From an uncultured bacterium (lineage in GTDB: Bacteria > Patescibacteriota > Minisyncoccia > Phycocordibacterales > PALSA-1337), in NCBI GenBank assembly GCA_903900935.1, contig CAIUOX010000033.1, positions 1-61,354 on the forward strand: a DNA stretch of 61,354 nucleotides, in the 5' to 3' direction. How positions within the stretch are numbered: position 1 is the first letter of the stretch; every line of letters starts with the position of its first letter. Under the pieces are notes generated by a model. It made no database searches. It had not been told where the DNA came from and was given only the letters and a program-made list of their open reading frames with translations. Positions 1-61,354 of the stretch are shown here, piece after piece. Position numbers and translations under genes: made by a program.

Positions 1-122
1 GATACTACCTTTTTACTCTGTTCTTTAGGCACACATACCAAATCATCACGGAGCTTCACGAAGTGAAAATATCACAGCCCTTCTTGGTTCTTCTTGTATT
101 TAATGTTACATTTTTATGTATT

Positions 123-1295
123 ATGATAAAGCGCCGAATATATCTAGATTACGCCTCAATTACACCAATAGACCCACTAGTCATTCGTGAGATGTCTGCA
201 TATTCTTCCAATGCATATGCAAACCCATCTTCTTTATATACAGAAGGTGTTTCCGCAAAGAAAGCACTTCAAGATGCTCACAAAATTACCGCCGATTTCA
301 TTCATGCACATAGTGATGAGATAATATTTACATCTGGTGGTACTGAAACAAATAATATTGCCATTGCTGGTGCTATTCAAGCTCTTCATGCTCAAGGTGT
401 GCCATATAAGGATATGCACATAGTAATGAGTGCTATTGAACATTCGTCAGTGCGTGAATGTGCAAATTTCTTGAATGAATTAGAAGTATCTGTGGACGTT
501 GTTGCTGTTGATATACACGGCATCGTTGATCTTCCTGATCTTAAAAAGAAGATTAGATCAAATACAGTTATCGTTTCTATTATGACTGTGAATAATGAAA
601 TTGGATCTCTTCAGCCTATTCGTGAGATTGCAAAGATTATTCGTGATGCTCGAAAATTAGGTGGACATCAAAGTCCATTTGCGTTTCAAACATATCAGTA
701 TCCAATATTGCACACCGATGCGGCACAAGCACTTCTCTATGAAGATTTGAATGTAGAAAAACTCGGTGTTGATATGCTCACACTCGATAGTAGTAAAATC
801 TATGGTCCACGTGGAATCGGTGCACTCTATATAAAACGTAAGACTCCTGTTGTTGCGGTTACTCATGGTGGAGGTCAGGAGGCAGGAATGAGACCGGGCA
901 CTGAAAATATTCCATCACTCATGGGCTTTGCCAAGGCGCTCACTATTGCCCAAGCAGAACGCAAATCAGAAATTATTCGTATAGGAAAACTTCGTGACTA
1001 TTTTATTGAAAAAATACAGACAGTTCGTGAAGGTGTAAAAATCAATGGTTCAGGAATGCATATCGTGAACGTCTCTATTCCTCGTATTGACAATGAGTTT
1101 TTTGTTATTCAGTTAGATGCTCATGGTATAGCATGTTCTACCAAGAGCTCATGTCTACGAGATGAAGATGAATCATACGTCTTGAAATCAATAGGAGCTG
1201 ATAGTCGCACCTCAATTCGATTCTCATTTGGCAGATGGTCAAAGAAAGGGGATGTGGATGAGACAATTAAGGTTATCAAGAAGGTATTGTTTTAG
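123..1295 (+). CDS. cysteine desulfurase (class V aminotransferase, NifS/IscS-like)
   Basis: ORF 63..1295. Has RIYLDYASITP at the N-terminus and a PLP-lysine region SSKIYGPRGIGALY (compare IscS HKIYGPKGIGALY). ATG at 123 is more plausible than GTG at 63, which adds a hydrophobic non-conserved extension. Confidence 0.85.
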   Translation: MIKRRIYLDYASITPIDPLVIREMSAYSSNAYANPSSLYTEGVSAKKALQDAHKITADFIHAHSDEIIFTSGGTETNNIAIAGAIQALHAQGVPYKDMHIVMSAIEHSSVRECANFLNELEVSVDVVAVDIHGIVDLPDLKKKIRSNTVIVSIMTVNNEIGSLQPIREIAKIIRDARKLGGHQSPFAFQTYQYPILHTDAAQALLYEDLNVEKLGVDMLTLDSSKIYGPRGIGALYIKRKTPVVAVTHGGGQEAGMRPGTENIPSLMGFAKALTIAQAERKSEIIRIGKLRDYFIEKIQTVREGVKINGSGMHIVNVSIPRIDNEFFVIQLDAHGIACSTKSSCLRDEDESYVLKSIGADSRTSIRFSFGRWSKKGDVDETIKVIKKVLF

Positions 1296-1336
1296 CGATT
1301 GAATTGTGAATATGGAACTTATCCACAGGTGAGCAC

Positions 1337-1365
1337 TTGCAGGTGAACGATTGTTCACCTATACT
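1337..1365 (+). promoter_or_regulatory. SOS-regulated promoter: -35 TTGCAG, LexA (Cheo-type) box GGTGAAC-GATT-GTTCACC, -10 TATACT
   Basis: TTGCAG (1337-1342), then a perfect 7-4-7 palindrome at 1342-1359 containing GAAC-N4-GTTC, then TATACT (1360-1365). The box overlaps the last base of the -35 and fills the 17-nt spacer. lexA lies downstream. Confidence 0.7.
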
Positions 1366-1393
1366 ATATACATAGTAATTAAGCCCTACACAT

Positions 1394-1594
1394 ATGAGCA
1401 AACACCAAACAATCAAAACCATTCGTCGCGAACTCGACAAACTCAACCAAGAGATAGACCTACGTATTATTCGTGGTATATCATATACTCGTGAGGCCCG
1501 TCGTCACAAGTTCCTTATTGCGCAACTCAAACGCTTGTCACCACAGAGGACGATGTTTGGTTCATTCAGCTTCATGCATACATTTATGTTTTAA
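1394..1594 (+). CDS. small hypothetical protein (66 aa), first gene of the putative SOS-regulated lexA operon
   Basis: ORF ends 8 nt before the lexA ATG and lies downstream of the SOS-box promoter. Basic helical N-terminus and hydrophobic tail MFGSFSFMHTFMF. No recognisable family. Confidence 0.45.
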   Translation: MSKHQTIKTIRRELDKLNQEIDLRIIRGISYTREARRHKFLIAQLKRLSPQRTMFGSFSFMHTFMF

Positions 1595-1602
1595 TATCAT
1601 TC

Positions 1603-2169
1603 ATGTCCTCACCACATCAGAACAAAATACTTTTATTCTATCGGGACAATCGCCGTATGCCGACATATTCGGAGATTATGAAGATTCTTGGTTTCAAGTC
1701 AAAGAATGCAGTTTACAAGCTCGTCAACAAATTGATTGAGCAAGGTATTGTGACAAAAGATTCCAGTGGACGACTTTCTCCATTGCGCATGATCGGTGAA
1801 TTACCTCTTCTTGGTTTGGTTGAAGCTGGTATTCCGACTGTTGCTGAGGAACAGGATCTTGATACGATTAGTCTTGATGATTATTTGATTAGTGACAAGT
1901 CTGCTTCATATATGCTCGAAGTCAAAGGCGAGTCTATGATTGATGCAGGTATCCAAGAAGGTGACTTAGTCATTGCTATGCGGTCTACTGTTGCAAAAGA
2001 TGGAGATATTGTCATTGCCGAGGTTGATGGTGGTTGGACGATGAAGTATTATCGCAAGACAGGTAGCAAGGTCTGGCTGGAACCAGCCAATAAGAATTTC
2101 AAGAATATATATCCAGAATATGATCTCAAGATTGGTGCTGTTGTGAAGGGTGTAGTGAGGAAGTATTAG
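1603..2169 (+). CDS. lexA: LexA repressor (S24 peptidase)
   Basis: N-terminal winged HTH (YSEIMKILGFKSKNAVYKLVNKL), Ala-Gly cleavage site (LVEAGIP), catalytic Ser in KGESM and Lys in WTMKYY. Confidence 0.9.
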   Translation: MSSPHQNKILLFYRDNRRMPTYSEIMKILGFKSKNAVYKLVNKLIEQGIVTKDSSGRLSPLRMIGELPLLGLVEAGIPTVAEEQDLDTISLDDYLISDKSASYMLEVKGESMIDAGIQEGDLVIAMRSTVAKDGDIVIAEVDGGWTMKYYRKTGSKVWLEPANKNFKNIYPEYDLKIGAVVKGVVRKY

Positions 2170-2341
2170 ATACGTTTTCTAGTCAATAGCTTTGCATCAC
2201 TTTGTGATATTAAGTAGTCTGAACTAGATATTGGTAATATCGTAATGTGCTTGAGAGTGCTCATGCTCGAGGCTGGTTGCACGCAAGCCATAATTGGCCG
2301 ATAAAAAGTGAATTGTAAGAGGAGAGACCTCGGGCAATTTC

Positions 2342-2350
2342 TGTTATAAT
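2342..2350 (+). promoter_or_regulatory. extended -10 (TGTTATAAT), 7 nt before the gnd ATG (leaderless-type)
   Basis: TGnTATAAT at 2342-2350; ATG at 2358; no Shine-Dalgarno. Confidence 0.5.
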
Positions 2351-2357
2351 AGCTTTT

Positions 2358-3338
2358 ATGAAAAATACACATCCTTCAATTACAATTTTTGGTCTTGGTC
2401 GCATGGGCGCACAAATCGCTCGCAGATTGCATAAAGCTGATTTTGCAGTGCATGCTTGGAATCGCTCTCCTGAATCAGTAGTGGAGATTCAAAAATCAGG
2501 AATATGGGCAAGTTCGGATCTAGATGAAGTAGTAAAGATGCATACGCAAAGTCCACGTATATTCTGGGTGATGTTGCCACATACATTCACTGAAGAATTT
2601 ATTTTTGGTAAAAAGTATTTAGGAAAATATCTCAAGAAGGGTGATATTGTGATTGATGGTGGCAATTCATATTACAAAGAGTCAGTACGTCGCGGAGCAT
2701 TGTTAGCTAAGAAAGGTATTCATTTTTTTGATTCAGGAACATCTGGTGGTGTATGGGGCGAGAAGAATGGCTTTGCACTCATGGTGGGTGGTCCCAAGTC
2801 ACAGTGGTCTATTGTTGAGCCTATATTCAAGGCACTTTCTGCAGGTGACAATTATGCATATCTCGGTACAACTGGTGCGGGGCATTTTACCAAGATGGTT
2901 CACAATGGTATTGAATATGGCATGATGGAGGCAATTGGTGAAGGATATGCAGTTCTAGAGGCGAGTCCATTCAAGCTCAATTTGGCTGACGTAACGCGTA
3001 TTTACCAGAAAGGTTCAGTTGTGCGTTCATGGCTTATTGATCTCTGTGCAAACATTTTTGCCGAGGAAGATATTAAGAACACCTCAGGAAAGATTGATTC
3101 AAATGGTGAAGCAGAATGGACAATCAAGACCGCTAAAGAATTTGGTATTGATGCTTGCGTCATTGAAGATTCGCTCAAGGTTAGGAATGAATCAGTAGAT
3201 CCAAAGAATCAACACAAATATTCAAATAAGATTGTCGCATTACTTCGTAAGCAGTTTGGTGGGCATGCGATACATGGGAATGTAAGTCAGAAGGTGATTC
3301 GTATACCAGCAGGTATAAAAATAAAAAGACAAAAGTAG
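2358..3338 (+). CDS. gnd: 6-phosphogluconate dehydrogenase, decarboxylating (short Gnd/YqeC-like form)
   Basis: Rossmann motif FGLGRMGAQIARRL and GAGHFTKMVHNGIEYGMMEAIGEGY, characteristic of 6PGDH. Confidence 0.85.
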   Translation: MKNTHPSITIFGLGRMGAQIARRLHKADFAVHAWNRSPESVVEIQKSGIWASSDLDEVVKMHTQSPRIFWVMLPHTFTEEFIFGKKYLGKYLKKGDIVIDGGNSYYKESVRRGALLAKKGIHFFDSGTSGGVWGEKNGFALMVGGPKSQWSIVEPIFKALSAGDNYAYLGTTGAGHFTKMVHNGIEYGMMEAIGEGYAVLEASPFKLNLADVTRIYQKGSVVRSWLIDLCANIFAEEDIKNTSGKIDSNGEAEWTIKTAKEFGIDACVIEDSLKVRNESVDPKNQHKYSNKIVALLRKQFGGHAIHGNVSQKVIRIPAGIKIKRQK

Positions 3339-3357
3339 TTCATATATATTTATAAAA

Positions 3358-4062
3358 ATGTTTACATTTATATATACGCAAGATACTTCAAAGTGTATTA
3401 CTGATGTGAGTGCCAAACTTGTTTCTTACCTCAATGCTGATAAGAAAATTCTTTGGCTTATTCCTGGTGGATCAAATATTGTGTCAGCTGTTGAAATCTT
3501 GAATATGATCAAGAAGCAAGTTGATACTAATAGATTACATAATTTAGTTGTAACATTAACTGATGAGCGATATGGTCCAGTCGGTCATGTAGATTCAAAT
3601 TGGAAACAGCTCATTATTGCAGGATTTGATACTGATTCAGTACAAGCGATCCCTGTGCTTACTGGAGTGTCTTTTAAGGAAACAGTATATAACTATGACA
3701 AGAATATAAAAGTAGCCATGAAAGATAGTGATGTGATTGTTGGATTATTTGGCATGGGTTCTGATGGTCATATTGCTGGAGTCCTACCGAATACTATCGG
3801 AGTAATAAGTAAAGATCTTGCCTGTGGATATATCTCAGATAAGTTCACTCGTATAACATTAACGTTAAATATGTTGAAGGAAATCCACGTGGCTTATTTA
3901 TTTGCTTTTGGTAAATCAAAAAGAGGACCATTGAATGATCTTAAGAATAAAAATATTTCTTTGAATGAGCAACCAGCTCAGGTATTGAAGCTTGTAGCGG
4001 AAAGTTTAGTGTATCAAGATCAGTTGCCCGAGGTGAAACCTCGGACAAATACCGATATTTGA
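3358..4062 (+). CDS. pgl: 6-phosphogluconolactonase (glucosamine-6-P isomerase/6PGL family)
   Basis: IPGGSN..., LTDERYGP and GMGSDGHIAGVLPN motifs; adjacent to gnd. The 3' end carries the palindrome CCGAGGT-GAA-ACCTCGG (4028-4044). Confidence 0.75.
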   Translation: MFTFIYTQDTSKCITDVSAKLVSYLNADKKILWLIPGGSNIVSAVEILNMIKKQVDTNRLHNLVVTLTDERYGPVGHVDSNWKQLIIAGFDTDSVQAIPVLTGVSFKETVYNYDKNIKVAMKDSDVIVGLFGMGSDGHIAGVLPNTIGVISKDLACGYISDKFTRITLTLNMLKEIHVAYLFAFGKSKRGPLNDLKNKNISLNEQPAQVLKLVAESLVYQDQLPEVKPRTNTDI

Positions 4063-4108
4063 CTTTTTTATCTATATAGTATATAGTTATAACCTTAATC
4101 AAATCTCC

Positions 4109-4173
4109 TTACTGTCTTTGTAATAGGCCGTTTTCGGGGATAAAGACAGTAATTGGGCGCTATATGCGCTCCA
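4109..4173 (+). promoter_or_regulatory. structured 5' leader upstream of the DEAD-box helicase (two hairpins)
   Basis: Perfect 11-bp inverted repeat TTACTGTCTTT (4109-4119) / AAAGACAGTAA (4142-4152), followed by the hairpin TGGGCGC-TATAT-GCGCTCCA (about 4154-4173), just before the ATG at 4184. Confidence 0.4.
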
Positions 4174-4183
4174 AAATAATATA

Positions 4184-5611
4184 ATGGAACACAAACATCA
4201 TAAGCCAGTTTCTGGTGGCAAATATCTTGGGCATAAAAATACAGTATCGCGCAGTTCCGCTCATTCACGCCCATTCCCAGTAAGAAAATTTAATTCTATC
4301 TCGACACATGGAGCTTCTGCACCAAGTCGTATTTCAAAACCTTATGTTGGAGGATATCAAGGTAATCGAAGTACTGGATCTCATGGAGATCGTCCAGCTT
4401 CTAGTGGATACAAAGGTAATGCATCTCACACAAAGCAACCATATAAACGTAGTGGTTTTGGTGGTGGCAATCGTGGAGGTGGCTCACGCGGAGGTCGTGG
4501 AGGTTTTTCTCAGCGCATCGATATTTCAAAGTTTATTAAGAAGGCTGTTATCACTGAACAATCTGAAGTATTCGTGCCAGAGCATAAGTTCACTGATTTT
4601 TTGATTGATGAGCGCCTAAAAAAGAACATTCTTGGTCGTGGATATCTTGTACCTACACCAATTCAAGACAAAATTATTCCACATATTCTTCGTGGATCAG
4701 ATGTTGTGGGTATTGCAAATACAGGAACAGGTAAGACTGCAGCATTTCTTATACCACTCATCAATAAATTGCTTGCCAATCCTAAACAAAAAGTGATTAT
4801 CGTAGTTCCAACTCGCGAATTAGCTATACAGATTGAAACAGAATTCAAAGGTTTTGCACCACACCTTGGTATGTGGGCAGTTTGTTGTGTTGGTGGAGCA
4901 AGTATTGGACCTCAAATGTCTGCACTATCTCGCTCATTTAATGTCGTTATTGGAACACCTGGACGTTTGCGTGATCTAATTGAGCGCAATAAAATACGTT
5001 TGGCTGAATATGGAACTATAGTTCTAGATGAAGCTGATCGCATGCTTGATATGGGATTCATTGCTGATATACGATATATGGTTTCTCGCATGCCAAAAGA
5101 AAAGCATACTCTGTTTTTCTCAGCGACCATGTCAGATGAGATCAAGACATTGATTTCTGAATTCCTAAAAACCCCGGTATCTATTTCTGTAAAGACACAA
5201 GATACTTCTGATCGTATTGATCAGGATATTATCCGTGTGCCTGGTGGAAAGACAAAGAATGATGTGCTTTATGAGCTTCTCGCAAAACCAGAATTTGATA
5301 AGGTTATTATATTCGGTAAGACAAAGCACGGTGTTGAACGTTTGTCAGAGACACTACGTTCACGAGGTTTCGCTGCCGAATCCATTCATGGCAATAAAAG
5401 CCATGGTCAGCGCCAGAAGGCTTTGAAGCTTTTCAAGGATCACCATTCGAAGATTCTTGTAGCTACTGACGTTGCAGCACGTGGACTCGATATCTCAGGC
5501 GTGAGTCATGTTATAAATTATGATCTTCCTGCTACTTATGATGACTATGTTCACCGTATTGGTCGTACTGGTCGTGCAAATAAAACAGGAAAGGCTCTTA
5601 CATTTGTTTAA
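4184..5611 (+). CDS. DEAD-box ATP-dependent RNA helicase with an approximately 115-aa Arg/Gly/Ser-rich N-terminal extension
   Basis: Q-motif PTPIQ, motif I NTGTGKTAAF, motif II DEAD, motif III SAT, motif VI HRIGRTGR. RGG-like tract GFGGGNRGGGSRGGRGGF. Confidence 0.9.
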   Translation: MEHKHHKPVSGGKYLGHKNTVSRSSAHSRPFPVRKFNSISTHGASAPSRISKPYVGGYQGNRSTGSHGDRPASSGYKGNASHTKQPYKRSGFGGGNRGGGSRGGRGGFSQRIDISKFIKKAVITEQSEVFVPEHKFTDFLIDERLKKNILGRGYLVPTPIQDKIIPHILRGSDVVGIANTGTGKTAAFLIPLINKLLANPKQKVIIVVPTRELAIQIETEFKGFAPHLGMWAVCCVGGASIGPQMSALSRSFNVVIGTPGRLRDLIERNKIRLAEYGTIVLDEADRMLDMGFIADIRYMVSRMPKEKHTLFFSATMSDEIKTLISEFLKTPVSISVKTQDTSDRIDQDIIRVPGGKTKNDVLYELLAKPEFDKVIIFGKTKHGVERLSETLRSRGFAAESIHGNKSHGQRQKALKLFKDHHSKILVATDVAARGLDISGVSHVINYDLPATYDDYVHRIGRTGRANKTGKALTFV

Positions 5612-5617
5612 TAGATT

Positions 5618-6316
5618 TTATTTCTTTGTTCCAAATATTGTTTTGAAAAAGTAGTACCAATATTTGAGCATCAAATGAATGGTTCCTTCAGACTTGAATC
5701 GTCTGGCTGATGTCTTCATATGAAGTGATGGGTTGAATACAACATTGCCATGTCGTGCGATTTTTTGGGCTGTATCAGTATCTTCTCCGTAAAAAAGTAT
5801 AGATGTTGTATAACCACCAGCTTTGGCAAGAACATCAGCACGAATAAAATTATTACCACCAATGAGAACAGCACCTTTCTTGATGAATGGTGCTTGAAGT
5901 ATGATACTCATTAGCTTATACATATATTTTTGTGTGAATAACGAGCCATTCCTAAAGAAAAAACCTCCATCATGATAATCATATGGTCCTGTCACAGCGA
6001 CTGTACGATCTTTTTTGAAATGTTCCATGCCTCTAGATAGCCAGTCTGTTTCTGGAAGACAATCTGCATCAATATTGATGATTATATTTCCTGATGATGC
6101 TACACGACCAGCTTCACGTGCCCATAAAAGACCTTTTCTGGTTTCGTTCACTACAATTATAGGGAATGAGCGCGCTATAGTTTCGGTTGCGTCGGCACTC
6201 GCATTGTTGACTACTATTATTTCATAGTTGTGATAATCCTGAGCCAAAACCGCACGAATAGTATCGGCGATATTCTTTTCTTCATTATGTGCTGGAATGA
6301 CGATAGAAGCTTTCAT
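5618..6316 (-). CDS. family 2 glycosyltransferase
   Basis: IVIPAHNEEKNI at the N-terminus and a DADC (DxD-type) motif; GT-A fold pattern. Confidence 0.8.
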   Translation of the reverse strand: MKASIVIPAHNEEKNIADTIRAVLAQDYHNYEIIVVNNASADATETIARSFPIIVVNETRKGLLWAREAGRVASSGNIIINIDADCLPETDWLSRGMEHFKKDRTVAVTGPYDYHDGGFFFRNGSLFTQKYMYKLMSIILQAPFIKKGAVLIGGNNFIRADVLAKAGGYTTSILFYGEDTDTAQKIARHGNVVFNPSLHMKTSARRFKSEGTIHLMLKYWYYFFKTIFGTKK

Positions 6317-6323
6317 ATAGGTT

Positions 6324-7040
6324 TTAACGAACAGCTTTCCATTCTTTGGCTAGTGATTTTTTGAATACAGCGACCCAGAATGTCTCAATAGTCCATATGC
6401 TCAATAATTTTGGCCAACCATATTGATGAGCACGTCTACCATTGTGGAAGATGACTAATTTTCCATCATAGAGCGTTCTGCCGATCTTTGCGAGCTTGTT
6501 GAACATAATGCCATCTTCGCGCGTTACGAGATTTGCAGGAAATCCGCCGACTTTTTCAAAGGCATCTTTGCGCATCATTTGGAATTTACCAGATGATTCG
6601 CCACTATGAAGTACATTATTTTTTATATAGTGGACAAAATTGAATATCTTGTACATGATGACGTCTCCCAATGTCTTTACTTGTGGAAAAATGTCCAATG
6701 CTCCAGTTAGAGCAACTACATCTGGGTTTTCAAAATCATGAAGAGCTTGAGTAAAGAATTTGTCAGGATTTTCTATGAAGCTATCACCATCCATAAATAC
6801 ATATATATCACCGTGAGCTGATTTTACTCCATTGTTTCGGTTTGCGGCAATAGTTGGATGTTTTTTTTCTGGGATGAGAACTATATCAGCATATTGTCTT
6901 GCCACATCGACTGTTTTGTCTGTACTTCTATCATCACAAATGATCACCTCATGTGATAATGTCATCTTTTCCTTGAAGCATTTGATACTTTTTTCAATAT
7001 ACTTTTCTTCATTATATGTTGGGATGATGATGGAAATCAT
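6324..7040 (-). CDS. family 2 glycosyltransferase
   Basis: IIIPTYNEEKYI, ICDDRSTDKT and FMDGDS motifs. Confidence 0.8.
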   Translation of the reverse strand: MISIIIPTYNEEKYIEKSIKCFKEKMTLSHEVIICDDRSTDKTVDVARQYADIVLIPEKKHPTIAANRNNGVKSAHGDIYVFMDGDSFIENPDKFFTQALHDFENPDVVALTGALDIFPQVKTLGDVIMYKIFNFVHYIKNNVLHSGESSGKFQMMRKDAFEKVGGFPANLVTREDGIMFNKLAKIGRTLYDGKLVIFHNGRRAHQYGWPKLLSIWTIETFWVAVFKKSLAKEWKAVR

Positions 7041-7049
7041 AAAAATATA

Positions 7050-7664
7050 TTATATATTTTGAGCTTTGGCTTTTAATGTTTTGAAATATCTATAACCTAG
7101 AAATACAAGGACTATAAAAATTGCAATTATTGATATTTTTCCAAGAATATTATCAACGGTGATGTATAGATCGCTGAAGAAGAAACCAGTACCAATCAAG
7201 AATCCTGTCCAGATAAGTTGGCCCGCTATATTGATTAACATATATCTGCCAAATGGGATTTTGATCATTCCTGCAGTCGTCAATGTGACTAGTGCGAGTC
7301 CGAGACCATTTGATATCTTTGAAAGGAATAGCACAATATGTTTGTGTTTGTGGAATAGGTGAGTCATGCGTTCAACTCCTACTTCAGTAATATTGAAGCG
7401 TTTGCCGTGGCGCGCAATAAAAGAATGACCATATCTTCGTCCAACGTAATACCATATCACGTCTCCGATCACGTCTCCGATCATTAGAGAAATATATATT
7501 GGCCAAAAAAAGAAAAAGCCGAGTCGAAGTAATACGCCAAGAATAAGAGATATCCAAGGACCCTCGATGCATGCAATAACAGCGATGGCTACATATATAA
7601 GATAATTATGAATTGTACCAAAATGAATGATCCACGTAGCTATGTTAGGCAAAGTCTGATTCAT
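7050..7664 (-). CDS. DedA/SNARE-associated family membrane protein
   Basis: Multi-TM protein with a GD..WYYVGRRYG motif. Contains a perfect 12-nt tandem duplication (GDVI-GDVI). Confidence 0.75.
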   Translation of the reverse strand: MNQTLPNIATWIIHFGTIHNYLIYVAIAVIACIEGPWISLILGVLLRLGFFFFWPIYISLMIGDVIGDVIWYYVGRRYGHSFIARHGKRFNITEVGVERMTHLFHKHKHIVLFLSKISNGLGLALVTLTTAGMIKIPFGRYMLINIAGQLIWTGFLIGTGFFFSDLYITVDNILGKISIIAIFIVLVFLGYRYFKTLKAKAQNI

Positions 7665-7727
7665 GAAATAGACGTTTTAAATACATAATATAATATAGCA
7701 TATTTATATGATATATTATATTGGCAT

Positions 7728-8771
7728 ATGTTATATACGTATTTTCTCAAACCGATATTATTTAAATTTGATCCTGAGGTAATTCATGATTTTTTTGTTT
7801 CTTGTGGTGAATTCTTGGGCACCAACCCAGTAACTCGCTTTTTGGTAGGTCTAGTATATGGATATCATGGTCGCGATACTTCAAAAACCGTCGATGGTAT
7901 AACATATCGAACACCATTTTTGCTTGCAGCTGGTTTTGATTACAATGGCCGATTGAGCCAAATAATGTATAACATTGGTTTTGGAGGTGAGGAAGTTGGA
8001 TCTGTTACGGCTCGTGCCTGTGAGGGCAATGCCAAGCCACGTCTCACTCGGTTATTAGAGTCAAAAAGTATTCTTGTAAATAAGGGTCTCCGCAATGAAG
8101 GAGTAGATCAAATTATCAAAAGGCTAAAATCCAAAGGTTCAAGTTCAAAATTTGTTGTTGGCGTATCAATCGCTCATACAAATGATGCACAGTTTGTGTC
8201 GATCAAAGCAGGTATAGAAGATTACGTATATTCATTCAAGCGCTTAAATGAAGAAGGTGTCGGAGATTATTATACAATCAATATTTCATGTCCAAATACA
8301 TTTGGTGCCGAATCTTTTGCTCATCCTGATACTCTGGAACGTCTACTGTCTGCTCTATCAGCTATTCCATGCTCAAAGCCTGTTTATGTAAAAATGCCTA
8401 TTAACCTATCATGGAATGATTTTGATGCACTCTTGAAAGTTATTGTTACTCACAAGTTGAAAGGTATAATTATTGGAAATTTAAATAAAGACTATTCATT
8501 GCTTGATGTGCGTGGAGAAGCTCCCATTGAATACAAAGGTGGTCTTTCTGGGAAGCCCTGTGCGCATCTTTCAACCAATCTGATTCGTAAGACTCGTGAA
8601 GTATATGGCAAAGCATTAACAATTATTGGAGTTGGTGGTGTAATGTCTATTGAGACTGCACAAGAAAAGTTCGATGCTGGAGCTGATCTAGTACAACTTA
8701 TTTCAGGAATGATATTCGAAGGACCTGGTTTGGTAAAAAAGTTGGTGAAGAGTTATTCCAGACGAATATAG
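7728..8771 (+). CDS. pyrD: dihydroorotate dehydrogenase (quinone-type, class 2)
   Basis: N-terminal LKPILFKFDPEVIHD membrane-association helix, GFDYNG, GSVT, NISCPNT and GVGGV motifs. Confidence 0.85.
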   Translation: MLYTYFLKPILFKFDPEVIHDFFVSCGEFLGTNPVTRFLVGLVYGYHGRDTSKTVDGITYRTPFLLAAGFDYNGRLSQIMYNIGFGGEEVGSVTARACEGNAKPRLTRLLESKSILVNKGLRNEGVDQIIKRLKSKGSSSKFVVGVSIAHTNDAQFVSIKAGIEDYVYSFKRLNEEGVGDYYTINISCPNTFGAESFAHPDTLERLLSALSAIPCSKPVYVKMPINLSWNDFDALLKVIVTHKLKGIIIGNLNKDYSLLDVRGEAPIEYKGGLSGKPCAHLSTNLIRKTREVYGKALTIIGVGGVMSIETAQEKFDAGADLVQLISGMIFEGPGLVKKLVKSYSRRI

Positions 8772-8795
8772 TTTGATGCTAATTTGGTCAATATA

Positions 8796-8823
8796 AAAGC
8801 GCGTCCTCTTCAGGGCGCGCTTT
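8796..8823. terminator. bidirectional hairpin terminator between pyrD and the transposase relic
   Basis: AAAGCGCG(TCC)-TCTTCA-(GGG)CGCGCTTT. T-run on the minus-strand side; GGTTCTT on the plus side. Confidence 0.6.
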
Positions 8824-8842
8824 GGTTCTTTGAGAAATGATC

Positions 8843-9301
8843 TCAGTGTGCGACGCACGGTGCATACCGTCGTTGGATGTAGTTGTCCGTTGAACGTCCT
8901 GGACGAACATGACGATGCTTTCGTATTTGGCGCTTGAGCCACTTTACGGCATTTCGTAGTAGTACCCACAGAGTCTCGATGAGAGACTCTGATGTTTCGT
9001 AGCCAGTATCTACGAGGAGTAAGATAAACTCACTGCGAGCTTTGCATTGTCGGAGTAATTCATCATGTTGTTTCCAAGAATCAAGAACCGCCAGCTTGAA
9101 CTTTTGTCCACCGGCCAGCTTGAGGCTAAAGGCACGATTGATTCCATTGAGACCGATAGGTCCTGTGGATATTCGCTGGTAATGCACTATCCTGAAACAT
9201 TTGCGCGGAGCGAAGATATGCCCACACTTCTTCAGAATTGTCTCGACAATGTCTGAAATCGTATTGGTAAACGATTTTTTCTTCATAAGTTTATAGAGCA
9301 C
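8843..9301 (-). mobile_element. degenerate IS5/IS4-superfamily DDE transposase remnant (152 aa, probably non-functional)
   Basis: GQKFKLAVLD resembles G.K.H.avD. LLLVDTGYETSESLIETL resembles the ADxGYDSEEN motif. LLRNAVKWLKRQIRKHR resembles YRxRNxVERxFxxLKxFR, with Lys where the catalytic Glu is expected. Far shorter than an intact transposase. Visibly higher GC than its neighbours. No clear terminal inverted repeats. Confidence 0.4.
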
Positions 9302-9471
9302 GTTCGTTCTGGAATCATTCCAGCTCGATTCAAAATATAGTCTAGCACCTTTTTTATAGAGTATCTATGATGCACCACTTGAAACATGGAACAAACTAGG
9401 TATAAGTAGGCTTTGTCCATTTGACCTTTTGATATGCTAAAATATAGCCACTAGCTTAATATTATTTTTAT

Positions 9472-10503
9472 ATGAAAAAAATACGCGTAGCAATCAATGG
9501 GTTCGGTCGCATCGGTCGCGCTTTCTTGAAAGTTGCTCGAGACCGTAGCGAGATAGAGATAGTCGCGGTGAATGATCTAGGTAGTCTCGAAAGTTTGGCA
9601 TATTTGCTCAAGTATGACACTGCATATGGTGTCAGTACATTTGATGTTTCAATCAATGAAAAAAATCATTCTCTTATTATTGATGGTGCAGAAGTGCAGT
9701 TTATCAGTGAAAAAGATCCAGCTAGGCTCCCATGGAAAGCTATGGATATTGATATTGTTGTTGAATCAACCGGTTTATTTACTTCAGGCGACAGGGCTCA
9801 AGCTCATATTGTTGCTGGTGCCAAGCGTGTTGTTGTCTCGGCCCCAACCAATGATGCAGTAGATGCTGTGGTAAAAAGTGAGATTATCCTCATGTCCATG
9901 AATGAAGATAAACTTGAAACCTGCAGGATTTCTTCAAATGCTTCATGCACAACAAATGCAGGTAGTCCGCTTATTGCTATTCTTGATGAAACACTAGGTA
10001 TTGAAAAAGCACTTCTAAATACTATTCATGCCTATACAGCCTCACAGGCTCTTGTTGATGGTCCATCAAAGAAAGATCTCCGTGAAGGTCGTGCTGCTGC
10101 ACAAAATATGGTTCCTTCATCAACTGGTGCAGCAATTGCCGTTACGAAGATTATTCCAAAGCTAGAAGGTAAGTTCGATGGTATTTCGATTCGTGTTCCT
10201 ATTATCACTGGTTCTATCGTAGATATTACATTCGTTTCAAAGAAAGAAACAACTGCCGAAGAAGTAAATAGTATTCTCAAGAAGGCTTCAATACAGGATC
10301 GTTGGAGAAATATTTTCACAGTCACAGAAGAACCACTCGTTTCCCATGACATTGTAGGCAATCGTCATGCTTCTATCGCTGATCTTGAAATGACACGCGT
10401 TGTTGGTGGTAATTTGGTCAAGGTTTTGGCATGGTATGACAATGAAATGGGGTATACGTATACTTTAGTTGAGCATGTGATCAAGGCGGGGAGGTTGGTG
10501 TAA
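9472..10503 (+). CDS. gap: type I glyceraldehyde-3-phosphate dehydrogenase
   Basis: INGFGRIGR, the catalytic SNASCTTN, and WYDNEMGY at the C-terminus. Confidence 0.95.
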   Translation: MKKIRVAINGFGRIGRAFLKVARDRSEIEIVAVNDLGSLESLAYLLKYDTAYGVSTFDVSINEKNHSLIIDGAEVQFISEKDPARLPWKAMDIDIVVESTGLFTSGDRAQAHIVAGAKRVVVSAPTNDAVDAVVKSEIILMSMNEDKLETCRISSNASCTTNAGSPLIAILDETLGIEKALLNTIHAYTASQALVDGPSKKDLREGRAAAQNMVPSSTGAAIAVTKIIPKLEGKFDGISIRVPIITGSIVDITFVSKKETTAEEVNSILKKASIQDRWRNIFTVTEEPLVSHDIVGNRHASIADLEMTRVVGGNLVKVLAWYDNEMGYTYTLVEHVIKAGRLV

Positions 10504-10711
10504 AAACATGAAAAAAACTATAAAAATAATGGAGTAACGACATTGGAAGTTATTTATAATCCAGGAGCTCCAGCCCCATGGGTCATAAATTCTCAAGGTA
10601 TTAGTGAGCATTATCCCTCAGTTGATCAAACGGTTAAGTCGTTTAAATATATAACAGAATAATATTGTATCAATATAAATCTTCATCAGTTTTTTATTTC
10701 ACTTTGGTACA

Positions 10712-10741
10712 GTTTTGTGATTATTAGTTTAATCACAAAAC
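10712..10741 (+). promoter_or_regulatory. perfect 12-bp inverted repeat abutting the start codon of the MazF-like gene (operator or RBS-sequestering hairpin)
   Basis: GTTTTGTGATTA (10712-10723), TTAGTT spacer, TAATCACAAAAC (10730-10741). ATG at 10743. Confidence 0.45.
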
Positions 10742-10742
10742 T

Positions 10743-11123
10743 ATGAATAAGAATTTTATATTATGGCACAGTAAGAAGAGTGAGTTGCACAAATACAAAG
10801 AACGGCCATTTTTTCATGAACGTGAGGTGTGGTTTACTTCTGTTGGGGCAAATATTGGTTTTGAAAGTGATGGGAAAGGGGATGAATCTATTGTTATATT
10901 AAAGAAATTTAATAATGAGACATTGTGGGGTAGTATTCTTACATCAACGAAAAAGTTTGGTATATATTATTTCACATTTAGACATGGTGAGAATTGAATA
11001 AGTACCGCAAATTTATCTCAACTTAGATTGGTGGATAGTAAAAGGCTTGAATACCAAGCTGGTTCAATATCTGAGAAAGATTTTATTGAACTAAAAAAGC
11101 GCATCATCTCTTTAATTGGATAA
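10743..11123 (+). pseudogene. PemK/MazF-family toxin-like gene interrupted by an in-frame TGA
   Basis: ORF 10743..10997 carries FFHEREVWFTSVGANIGFESDGKGDE (compare EIWW..LG.NIG.E..GK of a MazF/PemK subfamily). After the TGA at 10995-10997 the same frame continues ISTANLSQLRLVDSKRL...IELKKRIISLIG to a TAA at 11121-11123, matching the family C-terminus. The conserved F.RPV segment after GK... also appears to be deleted. Confidence 0.6.
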
Positions 11124-11241
11124 TACGTTTTTGATATTAACCTCTTGCGGGGAGGGCCGAAGCCATAAGAGTTAAATTGTATGCCCCTAAAATGTAAAAG
11201 TCAATTCTGTAAGCACGCTTCCACAAATTCTTACTTGGCGC

Positions 11242-11247
11242 TATAAT
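11242..11247 (+). promoter_or_regulatory. -10 box TATAAT, 6 nt before the rpiB ATG (leaderless-type)
   Basis: TATAAT at 11242-11247; ATG at 11254. Confidence 0.45.
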
Positions 11248-11253
11248 TCTACT

Positions 11254-11715
11254 ATGAAAACCCAAACCATCATTCTCGCCTCAGACCATGCTGGCTTTGC
11301 ACTCAAAGAAGCCGTGAAGTCATTCTTGCAAGAAAAAAAGTACACCGTGCTTGATGTCGGTGCGCATGAACTCATTCCTGGTGATGATTATCCAATCTTC
11401 ATGTCAGCAGCTGCTCTCAAAGTCGCCCAAGATTTGAAAGGTGAGACCAAGGCTATTATATTCGGCGCATCAGGACAAGGTGAAGCTATTGTTGCAAATC
11501 GTTTTCCTGGAGTGCGTGCTGTAGTTTGGTATGGTGGTGATCAGGAAGTGCTAAGAAAGACTCGTGAACACAATGATGCGAATATTTTAGCAATTGGTGC
11601 AGTATATGTTGAACAAGATGCTACTTGCGATGCTGTTGAATCATGGTTAACAACTCCATTTAGTGGAGATGAAAGGCATCAGAGGAGGATTGAACAGATT
11701 GATACTATTGAATAA
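11254..11715 (+). CDS. rpiB: ribose-5-phosphate isomerase B (RpiB/LacA/LacB family)
   Basis: IILASDHAGFALKE at the N-terminus and GQGEAIVANR; family-typical length. Confidence 0.85.
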   Translation: MKTQTIILASDHAGFALKEAVKSFLQEKKYTVLDVGAHELIPGDDYPIFMSAAALKVAQDLKGETKAIIFGASGQGEAIVANRFPGVRAVVWYGGDQEVLRKTREHNDANILAIGAVYVEQDATCDAVESWLTTPFSGDERHQRRIEQIDTIE

Positions 11716-11718
11716 TAT

Positions 11719-12402
11719 ATGAAAGTAGACATCATTCCCGCAATACTACCAAAAGATTTTGCTGAACTTGAAGAAAAGATCAGTTTGGTCAGAGATTTCG
11801 TAAAAACAGTGCAGATTGATGTCTGTGACGGACAATTCACACCTGCTCCGTCGTGGCCATATAAGAAGCGCGACGATACATTTGAAAAGATGCTTACCGA
11901 AGAAGAAGGTTTGCCTTGCTGGGAGAAATTGAATTTTGAGATAGATCTTATGGTAAATAAGCCAGAGACCGTCGTTGAGGATTGGGTGCGTGCAGGTGCG
12001 ACTCGTATCATTATTCATGCGGAAGCGATCGGTAGTGTTACTGAAGCAGTTGATATGTTGGCTGGTAGAGTTGAGGTTGGTTTGGCTTTGAATATTGATA
12101 CACCGATAGATGCTATTGAACATTACAAAAAGAAGATTCAATTTGTGCAGTGCATGGGAATTGCTCATATTGGATTTCAGGGACAAGATTTTGATAATCG
12201 AGTTGTTGAAAAAGTTCAATCTATCAAAGCAATGTATCCAGCAATGATTGTTTCTGTTGACGGTGGCGTATCTCTTGAGACTGCACCTTTTCTTATAAAA
12301 GCTGGAGCTGATCGTTTGATTGTTGGCTCCGCCATATTCAACAGTGACAATTTTATTGATGCTATTGATCAATTCAAGAAATTACCGTATTTACAAGAGT
12401 AA
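11719..12402 (+). CDS. rpe: ribulose-phosphate 3-epimerase family protein (divergent)
   Basis: IIPAIL..DF, IDVCDGQF, DLMV, VDGGV and VGSAIF motifs follow the Rpe TIM-barrel pattern, with an extra insert after the first metal-binding region. Confidence 0.7.
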   Translation: MKVDIIPAILPKDFAELEEKISLVRDFVKTVQIDVCDGQFTPAPSWPYKKRDDTFEKMLTEEEGLPCWEKLNFEIDLMVNKPETVVEDWVRAGATRIIIHAEAIGSVTEAVDMLAGRVEVGLALNIDTPIDAIEHYKKKIQFVQCMGIAHIGFQGQDFDNRVVEKVQSIKAMYPAMIVSVDGGVSLETAPFLIKAGADRLIVGSAIFNSDNFIDAIDQFKKLPYLQE

Positions 12403-12469
12403 TGTGGATTCGTGTTCCATCTCCGCACATAGTTCCTCTCCGTCGTCTGCGGGTGCTGATCGCTGGCTA

Positions 12470-12512
12470 CCCCTCCTTGACGCACTACAGCGAGTTGTGC
12501 GTCAAGGAGGGG
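12470..12512. repeat. GC-rich perfect 16-bp hairpin inside a GC-rich intergenic island
   Basis: CCCCTCCTTGACGCAC (12470-12485), 11-nt loop, GTGCGTCAAGGAGGGG (12497-12512). No U-tract on either strand. Confidence 0.6.
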
Positions 12513-12561
12513 CTGAATTAAAGTTGTAAACATCTATAATTCTCTCACTATAGATTCTCCA

Positions 12562-12570
12562 TGGTATAAT
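12562..12570 (+). promoter_or_regulatory. extended -10 (TGGTATAAT), 8 nt before the transketolase ATG
   Basis: TGnTATAAT at 12562-12570; ATG at 12579. Confidence 0.5.
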
Positions 12571-12578
12571 TTCTACAA

Positions 12579-13451
12579 ATGTCTCTCACTCCAGAAAAAA
12601 CAGTATTGCTTGAATCAAAAGCTCGCGATATTCGTCGATCTATTGTTGAAATGTTGATTGAGGCAAAATCTGGTCATACTGCTGGTCCGCTCGATATGGC
12701 AGATATTTTTACGTATTTATATTTTCATGCACTTAAACATGATCCAAAGAATCCTTCATGGGAATATCGTGATCATTTGATACTTTCCAATGGTCATATT
12801 TGCCCTGTTTTGTATGCGACAATGGCGTATGCTGGTTATTTTCCAGTGGAAGAATTAAAGACGCTCCGCAAATTTGGTTCACGTCTTCAGGGGCATCCAC
12901 ATCGCGAATGGTTGCCTATGCTTGAAACGTCTTCTGGTCCTCTTGGATGTGGAATCGCGCAGACAGTCGGTATGGCGCTTGCTGATCGCATCAACAATGG
13001 TAGATCATCTTCAAAACAATTCTACTGCCTTGTTGGTGATGGTGAATTGGATGAAGGAAATAATTGGGAGGCTATAATGCTTGCTGGAAAAGAGAAGATT
13101 CAAAATCTTACGGTCATTGTCGATCGCAACAATATTCAGATTGACGGCTTCACTGAAGATGTGATGCCACTCAATCCTCTCGTTGATAAGTGGCGCTCAT
13201 TCAACTGGCATGTGCAAGAGATAAATGGTCATGATTTTCGTGATATTGATCGTGCGGTCGGTGAAGCAAAATCAGTATTTGATAAGCCATCCGTGATTAT
13301 TGCTTATACGATTCCGTCGAAGGGCATTCCTGAATTTGAACGCAAGTTTGAATGGCATGGTAAGCCACCAACGACGCCTGAAGAGATCAAGAGCGCATTG
13401 GATGCTGTGCGAACGTTGGGTGGTAGAGTTACCAATTCAGATCATAGTTAA
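12579..13451 (+). CDS. transketolase, N-terminal (thiamine-diphosphate-binding) subunit
   Basis: SGHTAGPLDMADI, LSNGH and GDGELDEGNNWEA motifs; split-type Tkt. Confidence 0.9.
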   Translation: MSLTPEKTVLLESKARDIRRSIVEMLIEAKSGHTAGPLDMADIFTYLYFHALKHDPKNPSWEYRDHLILSNGHICPVLYATMAYAGYFPVEELKTLRKFGSRLQGHPHREWLPMLETSSGPLGCGIAQTVGMALADRINNGRSSSKQFYCLVGDGELDEGNNWEAIMLAGKEKIQNLTVIVDRNNIQIDGFTEDVMPLNPLVDKWRSFNWHVQEINGHDFRDIDRAVGEAKSVFDKPSVIIAYTIPSKGIPEFERKFEWHGKPPTTPEEIKSALDAVRTLGGRVTNSDHS

Positions 13452-13484
13452 CAAGCTATTATTACTATTAATAACCATAATAAT

Positions 13485-13742
13485 ATGAGACCACTTGAAA
13501 TTGTGCTTAAGTTTTGTTTCCTTATTCTAGCTATAGTTCTTATTGCTACGAGTGATGTTATCAGCTTGGGATTTTGGTCGTTCCTTATCATCAGTTTTGC
13601 GCTTGGTGTTGTGCTCGTGGTAAATAAAAAGCCAAGCTATAAGAATGCAAATGCCAAAAGTGATTTTAAGATTCGAAAAGTAGAAGGAATAATATTGGTT
13701 GCTTTTGCAGTTATTAGTTTGGGACTTTTGAATACACTTTAA
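13485..13742 (+). CDS. small hypothetical membrane protein (85 aa, about 3 TM) between the two transketolase subunits
   Basis: Hydrophobic segments LKFCFLILAIVLIA, FWSFLIISFALGVVLVV and IILVAFAVISLGLL. No known family. Confidence 0.4.
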   Translation: MRPLEIVLKFCFLILAIVLIATSDVISLGFWSFLIISFALGVVLVVNKKPSYKNANAKSDFKIRKVEGIILVAFAVISLGLLNTL

Positions 13743-13748
13743 GACAAT

Positions 13749-14771
13749 ATGCTCAACCCATCTCAACAACTCAATCCGAAAATCTTTGACTCAGATGTCG
13801 AACAAGTTTCTATTCGCAAAGGTTTTGGCGAAGGGTTATTGAAAGCTGCTCAAATGGACAAAAATGTTGTTGGTTTATGTGCTGATTTGATTGATTCAAC
13901 TATGATGACTGGATTCAAGCAGATGTTTCCTGACCGATTCATAGAAATAGGTATTGCTGAACAAAATCTTGCAGGAGTTGCTTCAGGCATGGCCACTATG
14001 GGCAAGATTCCATTTATGACTTCGTATGCAATGTTTAGTCCTGGCAGAAATTGGGAACAGATACGTACGACGATTGCTTATAATAATGTGCCTGTAAAAA
14101 TTGTCGGTTCTCATGCTGGAGTTTCGGTAGGTCCTGATGGTGGAACACATCAAGCTATTGAAGATATTGCTTTGATGCGTGTCATTCCTAGGATGGTCGT
14201 TATTTCTCCATGCGATGCTATTGAGGCATGCAAAGCTACAATTGCCATAGCACAGACACAAGACCCGACGTATATTCGTCTTATTCGTGGAAAAACACCA
14301 ATCATAACCACTGACGATACTCCATTTGAGATAGGAAAGGCACAAATAATGTTCAAGTCTATGCCTGCGCATGCGGGGCAGGAAGGTCAAGATTCAAATT
14401 TCAATGTTGGAATCATTGCTACTGGCGCATTACTTCATACAGCACTAAAAGTTGCCCAAAAGCTTGAAGCAGAAGGAAAAAAAGTGATAGTTATGAATCT
14501 TGCAACAATCAAGCCACTCGATACTGATGCAATTATTCAGCTCGCCAATCAAGCTGGCGCCATTGTTACAGTTGAGGAACATCAGATTGCTGGAGGTATG
14601 GGTTCAGCTATTGCAGAATGTATTGCGAGCCACAAGCCAGTACCAATAGAATTTATTGGTGTTAAAGATCAGTTTGGACAGTCAGGAACTCCTGATGAAT
14701 TGATTGAGCATTATGGTATGGGTGAAAAAGATATATATGTAGCCGCTTGTAAGGTTATGTTAAGAAAATAA
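13749..14771 (+). CDS. transketolase, C-terminal (pyrimidine-binding plus C-terminal domain) subunit
   Basis: IGIAEQN, GPDGGTHQAIEDIALMR and FGQSG motifs. Confidence 0.9.
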   Translation: MLNPSQQLNPKIFDSDVEQVSIRKGFGEGLLKAAQMDKNVVGLCADLIDSTMMTGFKQMFPDRFIEIGIAEQNLAGVASGMATMGKIPFMTSYAMFSPGRNWEQIRTTIAYNNVPVKIVGSHAGVSVGPDGGTHQAIEDIALMRVIPRMVVISPCDAIEACKATIAIAQTQDPTYIRLIRGKTPIITTDDTPFEIGKAQIMFKSMPAHAGQEGQDSNFNVGIIATGALLHTALKVAQKLEAEGKKVIVMNLATIKPLDTDAIIQLANQAGAIVTVEEHQIAGGMGSAIAECIASHKPVPIEFIGVKDQFGQSGTPDELIEHYGMGEKDIYVAACKVMLRK

Positions 14772-14886
14772 GTATAAGCATTTGTATTGCTCGCACTATT
14801 GCAATTATTATTTTTTCGTGGTTAAATCATCTTTGATTGTTCTAACAAAATCCAAAACACAAAACAAAACATAGGAGTCATTCATT

Positions 14887-15585
14887 ATGGAAACCGAAAC
14901 ATTGATATTGAAAGAAATCCAAGTTCCACTGACGGCCAGCCAATTTTTGGCCAAATACATCATTGAATCACCAGATACGCGCGCAACTTTGCTCACGGAA
15001 TTCCTGGAACCATATCCTCGCCTTTCCGCCACGGATGCTCATATGATGATCAGGGCCATTATCAGAGATGAATGGGTTGGACCTTCGGCAGTTGCCAAAT
15101 TGGCGCTCGCCGATATTCTCTGCAAATTTCCTGTTCCGGCTGATGCGACCTTCGTCGAGCTGTACAAGCTTTATACTCTGTTGCATTATCGTCTTTATCA
15201 CCAAGGTATCCACACGTACCTATTTGGTTTGAACCAGGACAAGGACAATTATGGCTTCAATAGCGCGCTTTGTCGCGCGCTCAAGACACCATCTGTTCCG
15301 GATGGTATCGAGGCTGGATCCAACGTTCAGCTTCACCGTTTGGTCGAAGCGTCCCAGATTCCCGGCGCATCGATTTTTGAGCTCCTTGTGATGTTGGGCT
15401 ACGTGGTTGGCTCCTGTGTCTCCACTTATTACCAGACATCGCTCTTCAAACAGATTCGTCGCGGTTATTCGGTGGATGAAATTTCCCGCATCGTGAATGT
15501 GTTCATCAACAATCAAGTTCTTTTGACCCCAAAGATGTTCAAATGTTTTGTGGAGTCGCGCATCATCGAACCGCTCAACTACTGA
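14887..15585 (+). CDS. hypothetical protein (232 aa), compositionally atypical, likely acquired
   Basis: Visibly GC-richer than flanking genes. Preceded by a clear Shine-Dalgarno AGGAG (about 14873), unlike most genes here, and followed by a canonical terminator. No recognisable motif. Confidence 0.55.
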   Translation: METETLILKEIQVPLTASQFLAKYIIESPDTRATLLTEFLEPYPRLSATDAHMMIRAIIRDEWVGPSAVAKLALADILCKFPVPADATFVELYKLYTLLHYRLYHQGIHTYLFGLNQDKDNYGFNSALCRALKTPSVPDGIEAGSNVQLHRLVEASQIPGASIFELLVMLGYVVGSCVSTYYQTSLFKQIRRGYSVDEISRIVNVFINNQVLLTPKMFKCFVESRIIEPLNY

Positions 15586-15613
15586 TCACGGATCGAGTGG
15601 TCTTGGTTTCAAG

Positions 15614-15644
15614 CGTCCCTCTGGCAACAGAGTGACGTTTTTTT
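15614..15644 (+). terminator. rho-independent terminator
   Basis: CGTCCCTCTG-GCAA-CAGAGTGACG (one mismatch) followed by TTTTTTT. Confidence 0.7.
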
Positions 15645-15676
15645 ATATATAAATTCCATAACTTTCAAAAACACGC

Positions 15677-15682
15677 TATAGT
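15677..15682 (+). promoter_or_regulatory. -10 box TATAGT, 7 nt before the second ATG (15690) of uvrB
   Basis: TATAGT at 15677-15682. ATG at 15690 (MSNQLF...) fits the leaderless spacing better than the ATG at 15684. Confidence 0.4.
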
Positions 15683-15683
15683 A

Positions 15684-17750
15684 ATGTTGATGTCAAATCA
15701 ACTATTCAAGCTTGCAACACCATTTGCACCAGCCGGCGACCAGCCAAAGGCTATTTTAGCCTTGGATGAAGGCCTTAAAAAGGGTTTTGAGCGTCAGACA
15801 CTTCTCGGCGTTACTGGCTCAGGAAAGACCTTCACTATGGCAAATGTTATCGCTAACTATGGTAAGCCAACGCTTATCATTGCACACAATAAGACACTTG
15901 CTGCACAGCTTGCTCAAGAGTATCGCGAATTTTTTCCGAATAATGCCGTGCACTATTTTGTTTCTTATTATGACTACTATCAGCCAGAAGCATATATGCC
16001 AGCAACTGATACTTACATTGAGAAAGAAGCGATGATCAATGAGGAAATAGAGCGTCTCCGTCACGCATCGACGCAAGCATTACTCACACGTAGAGATGTA
16101 ATTATTGTCGCATCAGTCTCATGCATATATGGTTTGGGAAGTCCTGAAGAATATCAAAAGGTAAATCTCAAACTTTCAGTTGGCATGGAATTGTCACGCG
16201 CTGAGCTTATCCGTAAATTGATTGATATTCATTTTGTGCGTACGAATGCAGATCTAAAGTCCGGTAATTTTCGTGCAATTGGTAATATGCTCGAAGTCAT
16301 GCCAGTAAATGAAAAGACGGTTTATCGTATTGAATACGAAGGTGGAGCGATTGGTCATATTGTAGAACTTGATCCAGTTTCAAGATCTGTTCGTAATAAT
16401 CATAAAGATATTTTTATATTCCCAGCCAAGCACTTCATCTCTAGTGATGCACAAAGCGAAAAAGCGGTGAAGACAATTCAAGCAGAACTCTCTGATCGTC
16501 TCAAAGTACTTGAAAAAGCTGGCAAGAATCTTGAAGCAGAGCGTTTGAAGCGTCGTGTGAAATATGATCTATCAATGATCAAAGAGATTGGTTATACCAA
16601 TGGCATAGAAAATTATTCACGTCACTTTTCTGGCAAGATGCCTGGTGAAGCACCTGATTCACTACTTTCATATTTTCCTAAGGACAAGAATGGTAATCCT
16701 GATTTTCTTACAATAGTAGATGAGTCGCATGTGGCTATTCCACAATTGAATGGTATGTTCGCCGGAGATGCTTCACGCAAAGAGACTCTAGTTGAGCACG
16801 GTTTTCGTCTGCCATCAGCAAAAGATAACCGCCCACTAAAGTTTGATGAATTTTTGGCGCGCATTGGCCCGATGATATATACGTCAGCAACTCCTGGAAA
16901 ATATGAGAATGCCAATAGTGAACAGGTAGTTGAGCAGGTAATTCGTCCAACAGGATTGATCGATCCTGTGGTTGAGATAAGGCCGATTAGGGAAGGCAAA
17001 CACAGGGGTCAGATTTTTGACTTCATTGAAGAAGCTGAGAAAACTATCAAGAACGGCGATCGTGTGATTGCGACAACATTGACCAAGAAGATGGCTGAAG
17101 ATTTGTCTGATTTTTTGAAAGAAAAAAAGATCAAAGCTGCATATCTTCACAGTGATATCAAAACTATTGAACGCATAACCATTCTCACCGATTTTCGCAA
17201 AGGGAAGTATGACATTCTAGTCGGTGTCAACTTGCTTCGTGAAGGTCTTGATCTTCCAGAAGTATCACTTATTGGTATTCTTGATGCTGATAAAGAAGGC
17301 TTTTTGCGTTCGGAGACATCACTCATCCAAACTATTGGTCGTGCAGCGCGTAACTCTGCTGGCCGTGTCATCCTCTATGCTGACAATATAACTGGTTCTA
17401 TAAGCAATGCTATTCGTGAGACTGATCGTCGTCGTGCTATCCAGGTTGCATACAATACCAAGCACGGTATTACTCCTCAGACTATCAAAAAGGCCATTCA
17501 TGATATTACTGATCAGTTACGTAGTGAACATGACAAAGCTGTCTATGAACTCGTAAAGCTCGATGAAGATCTAGCCAAGTCCAATCCAAAGTTATTGATG
17601 AAGCAGAAGGAAGAAGCTATGTCGCAGGCTGTGCAGGCGTTGGATTTTGAGACTGCGGCTTTGATAAGGGATGAATTATTCAAGTTGGAGGAGAAGTATG
17701 GAATGGATGTGACGGGGAAGAAAGGTAAAAGAAAGAAAAAAGTAGTATAA
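15684..17750 (+). CDS. uvrB: excinuclease ABC subunit B
   Basis: GVTGSGKTFTMA, DYYQPEAY, the beta-hairpin region, helicase motifs and a C-terminal UVR domain (FETAALIRDEL). The likely true start is 15690. Confidence 0.95.
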   Translation: MLMSNQLFKLATPFAPAGDQPKAILALDEGLKKGFERQTLLGVTGSGKTFTMANVIANYGKPTLIIAHNKTLAAQLAQEYREFFPNNAVHYFVSYYDYYQPEAYMPATDTYIEKEAMINEEIERLRHASTQALLTRRDVIIVASVSCIYGLGSPEEYQKVNLKLSVGMELSRAELIRKLIDIHFVRTNADLKSGNFRAIGNMLEVMPVNEKTVYRIEYEGGAIGHIVELDPVSRSVRNNHKDIFIFPAKHFISSDAQSEKAVKTIQAELSDRLKVLEKAGKNLEAERLKRRVKYDLSMIKEIGYTNGIENYSRHFSGKMPGEAPDSLLSYFPKDKNGNPDFLTIVDESHVAIPQLNGMFAGDASRKETLVEHGFRLPSAKDNRPLKFDEFLARIGPMIYTSATPGKYENANSEQVVEQVIRPTGLIDPVVEIRPIREGKHRGQIFDFIEEAEKTIKNGDRVIATTLTKKMAEDLSDFLKEKKIKAAYLHSDIKTIERITILTDFRKGKYDILVGVNLLREGLDLPEVSLIGILDADKEGFLRSETSLIQTIGRAARNSAGRVILYADNITGSISNAIRETDRRRAIQVAYNTKHGITPQTIKKAIHDITDQLRSEHDKAVYELVKLDEDLAKSNPKLLMKQKEEAMSQAVQALDFETAALIRDELFKLEEKYGMDVTGKKGKRKKKVV

Positions 17751-17763
17751 TCAAGTATACATT

Positions 17764-18248
17764 ATGTTTTTCAAGAATAACAAAGAAGTGAGGACAGAAG
17801 ATCTTAAACTCTCAGATTACGATAATATTTGGGCAAAATTTTGTTTTCTTGATGAGACTGGCAATTTAAGTGATCCAAAAGATCCCTTTTTCACAGTCGG
17901 TATCTTAAAGCGGAAAAAGAGATTCTTGTGCTAATTGCTGATCATGTAACGGTTCCTAAAGAAATCAAGTTTGAGGTAAATACTAGAAAAAATTTTAATC
18001 TTTCCAAAAAACGACTGGCCCTTGTCGGAGTCTGTCGATTTGATTCTAGGTCAAATGATTTACTTCAAGTTGTCGATTTATTGATAGGTGCTATTACTTA
18101 TGATTTAAAGCTATCTCAAAAAATTGTTTCTGGATCTACCTATAAAATTGAACTTGTGGATTTTTTAAAGAAAAACCTAGGAGTAAATAAGCTTAGTGAT
18201 GGATTTCGAAATCGGAATTTTAATATTTTTGTAGAGAAGGGTTCTTAA
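17764..18248 (+). pseudogene. DUF3800-family gene, frameshifted and internally shortened
   Basis: Fragment 17764..17934 encodes MFFKNN...FCFLDETGNLSDPKDPFFTVGILK (DUF3800 N-terminal DE(S/T)G motif). It continues in another frame as ORF 17928..18248 (...RSNDLLQVVDLLIGAITY, DUF3800 C-terminal pattern). The combined length is well below family size. Confidence 0.5.
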
Positions 18249-18258
18249 TAGGATATAT

Positions 18259-18296
18259 GAAAAAGGGCGATCGTCCTATCGGTCGACGCCCTTTTT
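18259..18296 (+). terminator. rho-independent terminator
   Basis: AAAAGGGCG ... CGCCCTTTTT with an internal CGAT/ATCG stem. Confidence 0.65.
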
Positions 18297-18545
18297 CGGT
18301 ACATAAATAGTATAGACTAAGAAAGTTAATTTAGCAAGTTATCCCTCATGAACACAAAAGTCAATGATAGAGCCATAATTTGTACTGCAAGAATAAATCT
18401 AACTAATGTTAAAAATGGGGAGGATCTTGATCTGGATGATTTATTAGAAAACATAAAGTTGTTACTAAATTATATCACGAAATTATCGAATAGGCGAGAT
18501 AAAAAGTTTTTAATTCAAGCAAATACGTCTAGAAAATGTCATAAT

Positions 18546-18991
18546 ATGGCTATGCCCCACCAAATCATCCTCATCCACGGCGGTCATGCACTCGATACTC
18601 GCGAGGACTTTTTGAATCGTCTCAAAACAAAGGCGGTTACAGCTTCAAATTTCAAACCATCTTACAAATGGACTAATACACTCCAAGAAAAACTCGGATC
18701 ACATTTCGAAGTATTTGCACCACACATGCCGAACAAAGAGAATGCTCGTTATGAAGAATGGAAAGCGTGGTTTGAGCGCATGATTCCTTTTTTGGAAGTG
18801 GCCTAATAAATCAGGTTAAAGATATGATATTATTTTACAGCACTGATGATCCTATTGTTCCATTCAGCGACTTTGAGATCTATAAAACTATCTTTCCACA
18901 TGCCAATGCGTACACCTTTACTGATCAGGCTCATTTCAATGAATTAGAGTTTCCTCAAATCATTGCAGAGATCAAAAAGAGATATAAGTAG
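18546..18991 (+). pseudogene. alpha/beta hydrolase (YdeN/RBBP9-like) remnant lacking the nucleophile-elbow region
   Basis: The N-terminal piece MAMPHQIILIHGG...FAPHMPN...WFERMIPFLE ends at 18806. The C-terminal piece MILFYSTDDPIVPF...DQAHFNE... (18824-18991) is in another frame. The central GxSxG segment is missing. Confidence 0.5.
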
Positions 18992-19167
18992 TTTCAATTG
19001 TTTACTTGTATCCATATATACCTATTGTTAGAATATCTCTACATATGTCGTATCGAAAACATCACCAAAGATACACGTCAGCCAACAATTCAAGAGGCAA
19101 TTTCAATGATTAAGGGTGATTCCAAGAAAGGCTAGCTTTTTACTGACAATGAACACCAGTGTCGTTG

Positions 19168-19176
19168 TGGTATAAT
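19168..19176 (+). promoter_or_regulatory. extended -10 (TGGTATAAT), 6 nt before the ATG at 19183
   Basis: TGnTATAAT at 19168-19176. It lies inside the GTG-started ORF 19159, which argues for the start at 19183. Confidence 0.5.
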
Positions 19177-19182
19177 AATATT

Positions 19183-20010
19183 ATGGATACGTATGTTCCT
19201 ACCACAAAGTATAAGACCATTCTTATTATTGAAAGTAACATTGCTTTCAGCGAGAGACTTTCTATTGCATTGATCAAGGAAGGGTATAGGACTATTCTTG
19301 TAAAAAATGGCTCTCAGGCATTTGAGGCTATCCTCAACAATGCATGCGATCTTATTGTTCTAGATATTGTGCTTTCTGGCACAGATGGATATAAGATATT
19401 ACAACAAAAGCAGGCGAATACTGCTAGTGCTTCTATTCCTGTATTTTTACTTTCTATACAGGGTATTCCTATAAATATGACTTTAATACCACGTGGAAGT
19501 GTGGTTGAATTTAGTATTTCTATTCATCCAGATCTTGCGGATATAGTTTCTCGTATTAATAAATATTTTGGTTTTACTCATAATGTTCCATCTTCTACTA
19601 CACCAGATCATGGTGTAGTTACTCGTCCATCAACAGAGAGTCATAAGAAAAAAATCCTTTGGGTAGAGGATGACAAGCTTATCGGAACTATTCTTGGGAA
19701 AAAGATCATAGCTTCTGGATTTGATCTGTTGCATGCGACAAATGGCGCGGATGCTATCAAAGCAACAAAAAATTTTATTCCTGATGCTATCGTTCTTGAT
19801 TTGATGCTTCCAGGAATGAGTGGTTTTGAGATCCTACAAAAATTCAAATTAGACAAGCAATTGAGCAAAGTTCCAGTGATGATACTTTCAAATTTGAGCA
19901 AGCCGAGCGATATAGAAAAAGCCAAGATGCTTGGAGTCAAAGAATTTTTTGTCAAAGCTACCCTTTCTCTTGATCAAATCATTGCAGGGATAAGCGGACT
20001 GTCTCATTAG
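19183..20010 (+). CDS. tandem receiver (REC-REC) response-regulator protein without an output domain
   Basis: REC1 has ILIIESN... and DLIVLDIVLSGTDG, with the acidic pair replaced by E-S. REC2 is canonical: ILWVEDD, VLDLMLPGMSG, ILSN, FFVKA. Confidence 0.8.
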   Translation: MDTYVPTTKYKTILIIESNIAFSERLSIALIKEGYRTILVKNGSQAFEAILNNACDLIVLDIVLSGTDGYKILQQKQANTASASIPVFLLSIQGIPINMTLIPRGSVVEFSISIHPDLADIVSRINKYFGFTHNVPSSTTPDHGVVTRPSTESHKKKILWVEDDKLIGTILGKKIIASGFDLLHATNGADAIKATKNFIPDAIVLDLMLPGMSGFEILQKFKLDKQLSKVPVMILSNLSKPSDIEKAKMLGVKEFFVKATLSLDQIIAGISGLSH

Positions 20011-20044
20011 ATTGCTCCTGAATATCTTGTGATAAGGCCAAAAA

Positions 20045-20053
20045 TGTGATAAT
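20045..20053 (+). promoter_or_regulatory. extended -10 (TGTGATAAT), 11 nt before the uvrA ATG
   Basis: TGnGATAAT at 20045-20053; ATG at 20065; very short leader without Shine-Dalgarno. Confidence 0.4.
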
Positions 20054-20064
20054 ATCCGCGCACT

Positions 20065-22683
20065 ATGGTAGCTTTACGAAAACATATACCTATACATGGA
20101 GAAGATGTGCATGCAGGACATGCAGGAAAAATAATCATCAAAGGTGCTAGAACTCACAATCTCAAGAATATTACAGTAGAGATGCCACGTAATACAATGA
20201 TTGCTATTACTGGTCTTTCTGGCTCAGGCAAATCATCTCTTGCATTTGATACTATCTTTGCTGAAGGTCAGAGACGTTATATAGAATCATTGTCTGCATA
20301 TGCGCGTCAATTCTTGCATAAGATGCAAAAGCCAGATGTTGACGAGATAACTGGGCTTTCTCCAGCTATTGCTATTGACCAAAAATCACGTTCAAATAAT
20401 CCTCGTTCCACGGTTGCGACTATAACTGAGATTTATGATTACCTTCGTATACTTTTTGCACGCGTAGGCAAGCCACATTGTTTGACTTGTGGACGTCTTA
20501 TTAGTCGTATTTCCAAAGAAGAAATTTTGGATACGATATTGAAGACAGTTACCTCAAAGACCACAAAAGCGAAGAAAATATATGGTGTAGATATTTCTAG
20601 TGCCAAAATTTGTATTTATGCTCCAGTTGTTGTTGGTCGTAAGGGTGAATATTATCAGATGCTCTATGATTTGCTCGGGAAAGGCTATGCTCGTGTACGT
20701 ATTGATGGAAAAGTCATGAAACTTCGTGATCAAATCGTTCTTGAAAAGAATAAGAAGCATGATATTGATGTGCTCGTTGATGAAATATTTGTTAGTGAAT
20801 TCAAAGATATCCAAAAGGGCAGTGATGCATATGAGCGTCTCTCTGAAGCATTGGAACGAGCTATACAAGAAGCTGATGGACTTATCAGGATAGAATATCG
20901 TGAAGGTGAAGAACAACTAATGTCAGTAAAATTCATGTGTCCATATGACGGTTTCTCATATCCAGAAGTTGAGCCACGCTTATTTTCTTTTAACTCTCCA
21001 TATGGTGCATGTGTTGCTTGTAATGGACTTGGTACAGAAGGATTCTTTGCTGAAGAGATATGTAAGGTGTGCAAAGGTGCGCGTCTACGTGACGAGGCAT
21101 TAAATGTAAAAATTATTGACAAAAATATTTTTGATATCACTTCAATGTCGATTGAGCAAGCGGTAGCATATTTCAATACTATTAAATTGACTGATGTTGA
21201 ACGTGAAATTGCAAAAGTTATTTTGAAAGAAATTGCATCGCGTCTTTCTTTCATGGTAAATGTGGGTATTGAATATATTACGCTCAATCGTCGTGCTCAC
21301 ACACTTTCTGGTGGTGAGGCACAGCGTATTCGTCTTGCCTCACAGCTTGGTTCTGGGCTAGTTGGTGCATTGTATGTGCTTGATGAACCAACTATCGGTC
21401 TGCATCAGCGCGATAATGATCGTCTTATAAAGACATTGATCCATCTACGAGATCTTGGAAATACTATCATTGTAGTTGAGCACGATGAAGATACGATGTT
21501 TGCTTCAGATTATATGGTTGATATTGGTCCAGGTGCCGGTGTTCATGGTGGTAAAGTCGTTGTAGCTGGATATCTTGATGATTTATTGACTGCAAAAAAG
21601 AATACTTCAAATTCTTTAACTCTTTCATATCTACGTGGAGAATCAAAAATTTCTATACCCAATAAGCGCCGTGAACCAAAAGGAAAGATTATGATTCGTG
21701 GTGGCAATGTATTTAATATTAAAGATCTGAATGCTGATATACCACTTGGTACATTAAATGCAATTACTGGTGTTTCGGGTTCAGGAAAATCATCATTAAT
21801 GTATGAAATATTGTATCGCAATCTTTCTGCACGTCTTGAGATGAGACATCGTAGCAATGATGCAATCAATTGCAAAGAATTCAAAGGTTCAGAATATGTC
21901 AGTCGAGTTATCTTGATTGATCAGAGTCCGATCGGTCGTACACCTCGTTCAAATCCGGCAACATATACAGGTTCGTGGACGCATATCCGCGACTTATTTG
22001 CCTCAGAACCAGAAGCGCGAGCTCGTGGTTGGGGTGCTGGTAGGTTCTCATTCAATCGTGCTGGTGGACGATGTGAGGCATGTGAAGGAAATGGTGAGAT
22101 TGCAGTAGAAATGCACTTTTTGCCAACGGTATATGTGACTTGTGATATTTGCAATGGTAAACGATTTACAAAAGAGACTCTTGATATCAAATATCGCAAA
22201 AAGAATATCTCTGAAGTATTGAATCTCACAATTGAAGAGGCGCTTGAATTCTTTAGGGATATTCCTGCAGTTGAAGATCGTCTAAAAACACTTATGGATG
22301 TTGGGCTCGGTTATGTCAAGCTTGGGCAATCTGCTACAACGCTTTCTGGTGGTGAGGCACAGCGCGTGAAGATTTCCTCAGAACTTTATCGTGCACACCT
22401 TCAGAAGACTATTTATCTTCTTGATGAGCCAACAGTAGGTTTACACTATGCTGATGTTGAAAAATTGATAGATATTTTGCAAAAATTGGTTGAAAAAGGG
22501 AATACAGTCGTTGTTATTGAGCACAATCTTGATCTTATCAAGAATGCTGATTATGTTATAGATATCGGGCCAGAAGGAGGCGAGCGTGGTGGAAAGATCG
22601 TAGCGAAAGGTACACCAGAAGATGTGGTAATGAATGAAAAGAGCTATACGGGTATATATTTAAAAAGAATACTCAAAAGATAA
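20065..22683 (+). CDS. uvrA: excinuclease ABC subunit A
   Basis: Two ABC ATPase modules (GLSGSGKSSLAF, GVSGSGKSSL, LSGGEAQR twice) and zinc modules (CxxC pairs). Confidence 0.95.
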   Translation: MVALRKHIPIHGEDVHAGHAGKIIIKGARTHNLKNITVEMPRNTMIAITGLSGSGKSSLAFDTIFAEGQRRYIESLSAYARQFLHKMQKPDVDEITGLSPAIAIDQKSRSNNPRSTVATITEIYDYLRILFARVGKPHCLTCGRLISRISKEEILDTILKTVTSKTTKAKKIYGVDISSAKICIYAPVVVGRKGEYYQMLYDLLGKGYARVRIDGKVMKLRDQIVLEKNKKHDIDVLVDEIFVSEFKDIQKGSDAYERLSEALERAIQEADGLIRIEYREGEEQLMSVKFMCPYDGFSYPEVEPRLFSFNSPYGACVACNGLGTEGFFAEEICKVCKGARLRDEALNVKIIDKNIFDITSMSIEQAVAYFNTIKLTDVEREIAKVILKEIASRLSFMVNVGIEYITLNRRAHTLSGGEAQRIRLASQLGSGLVGALYVLDEPTIGLHQRDNDRLIKTLIHLRDLGNTIIVVEHDEDTMFASDYMVDIGPGAGVHGGKVVVAGYLDDLLTAKKNTSNSLTLSYLRGESKISIPNKRREPKGKIMIRGGNVFNIKDLNADIPLGTLNAITGVSGSGKSSLMYEILYRNLSARLEMRHRSNDAINCKEFKGSEYVSRVILIDQSPIGRTPRSNPATYTGSWTHIRDLFASEPEARARGWGAGRFSFNRAGGRCEACEGNGEIAVEMHFLPTVYVTCDICNGKRFTKETLDIKYRKKNISEVLNLTIEEALEFFRDIPAVEDRLKTLMDVGLGYVKLGQSATTLSGGEAQRVKISSELYRAHLQKTIYLLDEPTVGLHYADVEKLIDILQKLVEKGNTVVVIEHNLDLIKNADYVIDIGPEGGERGGKIVAKGTPEDVVMNEKSYTGIYLKRILKR

Positions 22684-22710
22684 GTTATATCATTTAGGTT
22701 TTATTGAATT

Positions 22711-22736
22711 AAAAAAGCCAGACAGTGAAGTCCGGC
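22711..22736 (-). terminator. minus-strand-specific terminator for the small membrane ORF
   Basis: On the minus strand: GCCGGAC-TTCACT-GTCTGGC (contains a G-U pair), followed by UUUUUU. On the plus strand the same pair is an A-C mismatch and no T-run follows. Confidence 0.6.
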
Positions 22737-22756
22737 CTCGCGCGATCCAGTCACCT

Positions 22757-23008
22757 TCAATCAATGACGTCATTGTGGTTATTCCTGTAGCGAAATGCAT
22801 AGTATGTTTGTATGTCGCAGATTCCTCGTCCGATGATGCATAGTCCGCGCCAACATCCGGCTAGCACCGACCACACTATGCCGATGATGACCAAGAAGAT
22901 TGCTCCGATCCAGCAATGGATTACGATCCGTTGTAAGAATCCATCAGTGTTTGTGTCCTTTTGTTTTGCGCTTAAGTCGTCCGTAAGGGATTGTATCAAT
23001 CGTGACAT
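22757..23008 (-). CDS. small hypothetical single-TM protein (83 aa), GC-rich
   Basis: TM segment IVIHCWIGAIFLVIIGIVWSVLAGCW. Has its own strand-specific terminator. Lies between uvrA and uvrC on the opposite strand. Confidence 0.5.
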   Translation of the reverse strand: MSRLIQSLTDDLSAKQKDTNTDGFLQRIVIHCWIGAIFLVIIGIVWSVLAGCWRGLCIIGRGICDIQTYYAFRYRNNHNDVID

Positions 23009-23090
23009 ATATTGCCTATGTTGTCTGATTTTGGTTGACTATTTTTTAAAATACTTGTGTTACTTCGCCAAATACCATACTCTTATTATT

Positions 23091-24326
23091 ATGAAGAGTC
23101 AATATGTCATCAAGCGAGCATTGCCTGATATGCCAGGCATATATATATTCAAGGACTACCAAAAAAGGCCTTTATATATTGGTCGTGCCACTTCGCTAAA
23201 AGACCGTGTCAAAAGTTATTTTTCAAATGATTTGATATCTACTCGTGGCCCACGTATTGTTGATATGATCACTAAAGCAGTTTCGCTTGAATGGCAGACG
23301 ACAGATTCTGTACTTGAAGCTATCATTCTTGAAAGCATCCAGATAAAAAAATATCAGCCAATATACAATGTTGATGAGCGTGATGATAAGAGTTCATACT
23401 ATGTAGTGATCACGGATGATATGTGGCCACGTGTTTTCTTGGCACGGGCAAGAGATCTTGATCAGCAGGTTAAAAAGAAGACTCTAGAATATCCAATCAA
23501 AAAACTATTTGGTCCATATCCGAATAGTGGCCTCATCAAAGAGGCATTAAAGATTCTGCGCAAAATGTTCCAATTCAAGGATAAAAAATCATTTGATGCT
23601 CGCCATGATGCATTTTATCAAGCACTTGGGCGTTCGCCAAAAGAATCTGATGTGAATGCACGTCGTAGGTATATAAGAATTATTGACAATCTTATTCTAT
23701 TTTTTGAAGGTAAAAAAGATACATTGCGAATAAAAATAGAAAAAGACATGAAAAGTGCAGCCAAAAATATGCGCTTTGAAGAAGCTGGTCGGTCAAAACA
23801 ATTGCTTTATGCACTCAATCATATCAACGATATATCTCTTATTAAGGCTGATAAGGTTTGTATGGGTTCAAGTTTTGTAAAACAATATCGCATTGAGGCA
23901 TATGATATCGCTCATATGTCAGGTAAAAATGTTGTCGGAGCTTTCGTTGTATCTGTAAATGGAGAATTCATATCAAGTGAGTATAGGAAGTTTATTATTT
24001 CAAAACAGCTTAATGATGATTTGGCTGGGCTTGAAGAAGTGCTCAATCGTAGACTCAATCATACTGAATGGAATTATCCAGATCTAATAGTTGTGGATGG
24101 AAATGATATGCATATTAAGCGCGCAGAATCAGTCTTATCTGCACGTAGAATTAGTATTCCTATAGTTGCAGTGACCAAAGATGAGCGCCATAAAGCTGTA
24201 GATATTATTGGTGCAGAAACTATCATTACTCCTCATGCCAAAGATATTATTGCTTTGAATATAGAAGCCCATCGATATGTTATTCGATTTCATCGCAATC
24301 GACGTAACAAAGGTCTGTTGCTATAA
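23091..24326 (+). CDS. uvrC: excinuclease ABC subunit C, short form (412 aa) lacking the C-terminal (HhH)2 domain
   Basis: GIY-YIG (PGIYIFKD...LYIGRA), UVR-like MRFEEAGRSKQLLYAL, and an endonuclease domain (IEAYDIAHMSG..., DLIVVDGN, EAHRYVIRFHR). The start is set at ATG 23091; the upstream part of ORF 22812 overlaps the opposite-strand gene and is not conserved. Confidence 0.85.
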   Translation: MKSQYVIKRALPDMPGIYIFKDYQKRPLYIGRATSLKDRVKSYFSNDLISTRGPRIVDMITKAVSLEWQTTDSVLEAIILESIQIKKYQPIYNVDERDDKSSYYVVITDDMWPRVFLARARDLDQQVKKKTLEYPIKKLFGPYPNSGLIKEALKILRKMFQFKDKKSFDARHDAFYQALGRSPKESDVNARRRYIRIIDNLILFFEGKKDTLRIKIEKDMKSAAKNMRFEEAGRSKQLLYALNHINDISLIKADKVCMGSSFVKQYRIEAYDIAHMSGKNVVGAFVVSVNGEFISSEYRKFIISKQLNDDLAGLEEVLNRRLNHTEWNYPDLIVVDGNDMHIKRAESVLSARRISIPIVAVTKDERHKAVDIIGAETIITPHAKDIIALNIEAHRYVIRFHRNRRNKGLLL

Positions 24327-24327
24327 T
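24319..24327 (+). promoter_or_regulatory. extended -10 (TGCTATAAT), 6 nt before the ddl ATG, embedded in the uvrC 3' end
   Basis: TGnTATAAT at 24319-24327; ATG at 24334. Confidence 0.45.
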
Positions 24328-24333
24328 TGACTC

Positions 24334-25317
24334 ATGGCAAAAATTCGCGTTGGTATTATTCGTGGTGGTCCAAGTTCAGAATATGAAGTCTCCATCAAAA
24401 CTGGTGGTGCCATTATGTCTGCTCTACGAGACCATGATTCTGAGACATATCATCCTATTGATATTTTTATTGACCAGAAGGGAACGTGGCATATCAATGG
24501 CATTGCTATAAAGCCAGAGCAGGCGCTTCATCGTGTTGATGTTATATTCAATGCACTTCATGGTACATATGGTGAGGATGGAAAAGTGCAAGCATTTCTT
24601 GAAATGCATCGCATTCCTTTCACTGGATCTGGTGCGCTCGCTTCTGCAGTGGGTATGAATAAGACCATGACCAATCAGATTCTCGCTCGTCACGGGATAA
24701 AAATACCTTTGAGTAGAGAGATTCTTTCTGTGGATATACGACAAAATCCTGAAGCTATATCTCGAGAATTATTTACTACATTTCCTATTCCTGCTGTGAT
24801 CAAACCAGTATCAGGAGGTTCATCTCATGGTGTTTCAATTGTTAGAAAGCACACAGATATTGCTCCTGCATTACTAAAAGCTGCAGAGCAAGATCGTGCT
24901 GTACAAGTGCAAGAATTCATTTCAGGAATAGAAGCTACTTGTGGCATCATCGAGAATTTTCGTAATGAGCCATTATATGCACTACCTCCGATTGAGATAC
25001 GACCTGAAACAGAATTTTTTGATTATGATGCAAAATACAAGGGTAAATCAAAAGAGATAGTCCCTGCTACATTTTCGCATGAACTTAAAAAAGATCTTGA
25101 AATGCTCTCGCGTACTGTTCACAGTGCTCTTGGTCTTCGTCACTATTCGCGTTCAGATTTTATTATTCATCCTCGCCGAGGCATCTATTTTCTAGAAGTG
25201 AATACACTACCAGGATTAACCGAGGAATCTCTAATGCCAAAAGCACTTCGTGCAGTTGGTAGTACATTGCATCAATTGGCTGATCATTTGATCAGACTTG
25301 CATTGAAGTTGCAGTAA
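24334..25317 (+). CDS. ddl: D-alanine--D-alanine ligase
   Basis: ATP-grasp pattern: HGTYGEDG, KP..GGSS.GV and EVNTLPGLT. Confidence 0.9.
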   Translation: MAKIRVGIIRGGPSSEYEVSIKTGGAIMSALRDHDSETYHPIDIFIDQKGTWHINGIAIKPEQALHRVDVIFNALHGTYGEDGKVQAFLEMHRIPFTGSGALASAVGMNKTMTNQILARHGIKIPLSREILSVDIRQNPEAISRELFTTFPIPAVIKPVSGGSSHGVSIVRKHTDIAPALLKAAEQDRAVQVQEFISGIEATCGIIENFRNEPLYALPPIEIRPETEFFDYDAKYKGKSKEIVPATFSHELKKDLEMLSRTVHSALGLRHYSRSDFIIHPRRGIYFLEVNTLPGLTEESLMPKALRAVGSTLHQLADHLIRLALKLQ

Positions 25318-25328
25318 TAAATTTTTTG

Positions 25329-25404
25329 TGGTGGACCCGAGAGGATTTGAACCTCCGACCTTTGCTTTGCAAAAGCACTGCTCTACCAACTGAGCTACGG
25401 GCCC
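25329..25404 (-). tRNA. tRNA-Ala (anticodon UGC), CCA encoded
   Basis: Reverse complement GGGCCCGTAGCTCAGTTGGTAGAGCAGTGCTTTTGCAAAGCAAAGGTCGGAGGTTCAAATCCTCTCGGGTCCACCA. Cloverleaf fold, G3:U70 identity pair, anticodon loop TTTGCAA. Confidence 0.95.
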
Positions 25405-25537
25405 ATATTTTGAGAAACTAATACGTTACCAAAGAAATGATAACGTGAATATTAGAATACAGTATTTTGCACCTTTATTCAATACCCAGTCGTATATACA
25501 ACAGGTCGGCATTACCAACACTAATACGTTTATTCCT

Positions 25538-25624
25538 ATGGCAGAACCAAAAGTGTGTCCGGTGTGTGAACACGAGCACAAGAAGCCAGATGGTACGTGT
25601 GGTTGTGGATGTCAGTCTAAATAG
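25538..25624 (+). CDS. candidate 28-aa Cys-rich micro-protein MAEPKVCPVCEHEHKKPDGTCGCGCQSK
   Basis: ATG..TAG ORF ending 6 nt before a 17-bp-stem terminator. CxxC plus CxCxC pattern; locally GC-rich. Not in the ORF track (under 60 aa). No clear RBS. Confidence 0.3.
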   Translation: MAEPKVCPVCEHEHKKPDGTCGCGCQSK

Positions 25625-25630
25625 AAGATA

Positions 25631-25668
25631 CACATCAAAAAACCACCCTATGGTGGTTTTTTGATGTG
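25631..25668. terminator. bidirectional terminator (17-bp perfect stem)
   Basis: CACATCAAAAAACCACC-CTAT-GGTGGTTTTTTGATGTG. The A/T runs inside the stem give U-tracts in both directions. Confidence 0.8.
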
Positions 25669-25683
25669 TGTAGTAATGAAATA

Positions 25684-25911
25684 TTACACTGTAGGAGTTG
25701 TAGTTGCACTATTGTCGCAACACTTGCAATCCTTCTTATGCATAATGATGAGAAGAATAGCTGAAATGCCTACGAGTATGTAGACTATTTTTGCGAGAGT
25801 ACCTCCTGCGCCAAGAGCCCAATCTACAAGATTGAAGTTGAAGGCAACAAGAAGCCAGTTGAGCGCACCTATGATGACGAGAATAAAAGCGATCTTATGT
25901 GCTATTTTCAT
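25684..25911 (-). CDS. DUF378 family small membrane protein with a Cys-rich C-terminal tail
   Basis: IAFILVIIGALNWLLVAFNFNLV...IVYILVGISA matches the DUF378 (YuzA-like) pattern. Tail is HKKDCKCCDNS. Confidence 0.75.
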   Translation of the reverse strand: MKIAHKIAFILVIIGALNWLLVAFNFNLVDWALGAGGTLAKIVYILVGISAILLIIMHKKDCKCCDNSATTTPTV

Positions 25912-26017
25912 AGTATGAAATAGTTAGCATTAATAAACGATCATGTACATATAAGCTATCTATAGTATAGCAAATATATTATTGAGAGTTATGCACAATA
26001 GGGGATTATAATGCCAT

Positions 26018-27589
26018 TTATTTCTTGATTGGTAATGTGAATACAAATGTACTACCTTTGCCAATACCCTCTGATTCTACCCATATTTTACCGCTATGAC
26101 GGCCAATAATCTCTTTTGAAATATAAAGACCAATACCCATACCTTCGGTATCAGCAAGTCGAGCACGTTGACCACGATAGAATTTGGTGAATAAAAGAGG
26201 TATTTCTTCTTTTGGTATACCAATACCATTGTCTTTTACGCGACACGTAATGTTTTTTCCATCAGTAGTTGCAGATATAGAAAGTTGTCCATTTTCATCT
26301 GTATAGTGCATAGCGTTCTCTACGAGAGTTTGGATAATAAATTTGATGCGTGTCATGTCAAATTTTGTGTACAAGTTTGGCTCTATATTTTTGAATATAT
26401 GTATATGCTTTATATTGAGTTGATCAGTAAGTGACAGAATGACTTGATCAATTCCTAAAGATAAGTCATTTTGGATCATTTGATACTCATATGATTTATT
26501 CTCAGTCTCAGAAACATTCATAAGAAGAGCAGTTAGCTCTACTAGCTTGTTATTGGCACTTTCTATATATTCGAGCTGTTCGCGTCCATCTTCTTGTAGA
26601 TTTGTCTTTGATAAATTTTCTGATGCCCACTTTATATGCGTGAGAGGAGTACGGAATTTGTGGGTAACTGTTGTTATGAATTCATATTTGAGGAGATCTC
26701 CTTGGCGGAGTTTGCGCCAGACAATGACTCCTATGGTCACTGCCATGAGTGAAGATACGAGTGGTGTAACCCATACAGGAAAATTTGGAAAAATATTTTG
26801 GATATTTTGATTCAAATAGTTCAAGAGAGTAATGAATCCACCAACCAAAAACACAGCAATGCTGTAGAAGAATGCTTGTTTGGCGACTATTTTCACATTG
26901 AATATGCCGTATTTGACTGATCCATATATAAAAGGAAATATGAAGATTACTGCAGAGCCCATGCCCCAGATTGGGTCAACTTTTATATCATAGACCAATA
27001 GGTTGGGTATAAATGCAATAGAATAGGCAATAATAGTAGTGATAATCAAAGACCCGAAAGCCTTTTTTTCTAGTATATTTTCACGTTCCTTATATTCTCT
27101 GTAAAGAATATATATGCTTTGAGGAATACAGATACCATATAGGAATGCTATGCGGAACCAATTCAAAACACCTGGATTGTAGTAATTGATAAAATACATC
27201 TTTGGTATTGATGGCATTAAAAAACCATCTAGATTCATAAGTAATAGTATTGTCATGAAAACTGCCGCAGAATGAAATATAATAATCATCACTCGCTTCT
27301 CTCTCACTTTTCCAGCCAATGCATAGAATGCGTGTATATTAAATGAGCCAATGAAGAACATTGATATATTGAGCATAAAAATATTTCTTGAAAGGATCGG
27401 GTCCGCTATATTTGTTCCAATGAGGTGAGAAACAAAGAATATTTCTAAGAAAAATAAAGTAAAGCACCATGCTATATTTTCGATTTTACGAGGTCCGTTA
27501 AAGTATGTGAAGATAATCATGCCCAAAATTGCGATGATGGACATGACAGATAGCAAATTGTGTATGAGCAAGTGAGTTTGAGGCAACAT
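26018..27589 (-). CDS. sensor histidine kinase with a polytopic N-terminal membrane domain
   Basis: About 7-8 TM helices, H-box VTHKFRTPLTHI, N-box LVENAMHYT, and G-boxes DNGIGIP / GMGIGLYISK. Confidence 0.9.
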   Translation of the reverse strand: MLPQTHLLIHNLLSVMSIIAILGMIIFTYFNGPRKIENIAWCFTLFFLEIFFVSHLIGTNIADPILSRNIFMLNISMFFIGSFNIHAFYALAGKVREKRVMIIIFHSAAVFMTILLLMNLDGFLMPSIPKMYFINYYNPGVLNWFRIAFLYGICIPQSIYILYREYKERENILEKKAFGSLIITTIIAYSIAFIPNLLVYDIKVDPIWGMGSAVIFIFPFIYGSVKYGIFNVKIVAKQAFFYSIAVFLVGGFITLLNYLNQNIQNIFPNFPVWVTPLVSSLMAVTIGVIVWRKLRQGDLLKYEFITTVTHKFRTPLTHIKWASENLSKTNLQEDGREQLEYIESANNKLVELTALLMNVSETENKSYEYQMIQNDLSLGIDQVILSLTDQLNIKHIHIFKNIEPNLYTKFDMTRIKFIIQTLVENAMHYTDENGQLSISATTDGKNITCRVKDNGIGIPKEEIPLLFTKFYRGQRARLADTEGMGIGLYISKEIIGRHSGKIWVESEGIGKGSTFVFTLPIKK

Positions 27590-27658
27590 ATATCACAAGT
27601 ATATCACGCCACATATTTTGCTTGCCAAGACTATCCCCACGAGTTAGCATATTTGTGT

Positions 27659-27841
27659 ATGGAAAATATTGCATCTGAAGTATCTGAGATTTTGCGCGAG
27701 ATCCTTTCCTGGGTCTGGAAAGTTGCATCCAAAGTAACACTTTTTGCTATATGGGCGCTTTTGGCACTTATCATCTTACCGTGCGTTTTTGTTGCTGGTC
27801 ATATATATCCATTGTGGCAAGAATGGGGAGAAGAGTTTTAA
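27659..27841 (+). CDS. possible small membrane protein (60 aa)
   Basis: MENIASEV...VTLFAIWALLALIILPCVFVAG... has one TM. The upstream part of ORF 27560 overlaps the kinase start and was discarded. Confidence 0.3.
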   Translation: MENIASEVSEILREILSWVWKVASKVTLFAIWALLALIILPCVFVAGHIYPLWQEWGEEF

Positions 27842-27869
27842 ATGATTGCTGAATTAGTTGATTGTGGGG

Positions 27870-27875
27870 TAAACT
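27870..27875 (+). promoter_or_regulatory. -10-like TAAACT, 6 nt before the zwf ATG (27882)
   Basis: TAAACT at 27870-27875; ATG at 27882. Confidence 0.35.
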
Positions 27876-27881
27876 GTGCCA

Positions 27882-29288
27882 ATGCATCAGACTATAGATA
27901 CTACTAATAATTTTGCCTTGCACCCTACTGTATTCGTGATTTTGGGTATTACAGGCGATCTGGCAAGCCGGAAATTACTTCCAGCACTTCTTGCTCTCTA
28001 TAGCAAAAAACTCCTTCCTCAGCGTTTTGTTATTATCGGTTTTTCTCGTCGACAATTTTCTCGCGAAGAATTCCGTGAATTTATTCGCGAGCGCATCAAT
28101 ATACTACCAGGTCAATTCAAAGAAGAAGATATCAAGCACTTTCTCGACCATATGTTGTATGAGCAGGGATTGTTTGATGATGCTGTAGCATATGCACGAT
28201 TGGCACAGAAGATAGCATCTGTTGATAAAAACTGGGGTCAATGCTCAAATAAACTCTTTCATCTATCAGTTCCTCCAAAGCTTTGTGAGGGTATTTTATC
28301 TCATATCTCTCAATCTGGTTTGAATGTTCCATGCAGTGACGATATTGGATGGACGCGCATCCTGATTGAGAAGCCATTTGGTAACGATATTCATGCGGCG
28401 CGACAAATTGACAAGCTTCTTGGCAAGTTATTCAAAGAAGAACAGATATTTCGTATTGATCATTATTTGGCAAAAGAAACATTACAAAATATTGTCTCTT
28501 TTAGATTTTCAAACTCAATGTTTGAACCTATTTGGCAGAATGAATTCATCGACAAAGTGCATATCAAGCTCTTTCAGAAAAATTCTGTTGAAGGGCGCGG
28601 AGCATTCTACGATTCTCTTGGTGCTCTGCGTGATGTTGGACAAAATCACATGCTTCAGATGCTAGCGCTCATCGCCATGAATCGTCCAAAATCATTCACC
28701 GCTACTGATATTCGTACAGAGCGTGCTCGAGTTCTCAAATCATTGGTACCTATTGTTCGGCGCACTTTGGCAAATCGAGTAGTTCGTAGCCAGTATGTTG
28801 GTTACTTGAATGAAGTTGGTGTTAAGCCTGATTCAAAGACTGAAACTTTTGTTCGCATTGAATCATACATAAACATGCCTCGATGGAAAAAAGTTCCTTT
28901 TTATCTTGAAACTGGCAAGGCCATGAGTGAGAGTAAAGCTGAGATAGATATTTATTTCAAAAATAAAGATGGTAATGAACAGAATATCCTAACTTTCAGG
29001 ATTCAGCCAAATGAAGGCATCAAAATACGTTTTTTTGTAAAAACACCAGGTAAAGGATTTGCAGTAGAACCACGAACACTGAAGTTCAAATATTCGGATA
29101 CATCATTATCAGAATATATGTCAAATGACTATGAGCGTCTGATTCGTGATGCATTCGTTGGAGATCAGACATTGTTTGCTTCAACCAGTGAAATAATGGC
29201 ATCATGGGAGTATGTAACTCCAATCTTGGACAATTGGGATGATTTACCACTTACCACATATCCAAAAGGTATTAAAGAAATAGAATAA
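27882..29288 (+). CDS. zwf: glucose-6-phosphate 1-dehydrogenase
   Basis: GITGDLASRKL, the active-site signature RIDHYLAKE, and VGQNHMLQMLALIAM. Confidence 0.95.
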   Translation: MHQTIDTTNNFALHPTVFVILGITGDLASRKLLPALLALYSKKLLPQRFVIIGFSRRQFSREEFREFIRERINILPGQFKEEDIKHFLDHMLYEQGLFDDAVAYARLAQKIASVDKNWGQCSNKLFHLSVPPKLCEGILSHISQSGLNVPCSDDIGWTRILIEKPFGNDIHAARQIDKLLGKLFKEEQIFRIDHYLAKETLQNIVSFRFSNSMFEPIWQNEFIDKVHIKLFQKNSVEGRGAFYDSLGALRDVGQNHMLQMLALIAMNRPKSFTATDIRTERARVLKSLVPIVRRTLANRVVRSQYVGYLNEVGVKPDSKTETFVRIESYINMPRWKKVPFYLETGKAMSESKAEIDIYFKNKDGNEQNILTFRIQPNEGIKIRFFVKTPGKGFAVEPRTLKFKYSDTSLSEYMSNDYERLIRDAFVGDQTLFASTSEIMASWEYVTPILDNWDDLPLTTYPKGIKEIE

Positions 29289-29296
29289 TAAATTAT

Positions 29297-30397
29297 ATGT
29301 CATCTCTATCTATAGGTATCGTCGGTCTTCCAAACGTTGGAAAATCAACACTATTCAACGCTCTAACTAAAAAGAGTGTGCTAGTTGCAAACTATCCATT
29401 TGCAACTATTGATCCGTCAGTTGGCGTGGTGGCAGTGCCAGATGATCGTTTGTACAAACTTTCTGAATTTTCAAAGACTCAAAAAATAGTTCCTGCTATT
29501 GTTGAATTCGTCGATATTGCCGGTCTTGTAAAAGGCGCTTCTGCTGGCGAAGGTCTCGGAAATCAATTTTTGACCAATATACGTGAGACAGATGCGATTG
29601 CCGAAGTTGTGCGTATATTTGAAGACGACAATATCATTCACGTTGATGGCAAGGTAAATCCGCTCTCTGATATTGAAGTTATCAATCTTGAGCTTATTCT
29701 TGCTGATATGCAAACTGTTTCAAAACGCATAAATAATGTTGGCAAAGAAGTTCGTGCTGGCAAAAAAGAAGCAATCATTGAAAATGGTTTGCTGGAAAAG
29801 CTCAAAATTACTCTTGAAAATGGCAAGCTAGCTTCTAGTGTGATTGTCAATGAATTTGAAATGCCATTTTTGAAATCGTTGCATCTGTTGACGTCAAAGC
29901 CATTTATGTATGTTTTGAATAAAAAATCTGGAGGTAAAAATCTAGATGAGATCAAAGATGCCCGTTGGGATGCATTGCTTGCATTTTTGAATAGTTCAAA
30001 ATCAAGTTGGGTAATTGTTGATGCTGGAATAGAGCAAGAGCTCAAAGATTTTGAAGGAATTGATAAAAAAGAGATGCGCGAAGGTCTAGGCGCAAAAGAT
30101 GATGGTATAAATAATCTTATAAAAAAAGGTTATGAGCTATTAAATTTGATTACATATTTCACTACTGGTGAAAAAGAGACTCGAGCATGGACAATTGGTC
30201 GTGGCTGGACTGCTCCTATGGCTGGTACTGCAATCCACGGAGACTTCAAAGATAAGTTCATTCGTGCGGAAGTCATTGAATGGGACCAATTACTTGGTGC
30301 AGGTTCATTTGCTACTGCTCGTGAACAAGGATTACTTAGAACAGAAGGGAAGGAATATGTAGTGAAAGATGGAGATGTTATAGAGTTTAAGATCTAA
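29297..30397 (+). CDS. ychF: redox-regulated ATPase YchF (Obg-like GTPase family)
   Basis: GIVGLPNVGKSTLFNALT, DIAGLVKGAS, and a C-terminal TGS-like domain (ITYFT.G..E.RAWT...G..AP.AAG.IH.DF). Confidence 0.95.
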   Translation: MSSLSIGIVGLPNVGKSTLFNALTKKSVLVANYPFATIDPSVGVVAVPDDRLYKLSEFSKTQKIVPAIVEFVDIAGLVKGASAGEGLGNQFLTNIRETDAIAEVVRIFEDDNIIHVDGKVNPLSDIEVINLELILADMQTVSKRINNVGKEVRAGKKEAIIENGLLEKLKITLENGKLASSVIVNEFEMPFLKSLHLLTSKPFMYVLNKKSGGKNLDEIKDARWDALLAFLNSSKSSWVIVDAGIEQELKDFEGIDKKEMREGLGAKDDGINNLIKKGYELLNLITYFTTGEKETRAWTIGRGWTAPMAGTAIHGDFKDKFIRAEVIEWDQLLGAGSFATAREQGLLRTEGKEYVVKDGDVIEFKI

Positions 30398-30426
30398 AAA
30401 ACGCAGTACCTTTCGGTAGTGCGTTT
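30398..30426. terminator. shared hairpin terminator between ychF and the convergent small ORF
   Basis: AAACGCAGTACC-TTTC-GGTAGTGCGTTT (one mismatch). The A-run upstream gives a U-run on the minus strand. Confidence 0.55.
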
Positions 30427-30449
30427 GGGTGCAAGTGACGTGGTTCGTG

Positions 30450-30653
30450 CTAGATGATTCCAACGGATCCAGTTCGGCGAGCTGATTCGCGCCACTTATT
30501 CATCTGCTCGTGATGTCTTTGCATCACAAGATCAAACTCCTTCGGATTTTCCAACTGGAGATGACGCATCTCTCTTTCCCAATTAGACTCAAGCGGACGA
30601 AACAACCGATCAAGACGCGGAAAGAGCTTGTGAAAAAAGAACTTTCTTTTCAT
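30450..30653 (-). CDS. hypothetical small basic protein (67 aa), GC-rich
   Basis: ORF with a terminator downstream on the minus strand. No recognisable motif. Confidence 0.35.
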   Translation of the reverse strand: MKRKFFFHKLFPRLDRLFRPLESNWEREMRHLQLENPKEFDLVMQRHHEQMNKWRESARRTGSVGII

Positions 30654-30896
30654 CGTATAAATTTCCTTTCATAAATACAATATCATTCACTATTGTATGA
30701 GTCAATGAATTACAGGATGAAGAAGATGGTGGCGCGATAGAGTTTTCAATAGATTATTTGACCACAGATATCAGATTGACACAAGGGTGTAGAGATGCTA
30801 CGATTTTGTCATGCATGCCCGTTGCATGCAGTAGTCTTGAGGATAGCGACGTATAGTGCGACGCACCTATATGGCATAGTAGAACTTTGTAATAAT

Positions 30897-31046
30897 ATGA
30901 GCATTCAAAAACATAAGACGCGCAATCATGTGCGTGGCGGAGCTGGTTTGCTTATGATGGTCAGCGGTATCTTTTTTTTCGCAATCTGTTTTGTCGGGGC
31001 CGTTGGAAGTTTTGCCATTTTCATTTTAAAGCTGAAAGGTAAATGA
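30897..31046 (+). CDS. hypothetical small TM protein (49 aa)
   Basis: MSIQKHKTRNHVRGGAGLLMMVSGIFFFAICFVGAVGSFAIFILKLKGK. The stop overlaps the start of the next small ORF (ATGA). Confidence 0.35.
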   Translation: MSIQKHKTRNHVRGGAGLLMMVSGIFFFAICFVGAVGSFAIFILKLKGK

Positions 31047-31213
31047 TGAAAGATACATTCAATTTCCGTCAACATTTGGAATGTTCGTTGGAACATCCTC
31101 CTGTGTCCAGACACGCTTCTCCAGAAAGCGCAAAAGTCAATTTGATCGTTGTGATCTTCTTTGTCGGTTTTGCGATAATCACAATCATCGTCAAGATGTT
31201 TAGCTTGTATTGA
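31043..31213 (+). CDS. hypothetical small TM protein (56 aa)
   Basis: MMKDTFNFRQHLE...KVNLIVVIFFVGFAIITIIVKMFSLY, translationally coupled to the preceding ORF. Not in the ORF track (under 60 aa). Confidence 0.3.
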   Translation: MMKDTFNFRQHLECSLEHPPVSRHASPESAKVNLIVVIFFVGFAIITIIVKMFSLY

Positions 31214-31302
31214 TATCGGTTGCAAGAATTTTCAAGCCTTCCATATGAATGTGGTCGGCTTTTTTGTATATACAGTTTTTGAAAATAAGTTAGTTTTGAG
31301 CT

Positions 31303-34266
31303 ATGATTCATCGTATGAAAAAGAAAATTAATGTATTTCCAGTATATAATCCAGCCAACATAGAAAATAAGTGGCAAAAAAAGTGGCAATCAGCAAATCG
31401 TTCTGGGTTAGGCTCGGCTTCAAAGATATACAAAAGTACAGAAGATCCAAATAAAGAAAAATTTTATGTGCTTGATATGTTCCCGTATCCTTCAGGAGAA
31501 GGACTACATGTTGGACATCCAAAAGGATATATTGCAACTGACATTGTGTCTCGTTTTGAGCGCATGAATGGAAAGTCAGTGTTACATCCGATGGGATTTG
31601 ACGCATTCGGACTTCCTGCAGAGAATTATGCATTGAAGACAAAGGCTCATCCTGAGATTGGAGTCAAAAAGAATGTTGCTAGATACAAGAAGCAACTTGA
31701 GATTCTTGGTTTTGATTATGATTGGTCACGAGAGATCAATACGACTGATCCAGAATACTATCGCTGGACTCAATGGATATTTGTGCAACTATTCAAAAAA
31801 GGATTGGCGTATCAATCATTCGAGCCTATCAATTGGTGTCCTTCGTGCAAGACAGGTTTGGCAAATGAAGATCTTGAAGAGGGACGTTGCGAGCGCTGTG
31901 GTACTCCAGTTGAAAAGAAGCCTATGCGTCAATGGGTACTTAGGATTACTGATTATGCGGAGAGGCTTTTGAAGGATTTGGATGCGGTTGATAATGCAGG
32001 TTTACCACTCATCGATTGGCCTGCGTCAATCAAAGAATCTCAGCGAAATTGGATAGGCAAGTCAGAAGGTTCGTTGATTACTTTTACATTTTCAAATGCT
32101 TCACACAAGAAAAATATAGAAGTGTTCACCACAAGACCCGACACTTTGTTCGGTGTTACGTATGTTGTGCTCGCCCCTGAGCATGCCCTTGTTGCTGATC
32201 TTTTGCCTGTAGTCAAAAATAGACAAGAAGTCGAAGCATATATCTCACAGGCAAAGCTTGAAACAGAGATTGAACGCACTGATGCGAAGAAAGATAAGAC
32301 GGGGGTAGAGCTCAAAGGGGTGAAGGTTATCAATCCAGTAAACAAAAAAGAGGTTCCGGTATGGATATCTGATTATGTTCTCGCGGATTATGGTACCGGT
32401 GCGGTCATGGCAGTTCCAGCTCACGATGATCGTGATTGGGCTTTTGCCAAGAAGTTCAAGTTGCCAATCAAAGAAGTTATCAGTCCATTGTTTGTCAGTG
32501 AGTATTCGAGTGATGCATGGAGATCGCAAGAACCAGAAGTTATTCGTCCTACGGTGGTATGCATCATCAAACATTGGTCAGAGAACAAGTATTTATTCTT
32601 GAATAAAAAGGACCTTGCAGATCTTGGTAAAGACGTTGTTGTTGGTGTAGCTGGTGGAATAGATGGTGGTGAGGTGCATGAAGTTGCTGGAGCTCGAGAA
32701 ATTCTCGAGGAGACCGGTTATAAGAATGCTCGATTTGTAAAATCGTTGGGTGAACCGGTTGCGTATCGCTATTATTCCAAGAATGGAAAACAAAATCGCT
32801 TGGGGATGCTCTATCCTCTGTATTATGAGTTGAAAGATGGTGAACAGGTTCAAGTTTCAGAAGAAGAGAAATTTTTGCATCAAACTACATGGCTCACAGA
32901 GAAGGAAATGGATGTGTATTTAAACACACGACCATTCAATCCTATTTTTTGGGAACGATTCAAGGGTACGACTCGACCATACACTGGATATGGAATATTG
33001 ATCAATTCAGAAAAGTTTGATGGCACGTCATCTGCAGATGCAAAACGTCCTATCACTGAATATGCAGGCGGTGCCATGAAGACGACGTATAAGCTTCGTG
33101 ATTGGGTATTTTCACGTCAGCGTTATTGGGGTGAGCCAATACCACTCATTCATTGTGAGAAATGTGGAGTAGTTCATGTGCCAGAAAAGGATTTGCCAGT
33201 AAAACTTCCAAAGGTAAAGTCATATGAACCAACTGGTACAGGGGAATCTCCTTTGGCTACTATTGATAAATGGGTCAATGTGAAGTGTCCAAAGTGCAAA
33301 GGAAATGCAAAGCGCGAAACGAACACTATGCCACAATGGGCAGGTTCATCGTGGTATTACCTTCGTTATATGGATCCGAAAAATAAAAAAGTACTCGTTG
33401 ACAGCGCGCGCGAGAAGTATTGGTCACCAGTAGATCTCTATGTTGGTGGAGCCGAACATGCGACACGCCATCTTATATATGCGCGTTTCTGGCATAAGTG
33501 TTTGTATGATATTGGAATTGTGTCAAATATTGAACCATTCAAGAAATTACAGAGCGTTGGTCTCATCATGGGAGAAGACGGTAGAAAAATGGGGAAGCGT
33601 TACGGGAATGTGGTCAACCCCGATGATATTGTTGCAACATATGGTGCAGATACATTACGTCTTTATGAGATGTTTATGGGTCCATTTGAGCAACAGATTG
33701 CATGGAATACTTCTAGCATGGTTGGAAGTCGACGATTTATTGAAAAGGTTTGGAAGCTTAGAGAAAAAATAGATGTGACAGAAGTCTCTATTGAAGCAGA
33801 TTTGTATATCACAAAGAACATTCATAAAGCTATAAAGAAAGTTACAGATGATATCCAAGTATTACGATTCAATACAGCCATAAGTTCTCTGATGATTGCC
33901 GTGAATGAAATTGATAAACAAAAAAGCCTGACTCGCCCACAATATGAAGTTATACTCCAATTACTCGCACCATTCGTGCCACATGTTGCTGAAGAACTAT
34001 GGATGTCTCTTGGTAATAAGAAATCAGTCCATATCTCAGTATGGCCAGAATATGATGCAAAATATCTAGTGGATGCTGATATGACTATCATTGTTCAAGT
34101 CAATGGAAAAGTTAGGGGATCATTTATTGCTACGATTGATTCAAGTAATGCAGATCTTGAGCAAAGGGCCAAGAATTTGCCAGACACAAACAAGTGGATT
34201 GAAGGTAAGAAGATAATCAAAGTAGTCGTAGTACCAAAGCGCCTTGTCAATATAGTTGTGGTATAA
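31303..34266 (+). CDS. leuS: leucyl-tRNA synthetase carrying an internal Nudix-hydrolase domain insertion
   Basis: HIGH motif (HVGHPKGY), CP1 editing domain (TTRPDTLFG...AVPAHDDRD), KMSKS variant (KMGKR) and RDWVFSRQRYWGEPIP. Residues about 395-560 are extra and contain a perfect Nudix box. The start is possibly ATG 31315 (TATGAT -10 at 31302-31307). Confidence 0.9.
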   Translation: MIHRMKKKINVFPVYNPANIENKWQKKWQSANRSGLGSASKIYKSTEDPNKEKFYVLDMFPYPSGEGLHVGHPKGYIATDIVSRFERMNGKSVLHPMGFDAFGLPAENYALKTKAHPEIGVKKNVARYKKQLEILGFDYDWSREINTTDPEYYRWTQWIFVQLFKKGLAYQSFEPINWCPSCKTGLANEDLEEGRCERCGTPVEKKPMRQWVLRITDYAERLLKDLDAVDNAGLPLIDWPASIKESQRNWIGKSEGSLITFTFSNASHKKNIEVFTTRPDTLFGVTYVVLAPEHALVADLLPVVKNRQEVEAYISQAKLETEIERTDAKKDKTGVELKGVKVINPVNKKEVPVWISDYVLADYGTGAVMAVPAHDDRDWAFAKKFKLPIKEVISPLFVSEYSSDAWRSQEPEVIRPTVVCIIKHWSENKYLFLNKKDLADLGKDVVVGVAGGIDGGEVHEVAGAREILEETGYKNARFVKSLGEPVAYRYYSKNGKQNRLGMLYPLYYELKDGEQVQVSEEEKFLHQTTWLTEKEMDVYLNTRPFNPIFWERFKGTTRPYTGYGILINSEKFDGTSSADAKRPITEYAGGAMKTTYKLRDWVFSRQRYWGEPIPLIHCEKCGVVHVPEKDLPVKLPKVKSYEPTGTGESPLATIDKWVNVKCPKCKGNAKRETNTMPQWAGSSWYYLRYMDPKNKKVLVDSAREKYWSPVDLYVGGAEHATRHLIYARFWHKCLYDIGIVSNIEPFKKLQSVGLIMGEDGRKMGKRYGNVVNPDDIVATYGADTLRLYEMFMGPFEQQIAWNTSSMVGSRRFIEKVWKLREKIDVTEVSIEADLYITKNIHKAIKKVTDDIQVLRFNTAISSLMIAVNEIDKQKSLTRPQYEVILQLLAPFVPHVAEELWMSLGNKKSVHISVWPEYDAKYLVDADMTIIVQVNGKVRGSFIATIDSSNADLEQRAKNLPDTNKWIEGKKIIKVVVVPKRLVNIVVV

Positions 34267-34401
34267 TTTGACAAATCTCTGATATTAGTGGTAGTGTGTG
34301 ATTATAGAAAAAAGAAAAAAAGTACAGGATATCCCCATAAGATTGACTTTACTACAAGAAGATGATAAAACATTACTATACTAATAGTTATTACCAATCA
34401 C

Positions 34402-35436
34402 ATGGCAACCGCTTCTATTTCATTCAAACCAAAACAGACAGTAAAGCGTCTTTTGTCGTCTTTGCCTGATCGTGCACGAGAGGTACTGATATATCGTTAC
34501 GGTCTCGGTTCTGATACAAAGCGCATGACTCTTGATTCTATTGGCAAGAAGTATGGTATCACTCGTGAGCGCGTCCGTCAGATTGAGAATTATGGCATAG
34601 CCAATGTTCGCAAGTCTGAAGAATACAAACAAGAAAAAGCAGCATTTGCAGAGATTGAGGCTCTCCTCCATTCTCTTGGTGGTATTGTTGTAGAAGATGA
34701 TTTTCTCGGCCATGTCTCAAAAGACAAGAGTCTCCAAAACCATGTTCATTTTATTTTGGTCGTTGGTGAGCCATTTCGCAAACTCAAAGAAGATGATGAT
34801 TTCCGACATCGTTGGCATGTCAATGAAGAGCTCGCAAAACAAGTCGAAAGTGCACTTCGTAGGTTGTATTCCAATCTTGACAATCAACAGCTTCTTCCAG
34901 AATCAGAGATGGTTGCAAAATTCCTACAGCACCTTGAAGATGTCTCAGAGCGCTACAAAAATCAGGAAGTTGTAAAACGCTGGTTGGCGATCTCAAAATC
35001 TATTGGTAAGAATGCTCTTGGTGATTGGGGAGTTGCAGATTCTTCGAATATCAAGACAAAAGGTATGCGTGACTATGCATTTCTAGTTATACGCAAGCAT
35101 GGATCACCAATACATTTTCGTGATGTCGCAAAACAGATAACTCAACTCTTCAATAAGAAGGCTCATGTAGCTACGACACATAATGAGCTCATCAAAGATC
35201 CTCGATTCGTACTAGTTGGTCGTGGTCTCTATGCTCTCGCAGAATGGGGTTATGCCCCAGGGGTTGTGCGCGATGTTATCCGTTCAGTCATCTCAAAGAA
35301 TGGTACTCTGAGCAAAGATGAGATTATAGACAAGGTCATGAAGGAACGATATGTCAAAGAAAATACCATCGTTGTAAACCTCCAAAATCCAAAATATTTT
35401 AAAAAGGACAAAGAAGGAAAGTATACAATAGCCTAA
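34402..35436 (+). CDS. sigma-70 region-4-like HTH plus C-terminal HARE-HTH domain protein
   Basis: The N-terminal LPDRAREVLIYRYGL....TLDSIGKKYGITRERVRQIE matches sigma70_r4. The C-terminal MRDYAFLVIRKHGSPIHFRDVAKQI...DPRFVLVGRGLYALAEWGY matches the HARE-HTH pattern. Confidence 0.7.
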   Translation: MATASISFKPKQTVKRLLSSLPDRAREVLIYRYGLGSDTKRMTLDSIGKKYGITRERVRQIENYGIANVRKSEEYKQEKAAFAEIEALLHSLGGIVVEDDFLGHVSKDKSLQNHVHFILVVGEPFRKLKEDDDFRHRWHVNEELAKQVESALRRLYSNLDNQQLLPESEMVAKFLQHLEDVSERYKNQEVVKRWLAISKSIGKNALGDWGVADSSNIKTKGMRDYAFLVIRKHGSPIHFRDVAKQITQLFNKKAHVATTHNELIKDPRFVLVGRGLYALAEWGYAPGVVRDVIRSVISKNGTLSKDEIIDKVMKERYVKENTIVVNLQNPKYFKKDKEGKYTIA

Positions 35437-35458
35437 TACATCTTGATAGATTTATGTT

Positions 35459-35495
35459 AAAGCCCAGAAGCGAAAGCCCTGGGCTTTAACTTTTT
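35459..35495 (+). terminator. rho-independent terminator
   Basis: AAAGCCCAG-(11 nt)-CTGGGCTTT followed by AACTTTTT. Confidence 0.7.
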
Positions 35496-35505
35496 GAGTA
35501 TGAAC

Positions 35506-35514
35506 TGCTATAAT
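35506..35514 (+). promoter_or_regulatory. extended -10 (TGCTATAAT), 6 nt before the ATG at 35521
   Basis: TGnTATAAT at 35506-35514. This argues that the CDS starts at 35521, not 35494. Confidence 0.5.
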
Positions 35515-35520
35515 AATCAT

Positions 35521-36795
35521 ATGGATATTGAAATAGCATTTTTTTCTCTCTTTCCAGAACTGAAGGTATTGATTATGCCTGAAGTAGTACACTATGCGAT
35601 ATTTTTTGCGCCTATAGTTGTGGCGATTGTTCTTGGAGAGATATTTTGGCATGTCTGGGTTCAATATGTGCAAGCAAAAGAATTTTTGGGTCTCAAATAT
35701 ACAGTTCTAGAGCTCAAACTTCCGAAGGATACTTTCAAGTCTCCTTTGTCTATGGAATTATTTTTGACCTCTCTTCATAACATATCTGGAGAAAACTGGT
35801 ATTCAATGTATTGGAAAGGTGAGACAAGACCATGGTATTCCCTTGAGCTTATTTCTGTTGAAGGTCAAGTTAAGTTTTTTATCTGGACAGAAGATCGTCG
35901 CAAAGCTGGGATTATATCTGCTCTTTATTCTCAGTACCCAGAATTAGAAATAATTGAACGTGAAGATTATACAAAAGGCATGCATTTTGACTCCAAGACA
36001 ATGAGGCTTTGGTGTGCAGAATTTGTATTTACAAAAGCCGATCCATATCCAATCAAGACATATGTAGACTATGGTCTCGACAAAGACCCCAAAGAAGAGT
36101 TCAAAATAGATCCGATGACACCGATGATTGAATTCTTGGGAAGTGTGCCACCAAATCAGCAGGTTTGGATACAATTTATTATTCGAGGTCATAAGAAAGA
36201 ACAGCGCAAACCTGGTCATATATTCAAGAAAACTGATCTATGGAAAGATCAGGCAGAGGCAGAGATCAACAAAATATTATTACGTGACAAAAAGACCAAA
36301 GTTGCAGGTGAGGTCAATCCTGATACTGGTTATTCAAAATTACCTACGATTACAAAAGGCGAGCAAGAGATTGTTGCTGCACTCGAGCGAAGTATATCCA
36401 AGACTCCATTTGATGTTGGTATACGAGCAATATATGTTGCGCCAAAAGAAACATTTGATACACCATTTGGTATTGGAGGAACAATTTCTTCTTTTTCACA
36501 TTATCGCTATGAGCATCTAAATGGTTTTAAACCAAATGGGGAAAAATGGCATGTTCAGTTGACATATCCATGGCAGGATTACAACAATATACGCCGTAAT
36601 CGTTTGTCTAAACGAGGACTCGCTGCCTACAAGCGTCGTTCATATTTTTATGCACCATACAAATCAAAGCCTCTTGTGCTCAATGTAGAAGAGTTGGCTA
36701 CGATATATCATTTTCCAGGTTCTGTATCAGCGACACCAAATCTTAGTCGTATTCCTTCCAAGAAGTCTGGTGCACCAAGTAATCTTCCAACATAG
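35521..36795 (+). CDS. conserved-looking hypothetical protein with an N-terminal TM anchor (424 aa)
   Basis: TM segment VVHYAIFFAPIVVAIVLGEIFW, then YTVLELKLPKD and a C-terminal EELATIYHFPGS. No enzymatic motif recognised. Confidence 0.6.
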   Translation: MDIEIAFFSLFPELKVLIMPEVVHYAIFFAPIVVAIVLGEIFWHVWVQYVQAKEFLGLKYTVLELKLPKDTFKSPLSMELFLTSLHNISGENWYSMYWKGETRPWYSLELISVEGQVKFFIWTEDRRKAGIISALYSQYPELEIIEREDYTKGMHFDSKTMRLWCAEFVFTKADPYPIKTYVDYGLDKDPKEEFKIDPMTPMIEFLGSVPPNQQVWIQFIIRGHKKEQRKPGHIFKKTDLWKDQAEAEINKILLRDKKTKVAGEVNPDTGYSKLPTITKGEQEIVAALERSISKTPFDVGIRAIYVAPKETFDTPFGIGGTISSFSHYRYEHLNGFKPNGEKWHVQLTYPWQDYNNIRRNRLSKRGLAAYKRRSYFYAPYKSKPLVLNVEELATIYHFPGSVSATPNLSRIPSKKSGAPSNLPT

Positions 36796-36806
36796 AATAT
36801 ATAGCA

Positions 36807-37787
36807 ATGACCTTCAATCAGGATATACGTACTATATTGTGGAATAACAGAGTCGTACTAGGTGCTCTTTTATTTTTTGTAATAATATCATGTGGCATGA
36901 TTATTATTGGATCTAGCGCTCCTTCAAATATGCCTATTGGGACCATTGTTCATATCAAAAAAGACATGGGATTATCACAAACAGCAGATATATTGGAGAA
37001 ACAACATATTATTCGCTCAGTATTCTTGTATAAAGTCTACAGTATACTTTTGGGTGGGTATAGGAATATAAAAGCAGGTGATTATTTATTCAGTCAACAA
37101 CAGTCAGCCATAAAAGTTGCATCACGTATCATATCTGGTTCGCAAGAATTACCAAAAATAAAGATAACAATTCCTGAAGGAAAGAATGTGCATGAAATAG
37201 CATGGCTTCTACTAAAGATTATTCCAGATTTTAATGCACCAGCATTCGTTGCTTTGGCACAACCACTTGAAGGGTATCTTTTTCCTGAGACATATTTCTT
37301 CTATCCAAACGTTCAGGCCGATGAAGTTGTAACAACAATGCGTAGAGAATTTGGCAAAAAGATGGAGACAATCCAGAATGAACTCATACATTTTGGATTT
37401 ACTCTTCAAGATATTATAACCATGGCTTCTATTGTAGAAAAAGAAGCTACATCAACCATTGATAGAAAGATCATAGCTGGTGTACTTTGGAATCGTTTTC
37501 AAAATAAAGCCGCACTTCAAGTTGATCCACCATTTTTCTATATTTTAGGAAAAGATTCTTCGGAATTGACTCTTGATGATTTGGCTATTGATTCTCCATA
37601 TAATTTGTACAAACATATTGGATTGCCACCGACTCCGATCGATAGTCCAAGTCTAGATGCTATACTTGCGACAATAAGACCAACTAAGACAAATTATTGG
37701 TTCTATTTATCTGGATATGATGGACTTATGCACTATGCAGTCACATATGATGGGCATTTGGCGAATAAAGCAAAATATATAAAATAG
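36807..37787 (+). CDS. mltG: endolytic murein transglycosylase MltG (YceG-like)
   Basis: N-terminal TM, then PEGYLFPETY, ASIVEKE and SPYNLYKH.GLPPTPI motifs. Confidence 0.9.
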   Translation: MTFNQDIRTILWNNRVVLGALLFFVIISCGMIIIGSSAPSNMPIGTIVHIKKDMGLSQTADILEKQHIIRSVFLYKVYSILLGGYRNIKAGDYLFSQQQSAIKVASRIISGSQELPKIKITIPEGKNVHEIAWLLLKIIPDFNAPAFVALAQPLEGYLFPETYFFYPNVQADEVVTTMRREFGKKMETIQNELIHFGFTLQDIITMASIVEKEATSTIDRKIIAGVLWNRFQNKAALQVDPPFFYILGKDSSELTLDDLAIDSPYNLYKHIGLPPTPIDSPSLDAILATIRPTKTNYWFYLSGYDGLMHYAVTYDGHLANKAKYIK

Positions 37788-37853
37788 AGCTATTAGGTAT
37801 TAGGATATAAAAAAACCGAAGAATAATCTTCGGCAGTGTGATGCGCACGATTG

Positions 37854-38267
37854 TCAGACTAGATTTTCGGCTTTCGCTTTTGCTTTTTTGATAGCGACAA
37901 CTTCAGCCATTTCCATCTCTATGATTGCTATCAATTCGCCAAGATCAACAGGTTTGTGAAGAACATGATTTGCACCATATTCGAGCCCCAGAGCACGGGC
38001 GTCCTCAAATATCTTTCCAGTAACCATGATGATTGGGATTGATGTGTCCAATTTCCGAATTTCTTGAATAAACTTGTATCCAGCATTTGAATCAAGGTGC
38101 ATTTCGAGGTCGGTTACGATGAAATCAAATTGACCATCCTTGAACGCTTTGAGTGCGCAAGTAGGGTTGTTGATTGATTCACTTTCTATCCCCTTCATTT
38201 TGAAGAACATGACGAACAAATCCCTGATCTCGTCGTGATCATCTACAACTAATGCTTTTATATTCAT
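37854..38267 (-). CDS. single-domain response regulator (CheY-like receiver)
   Basis: VVDDHD, FIVTDLEM (phospho-Asp), IIMVTG and HKP motifs. Confidence 0.85.
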   Translation of the reverse strand: MNIKALVVDDHDEIRDLFVMFFKMKGIESESINNPTCALKAFKDGQFDFIVTDLEMHLDSNAGYKFIQEIRKLDTSIPIIMVTGKIFEDARALGLEYGANHVLHKPVDLGELIAIIEMEMAEVVAIKKAKAKAENLV

Positions 38268-38307
38268 ATATTTCCCTTAAACCATAAAATATGATATCCT
38301 ACTTATT

Positions 38308-39507
38308 ATGAAAAGTCAAGGTATACAAAATAAGAATAGAAAAGTATTCATAGGCATGTCAGGCGGAGTTGATAGTTCTGTTTCGGCTGCATTACTCAAA
38401 GATGCTGGATATGATATCACTGGTGTATTCATAAAAGTGTGGCAACCAGATTGGATAGAATGTACGTGGAAAGACGAGCGTCGAGAAGCTATGCGTGTTG
38501 CTGCTCATCTTGATATATCATTTGTTACGCTCAATCTTGTAAAGGAATATAAAATAGAAGTCATTGATTATATGATTTCTGAATATCGTGCTGGAAGAAC
38601 ACCAAATCCCGATGTGATGTGTAATCGTGAAGTGAAATTCGGTGCATTTTGGCATTGGGCAGAAAAACAAGGTGCTGATTTTATTGCTACAGGACACTAT
38701 GCGCGTGTGGTTAATAAACAAGCACCAGATGTATTCAACGAAGGACACTTCGCAAGCCGTAACGACGGCGAGAATAGCGCGCGCTCAGCAGAGCGCGACG
38801 CGCGTCCTGAGGCGAATACATCTGGTGCTTGTTTTAACTTATTTGCTGGCATAGACAGAAATAAAGATCAGTCTTATTTTCTTTGGACTCTCAATCGGGC
38901 TGATTTGAAACACATCCTTTTTCCAGTCGGAGATTTGGTCAAACCAGAGGTGCGAAGACTTGCAAAGAAATTTAAGCTTCCAAATGCTGAGAAAAAAGAT
39001 AGTCAAGGACTATGTTTTATTGGCAAAGTTGATATAAAAGAATTTTTGTCACGATACATTGATACAAAGCCAGGATATGTATTGAATGAAAAAGGAGAGA
39101 TTATCGGCAATCATCAAGGGTCATTATTACTTACGATAGGTGAGCGTCATGGTTTCACTATCACCAAAAAGACACCCAATGATGCGCCTTATTACGTTAT
39201 TAGCAAAGATATAAAGAAAAATACAGTGACTGTAGCAAATCACAAAACTTCTATGAATGTTAAACAAAACTTGAAACAACAGATTAGTATTCAGAAAGTA
39301 AATTGGGTTGGTGCTATTCCTAAGCAAGGAGTCAAGCTTCAGGCCAGAATTAGATATCGCCAAGAATTGCAGAATATCAAGATAATAAAAGTTGATGCAG
39401 ACTCTTCTACTATTGAGTTTCAGACGTATCAAGAAACTATTACATCAGGGCAATCATTGGTTGTGTACAAAGGAGAAAACTGTCTTGGTGGAGGAATTAT
39501 TTCTTAG
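38308..39507 (+). CDS. mnmA: tRNA 2-thiouridine(34) synthase MnmA with a GC-rich internal insertion
   Basis: PP-loop GMSGGVDSS, NPDV.CN, ATGHYAR, KDQSYFL and DSQGLCFIG. About 30-35 extra residues lie between ATGHYAR and KDQSYFL. Confidence 0.9.
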   Translation: MKSQGIQNKNRKVFIGMSGGVDSSVSAALLKDAGYDITGVFIKVWQPDWIECTWKDERREAMRVAAHLDISFVTLNLVKEYKIEVIDYMISEYRAGRTPNPDVMCNREVKFGAFWHWAEKQGADFIATGHYARVVNKQAPDVFNEGHFASRNDGENSARSAERDARPEANTSGACFNLFAGIDRNKDQSYFLWTLNRADLKHILFPVGDLVKPEVRRLAKKFKLPNAEKKDSQGLCFIGKVDIKEFLSRYIDTKPGYVLNEKGEIIGNHQGSLLLTIGERHGFTITKKTPNDAPYYVISKDIKKNTVTVANHKTSMNVKQNLKQQISIQKVNWVGAIPKQGVKLQARIRYRQELQNIKIIKVDADSSTIEFQTYQETITSGQSLVVYKGENCLGGGIIS

Positions 39508-39550
39508 AAATATTTATCTACAGATACAAAAAGTCATCATCATGACAACA

Positions 39551-39559
39551 TGATATACT
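39551..39559 (+). promoter_or_regulatory. extended -10 (TGATATACT), 6 nt before the ATG at 39566
   Basis: TGnTATACT at 39551-39559. Confidence 0.45.
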
Positions 39560-39565
39560 TTTGTC

Positions 39566-40423
39566 ATGAATCATCTCATCACAATTACGAAGTCAGATGG
39601 CACAAAAGAATTATTTGAAGAAGAAAAATTAATTAGCTCTCTTAGGCGCGTAGGAGCAAATTCAGATGCTATTGAGCATATTGTTGATGAAGTAGAAAAG
39701 AGCATGCACGAAGGCATGACTACCACTGATATATATCGATTGGCTTTCGTACTCTTGCGTACGCACGCTACACATGTAGCCGTTCGTTATTCAGTCCGTC
39801 GTGCACTTGCAGAGCTAGGACCTGACGGTTTTCCATTTGAAAAATTTGTAGCACGTATATTTGAGGTATGGGGATACGAGGCTATCACTGATCAGCAAGT
39901 TATGGGTTCATGCATTGAACATGAAGTAGATGTTATTGCATGGAAAGGTGATACACTCGCTATGGTTGAGGCAAAATTCCACAATGAATTGATTTTGAAA
40001 TCTGACATTAAAGTAGCTCTGTATATCAAGGCTCGTTTTGATGATATTGCAGTAAATAAATTCAATTATGGAGGTGTGACACGGTCTCTGACTGAACGTT
40101 GGCTGTTCACCAATACTAAATTCACTGAACAGGCTATCAAATATGGCATCTGTAATAATCTCAAGATGATTGGCTGGAATCATCCTCAGCACGACAATCT
40201 CCATGAGATCATTGAAAAGAATAAACTATTTCCAATAACGTGTATTACGGGTCTTACACACAATCAAAAACGCGACCTTGTTGGTCGTGGCATCATTCTT
40301 TGTTCAGATGCAATCGCTCACCCTGATGTTCTCAGATCGATTGGCTTGAATGATATTGCATTACAAACAGCATTGGCAGAAGCACATACTGTTCTAAGTG
40401 GCATCAATATGAAGATTGAATAA
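39566..40423 (+). CDS. ATP-cone domain fused to an Mrr-like (PD-(D/E)xK) restriction-endonuclease domain
   Basis: The N-terminal ITKSDGTKELFEEEKL..SL fits the ATP-cone pattern. The nuclease core is GFPFEKFVARIF...EVDVIA...MVEAKF (D...E-x-K). Confidence 0.65.
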   Translation: MNHLITITKSDGTKELFEEEKLISSLRRVGANSDAIEHIVDEVEKSMHEGMTTTDIYRLAFVLLRTHATHVAVRYSVRRALAELGPDGFPFEKFVARIFEVWGYEAITDQQVMGSCIEHEVDVIAWKGDTLAMVEAKFHNELILKSDIKVALYIKARFDDIAVNKFNYGGVTRSLTERWLFTNTKFTEQAIKYGICNNLKMIGWNHPQHDNLHEIIEKNKLFPITCITGLTHNQKRDLVGRGIILCSDAIAHPDVLRSIGLNDIALQTALAEAHTVLSGINMKIE

Positions 40424-40440
40424 GAATTAATTGAAAATTT

Positions 40441-42255
40441 ATGTCTAAATATGCTTCTGCAAAAGAGTTACTTGATTATTTGAATATTACTCACACAAAA
40501 CTTCATAAAACATATGAAGATTATTTTTGGATTTCATACATGGGAGATCATAGTGTTGATAAAAAAATGAATGAGGCCCAATCAGCTCGTGATGCGTTTA
40601 GATCAAATGCCAAATTAAAATCTGAAGTTGAGTATTTTCTCAAAATATCAAAAGGTGTAATCAAGAAGCGTCTGGAGATATGGAATCATTGTTTTGGTTT
40701 GTATCAAATGCCAAAAGAAGCTTCTACAATAAAGGCAAAAGTAATAGCTCTTGAATCAAAAATAGCGAATATACGAACCAATAGAAAAGAAGGATATATT
40801 GATCCAACATCCGGTGTATTTATTGATACTTCTGAAAATAAAATGCGTACGATGATGAGAACGCATCCAGAAGAAAAAATAAGAAAAGCCTGTTTTGATG
40901 CTATAGAGAAATTACCACTCGCATATATTGATACCTATGTTGAAATTATACGTGGCAGAAACGAATTTGCACGAGCATTGGGATATAGTGATTTTTATGA
41001 ATACAAAGCTCGTATAGACGAAGATATGTCAAAAAAAGAATTGTTCTCTATTTTTGATAAAATATATGAAAAGACGAAATATGGTTTTAAAAATATCCGT
41101 GTATTGGAAAAAGATAAGCCTGGATTGCGCAAACCATGGAATTTTGTCTATATGCTGACTGGCGACTTGATCAAAGAGGAAGATGCGTACTTCCAATTTG
41201 AGAATGTACTCTCATATTGGGGCAGGTCATTCGTGGCGCTTGGTATTCATTTCAATGGTGGTAAGGTAATGCTAGATCTTCTTGATAGGAAAGGTAAGCA
41301 CAATAATGGTTTTTGTCATTATCCGGATCTCGTTCATTACAAGAAGGGAAAGCGTATAGCTGGTTCAAGCAATTTTGCATCGAATGCAGTACTTGGGCAA
41401 ATGGGGTCTGGAGTTCAAGGTATTTATACTGTATTCCATGAAGGTGGCCATGCTGCAGATCGTTTGAATTCATTACAGCAAGAAACTTGTGCAAATACAG
41501 AATATCCACCTTCGTCAGTATCATGGGCCGAGACACACAGTATGTTTATGGAGACTATATCAAGCAGTATTGAATGGCGTATACGTTATGCAAAAGACAA
41601 AGACGGCAATGCATATCCATTTGAATTGTTCAGAAAAAATATAGACAGAGTATTTCCACTTCGACCACTAGACATGATGCATATATCATTTGTTGTTTTT
41701 TTTGAAAAAGAGATATATGAATGCAAAAATCTTACTCGAGAAAAAGTTATTGATATAGCAAAGAAATCATATAAGAAATATTTTGATCGATCTGGAGATT
41801 CCATATTGGCATTGAATGTATCACACATTTATTCATGGGAAAGTTCGGCTTATTATCATGGATATGGTTTGGCAGAACTTGGTGTATGCCAGTGGCGTGA
41901 ATATTTTTTCAAGAAATATGGATATATAGTAGACAATCCAAAAGTTGGCAAGGAGATTATCAATATATGGTCATATGCATCGATCTATACTGCAAAAAAG
42001 CTTATCGCAATGGCAACTGGGAAAAAATTGAGTCCAAATTCATTTATACGCGATATAACAAAATCTAAAATAAAGATTATTGAGGATGCAAAACAGCGAG
42101 TTTCTCGTCTTGAAGAAGTTCCTCACTATACAAAACCAGTTAATTTAAAGGGTAAAATAACGATGGTTCATGGCAAAAAGAAAATTGCTGACAATAGCAA
42201 ATCATTTGAGGAGATGGACAAGAAGTATCGTTTGTGGCTAAAAACAGTAAAATAA
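40441..42255 (+). CDS. M3-family zinc metallopeptidase (oligoendopeptidase F-like)
   Basis: HExxH motif [11 protein letters not shown] with a downstream Glu-rich region; size typical of PepF-like enzymes. Confidence 0.7.
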
Positions 42256-42278
42256 AAAATCGGCAAGTTGTCTCGCCG
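42254..42278 (-). terminator. minus-strand terminator for ORF 42302..42850
   Basis: On the minus strand: CGGCGAG-ACAA-CUUGCCG (one G-U pair), then AUUUUUUAUUUU. Confidence 0.55.
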
Positions 42279-42301
42279 ACTGCATTCGCTAAATTGTATG
42301 C

Positions 42302-42850
42302 CTAATCTTTGGCCCAATTACTGTCAAAATGAGGATGACTTTTCCGCGTTTTTAGCCAGATTTGGCAAATAATACTCCGAAGTCGCTTGTCACTTATCAT
42401 GTCTGCTGATGCAACGATAGGAAAGACTCCATTGTTGCCTCTTTTGTGGCGATATTTTATAACGCCCCTATAACTCGACTTTGTGTCAATGGCGACCTCA
42501 TAGGTGTGATCTTGCCCGTAGTTGCTAAAAAGTGTGAGCACAAAATCGTAACCACCGAATCGATCTTCCATTTTGCTCGCTTTACGAATACCTTTTATCC
42601 AAAAATTTTTTCTTATGCCAATAAGTTTTCTGATGAATTGTTCAAACCGTTGCTCGGTCTGCCAGCCTCTGTCAGGCTCAAATTCATGTGTACCAGTCGG
42701 TATGACACGTGTACCTGTCACTCTGATTGGCCCGTATTCGTTGGTTTCTCCGTTTTGGTTTCTCCGTTTTTTTATGGGTTGGAGTATACGACCACCTCGG
42801 TACTTATACTCATCCACTCTTGTTTTCAAACTCATAACTTTCTCTTTCAA
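42302..42850 (-). CDS. hypothetical protein (182 aa), possible PD-(D/E)xK-like core; contains a 14-nt tandem duplication
   Basis: GGYDFVLTL...YEVAIDTKSS resembles D...(D/E)-x-K. GGTTTCTCCGTTTT is repeated twice at 42743-42770 (plus-strand coordinates). Confidence 0.4.
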   Translation of the reverse strand: MKEKVMSLKTRVDEYKYRGGRILQPIKKRRNQNGETNEYGPIRVTGTRVIPTGTHEFEPDRGWQTEQRFEQFIRKLIGIRKNFWIKGIRKASKMEDRFGGYDFVLTLFSNYGQDHTYEVAIDTKSSYRGVIKYRHKRGNNGVFPIVASADMISDKRLRSIICQIWLKTRKSHPHFDSNWAKD

Positions 42851-42906
42851 AAATAGATTACACCATTAGTTATTAGTTGTCAATATCCTATAAAATGGCT
42901 CTCTTA

Positions 42907-42915
42907 TGATAGACT
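42907..42915 (+). promoter_or_regulatory. extended -10-like (TGATAGACT), 7 nt before the alaS ATG
   Basis: TGnTAGACT at 42907-42915; ATG at 42923. Confidence 0.4.
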
Positions 42916-42922
42916 TTCATTC

Positions 42923-44785
42923 ATGCATTCATCAGATATTCGTTCGCGCTTTCTTGCATTCTTTGCAAAGCGTGGACATGTGATCATACAATCAGCATCG
43001 CTTGTAACAGCTGATGAAAAAGGTATAACCAATCCAACATTGTTCAATACTGCTGGCATGCAACCTCTTATCCCATACCTGCTAGGTAAGGCACATCCAC
43101 AAGGTACTCGTCTGGTAGATTCGCAAAAATGTGTGCGCACAGTTGATATTGATGATGTCGGTGACAGGACTCATGCGACATTTTTTGAAATGCTCGGAAA
43201 TTGGTCTTTGGGTGACTATTTCAAGAAAGAGGCTATTCTCTGGAGTTACGAATTCCTAACTTCAGAAGAAGGACTTGGTCTAAATCCAAATCAGCTTTAT
43301 GTAACTGTTTTTGAAGGTGATAAAAACGCATCAAAAGACGAAGAGGTAGCTAATATTTGGAAAAACATATTCACAAAAAACAATATAGAAGTCGGAGGAG
43401 ATACAACAAAAGGTGATAAAGGTAGAATATTTTATCTTCCTGCAAAAAATAATTGGTGGGAAGCTGGTGACAATGGTCCATGTGGACCCGATAGTGAGAT
43501 GTTTTATGATTTTGGTAATGCATTCAAGGGTACACTTCTCACACATACCGATTTTGTAAATGCTGACGATACACGAGTAGTACTTGAAGTATGGAATGAT
43601 GTTTTTATGCAATACGAGAAGAAAGACGGCAAGATTATCCGCACATTACCAAAACCATCGGTAGATACTGGTGCTGGTCTTGAGCGCCTAGCCATGACAC
43701 TTCAAGGAGTTGATAATATATATGATACTGATTTATTGAAATCTGCGATGGACAAGATCAAAGAGCTTTCCAAGAATTGGGAACTTATATCTGCGCGTAT
43801 TGTTGCAGATCATATCAAAGCGTCTGTCTTTTTGATTGCTGATGGAGTAATTCCTTCAAATACTGATAGAGGCTATGTGCTCCGAAAATTGATTCGTCGC
43901 GCAGTAAGACATTCAGATAAGCTTGGTATGCAGGGAGATATAGCTGAAGTTGTAGATCTCATACAACAGCAATATGCCTCTGTATATACAAATGTCGCTG
44001 ATGCCCAAAATAAGTTGCGTATCCAGTCAGTCATTCAAGAAGAAGAATACAAATTTAGAATAACACTTGCTCATGGTCTCAAAGAATTTGCGAAGCTAGC
44101 TACAAAAGATATTTCTGGGCATGATGCTTTTGCTCTTTTTTCTAGCTATGGTTTTCCACTTGAATTGACAGTTGAGCTATCAAAAGAGCGTAGTATAAAA
44201 GTTGATATTACGGCTTTTGAAGTTGAATTTAAAAAGCATCAAGATCTCTCACGTGTTGGCGCTGAACAAAAATTCAAGGGCGGGTTGGCTGATATGCAAG
44301 ATCCGATGGTCATTCGTTACCATACTGCTACACATTTATTGCATCAAGCTCTTCATGATGTATTAGGAGATGGTGTTGGACAGAAAGGTTCAAATATCAC
44401 CGCTGAACGTTTACGTTTTGATTTTTCATGGGGCACCAAGATGACTGATGAACAAAAAAAGAAAGTTGAGGATATAGTAAATGAGAAAATCGCACAAGCC
44501 CTACCTGTAAATCAAGTCATTATGAAAAAGGATGAAGCAGAAAAGACTGGTGCTCGGCATTTCTTTGGAGAAAAATATGGTGAAGATATTTCTATCTATT
44601 TCATTGGTAATGATATCAATTCTGCATATTCAAAAGAATTTTGTGGTGGTCCTCATGTAAAAAATACTTCTGAATTGGCTGGTCCTGAAGGCATGCCTGG
44701 GCATGCAGGGAAGTGGAAATTCAAGATACAAAAAGAAGAGGCAAGTTCACACGGTGTAAGGAGAATAAAGGCAGTATTGGTATAG
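42923..44785 (+). CDS. alaS: alanyl-tRNA synthetase, short form (620 aa) lacking the C-Ala domain
   Basis: N-terminal IRSRFLAFFAKRGH, FEMLGNWS.GDYFK, WNDVFMQY, editing-site HTATHLLHQAL and CGGPHV. The protein ends about 40 aa after the editing domain. Confidence 0.9.
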   Translation: MHSSDIRSRFLAFFAKRGHVIIQSASLVTADEKGITNPTLFNTAGMQPLIPYLLGKAHPQGTRLVDSQKCVRTVDIDDVGDRTHATFFEMLGNWSLGDYFKKEAILWSYEFLTSEEGLGLNPNQLYVTVFEGDKNASKDEEVANIWKNIFTKNNIEVGGDTTKGDKGRIFYLPAKNNWWEAGDNGPCGPDSEMFYDFGNAFKGTLLTHTDFVNADDTRVVLEVWNDVFMQYEKKDGKIIRTLPKPSVDTGAGLERLAMTLQGVDNIYDTDLLKSAMDKIKELSKNWELISARIVADHIKASVFLIADGVIPSNTDRGYVLRKLIRRAVRHSDKLGMQGDIAEVVDLIQQQYASVYTNVADAQNKLRIQSVIQEEEYKFRITLAHGLKEFAKLATKDISGHDAFALFSSYGFPLELTVELSKERSIKVDITAFEVEFKKHQDLSRVGAEQKFKGGLADMQDPMVIRYHTATHLLHQALHDVLGDGVGQKGSNITAERLRFDFSWGTKMTDEQKKKVEDIVNEKIAQALPVNQVIMKKDEAEKTGARHFFGEKYGEDISIYFIGNDINSAYSKEFCGGPHVKNTSELAGPEGMPGHAGKWKFKIQKEEASSHGVRRIKAVLV

Positions 44786-44810
44786 TTGGTGGTAAAGGTT
44801 TATCAGATCT

Positions 44811-44858
44811 ATTCGCCCACGAGAATTTGTCTCGTAGGGCGAATTTTCTTTTATTTTA
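44811..44858 (+). terminator. rho-independent terminator after alaS
   Basis: ATTCGCCCACGAGA-ATTTG-TCTCGT(A)GGGCGAAT followed by TTTTCTTTTATTTT. Confidence 0.85.
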
Positions 44859-44886
44859 ATATACACACACTCAACAAATGTTCCTA

Positions 44887-44895
44887 TGATATAAT
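44887..44895 (+). promoter_or_regulatory. extended -10 (TGATATAAT), 7 nt before the ATG at 44903
   Basis: TGnTATAAT at 44887-44895. It lies downstream of the alaS terminator, so the CDS starts at 44903, not 44786. Confidence 0.5.
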
Positions 44896-44902
44896 AATCC
44901 CA

Positions 44903-46024
44903 ATGTCTTTCTCTTCAAAAAAGTCATCACTCATTCTTATTCTCGACGTGCAAAGTTCAGTCGTTAGGGGATCACTTTGTATATTCAATCCAAAAGATCG
45001 TCCTCATATTATCTTTTCTTATGAGGTACCGATCAATTATCACATAGGAAAGGGAAGCGCTCATTTGATACAAAAGACCACAGAAGTGATTGGTGAGATA
45101 GTTCACAAAGCGCTTCGTTCTATTCAAGGTAAAAAAGTTGATGGTGTCCATTATGTCCTATCATCTCCGTGGATATTGTCTCAAGGTAAAACTGTCACTG
45201 TTGAATTTGCTAAAAATACAAAAACAACCCGTGAGCGAATTATTGAAATTGTAACGAAGCATCGCGATGAGTTTATTACAGAGAATCAATCAGATTTCGA
45301 AATTATTGAGGAAAAGATTTTTGATGTAAGACTCGATGGCGTATCTATAGATAAATGGCAAAAAAGAAAAGCTCGAATTACTGAGGTATCATTTGCAGTA
45401 AGTATCGCCGGATCAGAAACACTCAAACAATTGAGAGATGCATGTGCACATGCAGTAATACCAGAACAAATTACATTCCACTCTTCATTACTTTTGCAAT
45501 ATATAGCTGTTCAGCAGACTATTCCTCAATACAAAGATTATACACTTATTCATGCTCACGGAGAATTGACTGATATCATTTGTGTTGAAAATAGCACATG
45601 CTCATTCTTCGCATCATATCCGTATGGCACAAACACTATTATTCGTTCTATTGAAGCCAAACTAAAGACTTCACAACAACAAGCAGAATCATATATTTCT
45701 CTATATGAACAAGGAAGTTTGGATTCAAGCCATGCCCACTCTATACATATCGCAATACAAAAAGTTCAGCATATATGGTCAGCAGAGTTGCTAAAAATAA
45801 TAGGACATTCTGCTATCACGCAAAAACAGAATGAACATATTTTACTATCAGCACATGCACATGAAGCATTTTTCATTCATGCTCTTAGGTCAATACCTTC
45901 ATACAAAACAGTACAACGTCTTGAATTAGACGACATCCGTCCACGCGTGACATTGGATCCAAACATACGAGTATCTCGCATGACTGGATTGTATGTGCTA
46001 GCTATTCACAGCACGCTCCAATAA
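44903..46024 (+). CDS. actin-fold (PilM/FtsA-like) protein, degenerate nucleotide-binding motifs
   Basis: LILILDVQSSVVRGSL resembles the phosphate-1 motif LDIGSSS.K. LIHAHGELTDIICV resembles the degenerate phosphate-2 motif DxGxxxTD. Confidence 0.4.
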   Translation: MSFSSKKSSLILILDVQSSVVRGSLCIFNPKDRPHIIFSYEVPINYHIGKGSAHLIQKTTEVIGEIVHKALRSIQGKKVDGVHYVLSSPWILSQGKTVTVEFAKNTKTTRERIIEIVTKHRDEFITENQSDFEIIEEKIFDVRLDGVSIDKWQKRKARITEVSFAVSIAGSETLKQLRDACAHAVIPEQITFHSSLLLQYIAVQQTIPQYKDYTLIHAHGELTDIICVENSTCSFFASYPYGTNTIIRSIEAKLKTSQQQAESYISLYEQGSLDSSHAHSIHIAIQKVQHIWSAELLKIIGHSAITQKQNEHILLSAHAHEAFFIHALRSIPSYKTVQRLELDDIRPRVTLDPNIRVSRMTGLYVLAIHSTLQ

Positions 46025-46042
46025 CAACAAAGGCTATGCGTA

Positions 46043-46051
46043 TGTTATAAT
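46043..46051 (+). promoter_or_regulatory. extended -10 (TGTTATAAT), 6 nt before the ATG at 46058
   Basis: TGnTATAAT at 46043-46051. Confidence 0.5.
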
Positions 46052-46057
46052 TTACGT

Positions 46058-47428
46058 ATGCCACGCCGAATACAAGATATTGTACCCTCAGATCGTCGTT
46101 CAATACGCAATATTCCTATAGAAAAAAGCACAAAACAAATGCTTGATTTGAAGAGGACTGCAAAAGAAAAAGCATACGAGGTTCCTATGCATCGCATTCA
46201 GGAAGATGAGGTTGTCCCAATTACAGAAGAAAAAGTACTACCTCAACGCAAAGAAAAAAGAAATCTTACCAATAAGCATCAAAGTAAATGGGTGGTTCTT
46301 GCTCTTGGAATATTCGTAATAATTGCTGGAATCTTTTTTATACTTTCTGATTATTATTCTTATGCGACATTTACTATTATTCCAAAGATTATTCCTATAG
46401 CGATTGATAAAACATATATTACAGAAGCAAATACAGGAAATTCTATCGTATATGAGTTGGCAAGCTTTAAAGGATTTGCGACCACGACTATACCAGCAAG
46501 TTCTGGTCCCTCGGTATCTACCAAAGCGCAGGGTAAAATAACTTTGTACAATTCATTCAGTGCCCAACCTCAGAGACTAGTCGCCGGAACACGTCTAACA
46601 GATTCATCCAATCGTGTCTATCGTCTCAACAGTACGGTCAATATTCCTGGTTATATATCAAAATCAAATAGCATCATTCCTGGAAGCATATCTGTGGCAA
46701 TAACGGCTGATGTTGCAGGCGAAGCGTACAATATACTTAGCTCAGATCCATTGAGCGACTTCAAGATTCTTGTATATAAAAACACCTCAAAATATGAATC
46801 AATATATGGACGTGTTGCAACTTCAATAGTAGGAGGATTTATTGGAACAAAAAAAATCGTAAATCCAGCACTTATCGCATCAACTACATTGATACTTCAA
46901 AAACAAATTACTACTGATCTTTTGAAGCGTGCAGGAAGTACTGTACCTCAGGGATATATCATGTATCCAGAAGCATATGTAACATCATTCATGTCTCCTG
47001 ATATAGGAGGAAATGATTCAAAGACAGCAACAGTTTCTATCCAAGGAAATCTATATGCAATCTTATTCAAAAAGATAGACCTCGCATCACATATAGCAGG
47101 AACATCTACAGCATTGTCTTTCGGATCATCAGCTTATTCAGTTCCAGGATTGGAGTCTCTTGATTTTAGTATTGTTAATAAAAAAGAATTTTCAGTAGAT
47201 AAGAAAAATATTCTTATGATTCACTTGCGTGGTGATATAAAATTTGTTGGTGTCATTCCAGTTGAAGAACTCAAGAAGAAACTTGCTGGTACGGACTTAT
47301 CAGAGATCAACTCTATCTTGAAAACGTATAGTCAAGTTGTAGGATCTGGATCATCGGGACAATTGACACCTCCATGGGCAAAAGTACCAAATGATCCAAA
47401 GAGAATAAGTATTGTAGTACAACAATAA
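46058..47428 (+). CDS. hypothetical membrane-anchored, beta-rich extracytoplasmic protein (456 aa)
   Basis: One TM (WVVLALGIFVIIAGIFFIL). KAQGKITLYNSFSAQPQRLVAGTRL...VYRLNSTVNIPG is reminiscent of baseplate-J-like proteins annotated in CPR genomes, a weak resemblance from memory. Confidence 0.45.
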   Translation: MPRRIQDIVPSDRRSIRNIPIEKSTKQMLDLKRTAKEKAYEVPMHRIQEDEVVPITEEKVLPQRKEKRNLTNKHQSKWVVLALGIFVIIAGIFFILSDYYSYATFTIIPKIIPIAIDKTYITEANTGNSIVYELASFKGFATTTIPASSGPSVSTKAQGKITLYNSFSAQPQRLVAGTRLTDSSNRVYRLNSTVNIPGYISKSNSIIPGSISVAITADVAGEAYNILSSDPLSDFKILVYKNTSKYESIYGRVATSIVGGFIGTKKIVNPALIASTTLILQKQITTDLLKRAGSTVPQGYIMYPEAYVTSFMSPDIGGNDSKTATVSIQGNLYAILFKKIDLASHIAGTSTALSFGSSAYSVPGLESLDFSIVNKKEFSVDKKNILMIHLRGDIKFVGVIPVEELKKKLAGTDLSEINSILKTYSQVVGSGSSGQLTPPWAKVPNDPKRISIVVQQ

Positions 47429-47489
47429 TCGTTAGCTACACATCTTGGGTGCATTTCAGGAAATTATGTTGCGCGTGGAGTTGTCCCAC

Positions 47490-47519
47490 TTGACGCATAT
47501 ACCCCTTATCTGCTAATAT
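47490..47519 (+). promoter_or_regulatory. candidate sigma-70 promoter for the infA-rpmJ-rpsM-rpsK-rpsD-rpoA-rplQ cluster
   Basis: -35 TTGACG (47490-47495), 18-nt spacer, -10 TAATAT (47514-47519). Confidence 0.45.
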
Positions 47520-47540
47520 CTTCAGACGTCCTTTTACGCA

Positions 47541-47768
47541 ATGGATACCGCCCCTACATCGAAAAACTCAGCATCCGGAATTGTCGTTGAGGCATTGCCG
47601 AATACGCTTTTTAGAGTGAAGCTCGATGGGATAGATCCGGAACAGATTGTGCTCGCCTACCTCGCTGGCAAAATGCGAATGAATCGCATTCGTGTGCTGA
47701 TTGGAGATAAAGTTGAGCTAGAACTTGATCCGTATGGAGGTAGAGCTCGCGTTACTAGACGTTTATAA
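47541..47768 (+). CDS. infA: translation initiation factor IF-1
   Basis: S1-like fold sequence G.VVEALPN.LFRV.L....VLAYL.GKMR...IR.L.GD.V..E..PY. Confidence 0.9.
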
Positions 47769-47775
47769 CTTATAT

Positions 47776-47892
47776 ATGCGAGTAAAAGCTGCCGTAAAAA
47801 AAATTTGTCCAAAATGTTCCGTCGTTCGTCGAGGGAAGTATGTCTATGTTGTCTGCAAAGGCAATCCTCGTCACAAGCAGAGACAAGGCTAA
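47776..47892 (+). CDS. rpmJ: 50S ribosomal protein L36
   Basis: [38 protein letters not shown] (38 aa). Not in the ORF track because it is under 60 aa. Confidence 0.9.
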
Positions 47893-47915
47893 TAATTTTT
47901 AAATAAACAAATCAA

Positions 47916-48296
47916 ATGCGTATCCTAGGTATTACAGTCCCAGAAAACAAAAGGCTCGAAATAGCCCTTACTTCTATTTATGGCATTGGTCGTTCTCGTG
48001 CGCGCCTCATTTTGAAAACAGCAAAAGTTGGTCTTGAAATCAAATCAAATACTCTATCGGTTGAACAAGAAAATGATATTCGTAAGCTCGTCGAATCATA
48101 CAAGATCGAAGGAGATCTTCGTCGTGAGATTGGTAGCAATGTTAAGCGTTTGAAAGATATCAAATCATACCGCGGTAGTCGTCATGCTAGACACCTTCCA
48201 GTAAAAGGCCAGCGAACAAAGACCAATTCTCGTACTGTACGTGGCAATGTTCGTAAGACAATGGGATCTGGTAAGAGAAAAGAAGAAAAGAAGTAG
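47916..48296 (+). CDS. rpsM: 30S ribosomal protein S13
   Basis: MRILGITVP..K....ALT.IYGIGR..A and YRG.RH...LPV.GQRT.TN. Confidence 0.95.
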   Translation: MRILGITVPENKRLEIALTSIYGIGRSRARLILKTAKVGLEIKSNTLSVEQENDIRKLVESYKIEGDLRREIGSNVKRLKDIKSYRGSRHARHLPVKGQRTKTNSRTVRGNVRKTMGSGKRKEEKK

Positions 48297-48357
48297 CCTA
48301 CAAATCAATCGACAATGATAATGCTACGAATAATCAAAACATATTAAACAAAATACC

Positions 48358-48786
48358 ATGGGTAAAAAAAGAATTGTAACAACTGAAGGTGCAGAGAAAT
48401 CAGACAAGCCAAAGGCAGACGCTGTTTCTTCAAAGAAGCGTGTTGACAAGGGTATTCTTCACGTTCAGTCTACGTATAACAATACCAAAGTCATGTTAAC
48501 TGATATGAGTGGCAATGCTCTCATGTGGGGTTCTGCTGGTGGTGCTGGTTTCCGTGGTGCAAAGAAGGGAACTCCATTTGCAGCTGCAAAAGTTGGTGAA
48601 GTCTTGGCTTTAAAAGCCCAAAATATCGGTCTAAAAGAGATCGATGTTATTGTTAAGGGTGTTGGATCTGGCCGAGAATCAGCAATCCGCGGTTTTATTA
48701 GTAAAGGAGTTACAATCTCTTCTATCAAGGATGAGACTCCAGTTCCATTCAATGGACCAAAGCCAAAGAAGCCACGTCGCGTATAA
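48358..48786 (+). CDS. rpsK: 30S ribosomal protein S11
   Basis: GILHVQSTYNNT.V..TD..GN....SAG..GF.G.KK.TPFAA and IKD.TP.P.NG. Confidence 0.95.
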   Translation: MGKKRIVTTEGAEKSDKPKADAVSSKKRVDKGILHVQSTYNNTKVMLTDMSGNALMWGSAGGAGFRGAKKGTPFAAAKVGEVLALKAQNIGLKEIDVIVKGVGSGRESAIRGFISKGVTISSIKDETPVPFNGPKPKKPRRV

Positions 48787-48811
48787 TCATTTATTTAACT
48801 TATACAATACC

Positions 48812-49417
48812 ATGTTAATTGGACCACGATACAAAAAAGCTAGATACCTTGGAATCCCTGTGTTCTCAAAGACACAGACCCAAAAGTATGCATTGCGCTC
48901 TCAGGCAAAGCAGAAGACCAAGGGTCGTCGTGGAAATAAGTCTGAATACGGACTTCAACTTCTCGAAAAACAAAAAGCTCGCTATAGCTATGGCGTTTCA
49001 GGAACTCAGTTTACCAAATACGTCAAAGCTGCTCTCCAGGCTTCAGGTGACAATGCAAAGAACCTACTCAATATTCTCGAGGGCCGTCTTGACAATGTAG
49101 TTCTTCGTGCAGGATTTACAACTAGTCGTTCAGCCGCTCGTCAGATGGTTTCCCATGGGCATATTTTAGTCAACGGAAAGATCGTAACTATTCCTTCATA
49201 TCAAGTATCGGTCGGTGATGTGATGAGTATTCGCGAAGGTAGCAAGAATAAGGCTCTTTTTGCAAAGTTTGATGAAATGATCAAAGATGTAAAGTTTCCT
49301 TCTTGGATCAAAGTCAATGCAGAAAAGAGGGAAATAACCATCGACGGTGAACCAAGCGCTGAAACAAGTGAGCTTTTATTCAATGTCCGTGCAGTGCTCG
49401 AGTTCTACACACGCTAG
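48812..49417 (+). CDS. rpsD: 30S ribosomal protein S4
   Basis: LEGRLDNVVLRAGF..SR..ARQ.V.HGHI.VNG. The start is set at ATG 48812; the upstream part of ORF 48644 overlaps rpsK. Confidence 0.9.
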   Translation: MLIGPRYKKARYLGIPVFSKTQTQKYALRSQAKQKTKGRRGNKSEYGLQLLEKQKARYSYGVSGTQFTKYVKAALQASGDNAKNLLNILEGRLDNVVLRAGFTTSRSAARQMVSHGHILVNGKIVTIPSYQVSVGDVMSIREGSKNKALFAKFDEMIKDVKFPSWIKVNAEKREITIDGEPSAETSELLFNVRAVLEFYTR

Positions 49418-49473
49418 ACATTATTCATTTTTAGTGTATAATTAACTGTCTATTTTCATAACATACTAATACT

Positions 49474-50442
49474 ATGACCAACGACATCATTCTCCCATCA
49501 AAACCAAAATTAATCCGCGAGGATGCTACAAGTGGCGTATACGAAATCGATGGCCTCTATCCTGGCTACGGTCATACATTGGGCAACTCTCTTCGCCGTA
49601 TCATTTTGTCATCTCTTCCTGGTTCAGCTGTTACCAAAGTCAAAATTGTTGGTGCAGAACATGAATTTTCAGCTATTGAGCATGTCAAAGAAGACGTTAT
49701 TACTATTTTACTCGCATTGAAGAAGCTTCGTATTAGACTCAATACAGATGAGCCACAGACCCTAACTCTCAAGATAAAAGGCATCAAAGATGTTACTGCA
49801 AAGGATATTGAAGCTCCTGGTCAAGCAGAGATTTTGAATCCAGAGTTACATATAGCTTCTCTTACAGACAAATCAGCAGAGCTCAATATAGAGATCACTG
49901 TTGAAAAGGGTCTTGGATATGTTCCAAAAGAGATTATTCAAAAAGACCGTGTTGAGATTGGTGCTATCAGTTTAGACGCTGCATTCACTCCTATCCGCAA
50001 GGCAAACTACGAAGTTGAGAATATGCGCGTTGGAGATCGTACTGATTTCAACCGCCTCCGCATCTCTATCGAAACGGATGGTACTATTACTGCTCATGAG
50101 GCTTTGGAGAAGTCTATAGCTCTTATGATTACACAGTTGAAAGCTATCATTGGATTCAAGGAAGAAGAGCCTGTTGTAGAAGAAAAAGCTACTGAAGAAT
50201 CAGCAACCAAGGGTGAGACTTCGCTCAAGGATATTGATACTGAGCTTTTGAAGACACGTATAGATTCTCTCGGATTCTCTTCACGCACATCAAAGGCACT
50301 TGTCAATGCAAATGTTCGCACACTTGGAGGACTTGCTCGCAAGAAAGAGTCTGACATTATGGATATTGATGGACTTGGTGCAAAGGGTGTACAAGAGATC
50401 AAGAAGCTATTAGCAGAACATGGCATAACACTAAAACAATAA
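49474..50442 (+). CDS. rpoA: DNA-directed RNA polymerase alpha subunit
   Basis: GYGHTLGNSLRRILLSS.PG.A, and a C-terminal domain with an HhH-like LGFSSRTSKALVNANVRTLGGL. Confidence 0.95.
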   Translation: MTNDIILPSKPKLIREDATSGVYEIDGLYPGYGHTLGNSLRRIILSSLPGSAVTKVKIVGAEHEFSAIEHVKEDVITILLALKKLRIRLNTDEPQTLTLKIKGIKDVTAKDIEAPGQAEILNPELHIASLTDKSAELNIEITVEKGLGYVPKEIIQKDRVEIGAISLDAAFTPIRKANYEVENMRVGDRTDFNRLRISIETDGTITAHEALEKSIALMITQLKAIIGFKEEEPVVEEKATEESATKGETSLKDIDTELLKTRIDSLGFSSRTSKALVNANVRTLGGLARKKESDIMDIDGLGAKGVQEIKKLLAEHGITLKQ

Positions 50443-50496
50443 AGCAATTGCTTTATTCGTTGTATTCGTGTAATTTGTAGATTCGCATCATACTTT

Positions 50497-50847
50497 ATGA
50501 GACACCATTCAAATGTAAGAAAATTCGGAAGAGAGAAAAACCAGCGCGTTGCGCTCATGAGCTCTTTGGCGCGCAACCTTATTCGCGATATGCGCATCAA
50601 GACAACTACAGCAAAGGCAAAGGAGCTAAGACCATACGTTGAGAAGCTCGTAACCAAGGCAAAATCAGGCACGATTGCAGATCGTCGTATTGTAAATGCA
50701 AAAATTCATTCTCAAGAAGAGACGAAGAAACTTTTTGACACAATTGCCTCAAAGTACAAGGATCGAAAAGGTGGATATATACGTATTGTACGTTTACCAA
50801 ACCGAGATCTTGATGCAAGTCCCATGTCTTTGATCGAATTTGTATAA
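50497..50847 (+). CDS. rplQ: 50S ribosomal protein L17
   Basis: MRHHSNVRKFGREKNQRVALMSSLA..LI....I.TT..KAKELRP.VEKL. Confidence 0.95.
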   Translation: MRHHSNVRKFGREKNQRVALMSSLARNLIRDMRIKTTTAKAKELRPYVEKLVTKAKSGTIADRRIVNAKIHSQEETKKLFDTIASKYKDRKGGYIRIVRLPNRDLDASPMSLIEFV

Positions 50848-50887
50848 AATATACGAATCTACAAATTCAACAAATAAAATAATCGAT

Positions 50888-51232
50888 ATGAAATATACAA
50901 TAGATGCACAAGGCAAAAAGATAGGACGAATCGCTAGTGAAGCGGCGGCTTTGCTTATGGGTAAGAGCACAGTCTCTTTTACAAAGAATACTGTTGCAAA
51001 AGTGAATGTTGAGATCAAAAATGCTTCAAAGACTGATGTTTCTGCGGTCAAAAAGACCCGTGATACATATGTAACATATACAGGTTTTCGTGGTGGTTTG
51101 AAAAAAGAAAGTTTGGGTCATCTAATAGAGCGCAGTGGTATGAAAGAAGTCTTGGAGCGTGCTATATATCGCATGCTTCCTGATAATAAGCTTCGTGATC
51201 TTCGTTTCAAAAATTTAATTATCACCGAATAA
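50888..51232 (+). CDS. rplM: 50S ribosomal protein L13 (short form)
   Basis: IDAQGKKIGRIASEAAALLMGK and AIYRMLP.NKL. Start taken at ATG 50888. Confidence 0.85.
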   Translation: MKYTIDAQGKKIGRIASEAAALLMGKSTVSFTKNTVAKVNVEIKNASKTDVSAVKKTRDTYVTYTGFRGGLKKESLGHLIERSGMKEVLERAIYRMLPDNKLRDLRFKNLIITE

Positions 51233-51233
51233 T

Positions 51234-51644
51234 ATGACATCTACTAAGACAGAAAAAAAGTATTTTGAAGCAGTTGGTCGTCGCAAGACAGCTACAGCTC
51301 GTGTACGACTTTTTATTAGTCCAAAGACGAGTTATGAGATCAATGGCAAGACCCTTGAAGCATATTTTCCAGTCAAGGAGATGCAACTTACTGTTGGTGA
51401 AGCATTTGTTCTTACAAAGCCAGCAGAGAAGTTCCATGTCACTGTAAAAGTCTATGGTGGTGGCATTTCGGCCCAATCAGAAGCCCTTCAACTCGGTATT
51501 GCTCGTGCACTTCTCATCTATGATATTGAATCACGTGGTAAACTCAAAAAAGCAGGTCTCCTCAAGCGTGATGCTCGTGCCAAGGAACGACGTAAATTTG
51601 GATTCAAGAAGGCTCGCAAGTCTCCTCAATGGTCTAAGCGTTAA
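51234..51644 (+). CDS. rpsI: 30S ribosomal protein S9
   Basis: GRRKTATARV..., GGG.S.Q.EA...GIARAL, and the C-terminal RKSPQWSKR. Confidence 0.95.
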   Translation: MTSTKTEKKYFEAVGRRKTATARVRLFISPKTSYEINGKTLEAYFPVKEMQLTVGEAFVLTKPAEKFHVTVKVYGGGISAQSEALQLGIARALLIYDIESRGKLKKAGLLKRDARAKERRKFGFKKARKSPQWSKR

Positions 51645-51652
51645 AAAAATCA

Positions 51653-51680
51653 AAAAATGGACTCTATTGAGTCCTTTTTT
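51653..51680 (+). terminator. rho-independent terminator after rpsI
   Basis: AAAAAATGGACTC-TATT-GAGTCCTTTTTT. Confidence 0.8.
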
Positions 51681-51748
51681 GTGGTTTAGGCCTAATATAA
51701 AATAAATTATTGCATCAAATTTATTTTTCCGTTAGACTGTCTATACGT

Positions 51749-52348
51749 ATGAAAAAAATAACTGATGACAACAATATAATTCTTGAAGATATACCCGAAA
51801 ACAAGAAAGCTTCTGGCGATTCAGATACGCTTGATGATTCAGTTATTGTTGAAGAAAATATGGGTGATGTTATCAAGAAGCTCAAAGAAAAGTTGAAAAA
51901 ATCTGAAACCGAAAAACATGAATATCTCACTGGTTGGCAACGCGCCAAAGCTGACATGGTCAATGCTCGTAAACGTGACGAAGAAGAGCGTAAAGAATTT
52001 ATGAAGTTTTCCAATGCAAATCTCATTGAAGAGCTCATTCCTGTACTCAATAGTTTTGATATGGCTATGGGTAACAAAGAAGCTTGGGAAAAAGCTGATA
52101 AAAATTGGCGTATTGGTGTTGAATATATTTATTCTCAGCTTATGAAAGTTTTGAGTGAAAATGGTGTACAGGAACTCAATCCAATTGGTCAGCTATACGA
52201 TCACAATCATCATGAGGCTATATCTCATGAACTAGTTACTGAACAAAAGCAACATGATATGGTTGTTCAGGTTGTGCAAAAAGGTTATTCCTTGAATGGT
52301 AAAGTGCTGAAGGTTCCAAAGGTAAAGGTGGGGGAGTTTAAAAAATAA
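51749..52348 (+). CDS. grpE: nucleotide exchange factor GrpE
   Basis: YLTGWQRAKADMVNARKR...LIPVLNSFDMA...G..LN.KVL.V.KV pattern. Start taken at ATG 51749. Confidence 0.85.
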   Translation: MKKITDDNNIILEDIPENKKASGDSDTLDDSVIVEENMGDVIKKLKEKLKKSETEKHEYLTGWQRAKADMVNARKRDEEERKEFMKFSNANLIEELIPVLNSFDMAMGNKEAWEKADKNWRIGVEYIYSQLMKVLSENGVQELNPIGQLYDHNHHEAISHELVTEQKQHDMVVQVVQKGYSLNGKVLKVPKVKVGEFKK

Positions 52349-52351
52349 ACT

Positions 52352-54892
52352 ATGAAAGAAATTTGGCATCAGAAAATTGGTTCATTTGGTGAAGAACTTA
52401 ATAAAGTTGAAAAAGCAACTGGTAAAACTTTTGATTTGTCAGAAGAACAAAAAGAGCAAACTCTCTTAGAATTTTTGAAAACAGATCGAGCCCGACTCAA
52501 AGCTTTTTTATCTATATTAAGAAAAATTAACGACGCACCAAATAAGGAAGAAGGGGCAGTTGGAGAAGATTCGATTCCTGAGATTGAAGGTGATTTTTCT
52601 CAAGAGCTCAAGACTTTGCATATTCTTGATGGTGTTGATTCATTTGTTGATGATTACAAAGAAGGTAAGAACTCAACCCTAGAACCTCGCCAAGTAGCTT
52701 CATTAGTTAAAATTGGCACATTCCTCCGTTCAGGCAAACGTCGTGGGTATCTCGAACTTCCAACAGGTCTCGGAAAAACTGTTATTTTTTCAGAGCTTAT
52801 TGAAGCTCTGAAAGATGTTCCTGATATCAAAATCCTAGTTGTTGGAAGTGGAAATATAAACAATATCCAAAATGTTCAGAAAATCGAAAAATTTGCCGGT
52901 GAAGAAGTGGGTAAATATTATGCTGGTGAAAAGGATACAAATTCAAAGATCACTGTATGTAACTACAATGGACTTCGAAACGCAATCAAACGAGATGATT
53001 TTAAGACAGGTGATTTTGACATTGTCTTATTCGATGAAGTGCATGATGGACTCGGAGAACTAACACAGGAATTGATAGAAAATACATTCATAAATGAAAC
53101 TCTTATTGGATTTTCTGCTACAGCAACCTATGAACTTCGATCTGGTAAGACTGCAACAGACATGTTACCTGTAGAAATAGATAAAATGGGAGTTGTAGAA
53201 GCGGTAAAGGGAAATCTACTTTCAGCCTTTAAGATAGAAGTGATTAAGATTCCAACAACTATCAATTCGGTTCGTGTGAATGGTGGTGATTATCTCCCCA
53301 ACGAACTTGAAAGAGAAATAAACACAGAAGCACGAAACGGCCTTGTTGTAGATAGTTACATGAATTTCTATAGGAATGGAGATGGCAGTGATAAGTCCAT
53401 CTCATTTTGCGTAAGCAGACAGCATACCAAGGATCTTGCAATTGCATTTGAAGCAAATGGAATTACAACAGGTATTCTAACTGGGGAACTGAGTATTGAC
53501 GAAAGAGAAGCCGTTCTACAAAAGTGGAAAACTGGAGAAATTGAAATGCTTTGTGGTTCAAAACTCGCATGGCAGGCACTAGATGAAACTGAGGTAACTG
53601 TTGGACTTAACGTTACCCCAAGTGTTTCCGAAAAAGATGTTATCCAAAGAGGTGGTCGTTTACTACGTAGATCACAATTTCAAAACAATAAAAGGGCAAT
53701 CATTGTCGAATTCCTTGACGAGTGGCGCGAAACAAAGAATTATCCGATCTTTTATTCTGAGATACTCGATGTTTCTGAGGCTCAACCTGATGTTTGGAAA
53801 GATGAAGAGTTGTCAAAAGATAAGTCGCCTAGAACTCAGATTGAGACGAGAATAAATAAACCAGAAAATAAAATCTCATCAACTTTAGGAATACAAATTA
53901 AACCTACCCGTATTTCAGATGGACGCGAAATAATGCAGATAACCAATCAAAATCGTAAATTTAGAAATGAAGTCTATTATGACTATGCTCCTAAGGGGTA
54001 TATGAGCTCAAATATTATTGCTGTTGAACTTGGAACATCAACTAAGGCTGTAGAAGATGCAATTGCTCAGATGAAGATTACTCGTGGATCTATTCGTAGA
54101 AAAGACCAAGGAATATATCTAAGCGCATTGGGTATAAAAAGAATTTTCTATGGTGGTATGGCACTTGATTCCATATACAAATACTTCATTGGTGGTACGC
54201 GAAGCGAAAAAATAGCACGGGGAGATATTGAAGAGGCAAATGACTTCACCAAATTGGAGCGCAGAGCGGTAGAACTAGACAATGAAGTACCTCCAAGCGA
54301 GACTGTTGATCTTGATTGGCGTGATTATTCATTGGAACCAAGTTTCACTATGGAAGGAGATAGTCTAACTGATGAAGAAGAAGGAACTGCAATCGGCGAT
54401 ACATCTGAACTTCGTCCACCAACAGAGCCTATCGAGGGTAAATTTAATGACATAGTTGGGTACAGATACTACAAACAAGGTAGCGAGGATCATAAGTATC
54501 GTGCGATTTTATTAAGACGAAATATTGAGAAGCAATTAAAAGTCACTGAGCGCTATGGTATACGTCCGAATGAACAAACCCTTCAAGTAGCATCTGAAAT
54601 ATCAGAACTCATAGCGGATGATACACTTAAAATTGCCACTGATAACAAAGACAGGTTGGCGTATCTCAAAGCTATTGTTAAGGATACCGAACTTTTATCG
54701 GACCGAGACAGGATAATACTAGATATGCTTTATATTAATAATCCTAATGAAATAAATACACCAAAGTCTCTTGAGAAACATTTTAAAGTATCGAGAACTG
54801 CTATCGATGCAAGAGTACGGAAAATATTCAGGATTTTAAGATGGGAGCTCCACCAATATGAGTCAGGTATAAACACACTTAAGAAATATTGA
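52352..54892 (+). CDS. SF2 (ResIII/DEAH-type) helicase with a long C-terminal extension ending in a sigma-70 region-4-like HTH
   Basis: LEPRQ (Q-like), motif I ELPTGLGKT, motif II FDEVHD, motif III FSATAT, motif VI QRGGRLLRR. A second HTH-like segment is IIAVELGTSTKAVEDAI. C-terminal LSDRDRIILDMLY....SLEKHFKVSRTAIDARVRKIFRILR. Confidence 0.75.
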   Translation: MKEIWHQKIGSFGEELNKVEKATGKTFDLSEEQKEQTLLEFLKTDRARLKAFLSILRKINDAPNKEEGAVGEDSIPEIEGDFSQELKTLHILDGVDSFVDDYKEGKNSTLEPRQVASLVKIGTFLRSGKRRGYLELPTGLGKTVIFSELIEALKDVPDIKILVVGSGNINNIQNVQKIEKFAGEEVGKYYAGEKDTNSKITVCNYNGLRNAIKRDDFKTGDFDIVLFDEVHDGLGELTQELIENTFINETLIGFSATATYELRSGKTATDMLPVEIDKMGVVEAVKGNLLSAFKIEVIKIPTTINSVRVNGGDYLPNELEREINTEARNGLVVDSYMNFYRNGDGSDKSISFCVSRQHTKDLAIAFEANGITTGILTGELSIDEREAVLQKWKTGEIEMLCGSKLAWQALDETEVTVGLNVTPSVSEKDVIQRGGRLLRRSQFQNNKRAIIVEFLDEWRETKNYPIFYSEILDVSEAQPDVWKDEELSKDKSPRTQIETRINKPENKISSTLGIQIKPTRISDGREIMQITNQNRKFRNEVYYDYAPKGYMSSNIIAVELGTSTKAVEDAIAQMKITRGSIRRKDQGIYLSALGIKRIFYGGMALDSIYKYFIGGTRSEKIARGDIEEANDFTKLERRAVELDNEVPPSETVDLDWRDYSLEPSFTMEGDSLTDEEEGTAIGDTSELRPPTEPIEGKFNDIVGYRYYKQGSEDHKYRAILLRRNIEKQLKVTERYGIRPNEQTLQVASEISELIADDTLKIATDNKDRLAYLKAIVKDTELLSDRDRIILDMLYINNPNEINTPKSLEKHFKVSRTAIDARVRKIFRILRWELHQYESGINTLKKY

Positions 54893-54924
54893 TTTTTCTT
54901 ATTGCATTTCGTATACTAAAGCCA

Positions 54925-55281
54925 ATGCTTACTGCATATACCCCAAATAATCAGTCTCTTCAGGTTCATCAAGGTGGCCGATTTATTGAGAAAATCTTCA
55001 CTGACCAAGCTGGCCAGCAATTCAAGCTTGTCTTCTTTGTTGCCCTCATCAATGGTGAAGTGAAGGGTACTCTTGTGTCAGCACAACCGATGCAGCGGAG
55101 GTCAGACCTCGGCATGCGATCTGGCAGAGGTCAGACCTCGGCGGAAGTGCTCTATCTTCCTATTTCAATTCCAAAGAATGACGTAGTCACCGAATACATT
55201 CCTGCATATGTTCCAGTTATTTCTCCTTTCAACGAACTCTTCTTCTTTACGAGCCAACCTACTAGAGCGCCATCTCTTTAA
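54925..55281 (+). CDS. hypothetical protein (118 aa) containing two copies of the GAGGTCAGACCTCGGC palindromic element
   Basis: ATG at 54925 lies 7 nt after TATACT (54912-54917). ORF track 54889..55281 uses an upstream TTG. No recognisable family. Confidence 0.4.
   Translation: MLTAYTPNNQSLQVHQGGRFIEKIFTDQAGQQFKLVFFVALINGEVKGTLVSAQPMQRRSDLGMRSGRGQTSAEVLYLPISIPKNDVVTEYIPAYVPVISPFNELFFFTSQPTRAPSL
55098..55142. repeat. two direct copies (29-nt period) of the 16-mer GAGGTCAGACCTCGGC, whose core GAGGTC-A-GACCTC is palindromic
   Basis: Copies at 55098-55113 and 55127-55142. The same 14-mer occurs in reverse complement at 58788-58801. Confidence 0.85.
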
Positions 55282-55392
55282 ATAAACTCTGGGCACGAAT
55301 ATCCAAATAAATATTGTGCTTTTATTAGTGTATGTAAATATATCAAGGCGAGGCCTTGAAATTAACTATCAATCAATAATATCTAATAACCT

Positions 55393-57285
55393 ATGTCAAA
55401 AATAATCGGAATCGACCTCGGAACAACATTCTCAGCCGTCGCAGTGATGGAAGCCGGAGTACCACGCGTACTTGAGAATGCTGAGGGTCAGCGCACAACT
55501 CCATCAATCATTGCTCAATCAAAGACTGGTGAACGTCTTGTTGGTTTGCTAGCAAAACGCCAAGCAGTCACAAACCCAAAGAATACAATATTCCAGATCA
55601 AGAGATTTATGGGACATACTTTTGATGAGCCTTCAGTACAAAAAGATATTAAAAACCTATCTTTTGATGTTCGTAAATCTTCAAATGGTGGCATCGAAGT
55701 AAAAATGGGTGATTCATGGCTTAGACCAGAAGAGGTTTCAGCTATGCTTCTTAGTAAACTCAAAACTGATGCAGAGGCTCGCCTCGGTGAAAAGGTTACT
55801 GAAGCAGTTATTACAGTTCCTGCATACTTCAATGATTCACAGCGCCAAGCAACCAAAGATGCCGGTAAGATAGCTGGTCTCGATGTGAAGAGAATTATCA
55901 ACGAACCTACAGCCGCAGCTCTTGCATATGGTTTTAGCAAGAAGAAAGACGAGAAGATTGCAGTCTTCGACTTTGGAGGTGGTACATTTGATATCTCAGT
56001 GCTTGAAGTTGGCGACGACGTGATCGAAGTAAAATCTACTGATGGTGACTCTCACCTCGGTGGACGTGACATTGATGCAAAGATCGTCAATTGGCTTGCA
56101 GATACATTCAAGAAAGAAAATGGTATTGACCTAAAAACAGACGCTCTTGCATTACAACGCTTGGACGAAGCGGCTGAAAAGGCAAAGATTGAGCTATCAA
56201 CTGCAGTTCAAACAGAGATAAATATCCCATTCGTAACCTCAGGTGCAGATGGACCAAAACATCTTCTAGTAACAATGACTCGTGCGAAGCTTGAAGAAAT
56301 GACAAGAGAGTTCGTAGATCGCGCTATGGTCATCACCAAGCGTGCTATTGAAGCTTCACCATTCAAGATAGGTGATATCAATGAAATCGTCATGGTGGGC
56401 GGACAAACGCGTATGCCAGCCCTCCAAGACGCTGTCAAGAAGTTCTTCGGAAAGGATCTTCATATGGGTGTGAATCCTGACGAGGTGGTTGCGGTGGGCG
56501 CGGCTATTCAAGGAGGAATCCTTGGTGGCGATGTGAAAGATGTTCTTCTTTTGGATGTTATTCCATTGTCTCTTGGAATCGAAACTATGGGTGGTGTAGC
56601 AACGAAGCTCATTGAAAAAAACACGACAGTTCCTACCCAAAAATCTCAAGTGTTCTCAACTGCCGCTGACAATCAGACATCAGTGGAGATTCATATCACT
56701 CAAGGTGAACGACCAATGGCAGGCGACAATAAGTCACTTGGAAAATTTATTCTTGATGGTATTCCACCAGCACCTCGTGGCATGCCACAAGTTGAAGTTT
56801 CATTTGATGTTGATGCAAATGGTATTTTGAGTGTGACTGCAAAGGACAAAGCTACTGGAAAAGCCAACTCTATCAAGATTACTGCTTCTTCAGGCCTATC
56901 AAAGGATGAGGTTGAAAAGATGAAGCAAGAAGCAGCTGCACATGAAGCTGAAGATAAGAAGAAACATGAAGCTGTTGAAGCAAAGAATATTTCTGAACAG
57001 CTCATCTATACATCAGAAAAGGCATTGAAAGATGCAGGTGACAAAGTTCCTGCAGAACTTCGAAAGGCTATTGAAGATAAGATAGCGGATCTCAAAACTG
57101 CGAAGGATAGTACTAATCCAGATATTGAAGTTATTAAAAAGGCTTCAGAGGCTCTTTCAACAGAGATACAGAAGATTGGTTCCTCTTACGCCAAGGCTTC
57201 GGAGGACAAGCAGGCAGGTGGTCAAACTGAAAACAAAGGACCAGAGGGTGATGTTAAAGACGCTGAATTCAAAGAAAAGAAATAG
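55393..57285 (+). CDS. dnaK: molecular chaperone DnaK (Hsp70)
   Basis: [25 protein letters not shown] and the EEVD-less bacterial C-terminal lid. Confidence 0.97.
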
Positions 57286-57352
57286 GATACGCTTGCCCTA
57301 CGAAGCTCGTGCATTACGAGCGAAGTCGGGGGGTTAATGGGAAGAAGTAATT

Positions 57353-57418
57353 AAAAAAGTCCCCTCGTAGTTCTCCTGATTCGCCAACTGGCTGAATCGG
57401 GGGAATAAACGAGGGGAC
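57353..57418 (-). terminator. long compound hairpin, minus-strand terminator for ORF 57427..57768
   Basis: Outer stem GTCCCCTCG (57359-57367) / CGAGGGGAC (57410-57418) enclosing an inner imperfect stem (GATTCGCC/GGCTGAATC). AAAAAA at 57353-57358 gives a U-run on the minus strand. Confidence 0.55.
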
Positions 57419-57426
57419 ACAGGGAA

Positions 57427-57768
57427 TTAGATACGTTTGAAGAGTTCAAGTAGATTTGCACGACTTTCGCCAGCAAGAAACTTTCCAGTAAAAACATTTA
57501 CTCTTTCGCGACCCGCTGTATCCTTTGAGAATACGCCGTCCAAAGCACGAAGATCTTGGGGTTCGGGTGATTTGCTGTTTGTAAGAGCAAAAACTAGTGC
57601 GAGTGGGTTTATTTCTTTGATCTCTCTGGCAATATCACGAGAATCAAAAACGCCATCAATATGTGAAGTGAAGATCAACTGTGGGCTGTTCGGAACAATA
57701 CGTCGAATTACTTCTTCCATAGACCCAATAGTGCTCATCTGAATTACCATGATCGAATCTGCTTTCAT
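57427..57768 (-). CDS. hypothetical protein (113 aa), receiver-like fold without an obvious phospho-acceptor Asp
   Basis: The alternating beta/alpha pattern (IMVIQMS ... QLIFTSHIDG ... LVFALTNS ... GVFSKD) resembles REC domains, but the acidic pocket residues are not evident. Confidence 0.3.
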   Translation of the reverse strand: MKADSIMVIQMSTIGSMEEVIRRIVPNSPQLIFTSHIDGVFDSRDIAREIKEINPLALVFALTNSKSPEPQDLRALDGVFSKDTAGRERVNVFTGKFLAGESRANLLELFKRI

Positions 57769-57847
57769 AATGTTTCGTTTGGTGGATTGTCATTGATCAA
57801 ACTCCTATTTGTTAAAAACCTTACCATGTGTTAAATTAAACGTCAAT

Positions 57848-58774
57848 ATGTCCAAAGATTACTACAAAATACTCGGAGTCGACAAAAGCGCCTCACAAGA
57901 TGACGTAAAAAAGGCGTTTCGTAAACTCGCGCACGAACATCATCCTGATAAGAATAAGGGCAATGCTGGTGCTGAACAAAAGTTCAAAGAAGCTAGTGAA
58001 GCATATTCAGTGCTCTCAGATGATGCCAAGCGCAAGCAATATGACACATTTGGTTCTACCGGTGGTGGCTTCAACACTGGACAAGGCGGATTCAATGGTG
58101 GTGCTGGATTTGGTGGTTTTGATTTCTCTGGATTCCAGCAAGGTGGCTTTGGACAAGGACAAGGTGGTGTTGAATTTGACCTCGGTGATATTTTCAGTGA
58201 ATTTTTTGGTGGAGGTGGTCGCAGACCTCGTAAAGGTAGAAATATTCAGGTAGATGTTGAGCTATCATTCAAGGATTCTATCTTTGGTCTTGAAAAAGAA
58301 GTATTCGTAAATGGTAAACATCTTGCAGTAAAAATTCCTCCAGGAATTGAAAATGGTCAAGGTTTGCGTGTTGGTGGTGAAGGTGAAGATGGTCCAGCCA
58401 TGCACGACGGTAGGCAGGCAAACAAAGGAGACCTTATTGTTCGTGTATGGGTCAAAGATCATCCAATATTCCGCAAAGAAGGATTTAATCTCATTATGGA
58501 ATTGCCAATCAAGCTCACCACAGCACTCGCTGGTGGTGTAATGAACGTTGAAACGCTTGATGGCACTATCGAACTCAAGATTCCTGCAGGAACATCTCAT
58601 GGTGAAATTCTGCGCGCGAAGGGTAAGGGTGTACCATATGAACAAACAGGAAGTGTATTCGGAACAGGTGGTAAAAGGGGTGATTTACTTATAGTCACAC
58701 ATGTTGAGATGCCAAGAAAATTGAGTAAAAGAGCACATCAATTAATTGATGAATTGAAAGGTGAGGGAATATAA
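57848..58774 (+). CDS. dnaJ: J-domain co-chaperone (DnaJ/CbpA-like) lacking the CxxCxGxG zinc-finger domain
   Basis: J-domain DYYKILGV...HPDKN, a G/F-rich linker and C-terminal beta-sandwich domains (GDLIVRV.V..HP.F.R.G.NL). No Cys repeats are present. Confidence 0.85.
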   Translation: MSKDYYKILGVDKSASQDDVKKAFRKLAHEHHPDKNKGNAGAEQKFKEASEAYSVLSDDAKRKQYDTFGSTGGGFNTGQGGFNGGAGFGGFDFSGFQQGGFGQGQGGVEFDLGDIFSEFFGGGGRRPRKGRNIQVDVELSFKDSIFGLEKEVFVNGKHLAVKIPPGIENGQGLRVGGEGEDGPAMHDGRQANKGDLIVRVWVKDHPIFRKEGFNLIMELPIKLTTALAGGVMNVETLDGTIELKIPAGTSHGEILRAKGKGVPYEQTGSVFGTGGKRGDLLIVTHVEMPRKLSKRAHQLIDELKGEGI

Positions 58775-58781
58775 CAAGGTC

Positions 58782-58808
58782 AAAGGTCGAGGTCTGACCT
58801 CGACCTTT
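58782..58808 (+). terminator. perfect 13-bp-arm palindrome AAAGGTCGAGGTC-T-GACCTCGACCTTT after dnaJ; a member of the GAGGTCWGACCTCG repeat family
   Basis: Hairpin 8 nt after the dnaJ stop. There is only a short T-run (TTT), so terminator function is tentative. Confidence 0.5.
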
Positions 58809-58825
58809 CGTCTAAATGTTACACC

Positions 58826-58834
58826 TGTTATAAT
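58826..58834 (+). promoter_or_regulatory. extended -10 (TGTTATAAT), 6 nt before the trpS ATG
   Basis: TGnTATAAT at 58826-58834; ATG at 58841. Confidence 0.5.
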
Positions 58835-58840
58835 AATCCC

Positions 58841-59821
58841 ATGAAGAAAAATCTACTTTCAGGCGTCAAACCTACTGGCACAGCTCATATAGGCAATTAT
58901 TTTGGTGCTATGAAGCAGTTCGTTGACCTCCAAAATTCTGGCAACTATCAGTGTCATTTTATGATTGCTGATTATCACGCACTCAATCTAATTCAAGATC
59001 AAGAGCAAATGAAGAATCTAACACTTGAATTGGCACTCGACTATCTCGCTATTGGTCTTGATCCAAAGAAATCTATTTTATTCAAGCAAAGTGATGTTTC
59101 AGCACATACAGAGCTTGCGTGGATATTTGATACGCTAGTTTCAATGCCATATTTGATGCGTGCGCATGCATTCAAGGATGCAGAGGCAAAAGACAAAGAA
59201 ATCAGCGTTGGAACATTCAATTATCCTGTCCTAATGGCTGCAGATATTCTGCTCTACAACACTGATGTTGTTCCTATAGGCCAAGATCAAAAACAGCATG
59301 TGGAGTATGCTCGCGATATTGCACAGAAATTCAATCATACATTTATAGGATCGAAGATTGATTGTGTGAATAGACATGATGAAATTTTCAAACTTCCTGA
59401 AGATCTAATCCTGAAAGATGTAGCAGTTGTCCCAGGAATTGATGGCCGAAAAATGTCAAAAAGCTACAACAATATCATTCCACTTTTTGCTTCGCGCGAA
59501 GAAATACAAAAGACTGTTATGGGTATCGTGACTGATTCTGGCTCTGATATTCCTGCAAATGTTTATGCAATTCACAAATTATTCAAAACTGAAGCCGAAC
59601 TCAAACTTCTATATGATGCCAATAAGGGCAAGTACAAAGCTCTAAAAGAGGCCCTTATCGAGGACATAGATGCTTTCATCAAGCCAATGCGTGAAAGGCG
59701 TGCCAAATTGGCCCAAAATCCTACAATGGTTCATTCTATACTTCTTGATGGCGCCAAAAGAGCAAAAGATATCGCTGATAAAAAGCTCCAAGAAATCAAG
59801 CACGCTATTGGTGTATTGTAG
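58841..59821 (+). CDS. trpS: tryptophanyl-tRNA synthetase
   Basis: KPTGTAHIGNY (HIGH), GQDQKQH and KMSKS. Confidence 0.95.
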   Translation: MKKNLLSGVKPTGTAHIGNYFGAMKQFVDLQNSGNYQCHFMIADYHALNLIQDQEQMKNLTLELALDYLAIGLDPKKSILFKQSDVSAHTELAWIFDTLVSMPYLMRAHAFKDAEAKDKEISVGTFNYPVLMAADILLYNTDVVPIGQDQKQHVEYARDIAQKFNHTFIGSKIDCVNRHDEIFKLPEDLILKDVAVVPGIDGRKMSKSYNNIIPLFASREEIQKTVMGIVTDSGSDIPANVYAIHKLFKTEAELKLLYDANKGKYKALKEALIEDIDAFIKPMRERRAKLAQNPTMVHSILLDGAKRAKDIADKKLQEIKHAIGVL

Positions 59822-59846
59822 TATTGATATAGTATCGCTTATCATA

Positions 59847-60569
59847 ATGCCATTTACTATAAAAACTCAATCATTTGAAGGTCCTCTTGACCTTCTTCTT
59901 GATCTTATAGAGAAAAAAAAGTTATTTATTAGCGATATTGCACTCGCAAAAGTTACTGATGACTTCATTTCACATATTCGTCAATTTGAAAATATGCCAA
60001 TGGATGAATCAGCACATTTTATTTTGATTGCTTCGACATTGTTACTGATAAAATCAAAATCACTCTTACCAGAATTGAGTTTAACTGAAGAAGAAAAAGG
60101 TGATATACAAGATCTTGAAATTCGTCTGAAGATATACAAACGTATAAAAGAATCTAGTGTATATATCCAAAAACTATTTGGTGCTGAGATGATTTTTGCT
60201 CAATCGCATGCACGTCCAGTAAATCCTATATTTACACCAGATCCAAAATTTACTTTAGAAAGTGCCTTATTCTCGCTTAAAGACCTTATAAATAGACTTC
60301 CAAAGAAAGACACATTACCAAAGCAAGTTGTTCAAAAAGTCATGAGCTTAGAAGAGATGATTGGCACACTCACAATTCGTATAACTAGTCATTTACGCAT
60401 GAGTTTCAAAGAGTTCACCAAAGAACATAGAGAAAATCGTATCAATGTGATTGTGAGTTTCTTGGCCATGCTTGAATTGGTTAAAGAGGGTGTTTTGCAC
60501 GTAACTCAAGAAAAAATGTTTGATGATATTGTCATGGAAACAAAGGAGGTTGGAGTACCGAGGTATTAA
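59847..60569 (+). CDS. scpA: segregation and condensation protein A
   Basis: FEGPLDLLLDLIEKKKLFISDIALAKVTDDF. Start taken at ATG 59847; the upstream part of ORF 59670 overlaps trpS. Confidence 0.85.
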   Translation: MPFTIKTQSFEGPLDLLLDLIEKKKLFISDIALAKVTDDFISHIRQFENMPMDESAHFILIASTLLLIKSKSLLPELSLTEEEKGDIQDLEIRLKIYKRIKESSVYIQKLFGAEMIFAQSHARPVNPIFTPDPKFTLESALFSLKDLINRLPKKDTLPKQVVQKVMSLEEMIGTLTIRITSHLRMSFKEFTKEHRENRINVIVSFLAMLELVKEGVLHVTQEKMFDDIVMETKEVGVPRY

Positions 60570-60594
60570 CTCTATTGTTTTGATTTTTCAAATA

Positions 60595-61354
60595 TTAGTG
60601 CGTACTGACATATTTTTGGGTAATTGGCCCAAAATATCCTGTTGCTGGAATACCATGTCCTCTCTGAAATTTTATTAGAGCTTTTTTTGTTAATGAACCG
60701 AATATAGTAGTCTCATGTCCTATAGAACCAGGACCAATAGTTGCAATTATATAGGCATGATTATTCAAATATTGTTGCAAAATTTTGACATCAGATCCAA
60801 TATCGCCTATTTGTAAATATCTATAAAACTTTGTAGAGGTTGCTGAAATAGTACTCGAGCCAGTGTTATTTTCAGTTTTGATTGTAGTAGATGCAGTACA
60901 GAAGTAACCCGTGGAACAATTTTGAATCAGTGATTTCATAGGTAAGGTAAATGTTGTTGAAAGAATCATTCCACTACCAGAAGAGAAAGTTGGTGGAGTA
61001 ATAGGTAATACTACTGGAGTATCTGTGCATACTGGTGAAGGTCCACCAATAAAACAGCCATTATTCAATGAAGAGAATGTGGTTGTATCATTTGATATAG
61101 ACCCACTTACATTTACTCTTGCTCCATCAGCCAACACAGTCCAGTCAGAGTCTGTAAAATCACGAGTAGTAGTTAAATTTATTGGATAACGACGAGTTTT
61201 TGTGAGAGTAATAGTACCAGAGTTTCCAGATAGATCACCATTGAATGTAGCACTTTTAGTAATTGTTCCAAAATTAGTACTAGAATTATTGAATGTAGCA
61301 TTACCATAGATATTACCACCATTACTACTAGTATCATTAAAAATAGTATTTCCA
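60595..61354 (-). CDS. partial (5'-truncated by the window edge) secreted or surface protein with Asn/Gly/Thr-rich repeats and a C-terminal peptidoglycan-binding domain
   Basis: The reading frame stays open upstream of the annotated GTG through position 61354 (…GNTIFNDTSSNGGNIYGNATFNNSSTNFGTITKSATFNGDLSGNSGTI…). The C-terminus GSDVKILQQYLN...FGSLTKKALIKFQRGHGIPATGYFGPIT matches the PG_binding_1 pattern. Confidence 0.65.
   Translation of the reverse strand, partial: GNTIFNDTSSNGGNIYGNATFNNSSTNFGTITKSATFNGDLSGNSGTITLTKTRRYPINLTTTRDFTDSDWTVLADGARVNVSGSISNDTTTFSSLNNGCFIGGPSPVCTDTPVVLPITPPTFSSGSGMILSTTFTLPMKSLIQNCSTGYFCTASTTIKTENNTGSSTISATSTKFYRYLQIGDIGSDVKILQQYLNNHAYIIATIGPGSIGHETTIFGSLTKKALIKFQRGHGIPATGYFGPITQKYVSTH

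Follow-up and report, generated by a model that had tools for sequence, protein, structure and literature searches.

Few enzymes have been studied as thoroughly as aminoacyl-tRNA synthetases (aaRSs), whose bacterial members usually count as conservative in architecture. In a recent survey of domain insertions (PMC13114784), the editing domain of leucyl-tRNA synthetase (LeuRS) is described as an insertion-only module that is never a host. Canonical bacterial LeuRS, represented by the E. coli (PDB ids: 4AQ7, 4ARC) and T. thermophilus (2BTE) enzymes, contains the HIGH and KMSKS signatures, a CP1 editing domain that follows the Zn module and carries a T-rich motif and a conserved Asp, an anticodon-binding domain and a C-terminal domain. 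None of the solved LeuRS chains matched in this work (621–876 residues) has a domain in the CP1 loop considered here.

In NadM-Nudix, a HIGH-motif nucleotidyltransferase, which belongs to the superfamily of the class I aaRS core, is combined with a Nudix domain that degrades a product-related nucleotide. This protein is mentioned in PMC7824862 as a bifunctional NMN adenylyltransferase/ADP-ribose pyrophosphatase; it is an end-to-end fusion and belongs to the NAD pathway. A precedent for a bacterial class I aaRS with an unrelated enzyme domain is NCBIfam NF040702 (‘isoleucine--tRNA ligase, N-acetyltransferase domain-containing’), in which the host is IleRS and the additional domain is a GNAT domain.

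The LeuRS described here is encoded in a 61,354-nucleotide stretch of DNA from an uncultured patescibacterium (hereafter, the window). It shares its overall fold and all of the elements listed above with canonical LeuRS, but it carries a second enzyme of 166 residues, a Nudix hydrolase domain, as a nested insertion in its CP1 loop. The LeuRS editing domain acts as a host here, unlike in the survey. Among the NCBIfam matches of the window protein there is no LeuRS–Nudix counterpart of NF040702, and a literature search turned up no paper on a LeuRS that bears a Nudix domain. The initial annotation of the window knew of no described protein of this kind, which agrees with the absence of a paper in that search, but the architecture is widespread and databases already tag it automatically with PF00293.

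The host enzyme

The leuS gene is a single uninterrupted ORF coding for 987 residues, as initially annotated. Its features are listed below in window coordinates and in residues (aa) of the protein.

31303..34266, + strand: leuS, 987 aa, bacterial-type LeuRS with one nested Nudix domain (ORF, TIGR00396, Pfam, AF2 model)
31507..31530, + strand: HIGH signature region HVGHPKGY, aa 69–76 (HVGH, aa 69–72); H69, G71 and H72 invariant in 74 relatives
31837..31899, + strand: Zn-binding module CxxC...CxxC (C179, C182, C196, C199), from the sequence; C179, C196 and C199 are invariant columns
32044..32484, + strand: CP1 editing domain, N-terminal 147 residues, aa 248–394 (PF13603 profile positions 1–143 correspond to aa 248–396)
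32128..32145, + strand: T-rich motif TTRPDT, aa 276–281; T277, R278, D280 and T281 invariant in 74 relatives
32410..32457, + strand: CP1 motif AVPAHDDRDWAFAKKF, aa 370–385, including AHDDRD (aa 373–378); H374, D375, R377 and D378 invariant in 74 relatives
32485..32982, + strand: inserted Nudix hydrolase domain, aa 395–560 (PF00293, AF2, Foldseek, dN/dS)
32653..32721, + strand: Nudix box GGIDGGEVHEVAGAREILEETGY, aa 451–473, predicted catalytic metal-binding helix (motif match and 170 homologous copies)
32983..33090, + strand: C-terminal remainder of the CP1 editing domain (GILINSEKFDG...) and linker to the catalytic core, aa 561–596 (second PF13603 stretch)
33586..33600, + strand: KMSKS-type loop KMGKR, aa 762–766; K762, M763, K765 and R766 invariant in relatives
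33799..34122, + strand: anticodon-binding domain, aa 833–940 (PF08264, 78.9 bits)

The bacterial LeuRS model TIGR00396 (leuS_bact, an NCBIfam HMM) matches the protein with 997.2 bits against a cut-off of 548.4, in two stretches with the insert between them. The Pfam domains tRNA-synt_1, tRNA-synt_1_2 and Anticodon_1 are present, and the editing domain profile PF13603 scores 212 bits and is likewise split in two. Every motif quoted in the initial annotation is in place: HVGHPKGY, TTRPDT, AVPAHDDRDWAFAKKF, RDWVFSRQRYWGEPIP (aa 599–614), KMGKR and the two segments bordering the insertion, FKLPIKEVISP (aa 385–395) and GILINSEKFDG (aa 564–574). In the latter, G564, S569, F572 and G574 are conserved in 74 relatives. 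The Zn-binding module directly precedes site A, an insertion site used in relatives. The best structural alignments of the full-length AF2 model, which has a pLDDT of 82.7, are to 2BTE, 5ON2 and 4AQ7, with E-values down to 2e-75; TM-scores normalised by the target are 0.79–0.84 against the T. thermophilus and E. coli enzymes, at 32–36% identity.

Judged by its sequence, the leuS product is a bona fide, functional-looking bacterial LeuRS with intact HIGH, KMSKS and CP1 editing motifs, and its synthetic and editing functions are expected to be retained. A role of the insert as a substitute for a decayed editing site was rejected for the window LeuRS because all editing motifs are invariant. Some relatives with a CP1 variant that has no T-rich motif may fit such a picture.

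A Nudix domain nested in the editing domain

The insertion is in-frame and separates the bulk of the CP1 editing domain from its C-terminal portion. E. coli LeuRS presumably has only ~20 residues at this loop (roughly residues 363–381), and the large extra segment noted in the initial annotation amounts to 157 additional residues relative to an insert-less close relative, P0078 (810 aa). PF00293 (NUDIX) recognises the insert alone with 34.3 bits (E = 2.7e-8) and the full protein with 30.0 bits, both above the gathering score of 21.1. The Nudix box, GGIDGGEVHEVAGAREILEETGY, fits GX5EX7REUXEEXGU at every constrained position, the last U being Y. The initial annotation gave the box and the pattern exactly and placed them at nt 32650–32718, three nucleotides off the true position, 32653–32721. 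The chance of a full box match is estimated at ~4e-10 per residue position, with ~5e-5 matches expected in a six-frame translation of the window; by this estimate the match is not fortuitous.

The AF2 model of the insert alone has a pLDDT of 94 and a pTM of 0.88, and within the full-length model the insert has pLDDTs of 78–96. The predicted fold is an α/β/α Nudix sandwich with the box on a loop–helix–loop, REILEE being carried on helix 65–77 of the insert. The β-strands that had been proposed around the box from sequence are strands in the model. A Foldseek search with the insert model returned 518 PDB matches at E ≤ 0.001, and all 50 that were listed are Nudix proteins. The models show a complete Nudix domain, predicted to fold independently, with all catalytic residues in a surface loop of CP1. 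The architecture has three levels of nesting: the Rossmann core hosts CP1, which in turn hosts the Nudix domain. We infer that the insert is probably an active Mg2+-dependent pyrophosphohydrolase.

The nearest structural and profile neighbours belong to the RppH/ApnA-hydrolase group (4S2W, 3I7U, 1F3Y, Rv2985), which has the same predicted fold and a complete box. Members of this group are free proteins with 16–20% identity to the insert, whereas the window domain is internal and has motifs of its own, KHWSE(D/N)KYL upstream of the box and K..NR, YFEL and H...W downstream. The Aquifex Ap4A hydrolase 3i7u superimposes on the insert model with a TM-score of 0.81 and an rmsd of 2.5 Å at 19% identity (Foldseek). 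A profile match to the lupin Ap4A hydrolase 1f3y (E 3e-8) is confined to the N-terminal half. Other Foldseek neighbours comprise E. coli RppH, with the Ap4A complex 7sp3 among its entries, the M. tuberculosis ApnA hydrolase MutT1/Rv2985, and enzymes acting on ADP-ribose, NADH and 8-oxo-GTP, all at 16–20% identity. Y490/Y491 (consensus F/Y) is an aromatic position 17–18 residues past the box, presumably a marker of ApnA hydrolases and a lead only. A specific enzyme name for the Nudix part was rejected because NCBIfam gave no equivalog for it: all equivalog matches are far below their cut-offs, with 21.2 and 20.4 bits for the RppH/NudH models NF001938 and NF001936 (cut-offs 116 and 118) and 15 bits for the MutT1 model (cut-off 475). 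As modelled, the window domain resembles RppH in fold only.

These neighbours bear on an RNA-directed function similar to that of RppH, NudC or Dcp2. A Nudix domain tethered to the part of LeuRS that deals with the acceptor end of the tRNA could strip a 5'-triphosphate, a 5'-diphosphate or a cap (NAD, Np4A) from tRNALeu or other LeuRS-bound RNAs. The best PDB profile matches are the mRNA-decapping effectors AvrM14-A/B (E 6e-9), with NUDT12 and Dcp2 also matched; E. coli RppH entries (4s2w, 4s2x, 6vco and others), RNA complexes among them, are top Foldseek matches, and RppH is the best, if weak, NCBIfam match. The host binds RNA, and CP1, in which the insert is located, is a mobile domain that approaches the acceptor stem. 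However, at 16–20% identity these similarities reflect no more than the general Nudix fold, and the subfamily has free-standing members that LeuRS could not position. We consider an RNA substrate improbable.

Conservation of the box residues was analysed in 170 homologous domain copies. G451, E466 and E470 are present in all 170, G472 in 169, E469 in 166, E457 in 143 (with Q in another 25) and R465 in 142, while the overall identity between otherwise diverged copies is ~16–40%. The box residues are therefore kept in homologous inserts and do not merely mimic the motif. In the sequence cluster of the window domain, eight of nine members have the full catalytic set at every checked position. Comparison with the L001 ortholog gives a dN/dS of 0.16 for the Nudix domain, a value to be read qualitatively because dS is near saturation (0.97–2.1). 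The catalytic residues thus appear to be under purifying selection. E457Q and R465A/M occur in a subset of the relatives' copies, mainly in second copies at site A, so the Nudix fold tolerates changes in the box. Such copies, and the presence of up to three copies per protein, would suit a structural, tRNA-binding, nucleotide-sensing or regulatory module in which the box is kept for ligand binding only. With the full catalytic set in the window domain and most of its cluster, E466 and E470 invariant and the low dN/dS, a non-catalytic role of this kind is very unlikely.

Distribution among LeuRS relatives

Relatives were collected by a homolog search with the full protein and by a profile search; the sensitivity of a word-indexed search with the insert alone was too low, and it returned only P0001 and missed the LeuRS relatives. 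An insert of 142–168 aa is found at the same loop in 92 of the 120 closest LeuRSs and has a strict Nudix box in 84 of these 92. Its named carriers are mostly Patescibacteria/Parcubacteria. The distance between the AHDxRD..FAKKF and YKLRDW motifs is 20–79 aa in 27 relatives and 180–239 aa in 91. One or two further Nudix copies are present at a second site in 59 of the 120, for a maximum of three copies per protein. Further Nudix, α/β-hydrolase and HAD domains occur at four other LeuRS sites, and the total length reaches 1558 aa. All 43 representative homologous inserts match PF00293, and their 43-sequence alignment has no conserved stretch of 7–10 columns. The architecture is also found in 15 GTDB species genomes (single-sequence scan, 15 loci). 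The Nudix insert is a widespread trait of LeuRSs of Patescibacteria and of some DPANN-type LeuRSs and is not unique to the window. Some Nudix sequence clusters are found at site A in certain proteins and at site C in others; the placement in LeuRS therefore arose more than once.

An assembly chimera, i.e. a mis-join that brought a fragment of a Nudix gene into leuS, is no more than an a priori possibility for metagenomic contigs, and its probability here is negligible. The architecture recurs in the 92 LeuRSs mentioned above, which come from NCBI, JGI, ENA and Logan assemblies and contigs of up to 760 kb, and in the 15 GTDB genomes; the frame is open, synteny is conserved, and the GC content is even over both junctions (0.40–0.46). 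As the same join is seen on many independent contigs, a mis-join, against which the initial annotation had cautioned, was rejected.

Nudix subfamily and gene neighbourhood

The window domain belongs to a distinct Nudix subfamily of ~155 aa, found mostly within LeuRS or directly upstream of leuS. In a profile search, 107 of the best 150 representatives of 50%-identity clusters are LeuRSs or LeuRS fragments, and no other synthetase or second host family was identified among these 150. Six relatives with free-standing members were looked up. In three of the five with readable neighbours the Nudix gene lies 2–10 nt upstream of leuS: P0140, P0146 and P0147 end 2, 3 and 10 nt before it, respectively. 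These three are of the same subfamily (profile E 1e-49 to 1e-52), organisms and neighbourhood as the window domain, but are separate polypeptides of 160–190 aa, whereas the window domain is covalently nested in CP1. The leuS gene next to P0146 is insert-less, and P0140 shares the window synteny YchF...leuS-Sigma70_r4/HARE-HTH-...-YceG. In the 900-nt gap upstream of the window leuS, the ORF listing contains no free-standing Nudix gene and an Rfam search gave no match. The gene neighbourhood and the repeated fusion appear to support a functional link between the Nudix domain and LeuRS rather than any particular substrate.

The other contexts differ. P0181 is co-oriented with mutM/fpg and lies 4 nt after it rather than beside leuS; a mutM-type (GO-system) context is absent from the window and was seen in this one of the six free-standing relatives examined. 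The cluster around P0145 contains TatD, an HD nucleotidase resembling YfbR and, beside leuS, another Nudix, of the classical MutT-like type. Both contexts hint at general nucleotide-pool cleaning.

Possible function

Aminoacyl-tRNA synthetases produce Ap4A from aminoacyl-adenylate and ATP; LeuRS is not known as one of the strongest producers. The initial annotation suggested, as speculation, that the domain degrades Ap4A-type by-products or aminoacyl-adenylates, or acts on the tRNA. We tentatively favour an active Nudix domain that works beside LeuRS and clears an adenine-nucleotide by-product of adenylate chemistry, and regard this as possible rather than probable. The domain would be a third hydrolytic or catalytic site alongside LeuRS. 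Leu-AMP would be attacked by ATP or other nucleotides to give dinucleoside polyphosphates (Ap4A, Ap3A or Ap4N), and the Nudix domain would hydrolyse by-products of this type. Tethered to the synthetase in organisms with minimal genomes, such a hydrolase would eliminate the product at its source. The Ap4A/ApnA hydrolases (3i7u, 1f3y, MutT1/Rv2985) and the RppH–Ap4A complex 7sp3 among its neighbours argue for by-product clearance, and the contexts of P0181 and P0145 against it. Furthermore, relatives also insert unrelated α/β-hydrolase and HAD domains, which a function restricted to Ap4A does not explain.

Those two contexts are consistent with a MutT-like or similar sanitising Nudix that cleans the general nucleotide pool and has no mechanistic tie to leucylation. 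Fusion would then only secure co-expression, in a streamlined genome, with an essential, constitutive protein whose surface loops tolerate inserted domains. MutM/Fpg acts in 8-oxoG repair, the structural neighbours include MutT1, and the α/β-hydrolase and HAD insertions fit a tolerant scaffold. On the other hand, the subfamily is concentrated in LeuRS, with no second host family identified among the 150 representatives; the domain occupies two different internal sites, which is not a simple terminal fusion; and the MutT-type NCBIfam model scores far below its cut-off. General house-cleaning is, in our view, possible but somewhat less likely.

In a broader picture, Patescibacteria (and some DPANN archaea) would use LeuRS as a modular platform for additional hydrolytic sites, and the Nudix domain would be a new clearance or proofreading module that acts in cis on ApnN, conceivably on non-cognate adenylates, or on the 5' end of tRNALeu. 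We consider this rather doubtful as a whole. If true, the window protein would be a class I aaRS in which the Nudix site is a third, distinct catalytic site beside those for synthesis and CP1 editing, and the relatives with α/β-hydrolase and HAD domains would have up to six or seven. If the Nudix domain acts on tRNA or on nucleotides derived from LeuRS, the synthetase would have a new, built-in mode of quality control or of clearing by-products, which would offer a direct handle on the long-debated physiology of dinucleoside polyphosphates made by aaRSs. Even if the link is co-expression only, the repeated insertion of Nudix, α/β-hydrolase and HAD domains into a single essential enzyme illustrates how house-keeping chemistry is packed into ultra-small genomes.

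The five permissive insertion loops identified in LeuRS are of use in protein engineering. In annotation, the LeuRS–Nudix proteins of 950–1560 aa currently have inconsistent names, such as ‘leucine--tRNA ligase’, ‘class I tRNA ligase family protein’ and ‘alpha/beta fold hydrolase’.

A Nudix domain nested in the editing domain of LeuRS

The leuS gene of the window encodes a leucyl-tRNA synthetase (LeuRS) with a Nudix domain inserted into its CP1 editing domain:

31303–34266, + strand: leuS, uninterrupted ORF of 987 aa, bacterial-type LeuRS
32485–32982, + strand: the insert, residues 395–560
32653–32721, + strand: Nudix box GGIDGGEVHEVAGAREILEETGY in leuS, residues 451–473

The leuS product scores 997 bits against the NCBIfam model TIGR00396 (cut-off 548) and matches the Pfam families tRNA-synt_1, Anticodon_1 and LeuRS editing domain PF13603. 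The PF13603 match is split in two: profile positions 1–143 stop at residue 396, and the rest restarts past residue 560. Between the two pieces lies a Pfam NUDIX match; its score is 30 bits when the whole protein is searched and 34.3 bits (E = 2.7e-8, gathering score 21.1) for residues 395–560 alone. The initial annotation had described a complete Nudix domain lying in-frame within LeuRS and had named NUDIX, tRNA-synt_1 and Anticodon_1 as the Pfam matches to look for. All three are present, the NUDIX score exceeds the gathering score, the box is complete and a Nudix fold is predicted. The motifs it listed are all found in the ORF at the residue numbers it gave, and its boundaries of the insert are exact, with only the nucleotide positions of the Nudix box off by 3.

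An AlphaFold2 model of residues 395–560, computed from an alignment of 43 homologous inserts, has a pLDDT of 94 and a pTM of 0.88. It displays the Nudix-type order of strands and helices, with the REILEE residues on helix 65–77 of the insert. Among the 50 Foldseek matches listed from the PDB, all are Nudix proteins (2AZW, 2B0V, several E. coli RppH entries, MutT1/Rv2985, ADP-ribose pyrophosphatases, NudC), with identities to the insert of 16–20%; the Aquifex Ap4A hydrolase 3I7U superposes with a target-normalised TM-score of 0.81 and an rmsd of 2.5 Å. In the full-length model (pLDDT 82.7, pTM 0.73), the Nudix segment has a pLDDT of 78–96 and unchanged secondary structure, so that the autonomous fold is predicted both alone and within the whole protein. 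The remainder superposes on LeuRS of T. thermophilus, E. coli and N. gonorrhoeae (E down to 2e-75, target-normalised TM 0.75–0.84), and solved LeuRS structures have nothing inserted at this CP1 loop. By all sequence and fold features, the host is an intact LeuRS and the insert a member of the Nudix superfamily, lodged in a loop on the surface of the host's intact editing domain. The nested domain is real, and the structural interpretation in the initial annotation is supported.

Full-text searches over some 8.3 million articles and preprints yielded no account of a LeuRS that bears a Nudix domain. What is novel is the combination of LeuRS and Nudix; as sequences, such proteins are already plentiful in public metagenomic data, where they bear automatic Pfam tags. 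One near conceptual precedent is NadM-Nudix, a HIGH-motif adenylyltransferase joined to a Nudix domain, but end-to-end, unlike the nested domain of the window. Another is the catalogued IleRS with a GNAT domain (NCBIfam NF040702). A 2026 domain-insertion survey states that the LeuRS editing domain occurs exclusively as an insert and counts zero cases in which it is the host (PMC13114784).

Distribution and conservation of the insert

In a collection of 5.8 billion proteins, most of the 120 LeuRS closest to that of the window carry a precomputed PF00293 match. Their sources are NCBI, JGI, ENA and Logan assemblies with contigs of up to about 760 kb, and the named organisms are almost all Patescibacteria, Parcubacteria, Paceibacterota or Taylorbacteria. 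Mapped on an insert-less relative (P0078, 810 aa), 92 of the 120 have an insertion of 142–168 aa at exactly the loop used in the window, and 84 of these 92 retain the strict Nudix box. With the insert as query, 15 loci were found among GTDB species, each represented by one genome; at all 15 the match falls within a long ORF that has LeuRS motifs. With the same insert position in many independent assemblies and an even GC content over both junctions, a mis-join or chimera is excluded, and the chance of an assembly artefact is negligible.

A local HMM built from the inserts at this loop was run on 121 proteins (the 120 LeuRS and the free-standing P0001) and found one copy of the ~155-aa Nudix domain in 63 proteins, two in 34 and three in 13. 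While identity to the window's domain drops to 16–40% across the 170 copies, G451, E466 and E470 are present in all of them, G472 in 169, E469 in 166, E457 in 143 (with Gln in 25 more) and R465 in 142. Gln, Ala and Met variants are limited to part of one sequence cluster, chiefly second copies at another site; in the window's own cluster, eight of nine members have the full catalytic set at every checked position. Compared with the ortholog at locus L001, dN/dS is 0.16 for the insert and 0.07 for the rest of leuS, only a qualitative sign of purifying selection because synonymous sites are near saturation. The insert thus has a complete Nudix fold, retains every catalytic residue and evolves under purifying selection. 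Judged from sequence and model, it is probably catalytic, and a role without catalysis is very unlikely.

Across 74 relatives there is no variation at the editing residues T277, T281, D375 and D378 or at the HIGH and KMSKS residues. Therefore, the Nudix domain is an addition, and its being a substitute for a dead editing site is rejected. Separately, in the Nudix-bearing LeuRS P0122, P0139, P0142 and P0150 and at locus L004 (3–3659), CP1 has a variant form ('IQTFSAHFEAFAADTFVVIAPDHP ... IVKCSAHDERDFAFAKKY') that lacks the T-rich editing motif; these proteins may have lost post-transfer editing and retained the Nudix domain.

Five insertion sites in LeuRS relatives

Insertion sites among the 120 LeuRS relatives, with the equivalent window residue
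Site A (about aa 228), past the Zn module and before the strand that leads into CP1: Nudix, one or two domains, 59/120
Site B (about aa 262), CP1 start: ~180-aa alpha/beta hydrolase, 24/120
Site C (about aa 395, occupied in the window), CP1 loop: Nudix, 92/120
Site D (about aa 620), after 'VIHC..C': 5/120, a ~195-aa alpha/beta hydrolase in four and a 74-aa insert without Pfam tag in P0081
Site E (about aa 663), second Zn-ribbon-like module: 212-aa HAD, 9/120

The alpha/beta-hydrolase inserts belong to PF06821/PF00561/PF12697 and the HAD phosphatase to PF13419. Relatives reach five inserted domains and 1558 aa. Extra inserted enzymes occur in P0006, P0009–P0011, P0021, P0024, P0033, P0035, P0048, P0054, P0071, P0076, P0084–P0086 and others.

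In the closest relative of the window protein (P0003, 87% identity), both A and C are occupied, whereas the window and P0005 have only site C filled; close relatives thus differ by gain or loss of the insert at site A. Nudix copies inside one protein are only about 31% identical to each other, and in two sequence clusters domains from site A and from site C occur together. By these sequence relationships, placement into LeuRS occurred repeatedly, or copies shifted between sites.

Association of the subfamily with LeuRS

When the domain profile was run against 1.84 billion representatives of 50%-identity clusters, 165 matched at E ≤ 1e-30. LeuRS, whole or fragmentary, makes up 107 of the best 150, with the domain at site C in 90 instances and at site A in 12. 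Another 31 are proteins no longer than 210 aa in which no LeuRS core was detected, a few of them short fragments. The remaining 12 belong to neither group, and no different synthetase was identified among them. The hosts include archaeal-style LeuRS, and one GTDB locus is labelled Woesearchaeota. The subfamily also occupies site A of another LeuRS subtype in a MAG labelled Cytophagales, with 'GVPQLDDRD' in place of AHDxRD. These cases (loci L003, 2924–5815, and L015, 3128–6298; P0144, P0151 and P0166) represent either bin contamination or spread of the trait past Patescibacteria. Four proteins of 273–287 aa (P0214, P0227, P0243, P0248) have no synthetase core and seem to consist of a degenerate C-terminal piece of the editing domain, the Nudix domain and a 'G.L.NS' tail; they would constitute a free-standing CP1-fragment/Nudix module.

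Neighbourhoods were examined for six free-standing members. P0140 ends 2 nt upstream of leuS, in the same ychF...leuS-Sigma70_r4/HARE-HTH-...-yceG synteny as in the window; P0146 ends 3 nt upstream of an insert-less leuS and P0147 10 nt upstream of a leuS start. P0145, with 2.4 kb between it and an insert-less leuS downstream, belongs to a cluster of co-oriented genes (locus L018, 482–8549) ordered MetRS-like synthetase, unknown, TatD, P0145, two small genes, YfbR-like HD nucleotidase, unknown, MutT-like Nudix and leuS. The classical MutT-like Nudix (145 aa) directly precedes leuS, so a second, unrelated Nudix type has also been placed there. P0181 comes after mutM/fpg, and the contig of P0001 is too short to read neighbours. 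The subfamily is tied to LeuRS in three ways: it is fused to the enzyme at two sites, its free-standing genes keep a conserved position next to leuS, and almost no other protein hosts it. The feature is lineage-wide and specifically LeuRS-associated.

Putative function

From sequence and model, we infer an active pyrophosphohydrolase working beside the synthetase. Its nearest structures and profile hits (RppH, Ap4A/ApnA hydrolases, AvrM14, NUDT12) weakly indicate the best-supported substrate class, as does the fact that aminoacyl-tRNA synthetases make Ap4A-type dinucleotides from the aminoacyl-adenylate. The top-ranked explanation, still a tentative one, is that the insert would clear dinucleoside polyphosphates or related adenine-nucleotide by-products made by LeuRS. 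Generic sanitation of the nucleotide pool, with the fusion serving co-expression only, is possible if rather unlikely; the mutM neighbour of P0181, the TatD/YfbR context of P0145 and the alpha/beta and HAD hydrolases co-inserted in LeuRS relatives speak for it. Pyrophosphohydrolase or decapping activity at an RNA or tRNA 5'-end is improbable. None of the NCBIfam equivalog models comes close to its cut-off on the Nudix part, and naming the insert RppH, MutT, NudC or Ap4A hydrolase is not justified.

Genomic context

The surroundings of leuS are ordinary house-keeping genes: uvrB/uvrA/uvrC-like, ddl, tRNA-Ala, histidine kinase, zwf and ychF precede it, and a Sigma70_r4/HARE-HTH protein, a 433-aa ORF, yceG, a response regulator, mnmA and, further on, alaS and dnaK follow.

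34402–35436, downstream of leuS: Sigma70_r4 + HARE-HTH protein
35494–36795, downstream of leuS: 433-aa ORF

The leuS-Sigma70_r4/HARE-HTH-...-yceG order is kept in at least one relative. The 433-aa ORF has no Pfam match at E ≤ 1e-4, and a syntenic relative has a DUF8128 protein at this position. The ychF–leuS gap (30398–31302, ~900 nt) contains no Rfam match and only small ORFs, e.g. of 67 aa (minus strand) and 83 aa (plus strand, hydrophobic); syntenic relatives have small genes and a DUF5671 protein there, and some of them also the free-standing Nudix gene. No Pfam match at E ≤ 1e-5 was obtained for the large ORFs at 40441–42255 (604 aa), 44786–46024 (412 aa) and 46058–47428 (456 aa). The alanyl-tRNA synthetase (42923–44785, 620 aa, tRNA-synt_2c + tRNA_SAD) is shorter than typical bacterial AlaRS and carries neither a Nudix nor another extra domain. 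Close together lie uvrB (15684–17750), a short uvrA (20065–22683, 872 aa) and a uvrC-like gene (22812–24326, 504 aa), whose sole detected domain is an RNase H-like endonuclease.

Follow-up and report, generated by a model that had tools for sequence, protein, structure and literature searches.

A Parcubacteria-restricted SF2 helicase with a C-terminal sigma-70 region-4 domain, encoded in a hypervariable slot downstream of grpE

Introduction

The closest described relatives of the protein reported here are two-lobed ATPases of helicase superfamily 2 (SF2), namely archaeal XPB/Rad25 (PDB entries 2FWR, 6P66 and 5TNU) and the protein of entry 7CLG. We take the latter to be the type IV restriction enzyme SauUSI, presumably composed of the motor, a PLD nuclease and an SRA-like target-recognition domain. 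Functionally comparable motors of bacterial transcription come from other lineages: RapA is a Swi2/Snf2 protein, HelD belongs to SF1, and Mfd uses a RID domain. To our knowledge none of the three uses region 4 of a sigma factor (sigma4), whose natural partner is the beta-flap of RNA polymerase.

Here we describe P0001, a protein of an uncultured bacterium in which an SF2 core is followed by a winged-helix-like domain, an acidic segment and a terminal sigma4 domain. Its gene was found in a stretch of DNA of 61,354 nucleotides, analysed as a whole and referred to as the window. The parts are familiar (SF2 motor, winged helix, sigma region 4), and the combination is new to the literature searched, in which we found no helicase ending in sigma4 without the rest of a sigma factor.

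Results

The locus and its assembly

An initial annotation of the window had noticed a long open reading frame that starts immediately after grpE, and both its coordinates and its start position could be confirmed. The frame is open throughout and its ATG begins at the fourth base past the TAA of grpE, so that three bases intervene. The following features make up the locus:

51749..52348, + strand: grpE, 199 aa from the ATG used by relatives, Pfam GrpE 1.2e-38
52350..54924, no strand assigned: segment specific to the window, missing in the two nearest relatives, with the helicase gene as its sole content
52352..54892, + strand: helicase-winged helix-sigma4 protein P0001, 846 aa
54925..55281, + strand: conserved small ORF, 118 aa, directly upstream of dnaK
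55393..57285, + strand: dnaK, an ORF whose DNA is 85-87% identical to that of the genes annotated as HSP70 at the related loci L017 and L018

The open frame of grpE itself begins further 5', at TTG 51710; we used the start of the relatives, the closest of which have GrpE proteins that are 83-86% identical and likewise 199 aa long. Contigs assembled from public lake-water runs cross both junctions of the helicase segment with 0 mismatches, which argues that the locus is not a chimera, though these runs may share their origin with the window's own sample and are perhaps not independent of it. A search of Rfam over 51-59 kb gave matches at chance level only, and a scan for promoters and terminators gave counts that were not above those in shuffled sequence.

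Domain composition of P0001

Five regions can be distinguished along the protein:

52352..52675, + strand: N-terminal region of about 108 aa, helical in the predicted model, no Pfam match
52679..53761, + strand: SF2 helicase core, residues ~110-470, consisting of a ResIII lobe and a Helicase_C lobe
53990..54277, + strand: winged-helix-like domain, residues ~547-642, AlphaFold2 (AF2) topology helix-helix-beta hairpin-helix
54293..54571, + strand: acidic segment, residues ~648-740, predicted to be disordered, conserved
54650..54862, + strand: sigma-70 region-4-derived domain, residues ~767-837, identified by family profile, AF2 and Foldseek

The core could be assigned with little ambiguity. Motifs I, II, III and VI are all found in two RecA-like lobes, with Walker A (PTGLGKT), the DEVH box and the SAT motif in the ResIII lobe and QRGGRLLRR in the Helicase_C lobe. 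The stretches first read as helicase motifs (ELPTGLGKT, FDEVHD, FSATAT, QRGGRLLRR) are thus all present, and they are invariant family-wide. Pfam ResIII matches residues 110-258 (2.8e-20, 73.3 bits, cut-off 22.5) and Helicase_C residues 346-440 (3.8e-10, 40.4 bits, cut-off 23.5), and the core shows 69% mean pairwise identity across the family. Judged by motifs and profiles it is an SF2 ResIII/DEAH ATPase of the dsDNA-translocase type. The N-terminal region is conserved as well (50% mean pairwise identity) and matches no known family.

In the PDB the core is most similar to 7clg_A (9.5e-17), with archaeal XPB/Rad25 at about 1e-11; with these proteins it shares the two lobes, Walker A, DEVH, SAT and QRxGRxxR. 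We considered both identities and rejected them. Against XPB/Rad25/ERCC3, the NCBIfam model NF045503 yields 45.8 bits, mainly over the second lobe, where the cut-off is 610; P0001 has neither the XPB damage-recognition domain nor a Bax1-type partner, and XPB_DRD (PF18458) was detected in the outgroup proteins P0013-P0015 only and not in the helicase-sigma4 family. Against a restriction enzyme of the SauUSI type, the PADLOC model mREase_IV aligns residues 138-469 with positions 251-572 of 953, no nuclease family is matched, and the PLD nuclease and SRA-like domain of the presumed SauUSI architecture are missing. An H-x-K near the N-terminus of P0001 is not kept in the orthologues.

The extension of about 380 aa at the C-terminus, reported earlier from the reading frame, is real and is kept in the homologues. 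An invariant motif N-x-N-R-K/R-F-R-N-E (residues 532-540) precedes the winged-helix-like domain, which holds NIIAVELGTSTKAVEDAI and LSALGIKRIFY and which AF2 models with pLDDT 80-86; the model of the full-length protein is poor (pLDDT 50). The arrangement of a helix-turn-helix (HTH) followed by a beta-hairpin wing is compatible with the MerR-type DNA-binding domain of RacA (5I41/5I44). The sequence match to RacA, which covers 33 residues over the HTH, stays below significance (E = 0.09), and in a Foldseek search with the multi-domain tail RacA appears at rank 46 with probability 0.51. Over this domain none of the 8 members matches a Pfam family, and the PDB search gave nothing significant. The HTH-like segment of the initial annotation lies in this confidently modelled domain of HTH and beta-hairpin, and the weak RacA match is the only support for it from sequence.

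The proposed acidic linker was also found, between the winged-helix-like domain and sigma4. Its pattern (DL-W-DY-L-PSFT-EG-S-DEE-G...SEL...G..D..GY-Y...T-RYG) has invariant columns. The pLDDT of this segment is below 50, yet its mean pairwise identity of 51% is the same as that of the folded winged-helix-like domain; it is probably a partner-binding motif.

The terminal domain is a diverged sigma region 4

The last domain spans LSDRDRIILDMLY...TPKSLEKHFKVSRTAIDARVRKIFRILR and had been read as resembling sigma-70 region 4. When a tail profile built from 8 family sequences was compared with the PDB, all 60 matches listed (of 77) were to region 4 of sigma factors (SigA, RpoD, RpoS, RpoH and WhiG), the best at 5.2e-9. 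Pfam PF04545 (Sigma70_r4) passes in 5 of the 6 aligned members (best 1.4e-12), and P0004 is 45% identical to region 4 of Bacillus subtilis SigA, including a run of 12 identical residues. P0001 is the one aligned member without this Pfam match: neither the whole protein nor C-terminal pieces of it matched PF04545 at E up to 10, and tblastn with B. subtilis SigA region 4 missed it. AF2 nevertheless models its tail with pLDDT 80-90 over residues ~767-837, and Foldseek superimposes this model on isolated sigma4 structures (1ku3, 4g6d, 8jzt) with TM 0.74-0.76 and rmsd 1.7-2.7 A; the weak E-values of these matches are explained by the multi-domain query. The assignment thus holds through the family profile, five Pfam matches and the modelled fold, while the sequence of P0001 taken by itself remains below every Pfam threshold. 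On this combined evidence we assign the tail to sigma-70 region 4, derived from a sigma factor of the primary type.

The homology to regions 4.1-4.2 of the sigma-70 family covers the final ~70 residues of the domain. Unlike those sigma factors, the protein lacks regions 2 and 3 and carries region 4 fused to a motor. No member of the family matched Sigma70_r2 or Sigma70_r3, and the PDB profile matches extend at most ~40 residues upstream of region 4; without region 2 or 3 the protein is not a sigma factor. The scaffold positions L551, R554, T572, L595, L598 and R599 are conserved. The positions R584, E585, R588 and Q589, which read the -35 bases in Escherichia coli sigma (E. coli numbering), are R/T/D/A in P0001, G/S/G/G in the Nomurabacteria and G/T/G/I in the Taylorbacteria proteins. 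Since the base readers are lost here and in several orthologues and the scaffold is kept, the tail of P0001 most likely reads no conserved -35 hexamer. The -35-reading residues are mostly kept in P0004, P0005 and P0006 only, and DNA reading may therefore be ancestral and still in use in part of the family. With 25% mean pairwise identity sigma4 is the fastest-evolving folded part of the protein.

The gene occupies a hypervariable slot, and nothing ties it to heat-shock control

Four relatives whose GrpE is 69-85% identical show the same flanking gene order as the window. None of the four has the helicase at the grpE-dnaK site, and each has different genes there. In blastn comparisons with L017 and L018 the alignment ends at 52338-52349 and restarts at 54925, so that one breakpoint coincides with the stop codon of grpE and the other with the ATG that opens the small ORF. 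Around the inserted segment, flanking direct or inverted repeats gave matches of chance size only. The small ORF bounds the variable slot on the right and lies outside the helicase unit. It is 118 aa long in the window and 109 aa in the relatives, shows 73-74% amino acid identity to L017 6407-6736 and L018 11347-11676, and matched no family among Pfam, NCBIfam, PADLOC and PHROG profiles. The description of the gene as wedged between grpE and dnaK is hence correct in that it lies between both; dnaK is not its direct neighbor, because the small ORF intervenes. A canonical adjacency of grpE and dnaK, which the insertion was thought to break, does not exist in this group, as variable genes separate the two in all four relatives examined. 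We conclude that the helicase is an accessory gene in a hypervariable slot that directly follows grpE and that its position beside chaperone genes is incidental.

This conclusion bears on the most attractive proposal made for the locus, that the helicase shares a transcript with grpE and that its HTH and sigma4 modules regulate or remodel the grpE, dnaK and dnaJ promoters in place of HrcA and CIRCE. Part of the basis of this proposal stands. The three-base spacing and the lack of a terminator between the two genes make co-transcription with grpE likely, judged from position; among RNA runs none was listed that contains the gene. No CIRCE operator was found in the window even with up to 3 mismatches allowed, in agreement with the first reading. 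Moreover, the 61-kb window has three copies of a palindrome that could be an operator, GAGGTC-N-GACCTC, all of them in the dnaK-dnaJ locus. However, all four relatives keep the chaperone genes while lacking the helicase in the slot, and none of the other 7 family members lies near grpE, dnaK or dnaJ. Two of the three palindrome copies belong to an insert within the coding sequence of the small ORF. The recognition helix of P0001 is also without the base-reading residues. Absence from the relatives' slot together with variable location elsewhere leaves nothing that ties the helicase to heat-shock control, and we regard a role as heat-shock regulator as hardly credible. This is also the outcome that the initial annotation had named in advance as refuting its idea. 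As an operator for the HTH tail the palindrome was rejected family-wide, since it is missing from the dnaK loci of the relatives and from every homologue locus then fetched.

The window's copy might instead be a passenger, recently acquired and now losing its function with the sigma4 tail going first. P0001 is indeed alone among the aligned members in lacking the Sigma70_r4 match, 3 of 6 otherwise invariant sigma4 positions are altered, and the small ORF downstream has lost its canonical promoter through the insertion. Against such decay, all 846 codons are open, the ATPase motifs are intact, and the sigma4 fold is still predicted confidently. Of 158 family-invariant core positions P0001 changes 9, the same number as P0006 and fewer than P0010. 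Its departures from invariant positions do not exceed those of other divergent members, and by this measure the copy is intact; decay seems very improbable to us.

Distribution and neighborhoods of the family

About 8 full-length family members were found, all of the Parcubacteria type, and they occupy at least 6 different neighborhoods. A search with the tail among 1.84 billion representatives returned 3 clusters only, so the combination is extremely rare in sequence space. The family was detected in 2 GTDB species and in 1 further metagenome locus; scans of genome and metagenome contigs gave nothing beyond the known Nomurabacteria and Taylorbacteria loci. The neighbors of the other members include infC/smpB, a gene with a VTT domain, a second helicase, NUDIX, peptidase S51 and restriction-modification genes, and one member sits within the rplE-rpsH ribosomal operon. 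No partner gene is conserved across the 8 neighborhoods. As to whether the gene reached the window's lineage by vertical inheritance or by horizontal transfer, the P0001 gene is 54.9% identical to its counterpart in L008, and the value for a second helicase (window ~4126-5610) is 58.8%, this being the only comparator gene common to the window and L008. The nearest annotated outgroup consists of XPB-type proteins with 26-27% identity that carry XPB_DRD and ERCC3_RAD25_C domains. P0001 is an intact member of a very small family restricted to Parcubacteria, and for its identity, distribution and insertion taken together our confidence is high.

Defence genes, too, are sporadically distributed and reside in variable slots.

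The initial annotation had offered a domesticated phage or defence helicase as its alternative. As a conflict gene, P0001 would be a stand-alone ATPase directed against phages or plasmids; in the boldest form of this reading the fast-evolving sigma4 tail would serve as a decoy, sensing those phage proteins that normally seize sigma4 of the host (appropriators of the AsiA or ORF67 type). The gene is sporadic, resides in variable slots and is missing in sister genomes. The best solved relative of its core is 7clg_A, its best PADLOC match is mREase_IV (7.3e-13), and P0006 is encoded beside HEPN, methylase and GmrSD/HNH genes. Sigma4 evolves fastest among the domains, and one of its PDB matches, 4g6d, is a complex with a phage appropriator. 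However, neither Pfam nor NCBIfam nor PADLOC revealed a nuclease or other effector domain. The matches in PADLOC-DB 2.0 (mREase_IV, PbeA, BrxH) are partial and confined to the generic helicase lobes, and no full-length system component was found. Besides the lack of a conserved partner, the genes around the other members are for the most part housekeeping genes. When the Nomurabacteria and Taylorbacteria contigs are compared, the gene is 64.9% identical, similar to FtsH, SmpB and RecG, and partly conserved in place, which is the behavior of a core gene. Taking both sides together we consider a defence function unlikely.

As a mobile-element remnant or cargo, P0001 would be a site-specific DNA helicase: the winged helix and sigma4 would recognize a lineage-specific site, origin-like or used in recombination, which the motor unwinds. 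The best PHROG profile for residues 55-616 is phrog_16 (2.8e-46), a 'DNA helicase' of phage replication modules, and 329 phage records match the core. The recognition helix differs among orthologues, as changing DNA specificity predicts, the nearest outgroups P0011 and P0012 carry other HTH-like repeats at their C-termini, and the event that placed the gene here, an insertion or a replacement, fell precisely between two genes. The phage matches are 22-27% identical over the core alone, however, and neither the phage records nor the viral contigs contain the extension of winged helix, acidic segment and sigma4. In addition, no integrase, primase, replication initiator, terminal repeat or target duplication was seen here or in the homologue loci. 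This reading appears improbable, more so than a role in defence, and a phage origin of the whole architecture finds no counterpart among these records.

Discussion

The explanation that we favor, by a narrow judgement, is that P0001 is an accessory translocase of dsDNA whose tail tethers it to DNA or to RNA polymerase. Its ATPase core would translocate on duplex DNA, and the C-terminal modules would hold the motor in place and so determine its site of action. With the -35 readers gone, the tail would more probably give the motor a non-specific hold on DNA, or else dock it on the beta-flap of RNA polymerase. The motor could then remodel or displace transcription or promoter complexes in a manner similar to RapA, HelD or Mfd. 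We infer such an action on transcription complexes tentatively and give it clearly less weight than the tethered translocase as such. That the protein might contact RNA polymerase is speculative. Conservation of the hydrophobic sigma4 positions that would bind the flap tip does not discriminate here, since the same positions form the core of the fold. The fast evolution of sigma4 would fit a variable partner, such as lineage-specific DNA sites or an opponent in an arms race, better than the conserved flap.

The likeness to RapA/HepA, HelD and Mfd would be one of function only: an NTPase motor is joined to a module through which it may bind to RNA polymerase or to the DNA of promoters, and no sequence relationship to the helicase-sigma4 protein was shown for any of the three.

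A bolder version of the tethered translocase can be formulated. Sigma4 would plug an XPB/SauUSI-like translocase onto the beta-flap or the -35 position, resulting in an ATP-driven remodeller that acts at promoters or after termination and competes with sigma. The role of the acidic segment would be to mimic nucleic acid or to bind a partner, and the gene would pass from one genome to another as an accessory transcription factor complete in itself. We consider this version rather unlikely, on a par with defence. If true, some ultra-small Parcubacteria would possess a convergent bacterial counterpart of TFIIH-XPB or RapA.

The heat-shock connection that had made the locus attractive is removed by the comparison with relatives. 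In its place the locus shows that conserved operons of these bacteria contain hypervariable slots whose genes differ from lineage to lineage and are unrelated to one another. If the tail of the helicase docks on RNA polymerase or promoters, the protein would represent a new coupling of ATP hydrolysis to bacterial transcription, and it would do so in organisms with very reduced genomes.

Genomic context of the helicase gene

ORF listing and translation confirmed the helicase ORF next to grpE that the initial annotation had described, and every helicase motif quoted there was found in the translated sequence. The locus reads as follows:

52346-52348, stop codon TAA of grpE (GrpE, Pfam 1.2e-38)
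52352..54892, forward strand, helicase ORF of 846 codons starting with ATG after a 3-base gap
54925..55281, forward strand, small ORF of no known family directly upstream of dnaK, 118 aa (109 aa in the related loci L017 and L018)
further downstream, DnaK and DnaJ

We checked the junctions with Logan contigs assembled from three lake-water runs (X1, X2, X3), which may share the window's own study and are therefore not fully independent. The grpE/helicase junction is spanned in all three runs (X1 52322-52518, X2 52218-52391, X3 52311-52461) and the helicase/small-ORF junction by an X2 contig (54878-55160), each with 0 mismatches, so that the grpE-helicase arrangement is not an assembly chimera. 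The gene is intact: 9 of 158 family-invariant core positions are changed, as many as in the family member P0006 and fewer than in P0010. Since only 3 bases and no terminator separate the two genes, co-transcription with grpE is likely; the gene turned up in no RNA run.

Domain composition of the protein

The extension was aligned for eight family members (alignment A2) and modelled for the window's protein (P0001), which resolved it into three parts behind the helicase core:

110-258, ResIII (Pfam 2.8e-20)
346-440, Helicase_C (Pfam 3.8e-10)
about 547-642, winged-helix-like domain: helix-turn-helix, beta hairpin, helix (pLDDT 80-86)
about 648-740, acidic segment, predicted disordered
about 767-837, tail helical bundle (pLDDT 80-90)

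The core has the usual two lobes of an SF2 ATPase, with phrog_16 ‘DNA helicase’ as top profile match (2.8e-46, residues 55-616). The PDB entry nearest to the family profile is 7clg_A ‘putative helicase’ (9.5e-17), which we take to be the type IV restriction enzyme SauUSI, in agreement with the PADLOC mREase_IV match of P0001; Pfam, PADLOC and other profile scans found no nuclease domain in it. Archaeal XPB/Rad25 ranks second in the PDB (about 1e-11), but P0001 stays far below the XPB equivalog (NF045503, 45.8 bits, cut-off 610) and approaches no equivalog-level model.

The segment IIAVELGTSTKAVEDAI, previously described as HTH-like, lies in the modelled winged-helix-like domain. The one sequence match in support of this fold is a weak one to RacA (MerR-type DNA-binding domain, E = 0.09), a protein also present in the Foldseek list for the extension model, and no Pfam family matched the domain in any of the eight members. 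The acidic segment is conserved to the same degree as the winged helix (51% vs 50% mean pairwise identity) with many invariant aromatic and acidic positions, and is probably a partner-binding motif.

For the terminal part, profile and structure-based assignment supported the proposed likeness to sigma-70 region 4 at the level of the family. The A2 profile matched 77 chains among all PDB sequences, and among the matches listed (60 of 77) all are sigma factors, regions 4.1-4.2, with SigA best (5.2e-9) and RpoD, RpoS, RpoH and WhiG next. PF04545 scores in five of the six members of alignment A1 (best 1.4e-12), and the member P0004 shares 45% identity with region 4 of B. subtilis SigA across 73 residues, including the common run GKVFGVTRERIR. 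The window's own sequence gave no PF04545 match even when scanned piecewise, yet nearly all Foldseek matches of its tail model are sigma4 structures (TM 0.74-0.76 and rmsd 1.7-2.7 Å against 1ku3, 4g6d and 8jzt). The tail is a sigma region 4 at family level, with the window's copy as a diverged exception. P0001 is not a sigma factor, because regions 2 and 3 are absent.

Another protein encoded in the window also carries a sigma4 domain without being a sigma factor:

34402..35436, forward strand, 344 aa

Its N-terminus matches Sigma70_r4 (6.6e-15), and the recognition helix there, ITRERVRQIE, is canonical. Its C-terminus matches HARE-HTH (2.9e-5, slightly below the Pfam cut-off), the fold that the delta subunit of RNA polymerase has, and neither region 2 nor region 3 is present in the ORF.

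Distribution and neighbourhoods of the family

When 1.84 billion representative proteins were searched exhaustively with the extension (phmmer), 3 clusters were returned; word-based searches of 5.8 billion clusters returned 8 full-length members of 844-904 aa, which share 47-57% identity with the window's protein. Below these, identity falls to 33% and 29% for the outgroup helicases P0011 and P0012, whose C-terminal modules differ, and further to 26-27% for XPB-type helicases. Within the GTDB species set the gene is confined to two genomes, one from Candidatus Nomurabacteria and the other from Candidatus Taylorbacteria; a JGI metagenome scan added 1 Nomurabacteria-type locus. Phage records contained nothing above a 22-27% match to the core alone, and no viral contig encodes a relative. 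The gene is rare and accessory, and its architecture, absent from the literature searched, is a fresh combination of known parts. In P0012 (contig L015, 8001-10100), the nearest outgroup helicase (29% core identity), the wHTH-sigma4 tail is replaced by four ~60-aa repeats ending like YGKTFSEVxxGK, which perhaps give the same motor another tail for targeting DNA.

The other members lie in these surroundings:

P0002, divergent from infC, upstream of smpB-ftsH
P0003, adjoining a VTT-domain gene and smpB
P0004, between a VTT-domain gene and a second helicase
P0005, downstream of a peptidase S51 gene
P0006, adjoining HEPN, methylase and GmrSD genes
P0008, within a ribosomal-protein operon between rplE and rpsH
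P0010, downstream of a NUDIX gene

None of these seven neighbourhoods contains grpE, dnaK or dnaJ. The ribosomal-protein operon on the P0008 contig (L014, 1-11400) is broken at three points: by a PemK toxin gene (rplW/rplB), by a 473-aa ORF (rplB/rpsS), and by the helicase-sigma4 gene with two small reverse ORFs (rplE/rpsH). At this last position, where rpsN (S14) normally sits, no S14 gene was called.

The grpE-dnaK slot in relatives

Relatives of the window's GrpE reach 83-86% identity and lie on contigs as long as 372 kb; the best relative of the helicase reaches 57%. We compared four grpE loci (GrpE identity: L017 85%, L018 84%, L100 78%, L101 69%). The flanks are conserved in all of them, with the order rpsM-rpsK-rpsD-rpoA-rplQ-rplM-rpsI-(small ORF)-grpE ... 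dnaK shared with the window and dnaJ next wherever the contig reaches far enough. The helicase is absent from all four slots, which hold a 158-aa ORF, a YtxH-like gene with several small ORFs, a fatty-acid desaturase, or a PF1765-like gene with small ORFs. Homology to L017 and L018 (blastn) ends at 52338-52349, the end of grpE, and restarts at 54925, the ATG of the small ORF (73-74% identical in these relatives), which leaves the helicase gene alone as window-specific DNA (52350-54924). This segment is flanked by neither repeats nor a target duplication.

The helicase is not linked to the chaperone genes. The initial annotation had suggested a lineage-specific regulator or remodeller of the heat-shock operon and had itself set absence from close relatives against this idea; with all four slots lacking the gene and the other members located nowhere near chaperones, the suggestion is refuted and such a role hardly credible.

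Further variable slots were noticed in the syntenic region:

51645-51748, rpsI-grpE spacer: a 111-140-aa ORF in all four relatives, none in the window
57286-57808, dnaK-dnaJ spacer: a 113-aa antisense ORF in the window, an unrelated 109-aa reverse ORF right after dnaK in L017 (contig ends short of dnaJ), a 23S_rRNA_IVP-family gene in L018, nothing in L100

L017 (about 6360-6406) and L018 (about 11300-11346) carry a canonical TTTACA-N17-TATAAT promoter ~10 nt before the small-ORF ATG. In the window (54889-54924) this position is taken by the helicase 3' end with a weaker look-alike, TTGATT-N17-TATACT. Since the relatives' promoter is replaced, the insertion may have altered transcription of the small ORF and perhaps also of dnaK. 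The window's small ORF has in addition an insert of ~9 residues carrying two GAGGTCAGACCTC palindromes (55098, 55127); insert and palindrome are both missing from the relatives. In the 61-kb window, GAGGTC-N-GACCTC occurs without mismatch at:

55098-55110
55127-55139
58789-58801

All three fall in the dnaK-dnaJ locus. Allowing up to 2 mismatches gives 6 matches (0.77 expected), and none of the related and homologue loci searched contained the motif.

Gain or loss of the gene

The family gene occupies a partly conserved place on the Nomurabacteria and Taylorbacteria contigs, and its two copies are 64.9% identical, compared with 68% for FtsH, 63% for SmpB and 60% for both RecG and L20, which looks like vertical descent under strong constraint. 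On the homologue contig L008 a plain SF2 helicase (9082-10626, 514 aa) directly follows the family member. Its homologue in the window (about 4126-5610, forward strand) lies ~47 kb from the helicase-sigma4 gene and is 58.8% identical, vs 54.9% for the helicase-sigma4 gene itself. The gene is missing at this site from both closest relatives, and the protein collection contains nothing homologous above 57% identity, so it was either gained in the window's lineage or lost in its sisters.

Possible role of the sigma4 tail

In E. coli sigma70 numbering, aligned through the SigA fragment, the scaffold positions L551, R554, T572, L595, L598 and R599 are kept in the family. At the -35 readers R584/E585/R588/Q589 the window's copy has R/T/D/A, the Nomurabacteria copy G/S/G/G and the Taylorbacteria copy G/T/G/I; base readers are mostly retained only in P0004, P0005 and P0006. 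Because the scaffold persists while several copies, the window's among them, show a decayed base-reading surface, conserved specificity of the -35 type is unlikely.

Among the folded parts sigma4 evolves fastest, with a mean pairwise identity of 25% vs 69% for the core. Lineage-specific DNA sites, or an arms race, would suit this variability about as well as the tethering favoured below. We therefore keep a defence gene or sigma4 decoy as an unlikely reading, and a site-specific replication or recombination helicase as one more doubtful still.

P0001 combines an intact ATPase of the dsDNA-translocase kind with a pair of DNA-binding-type folds and an acidic linker that is conserved. Sigma4 has one other known partner, the beta-flap tip of RNA polymerase; together with the lost base reading, this leads us to favour, tentatively, a tethered remodeller, although the variable sigma4 counts against flap docking, since a docking surface should be conserved. 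The tail would then direct where the motor acts, and the motor, anchored either on transcription or promoter complexes or on DNA in a non-specific manner, would remodel those complexes.
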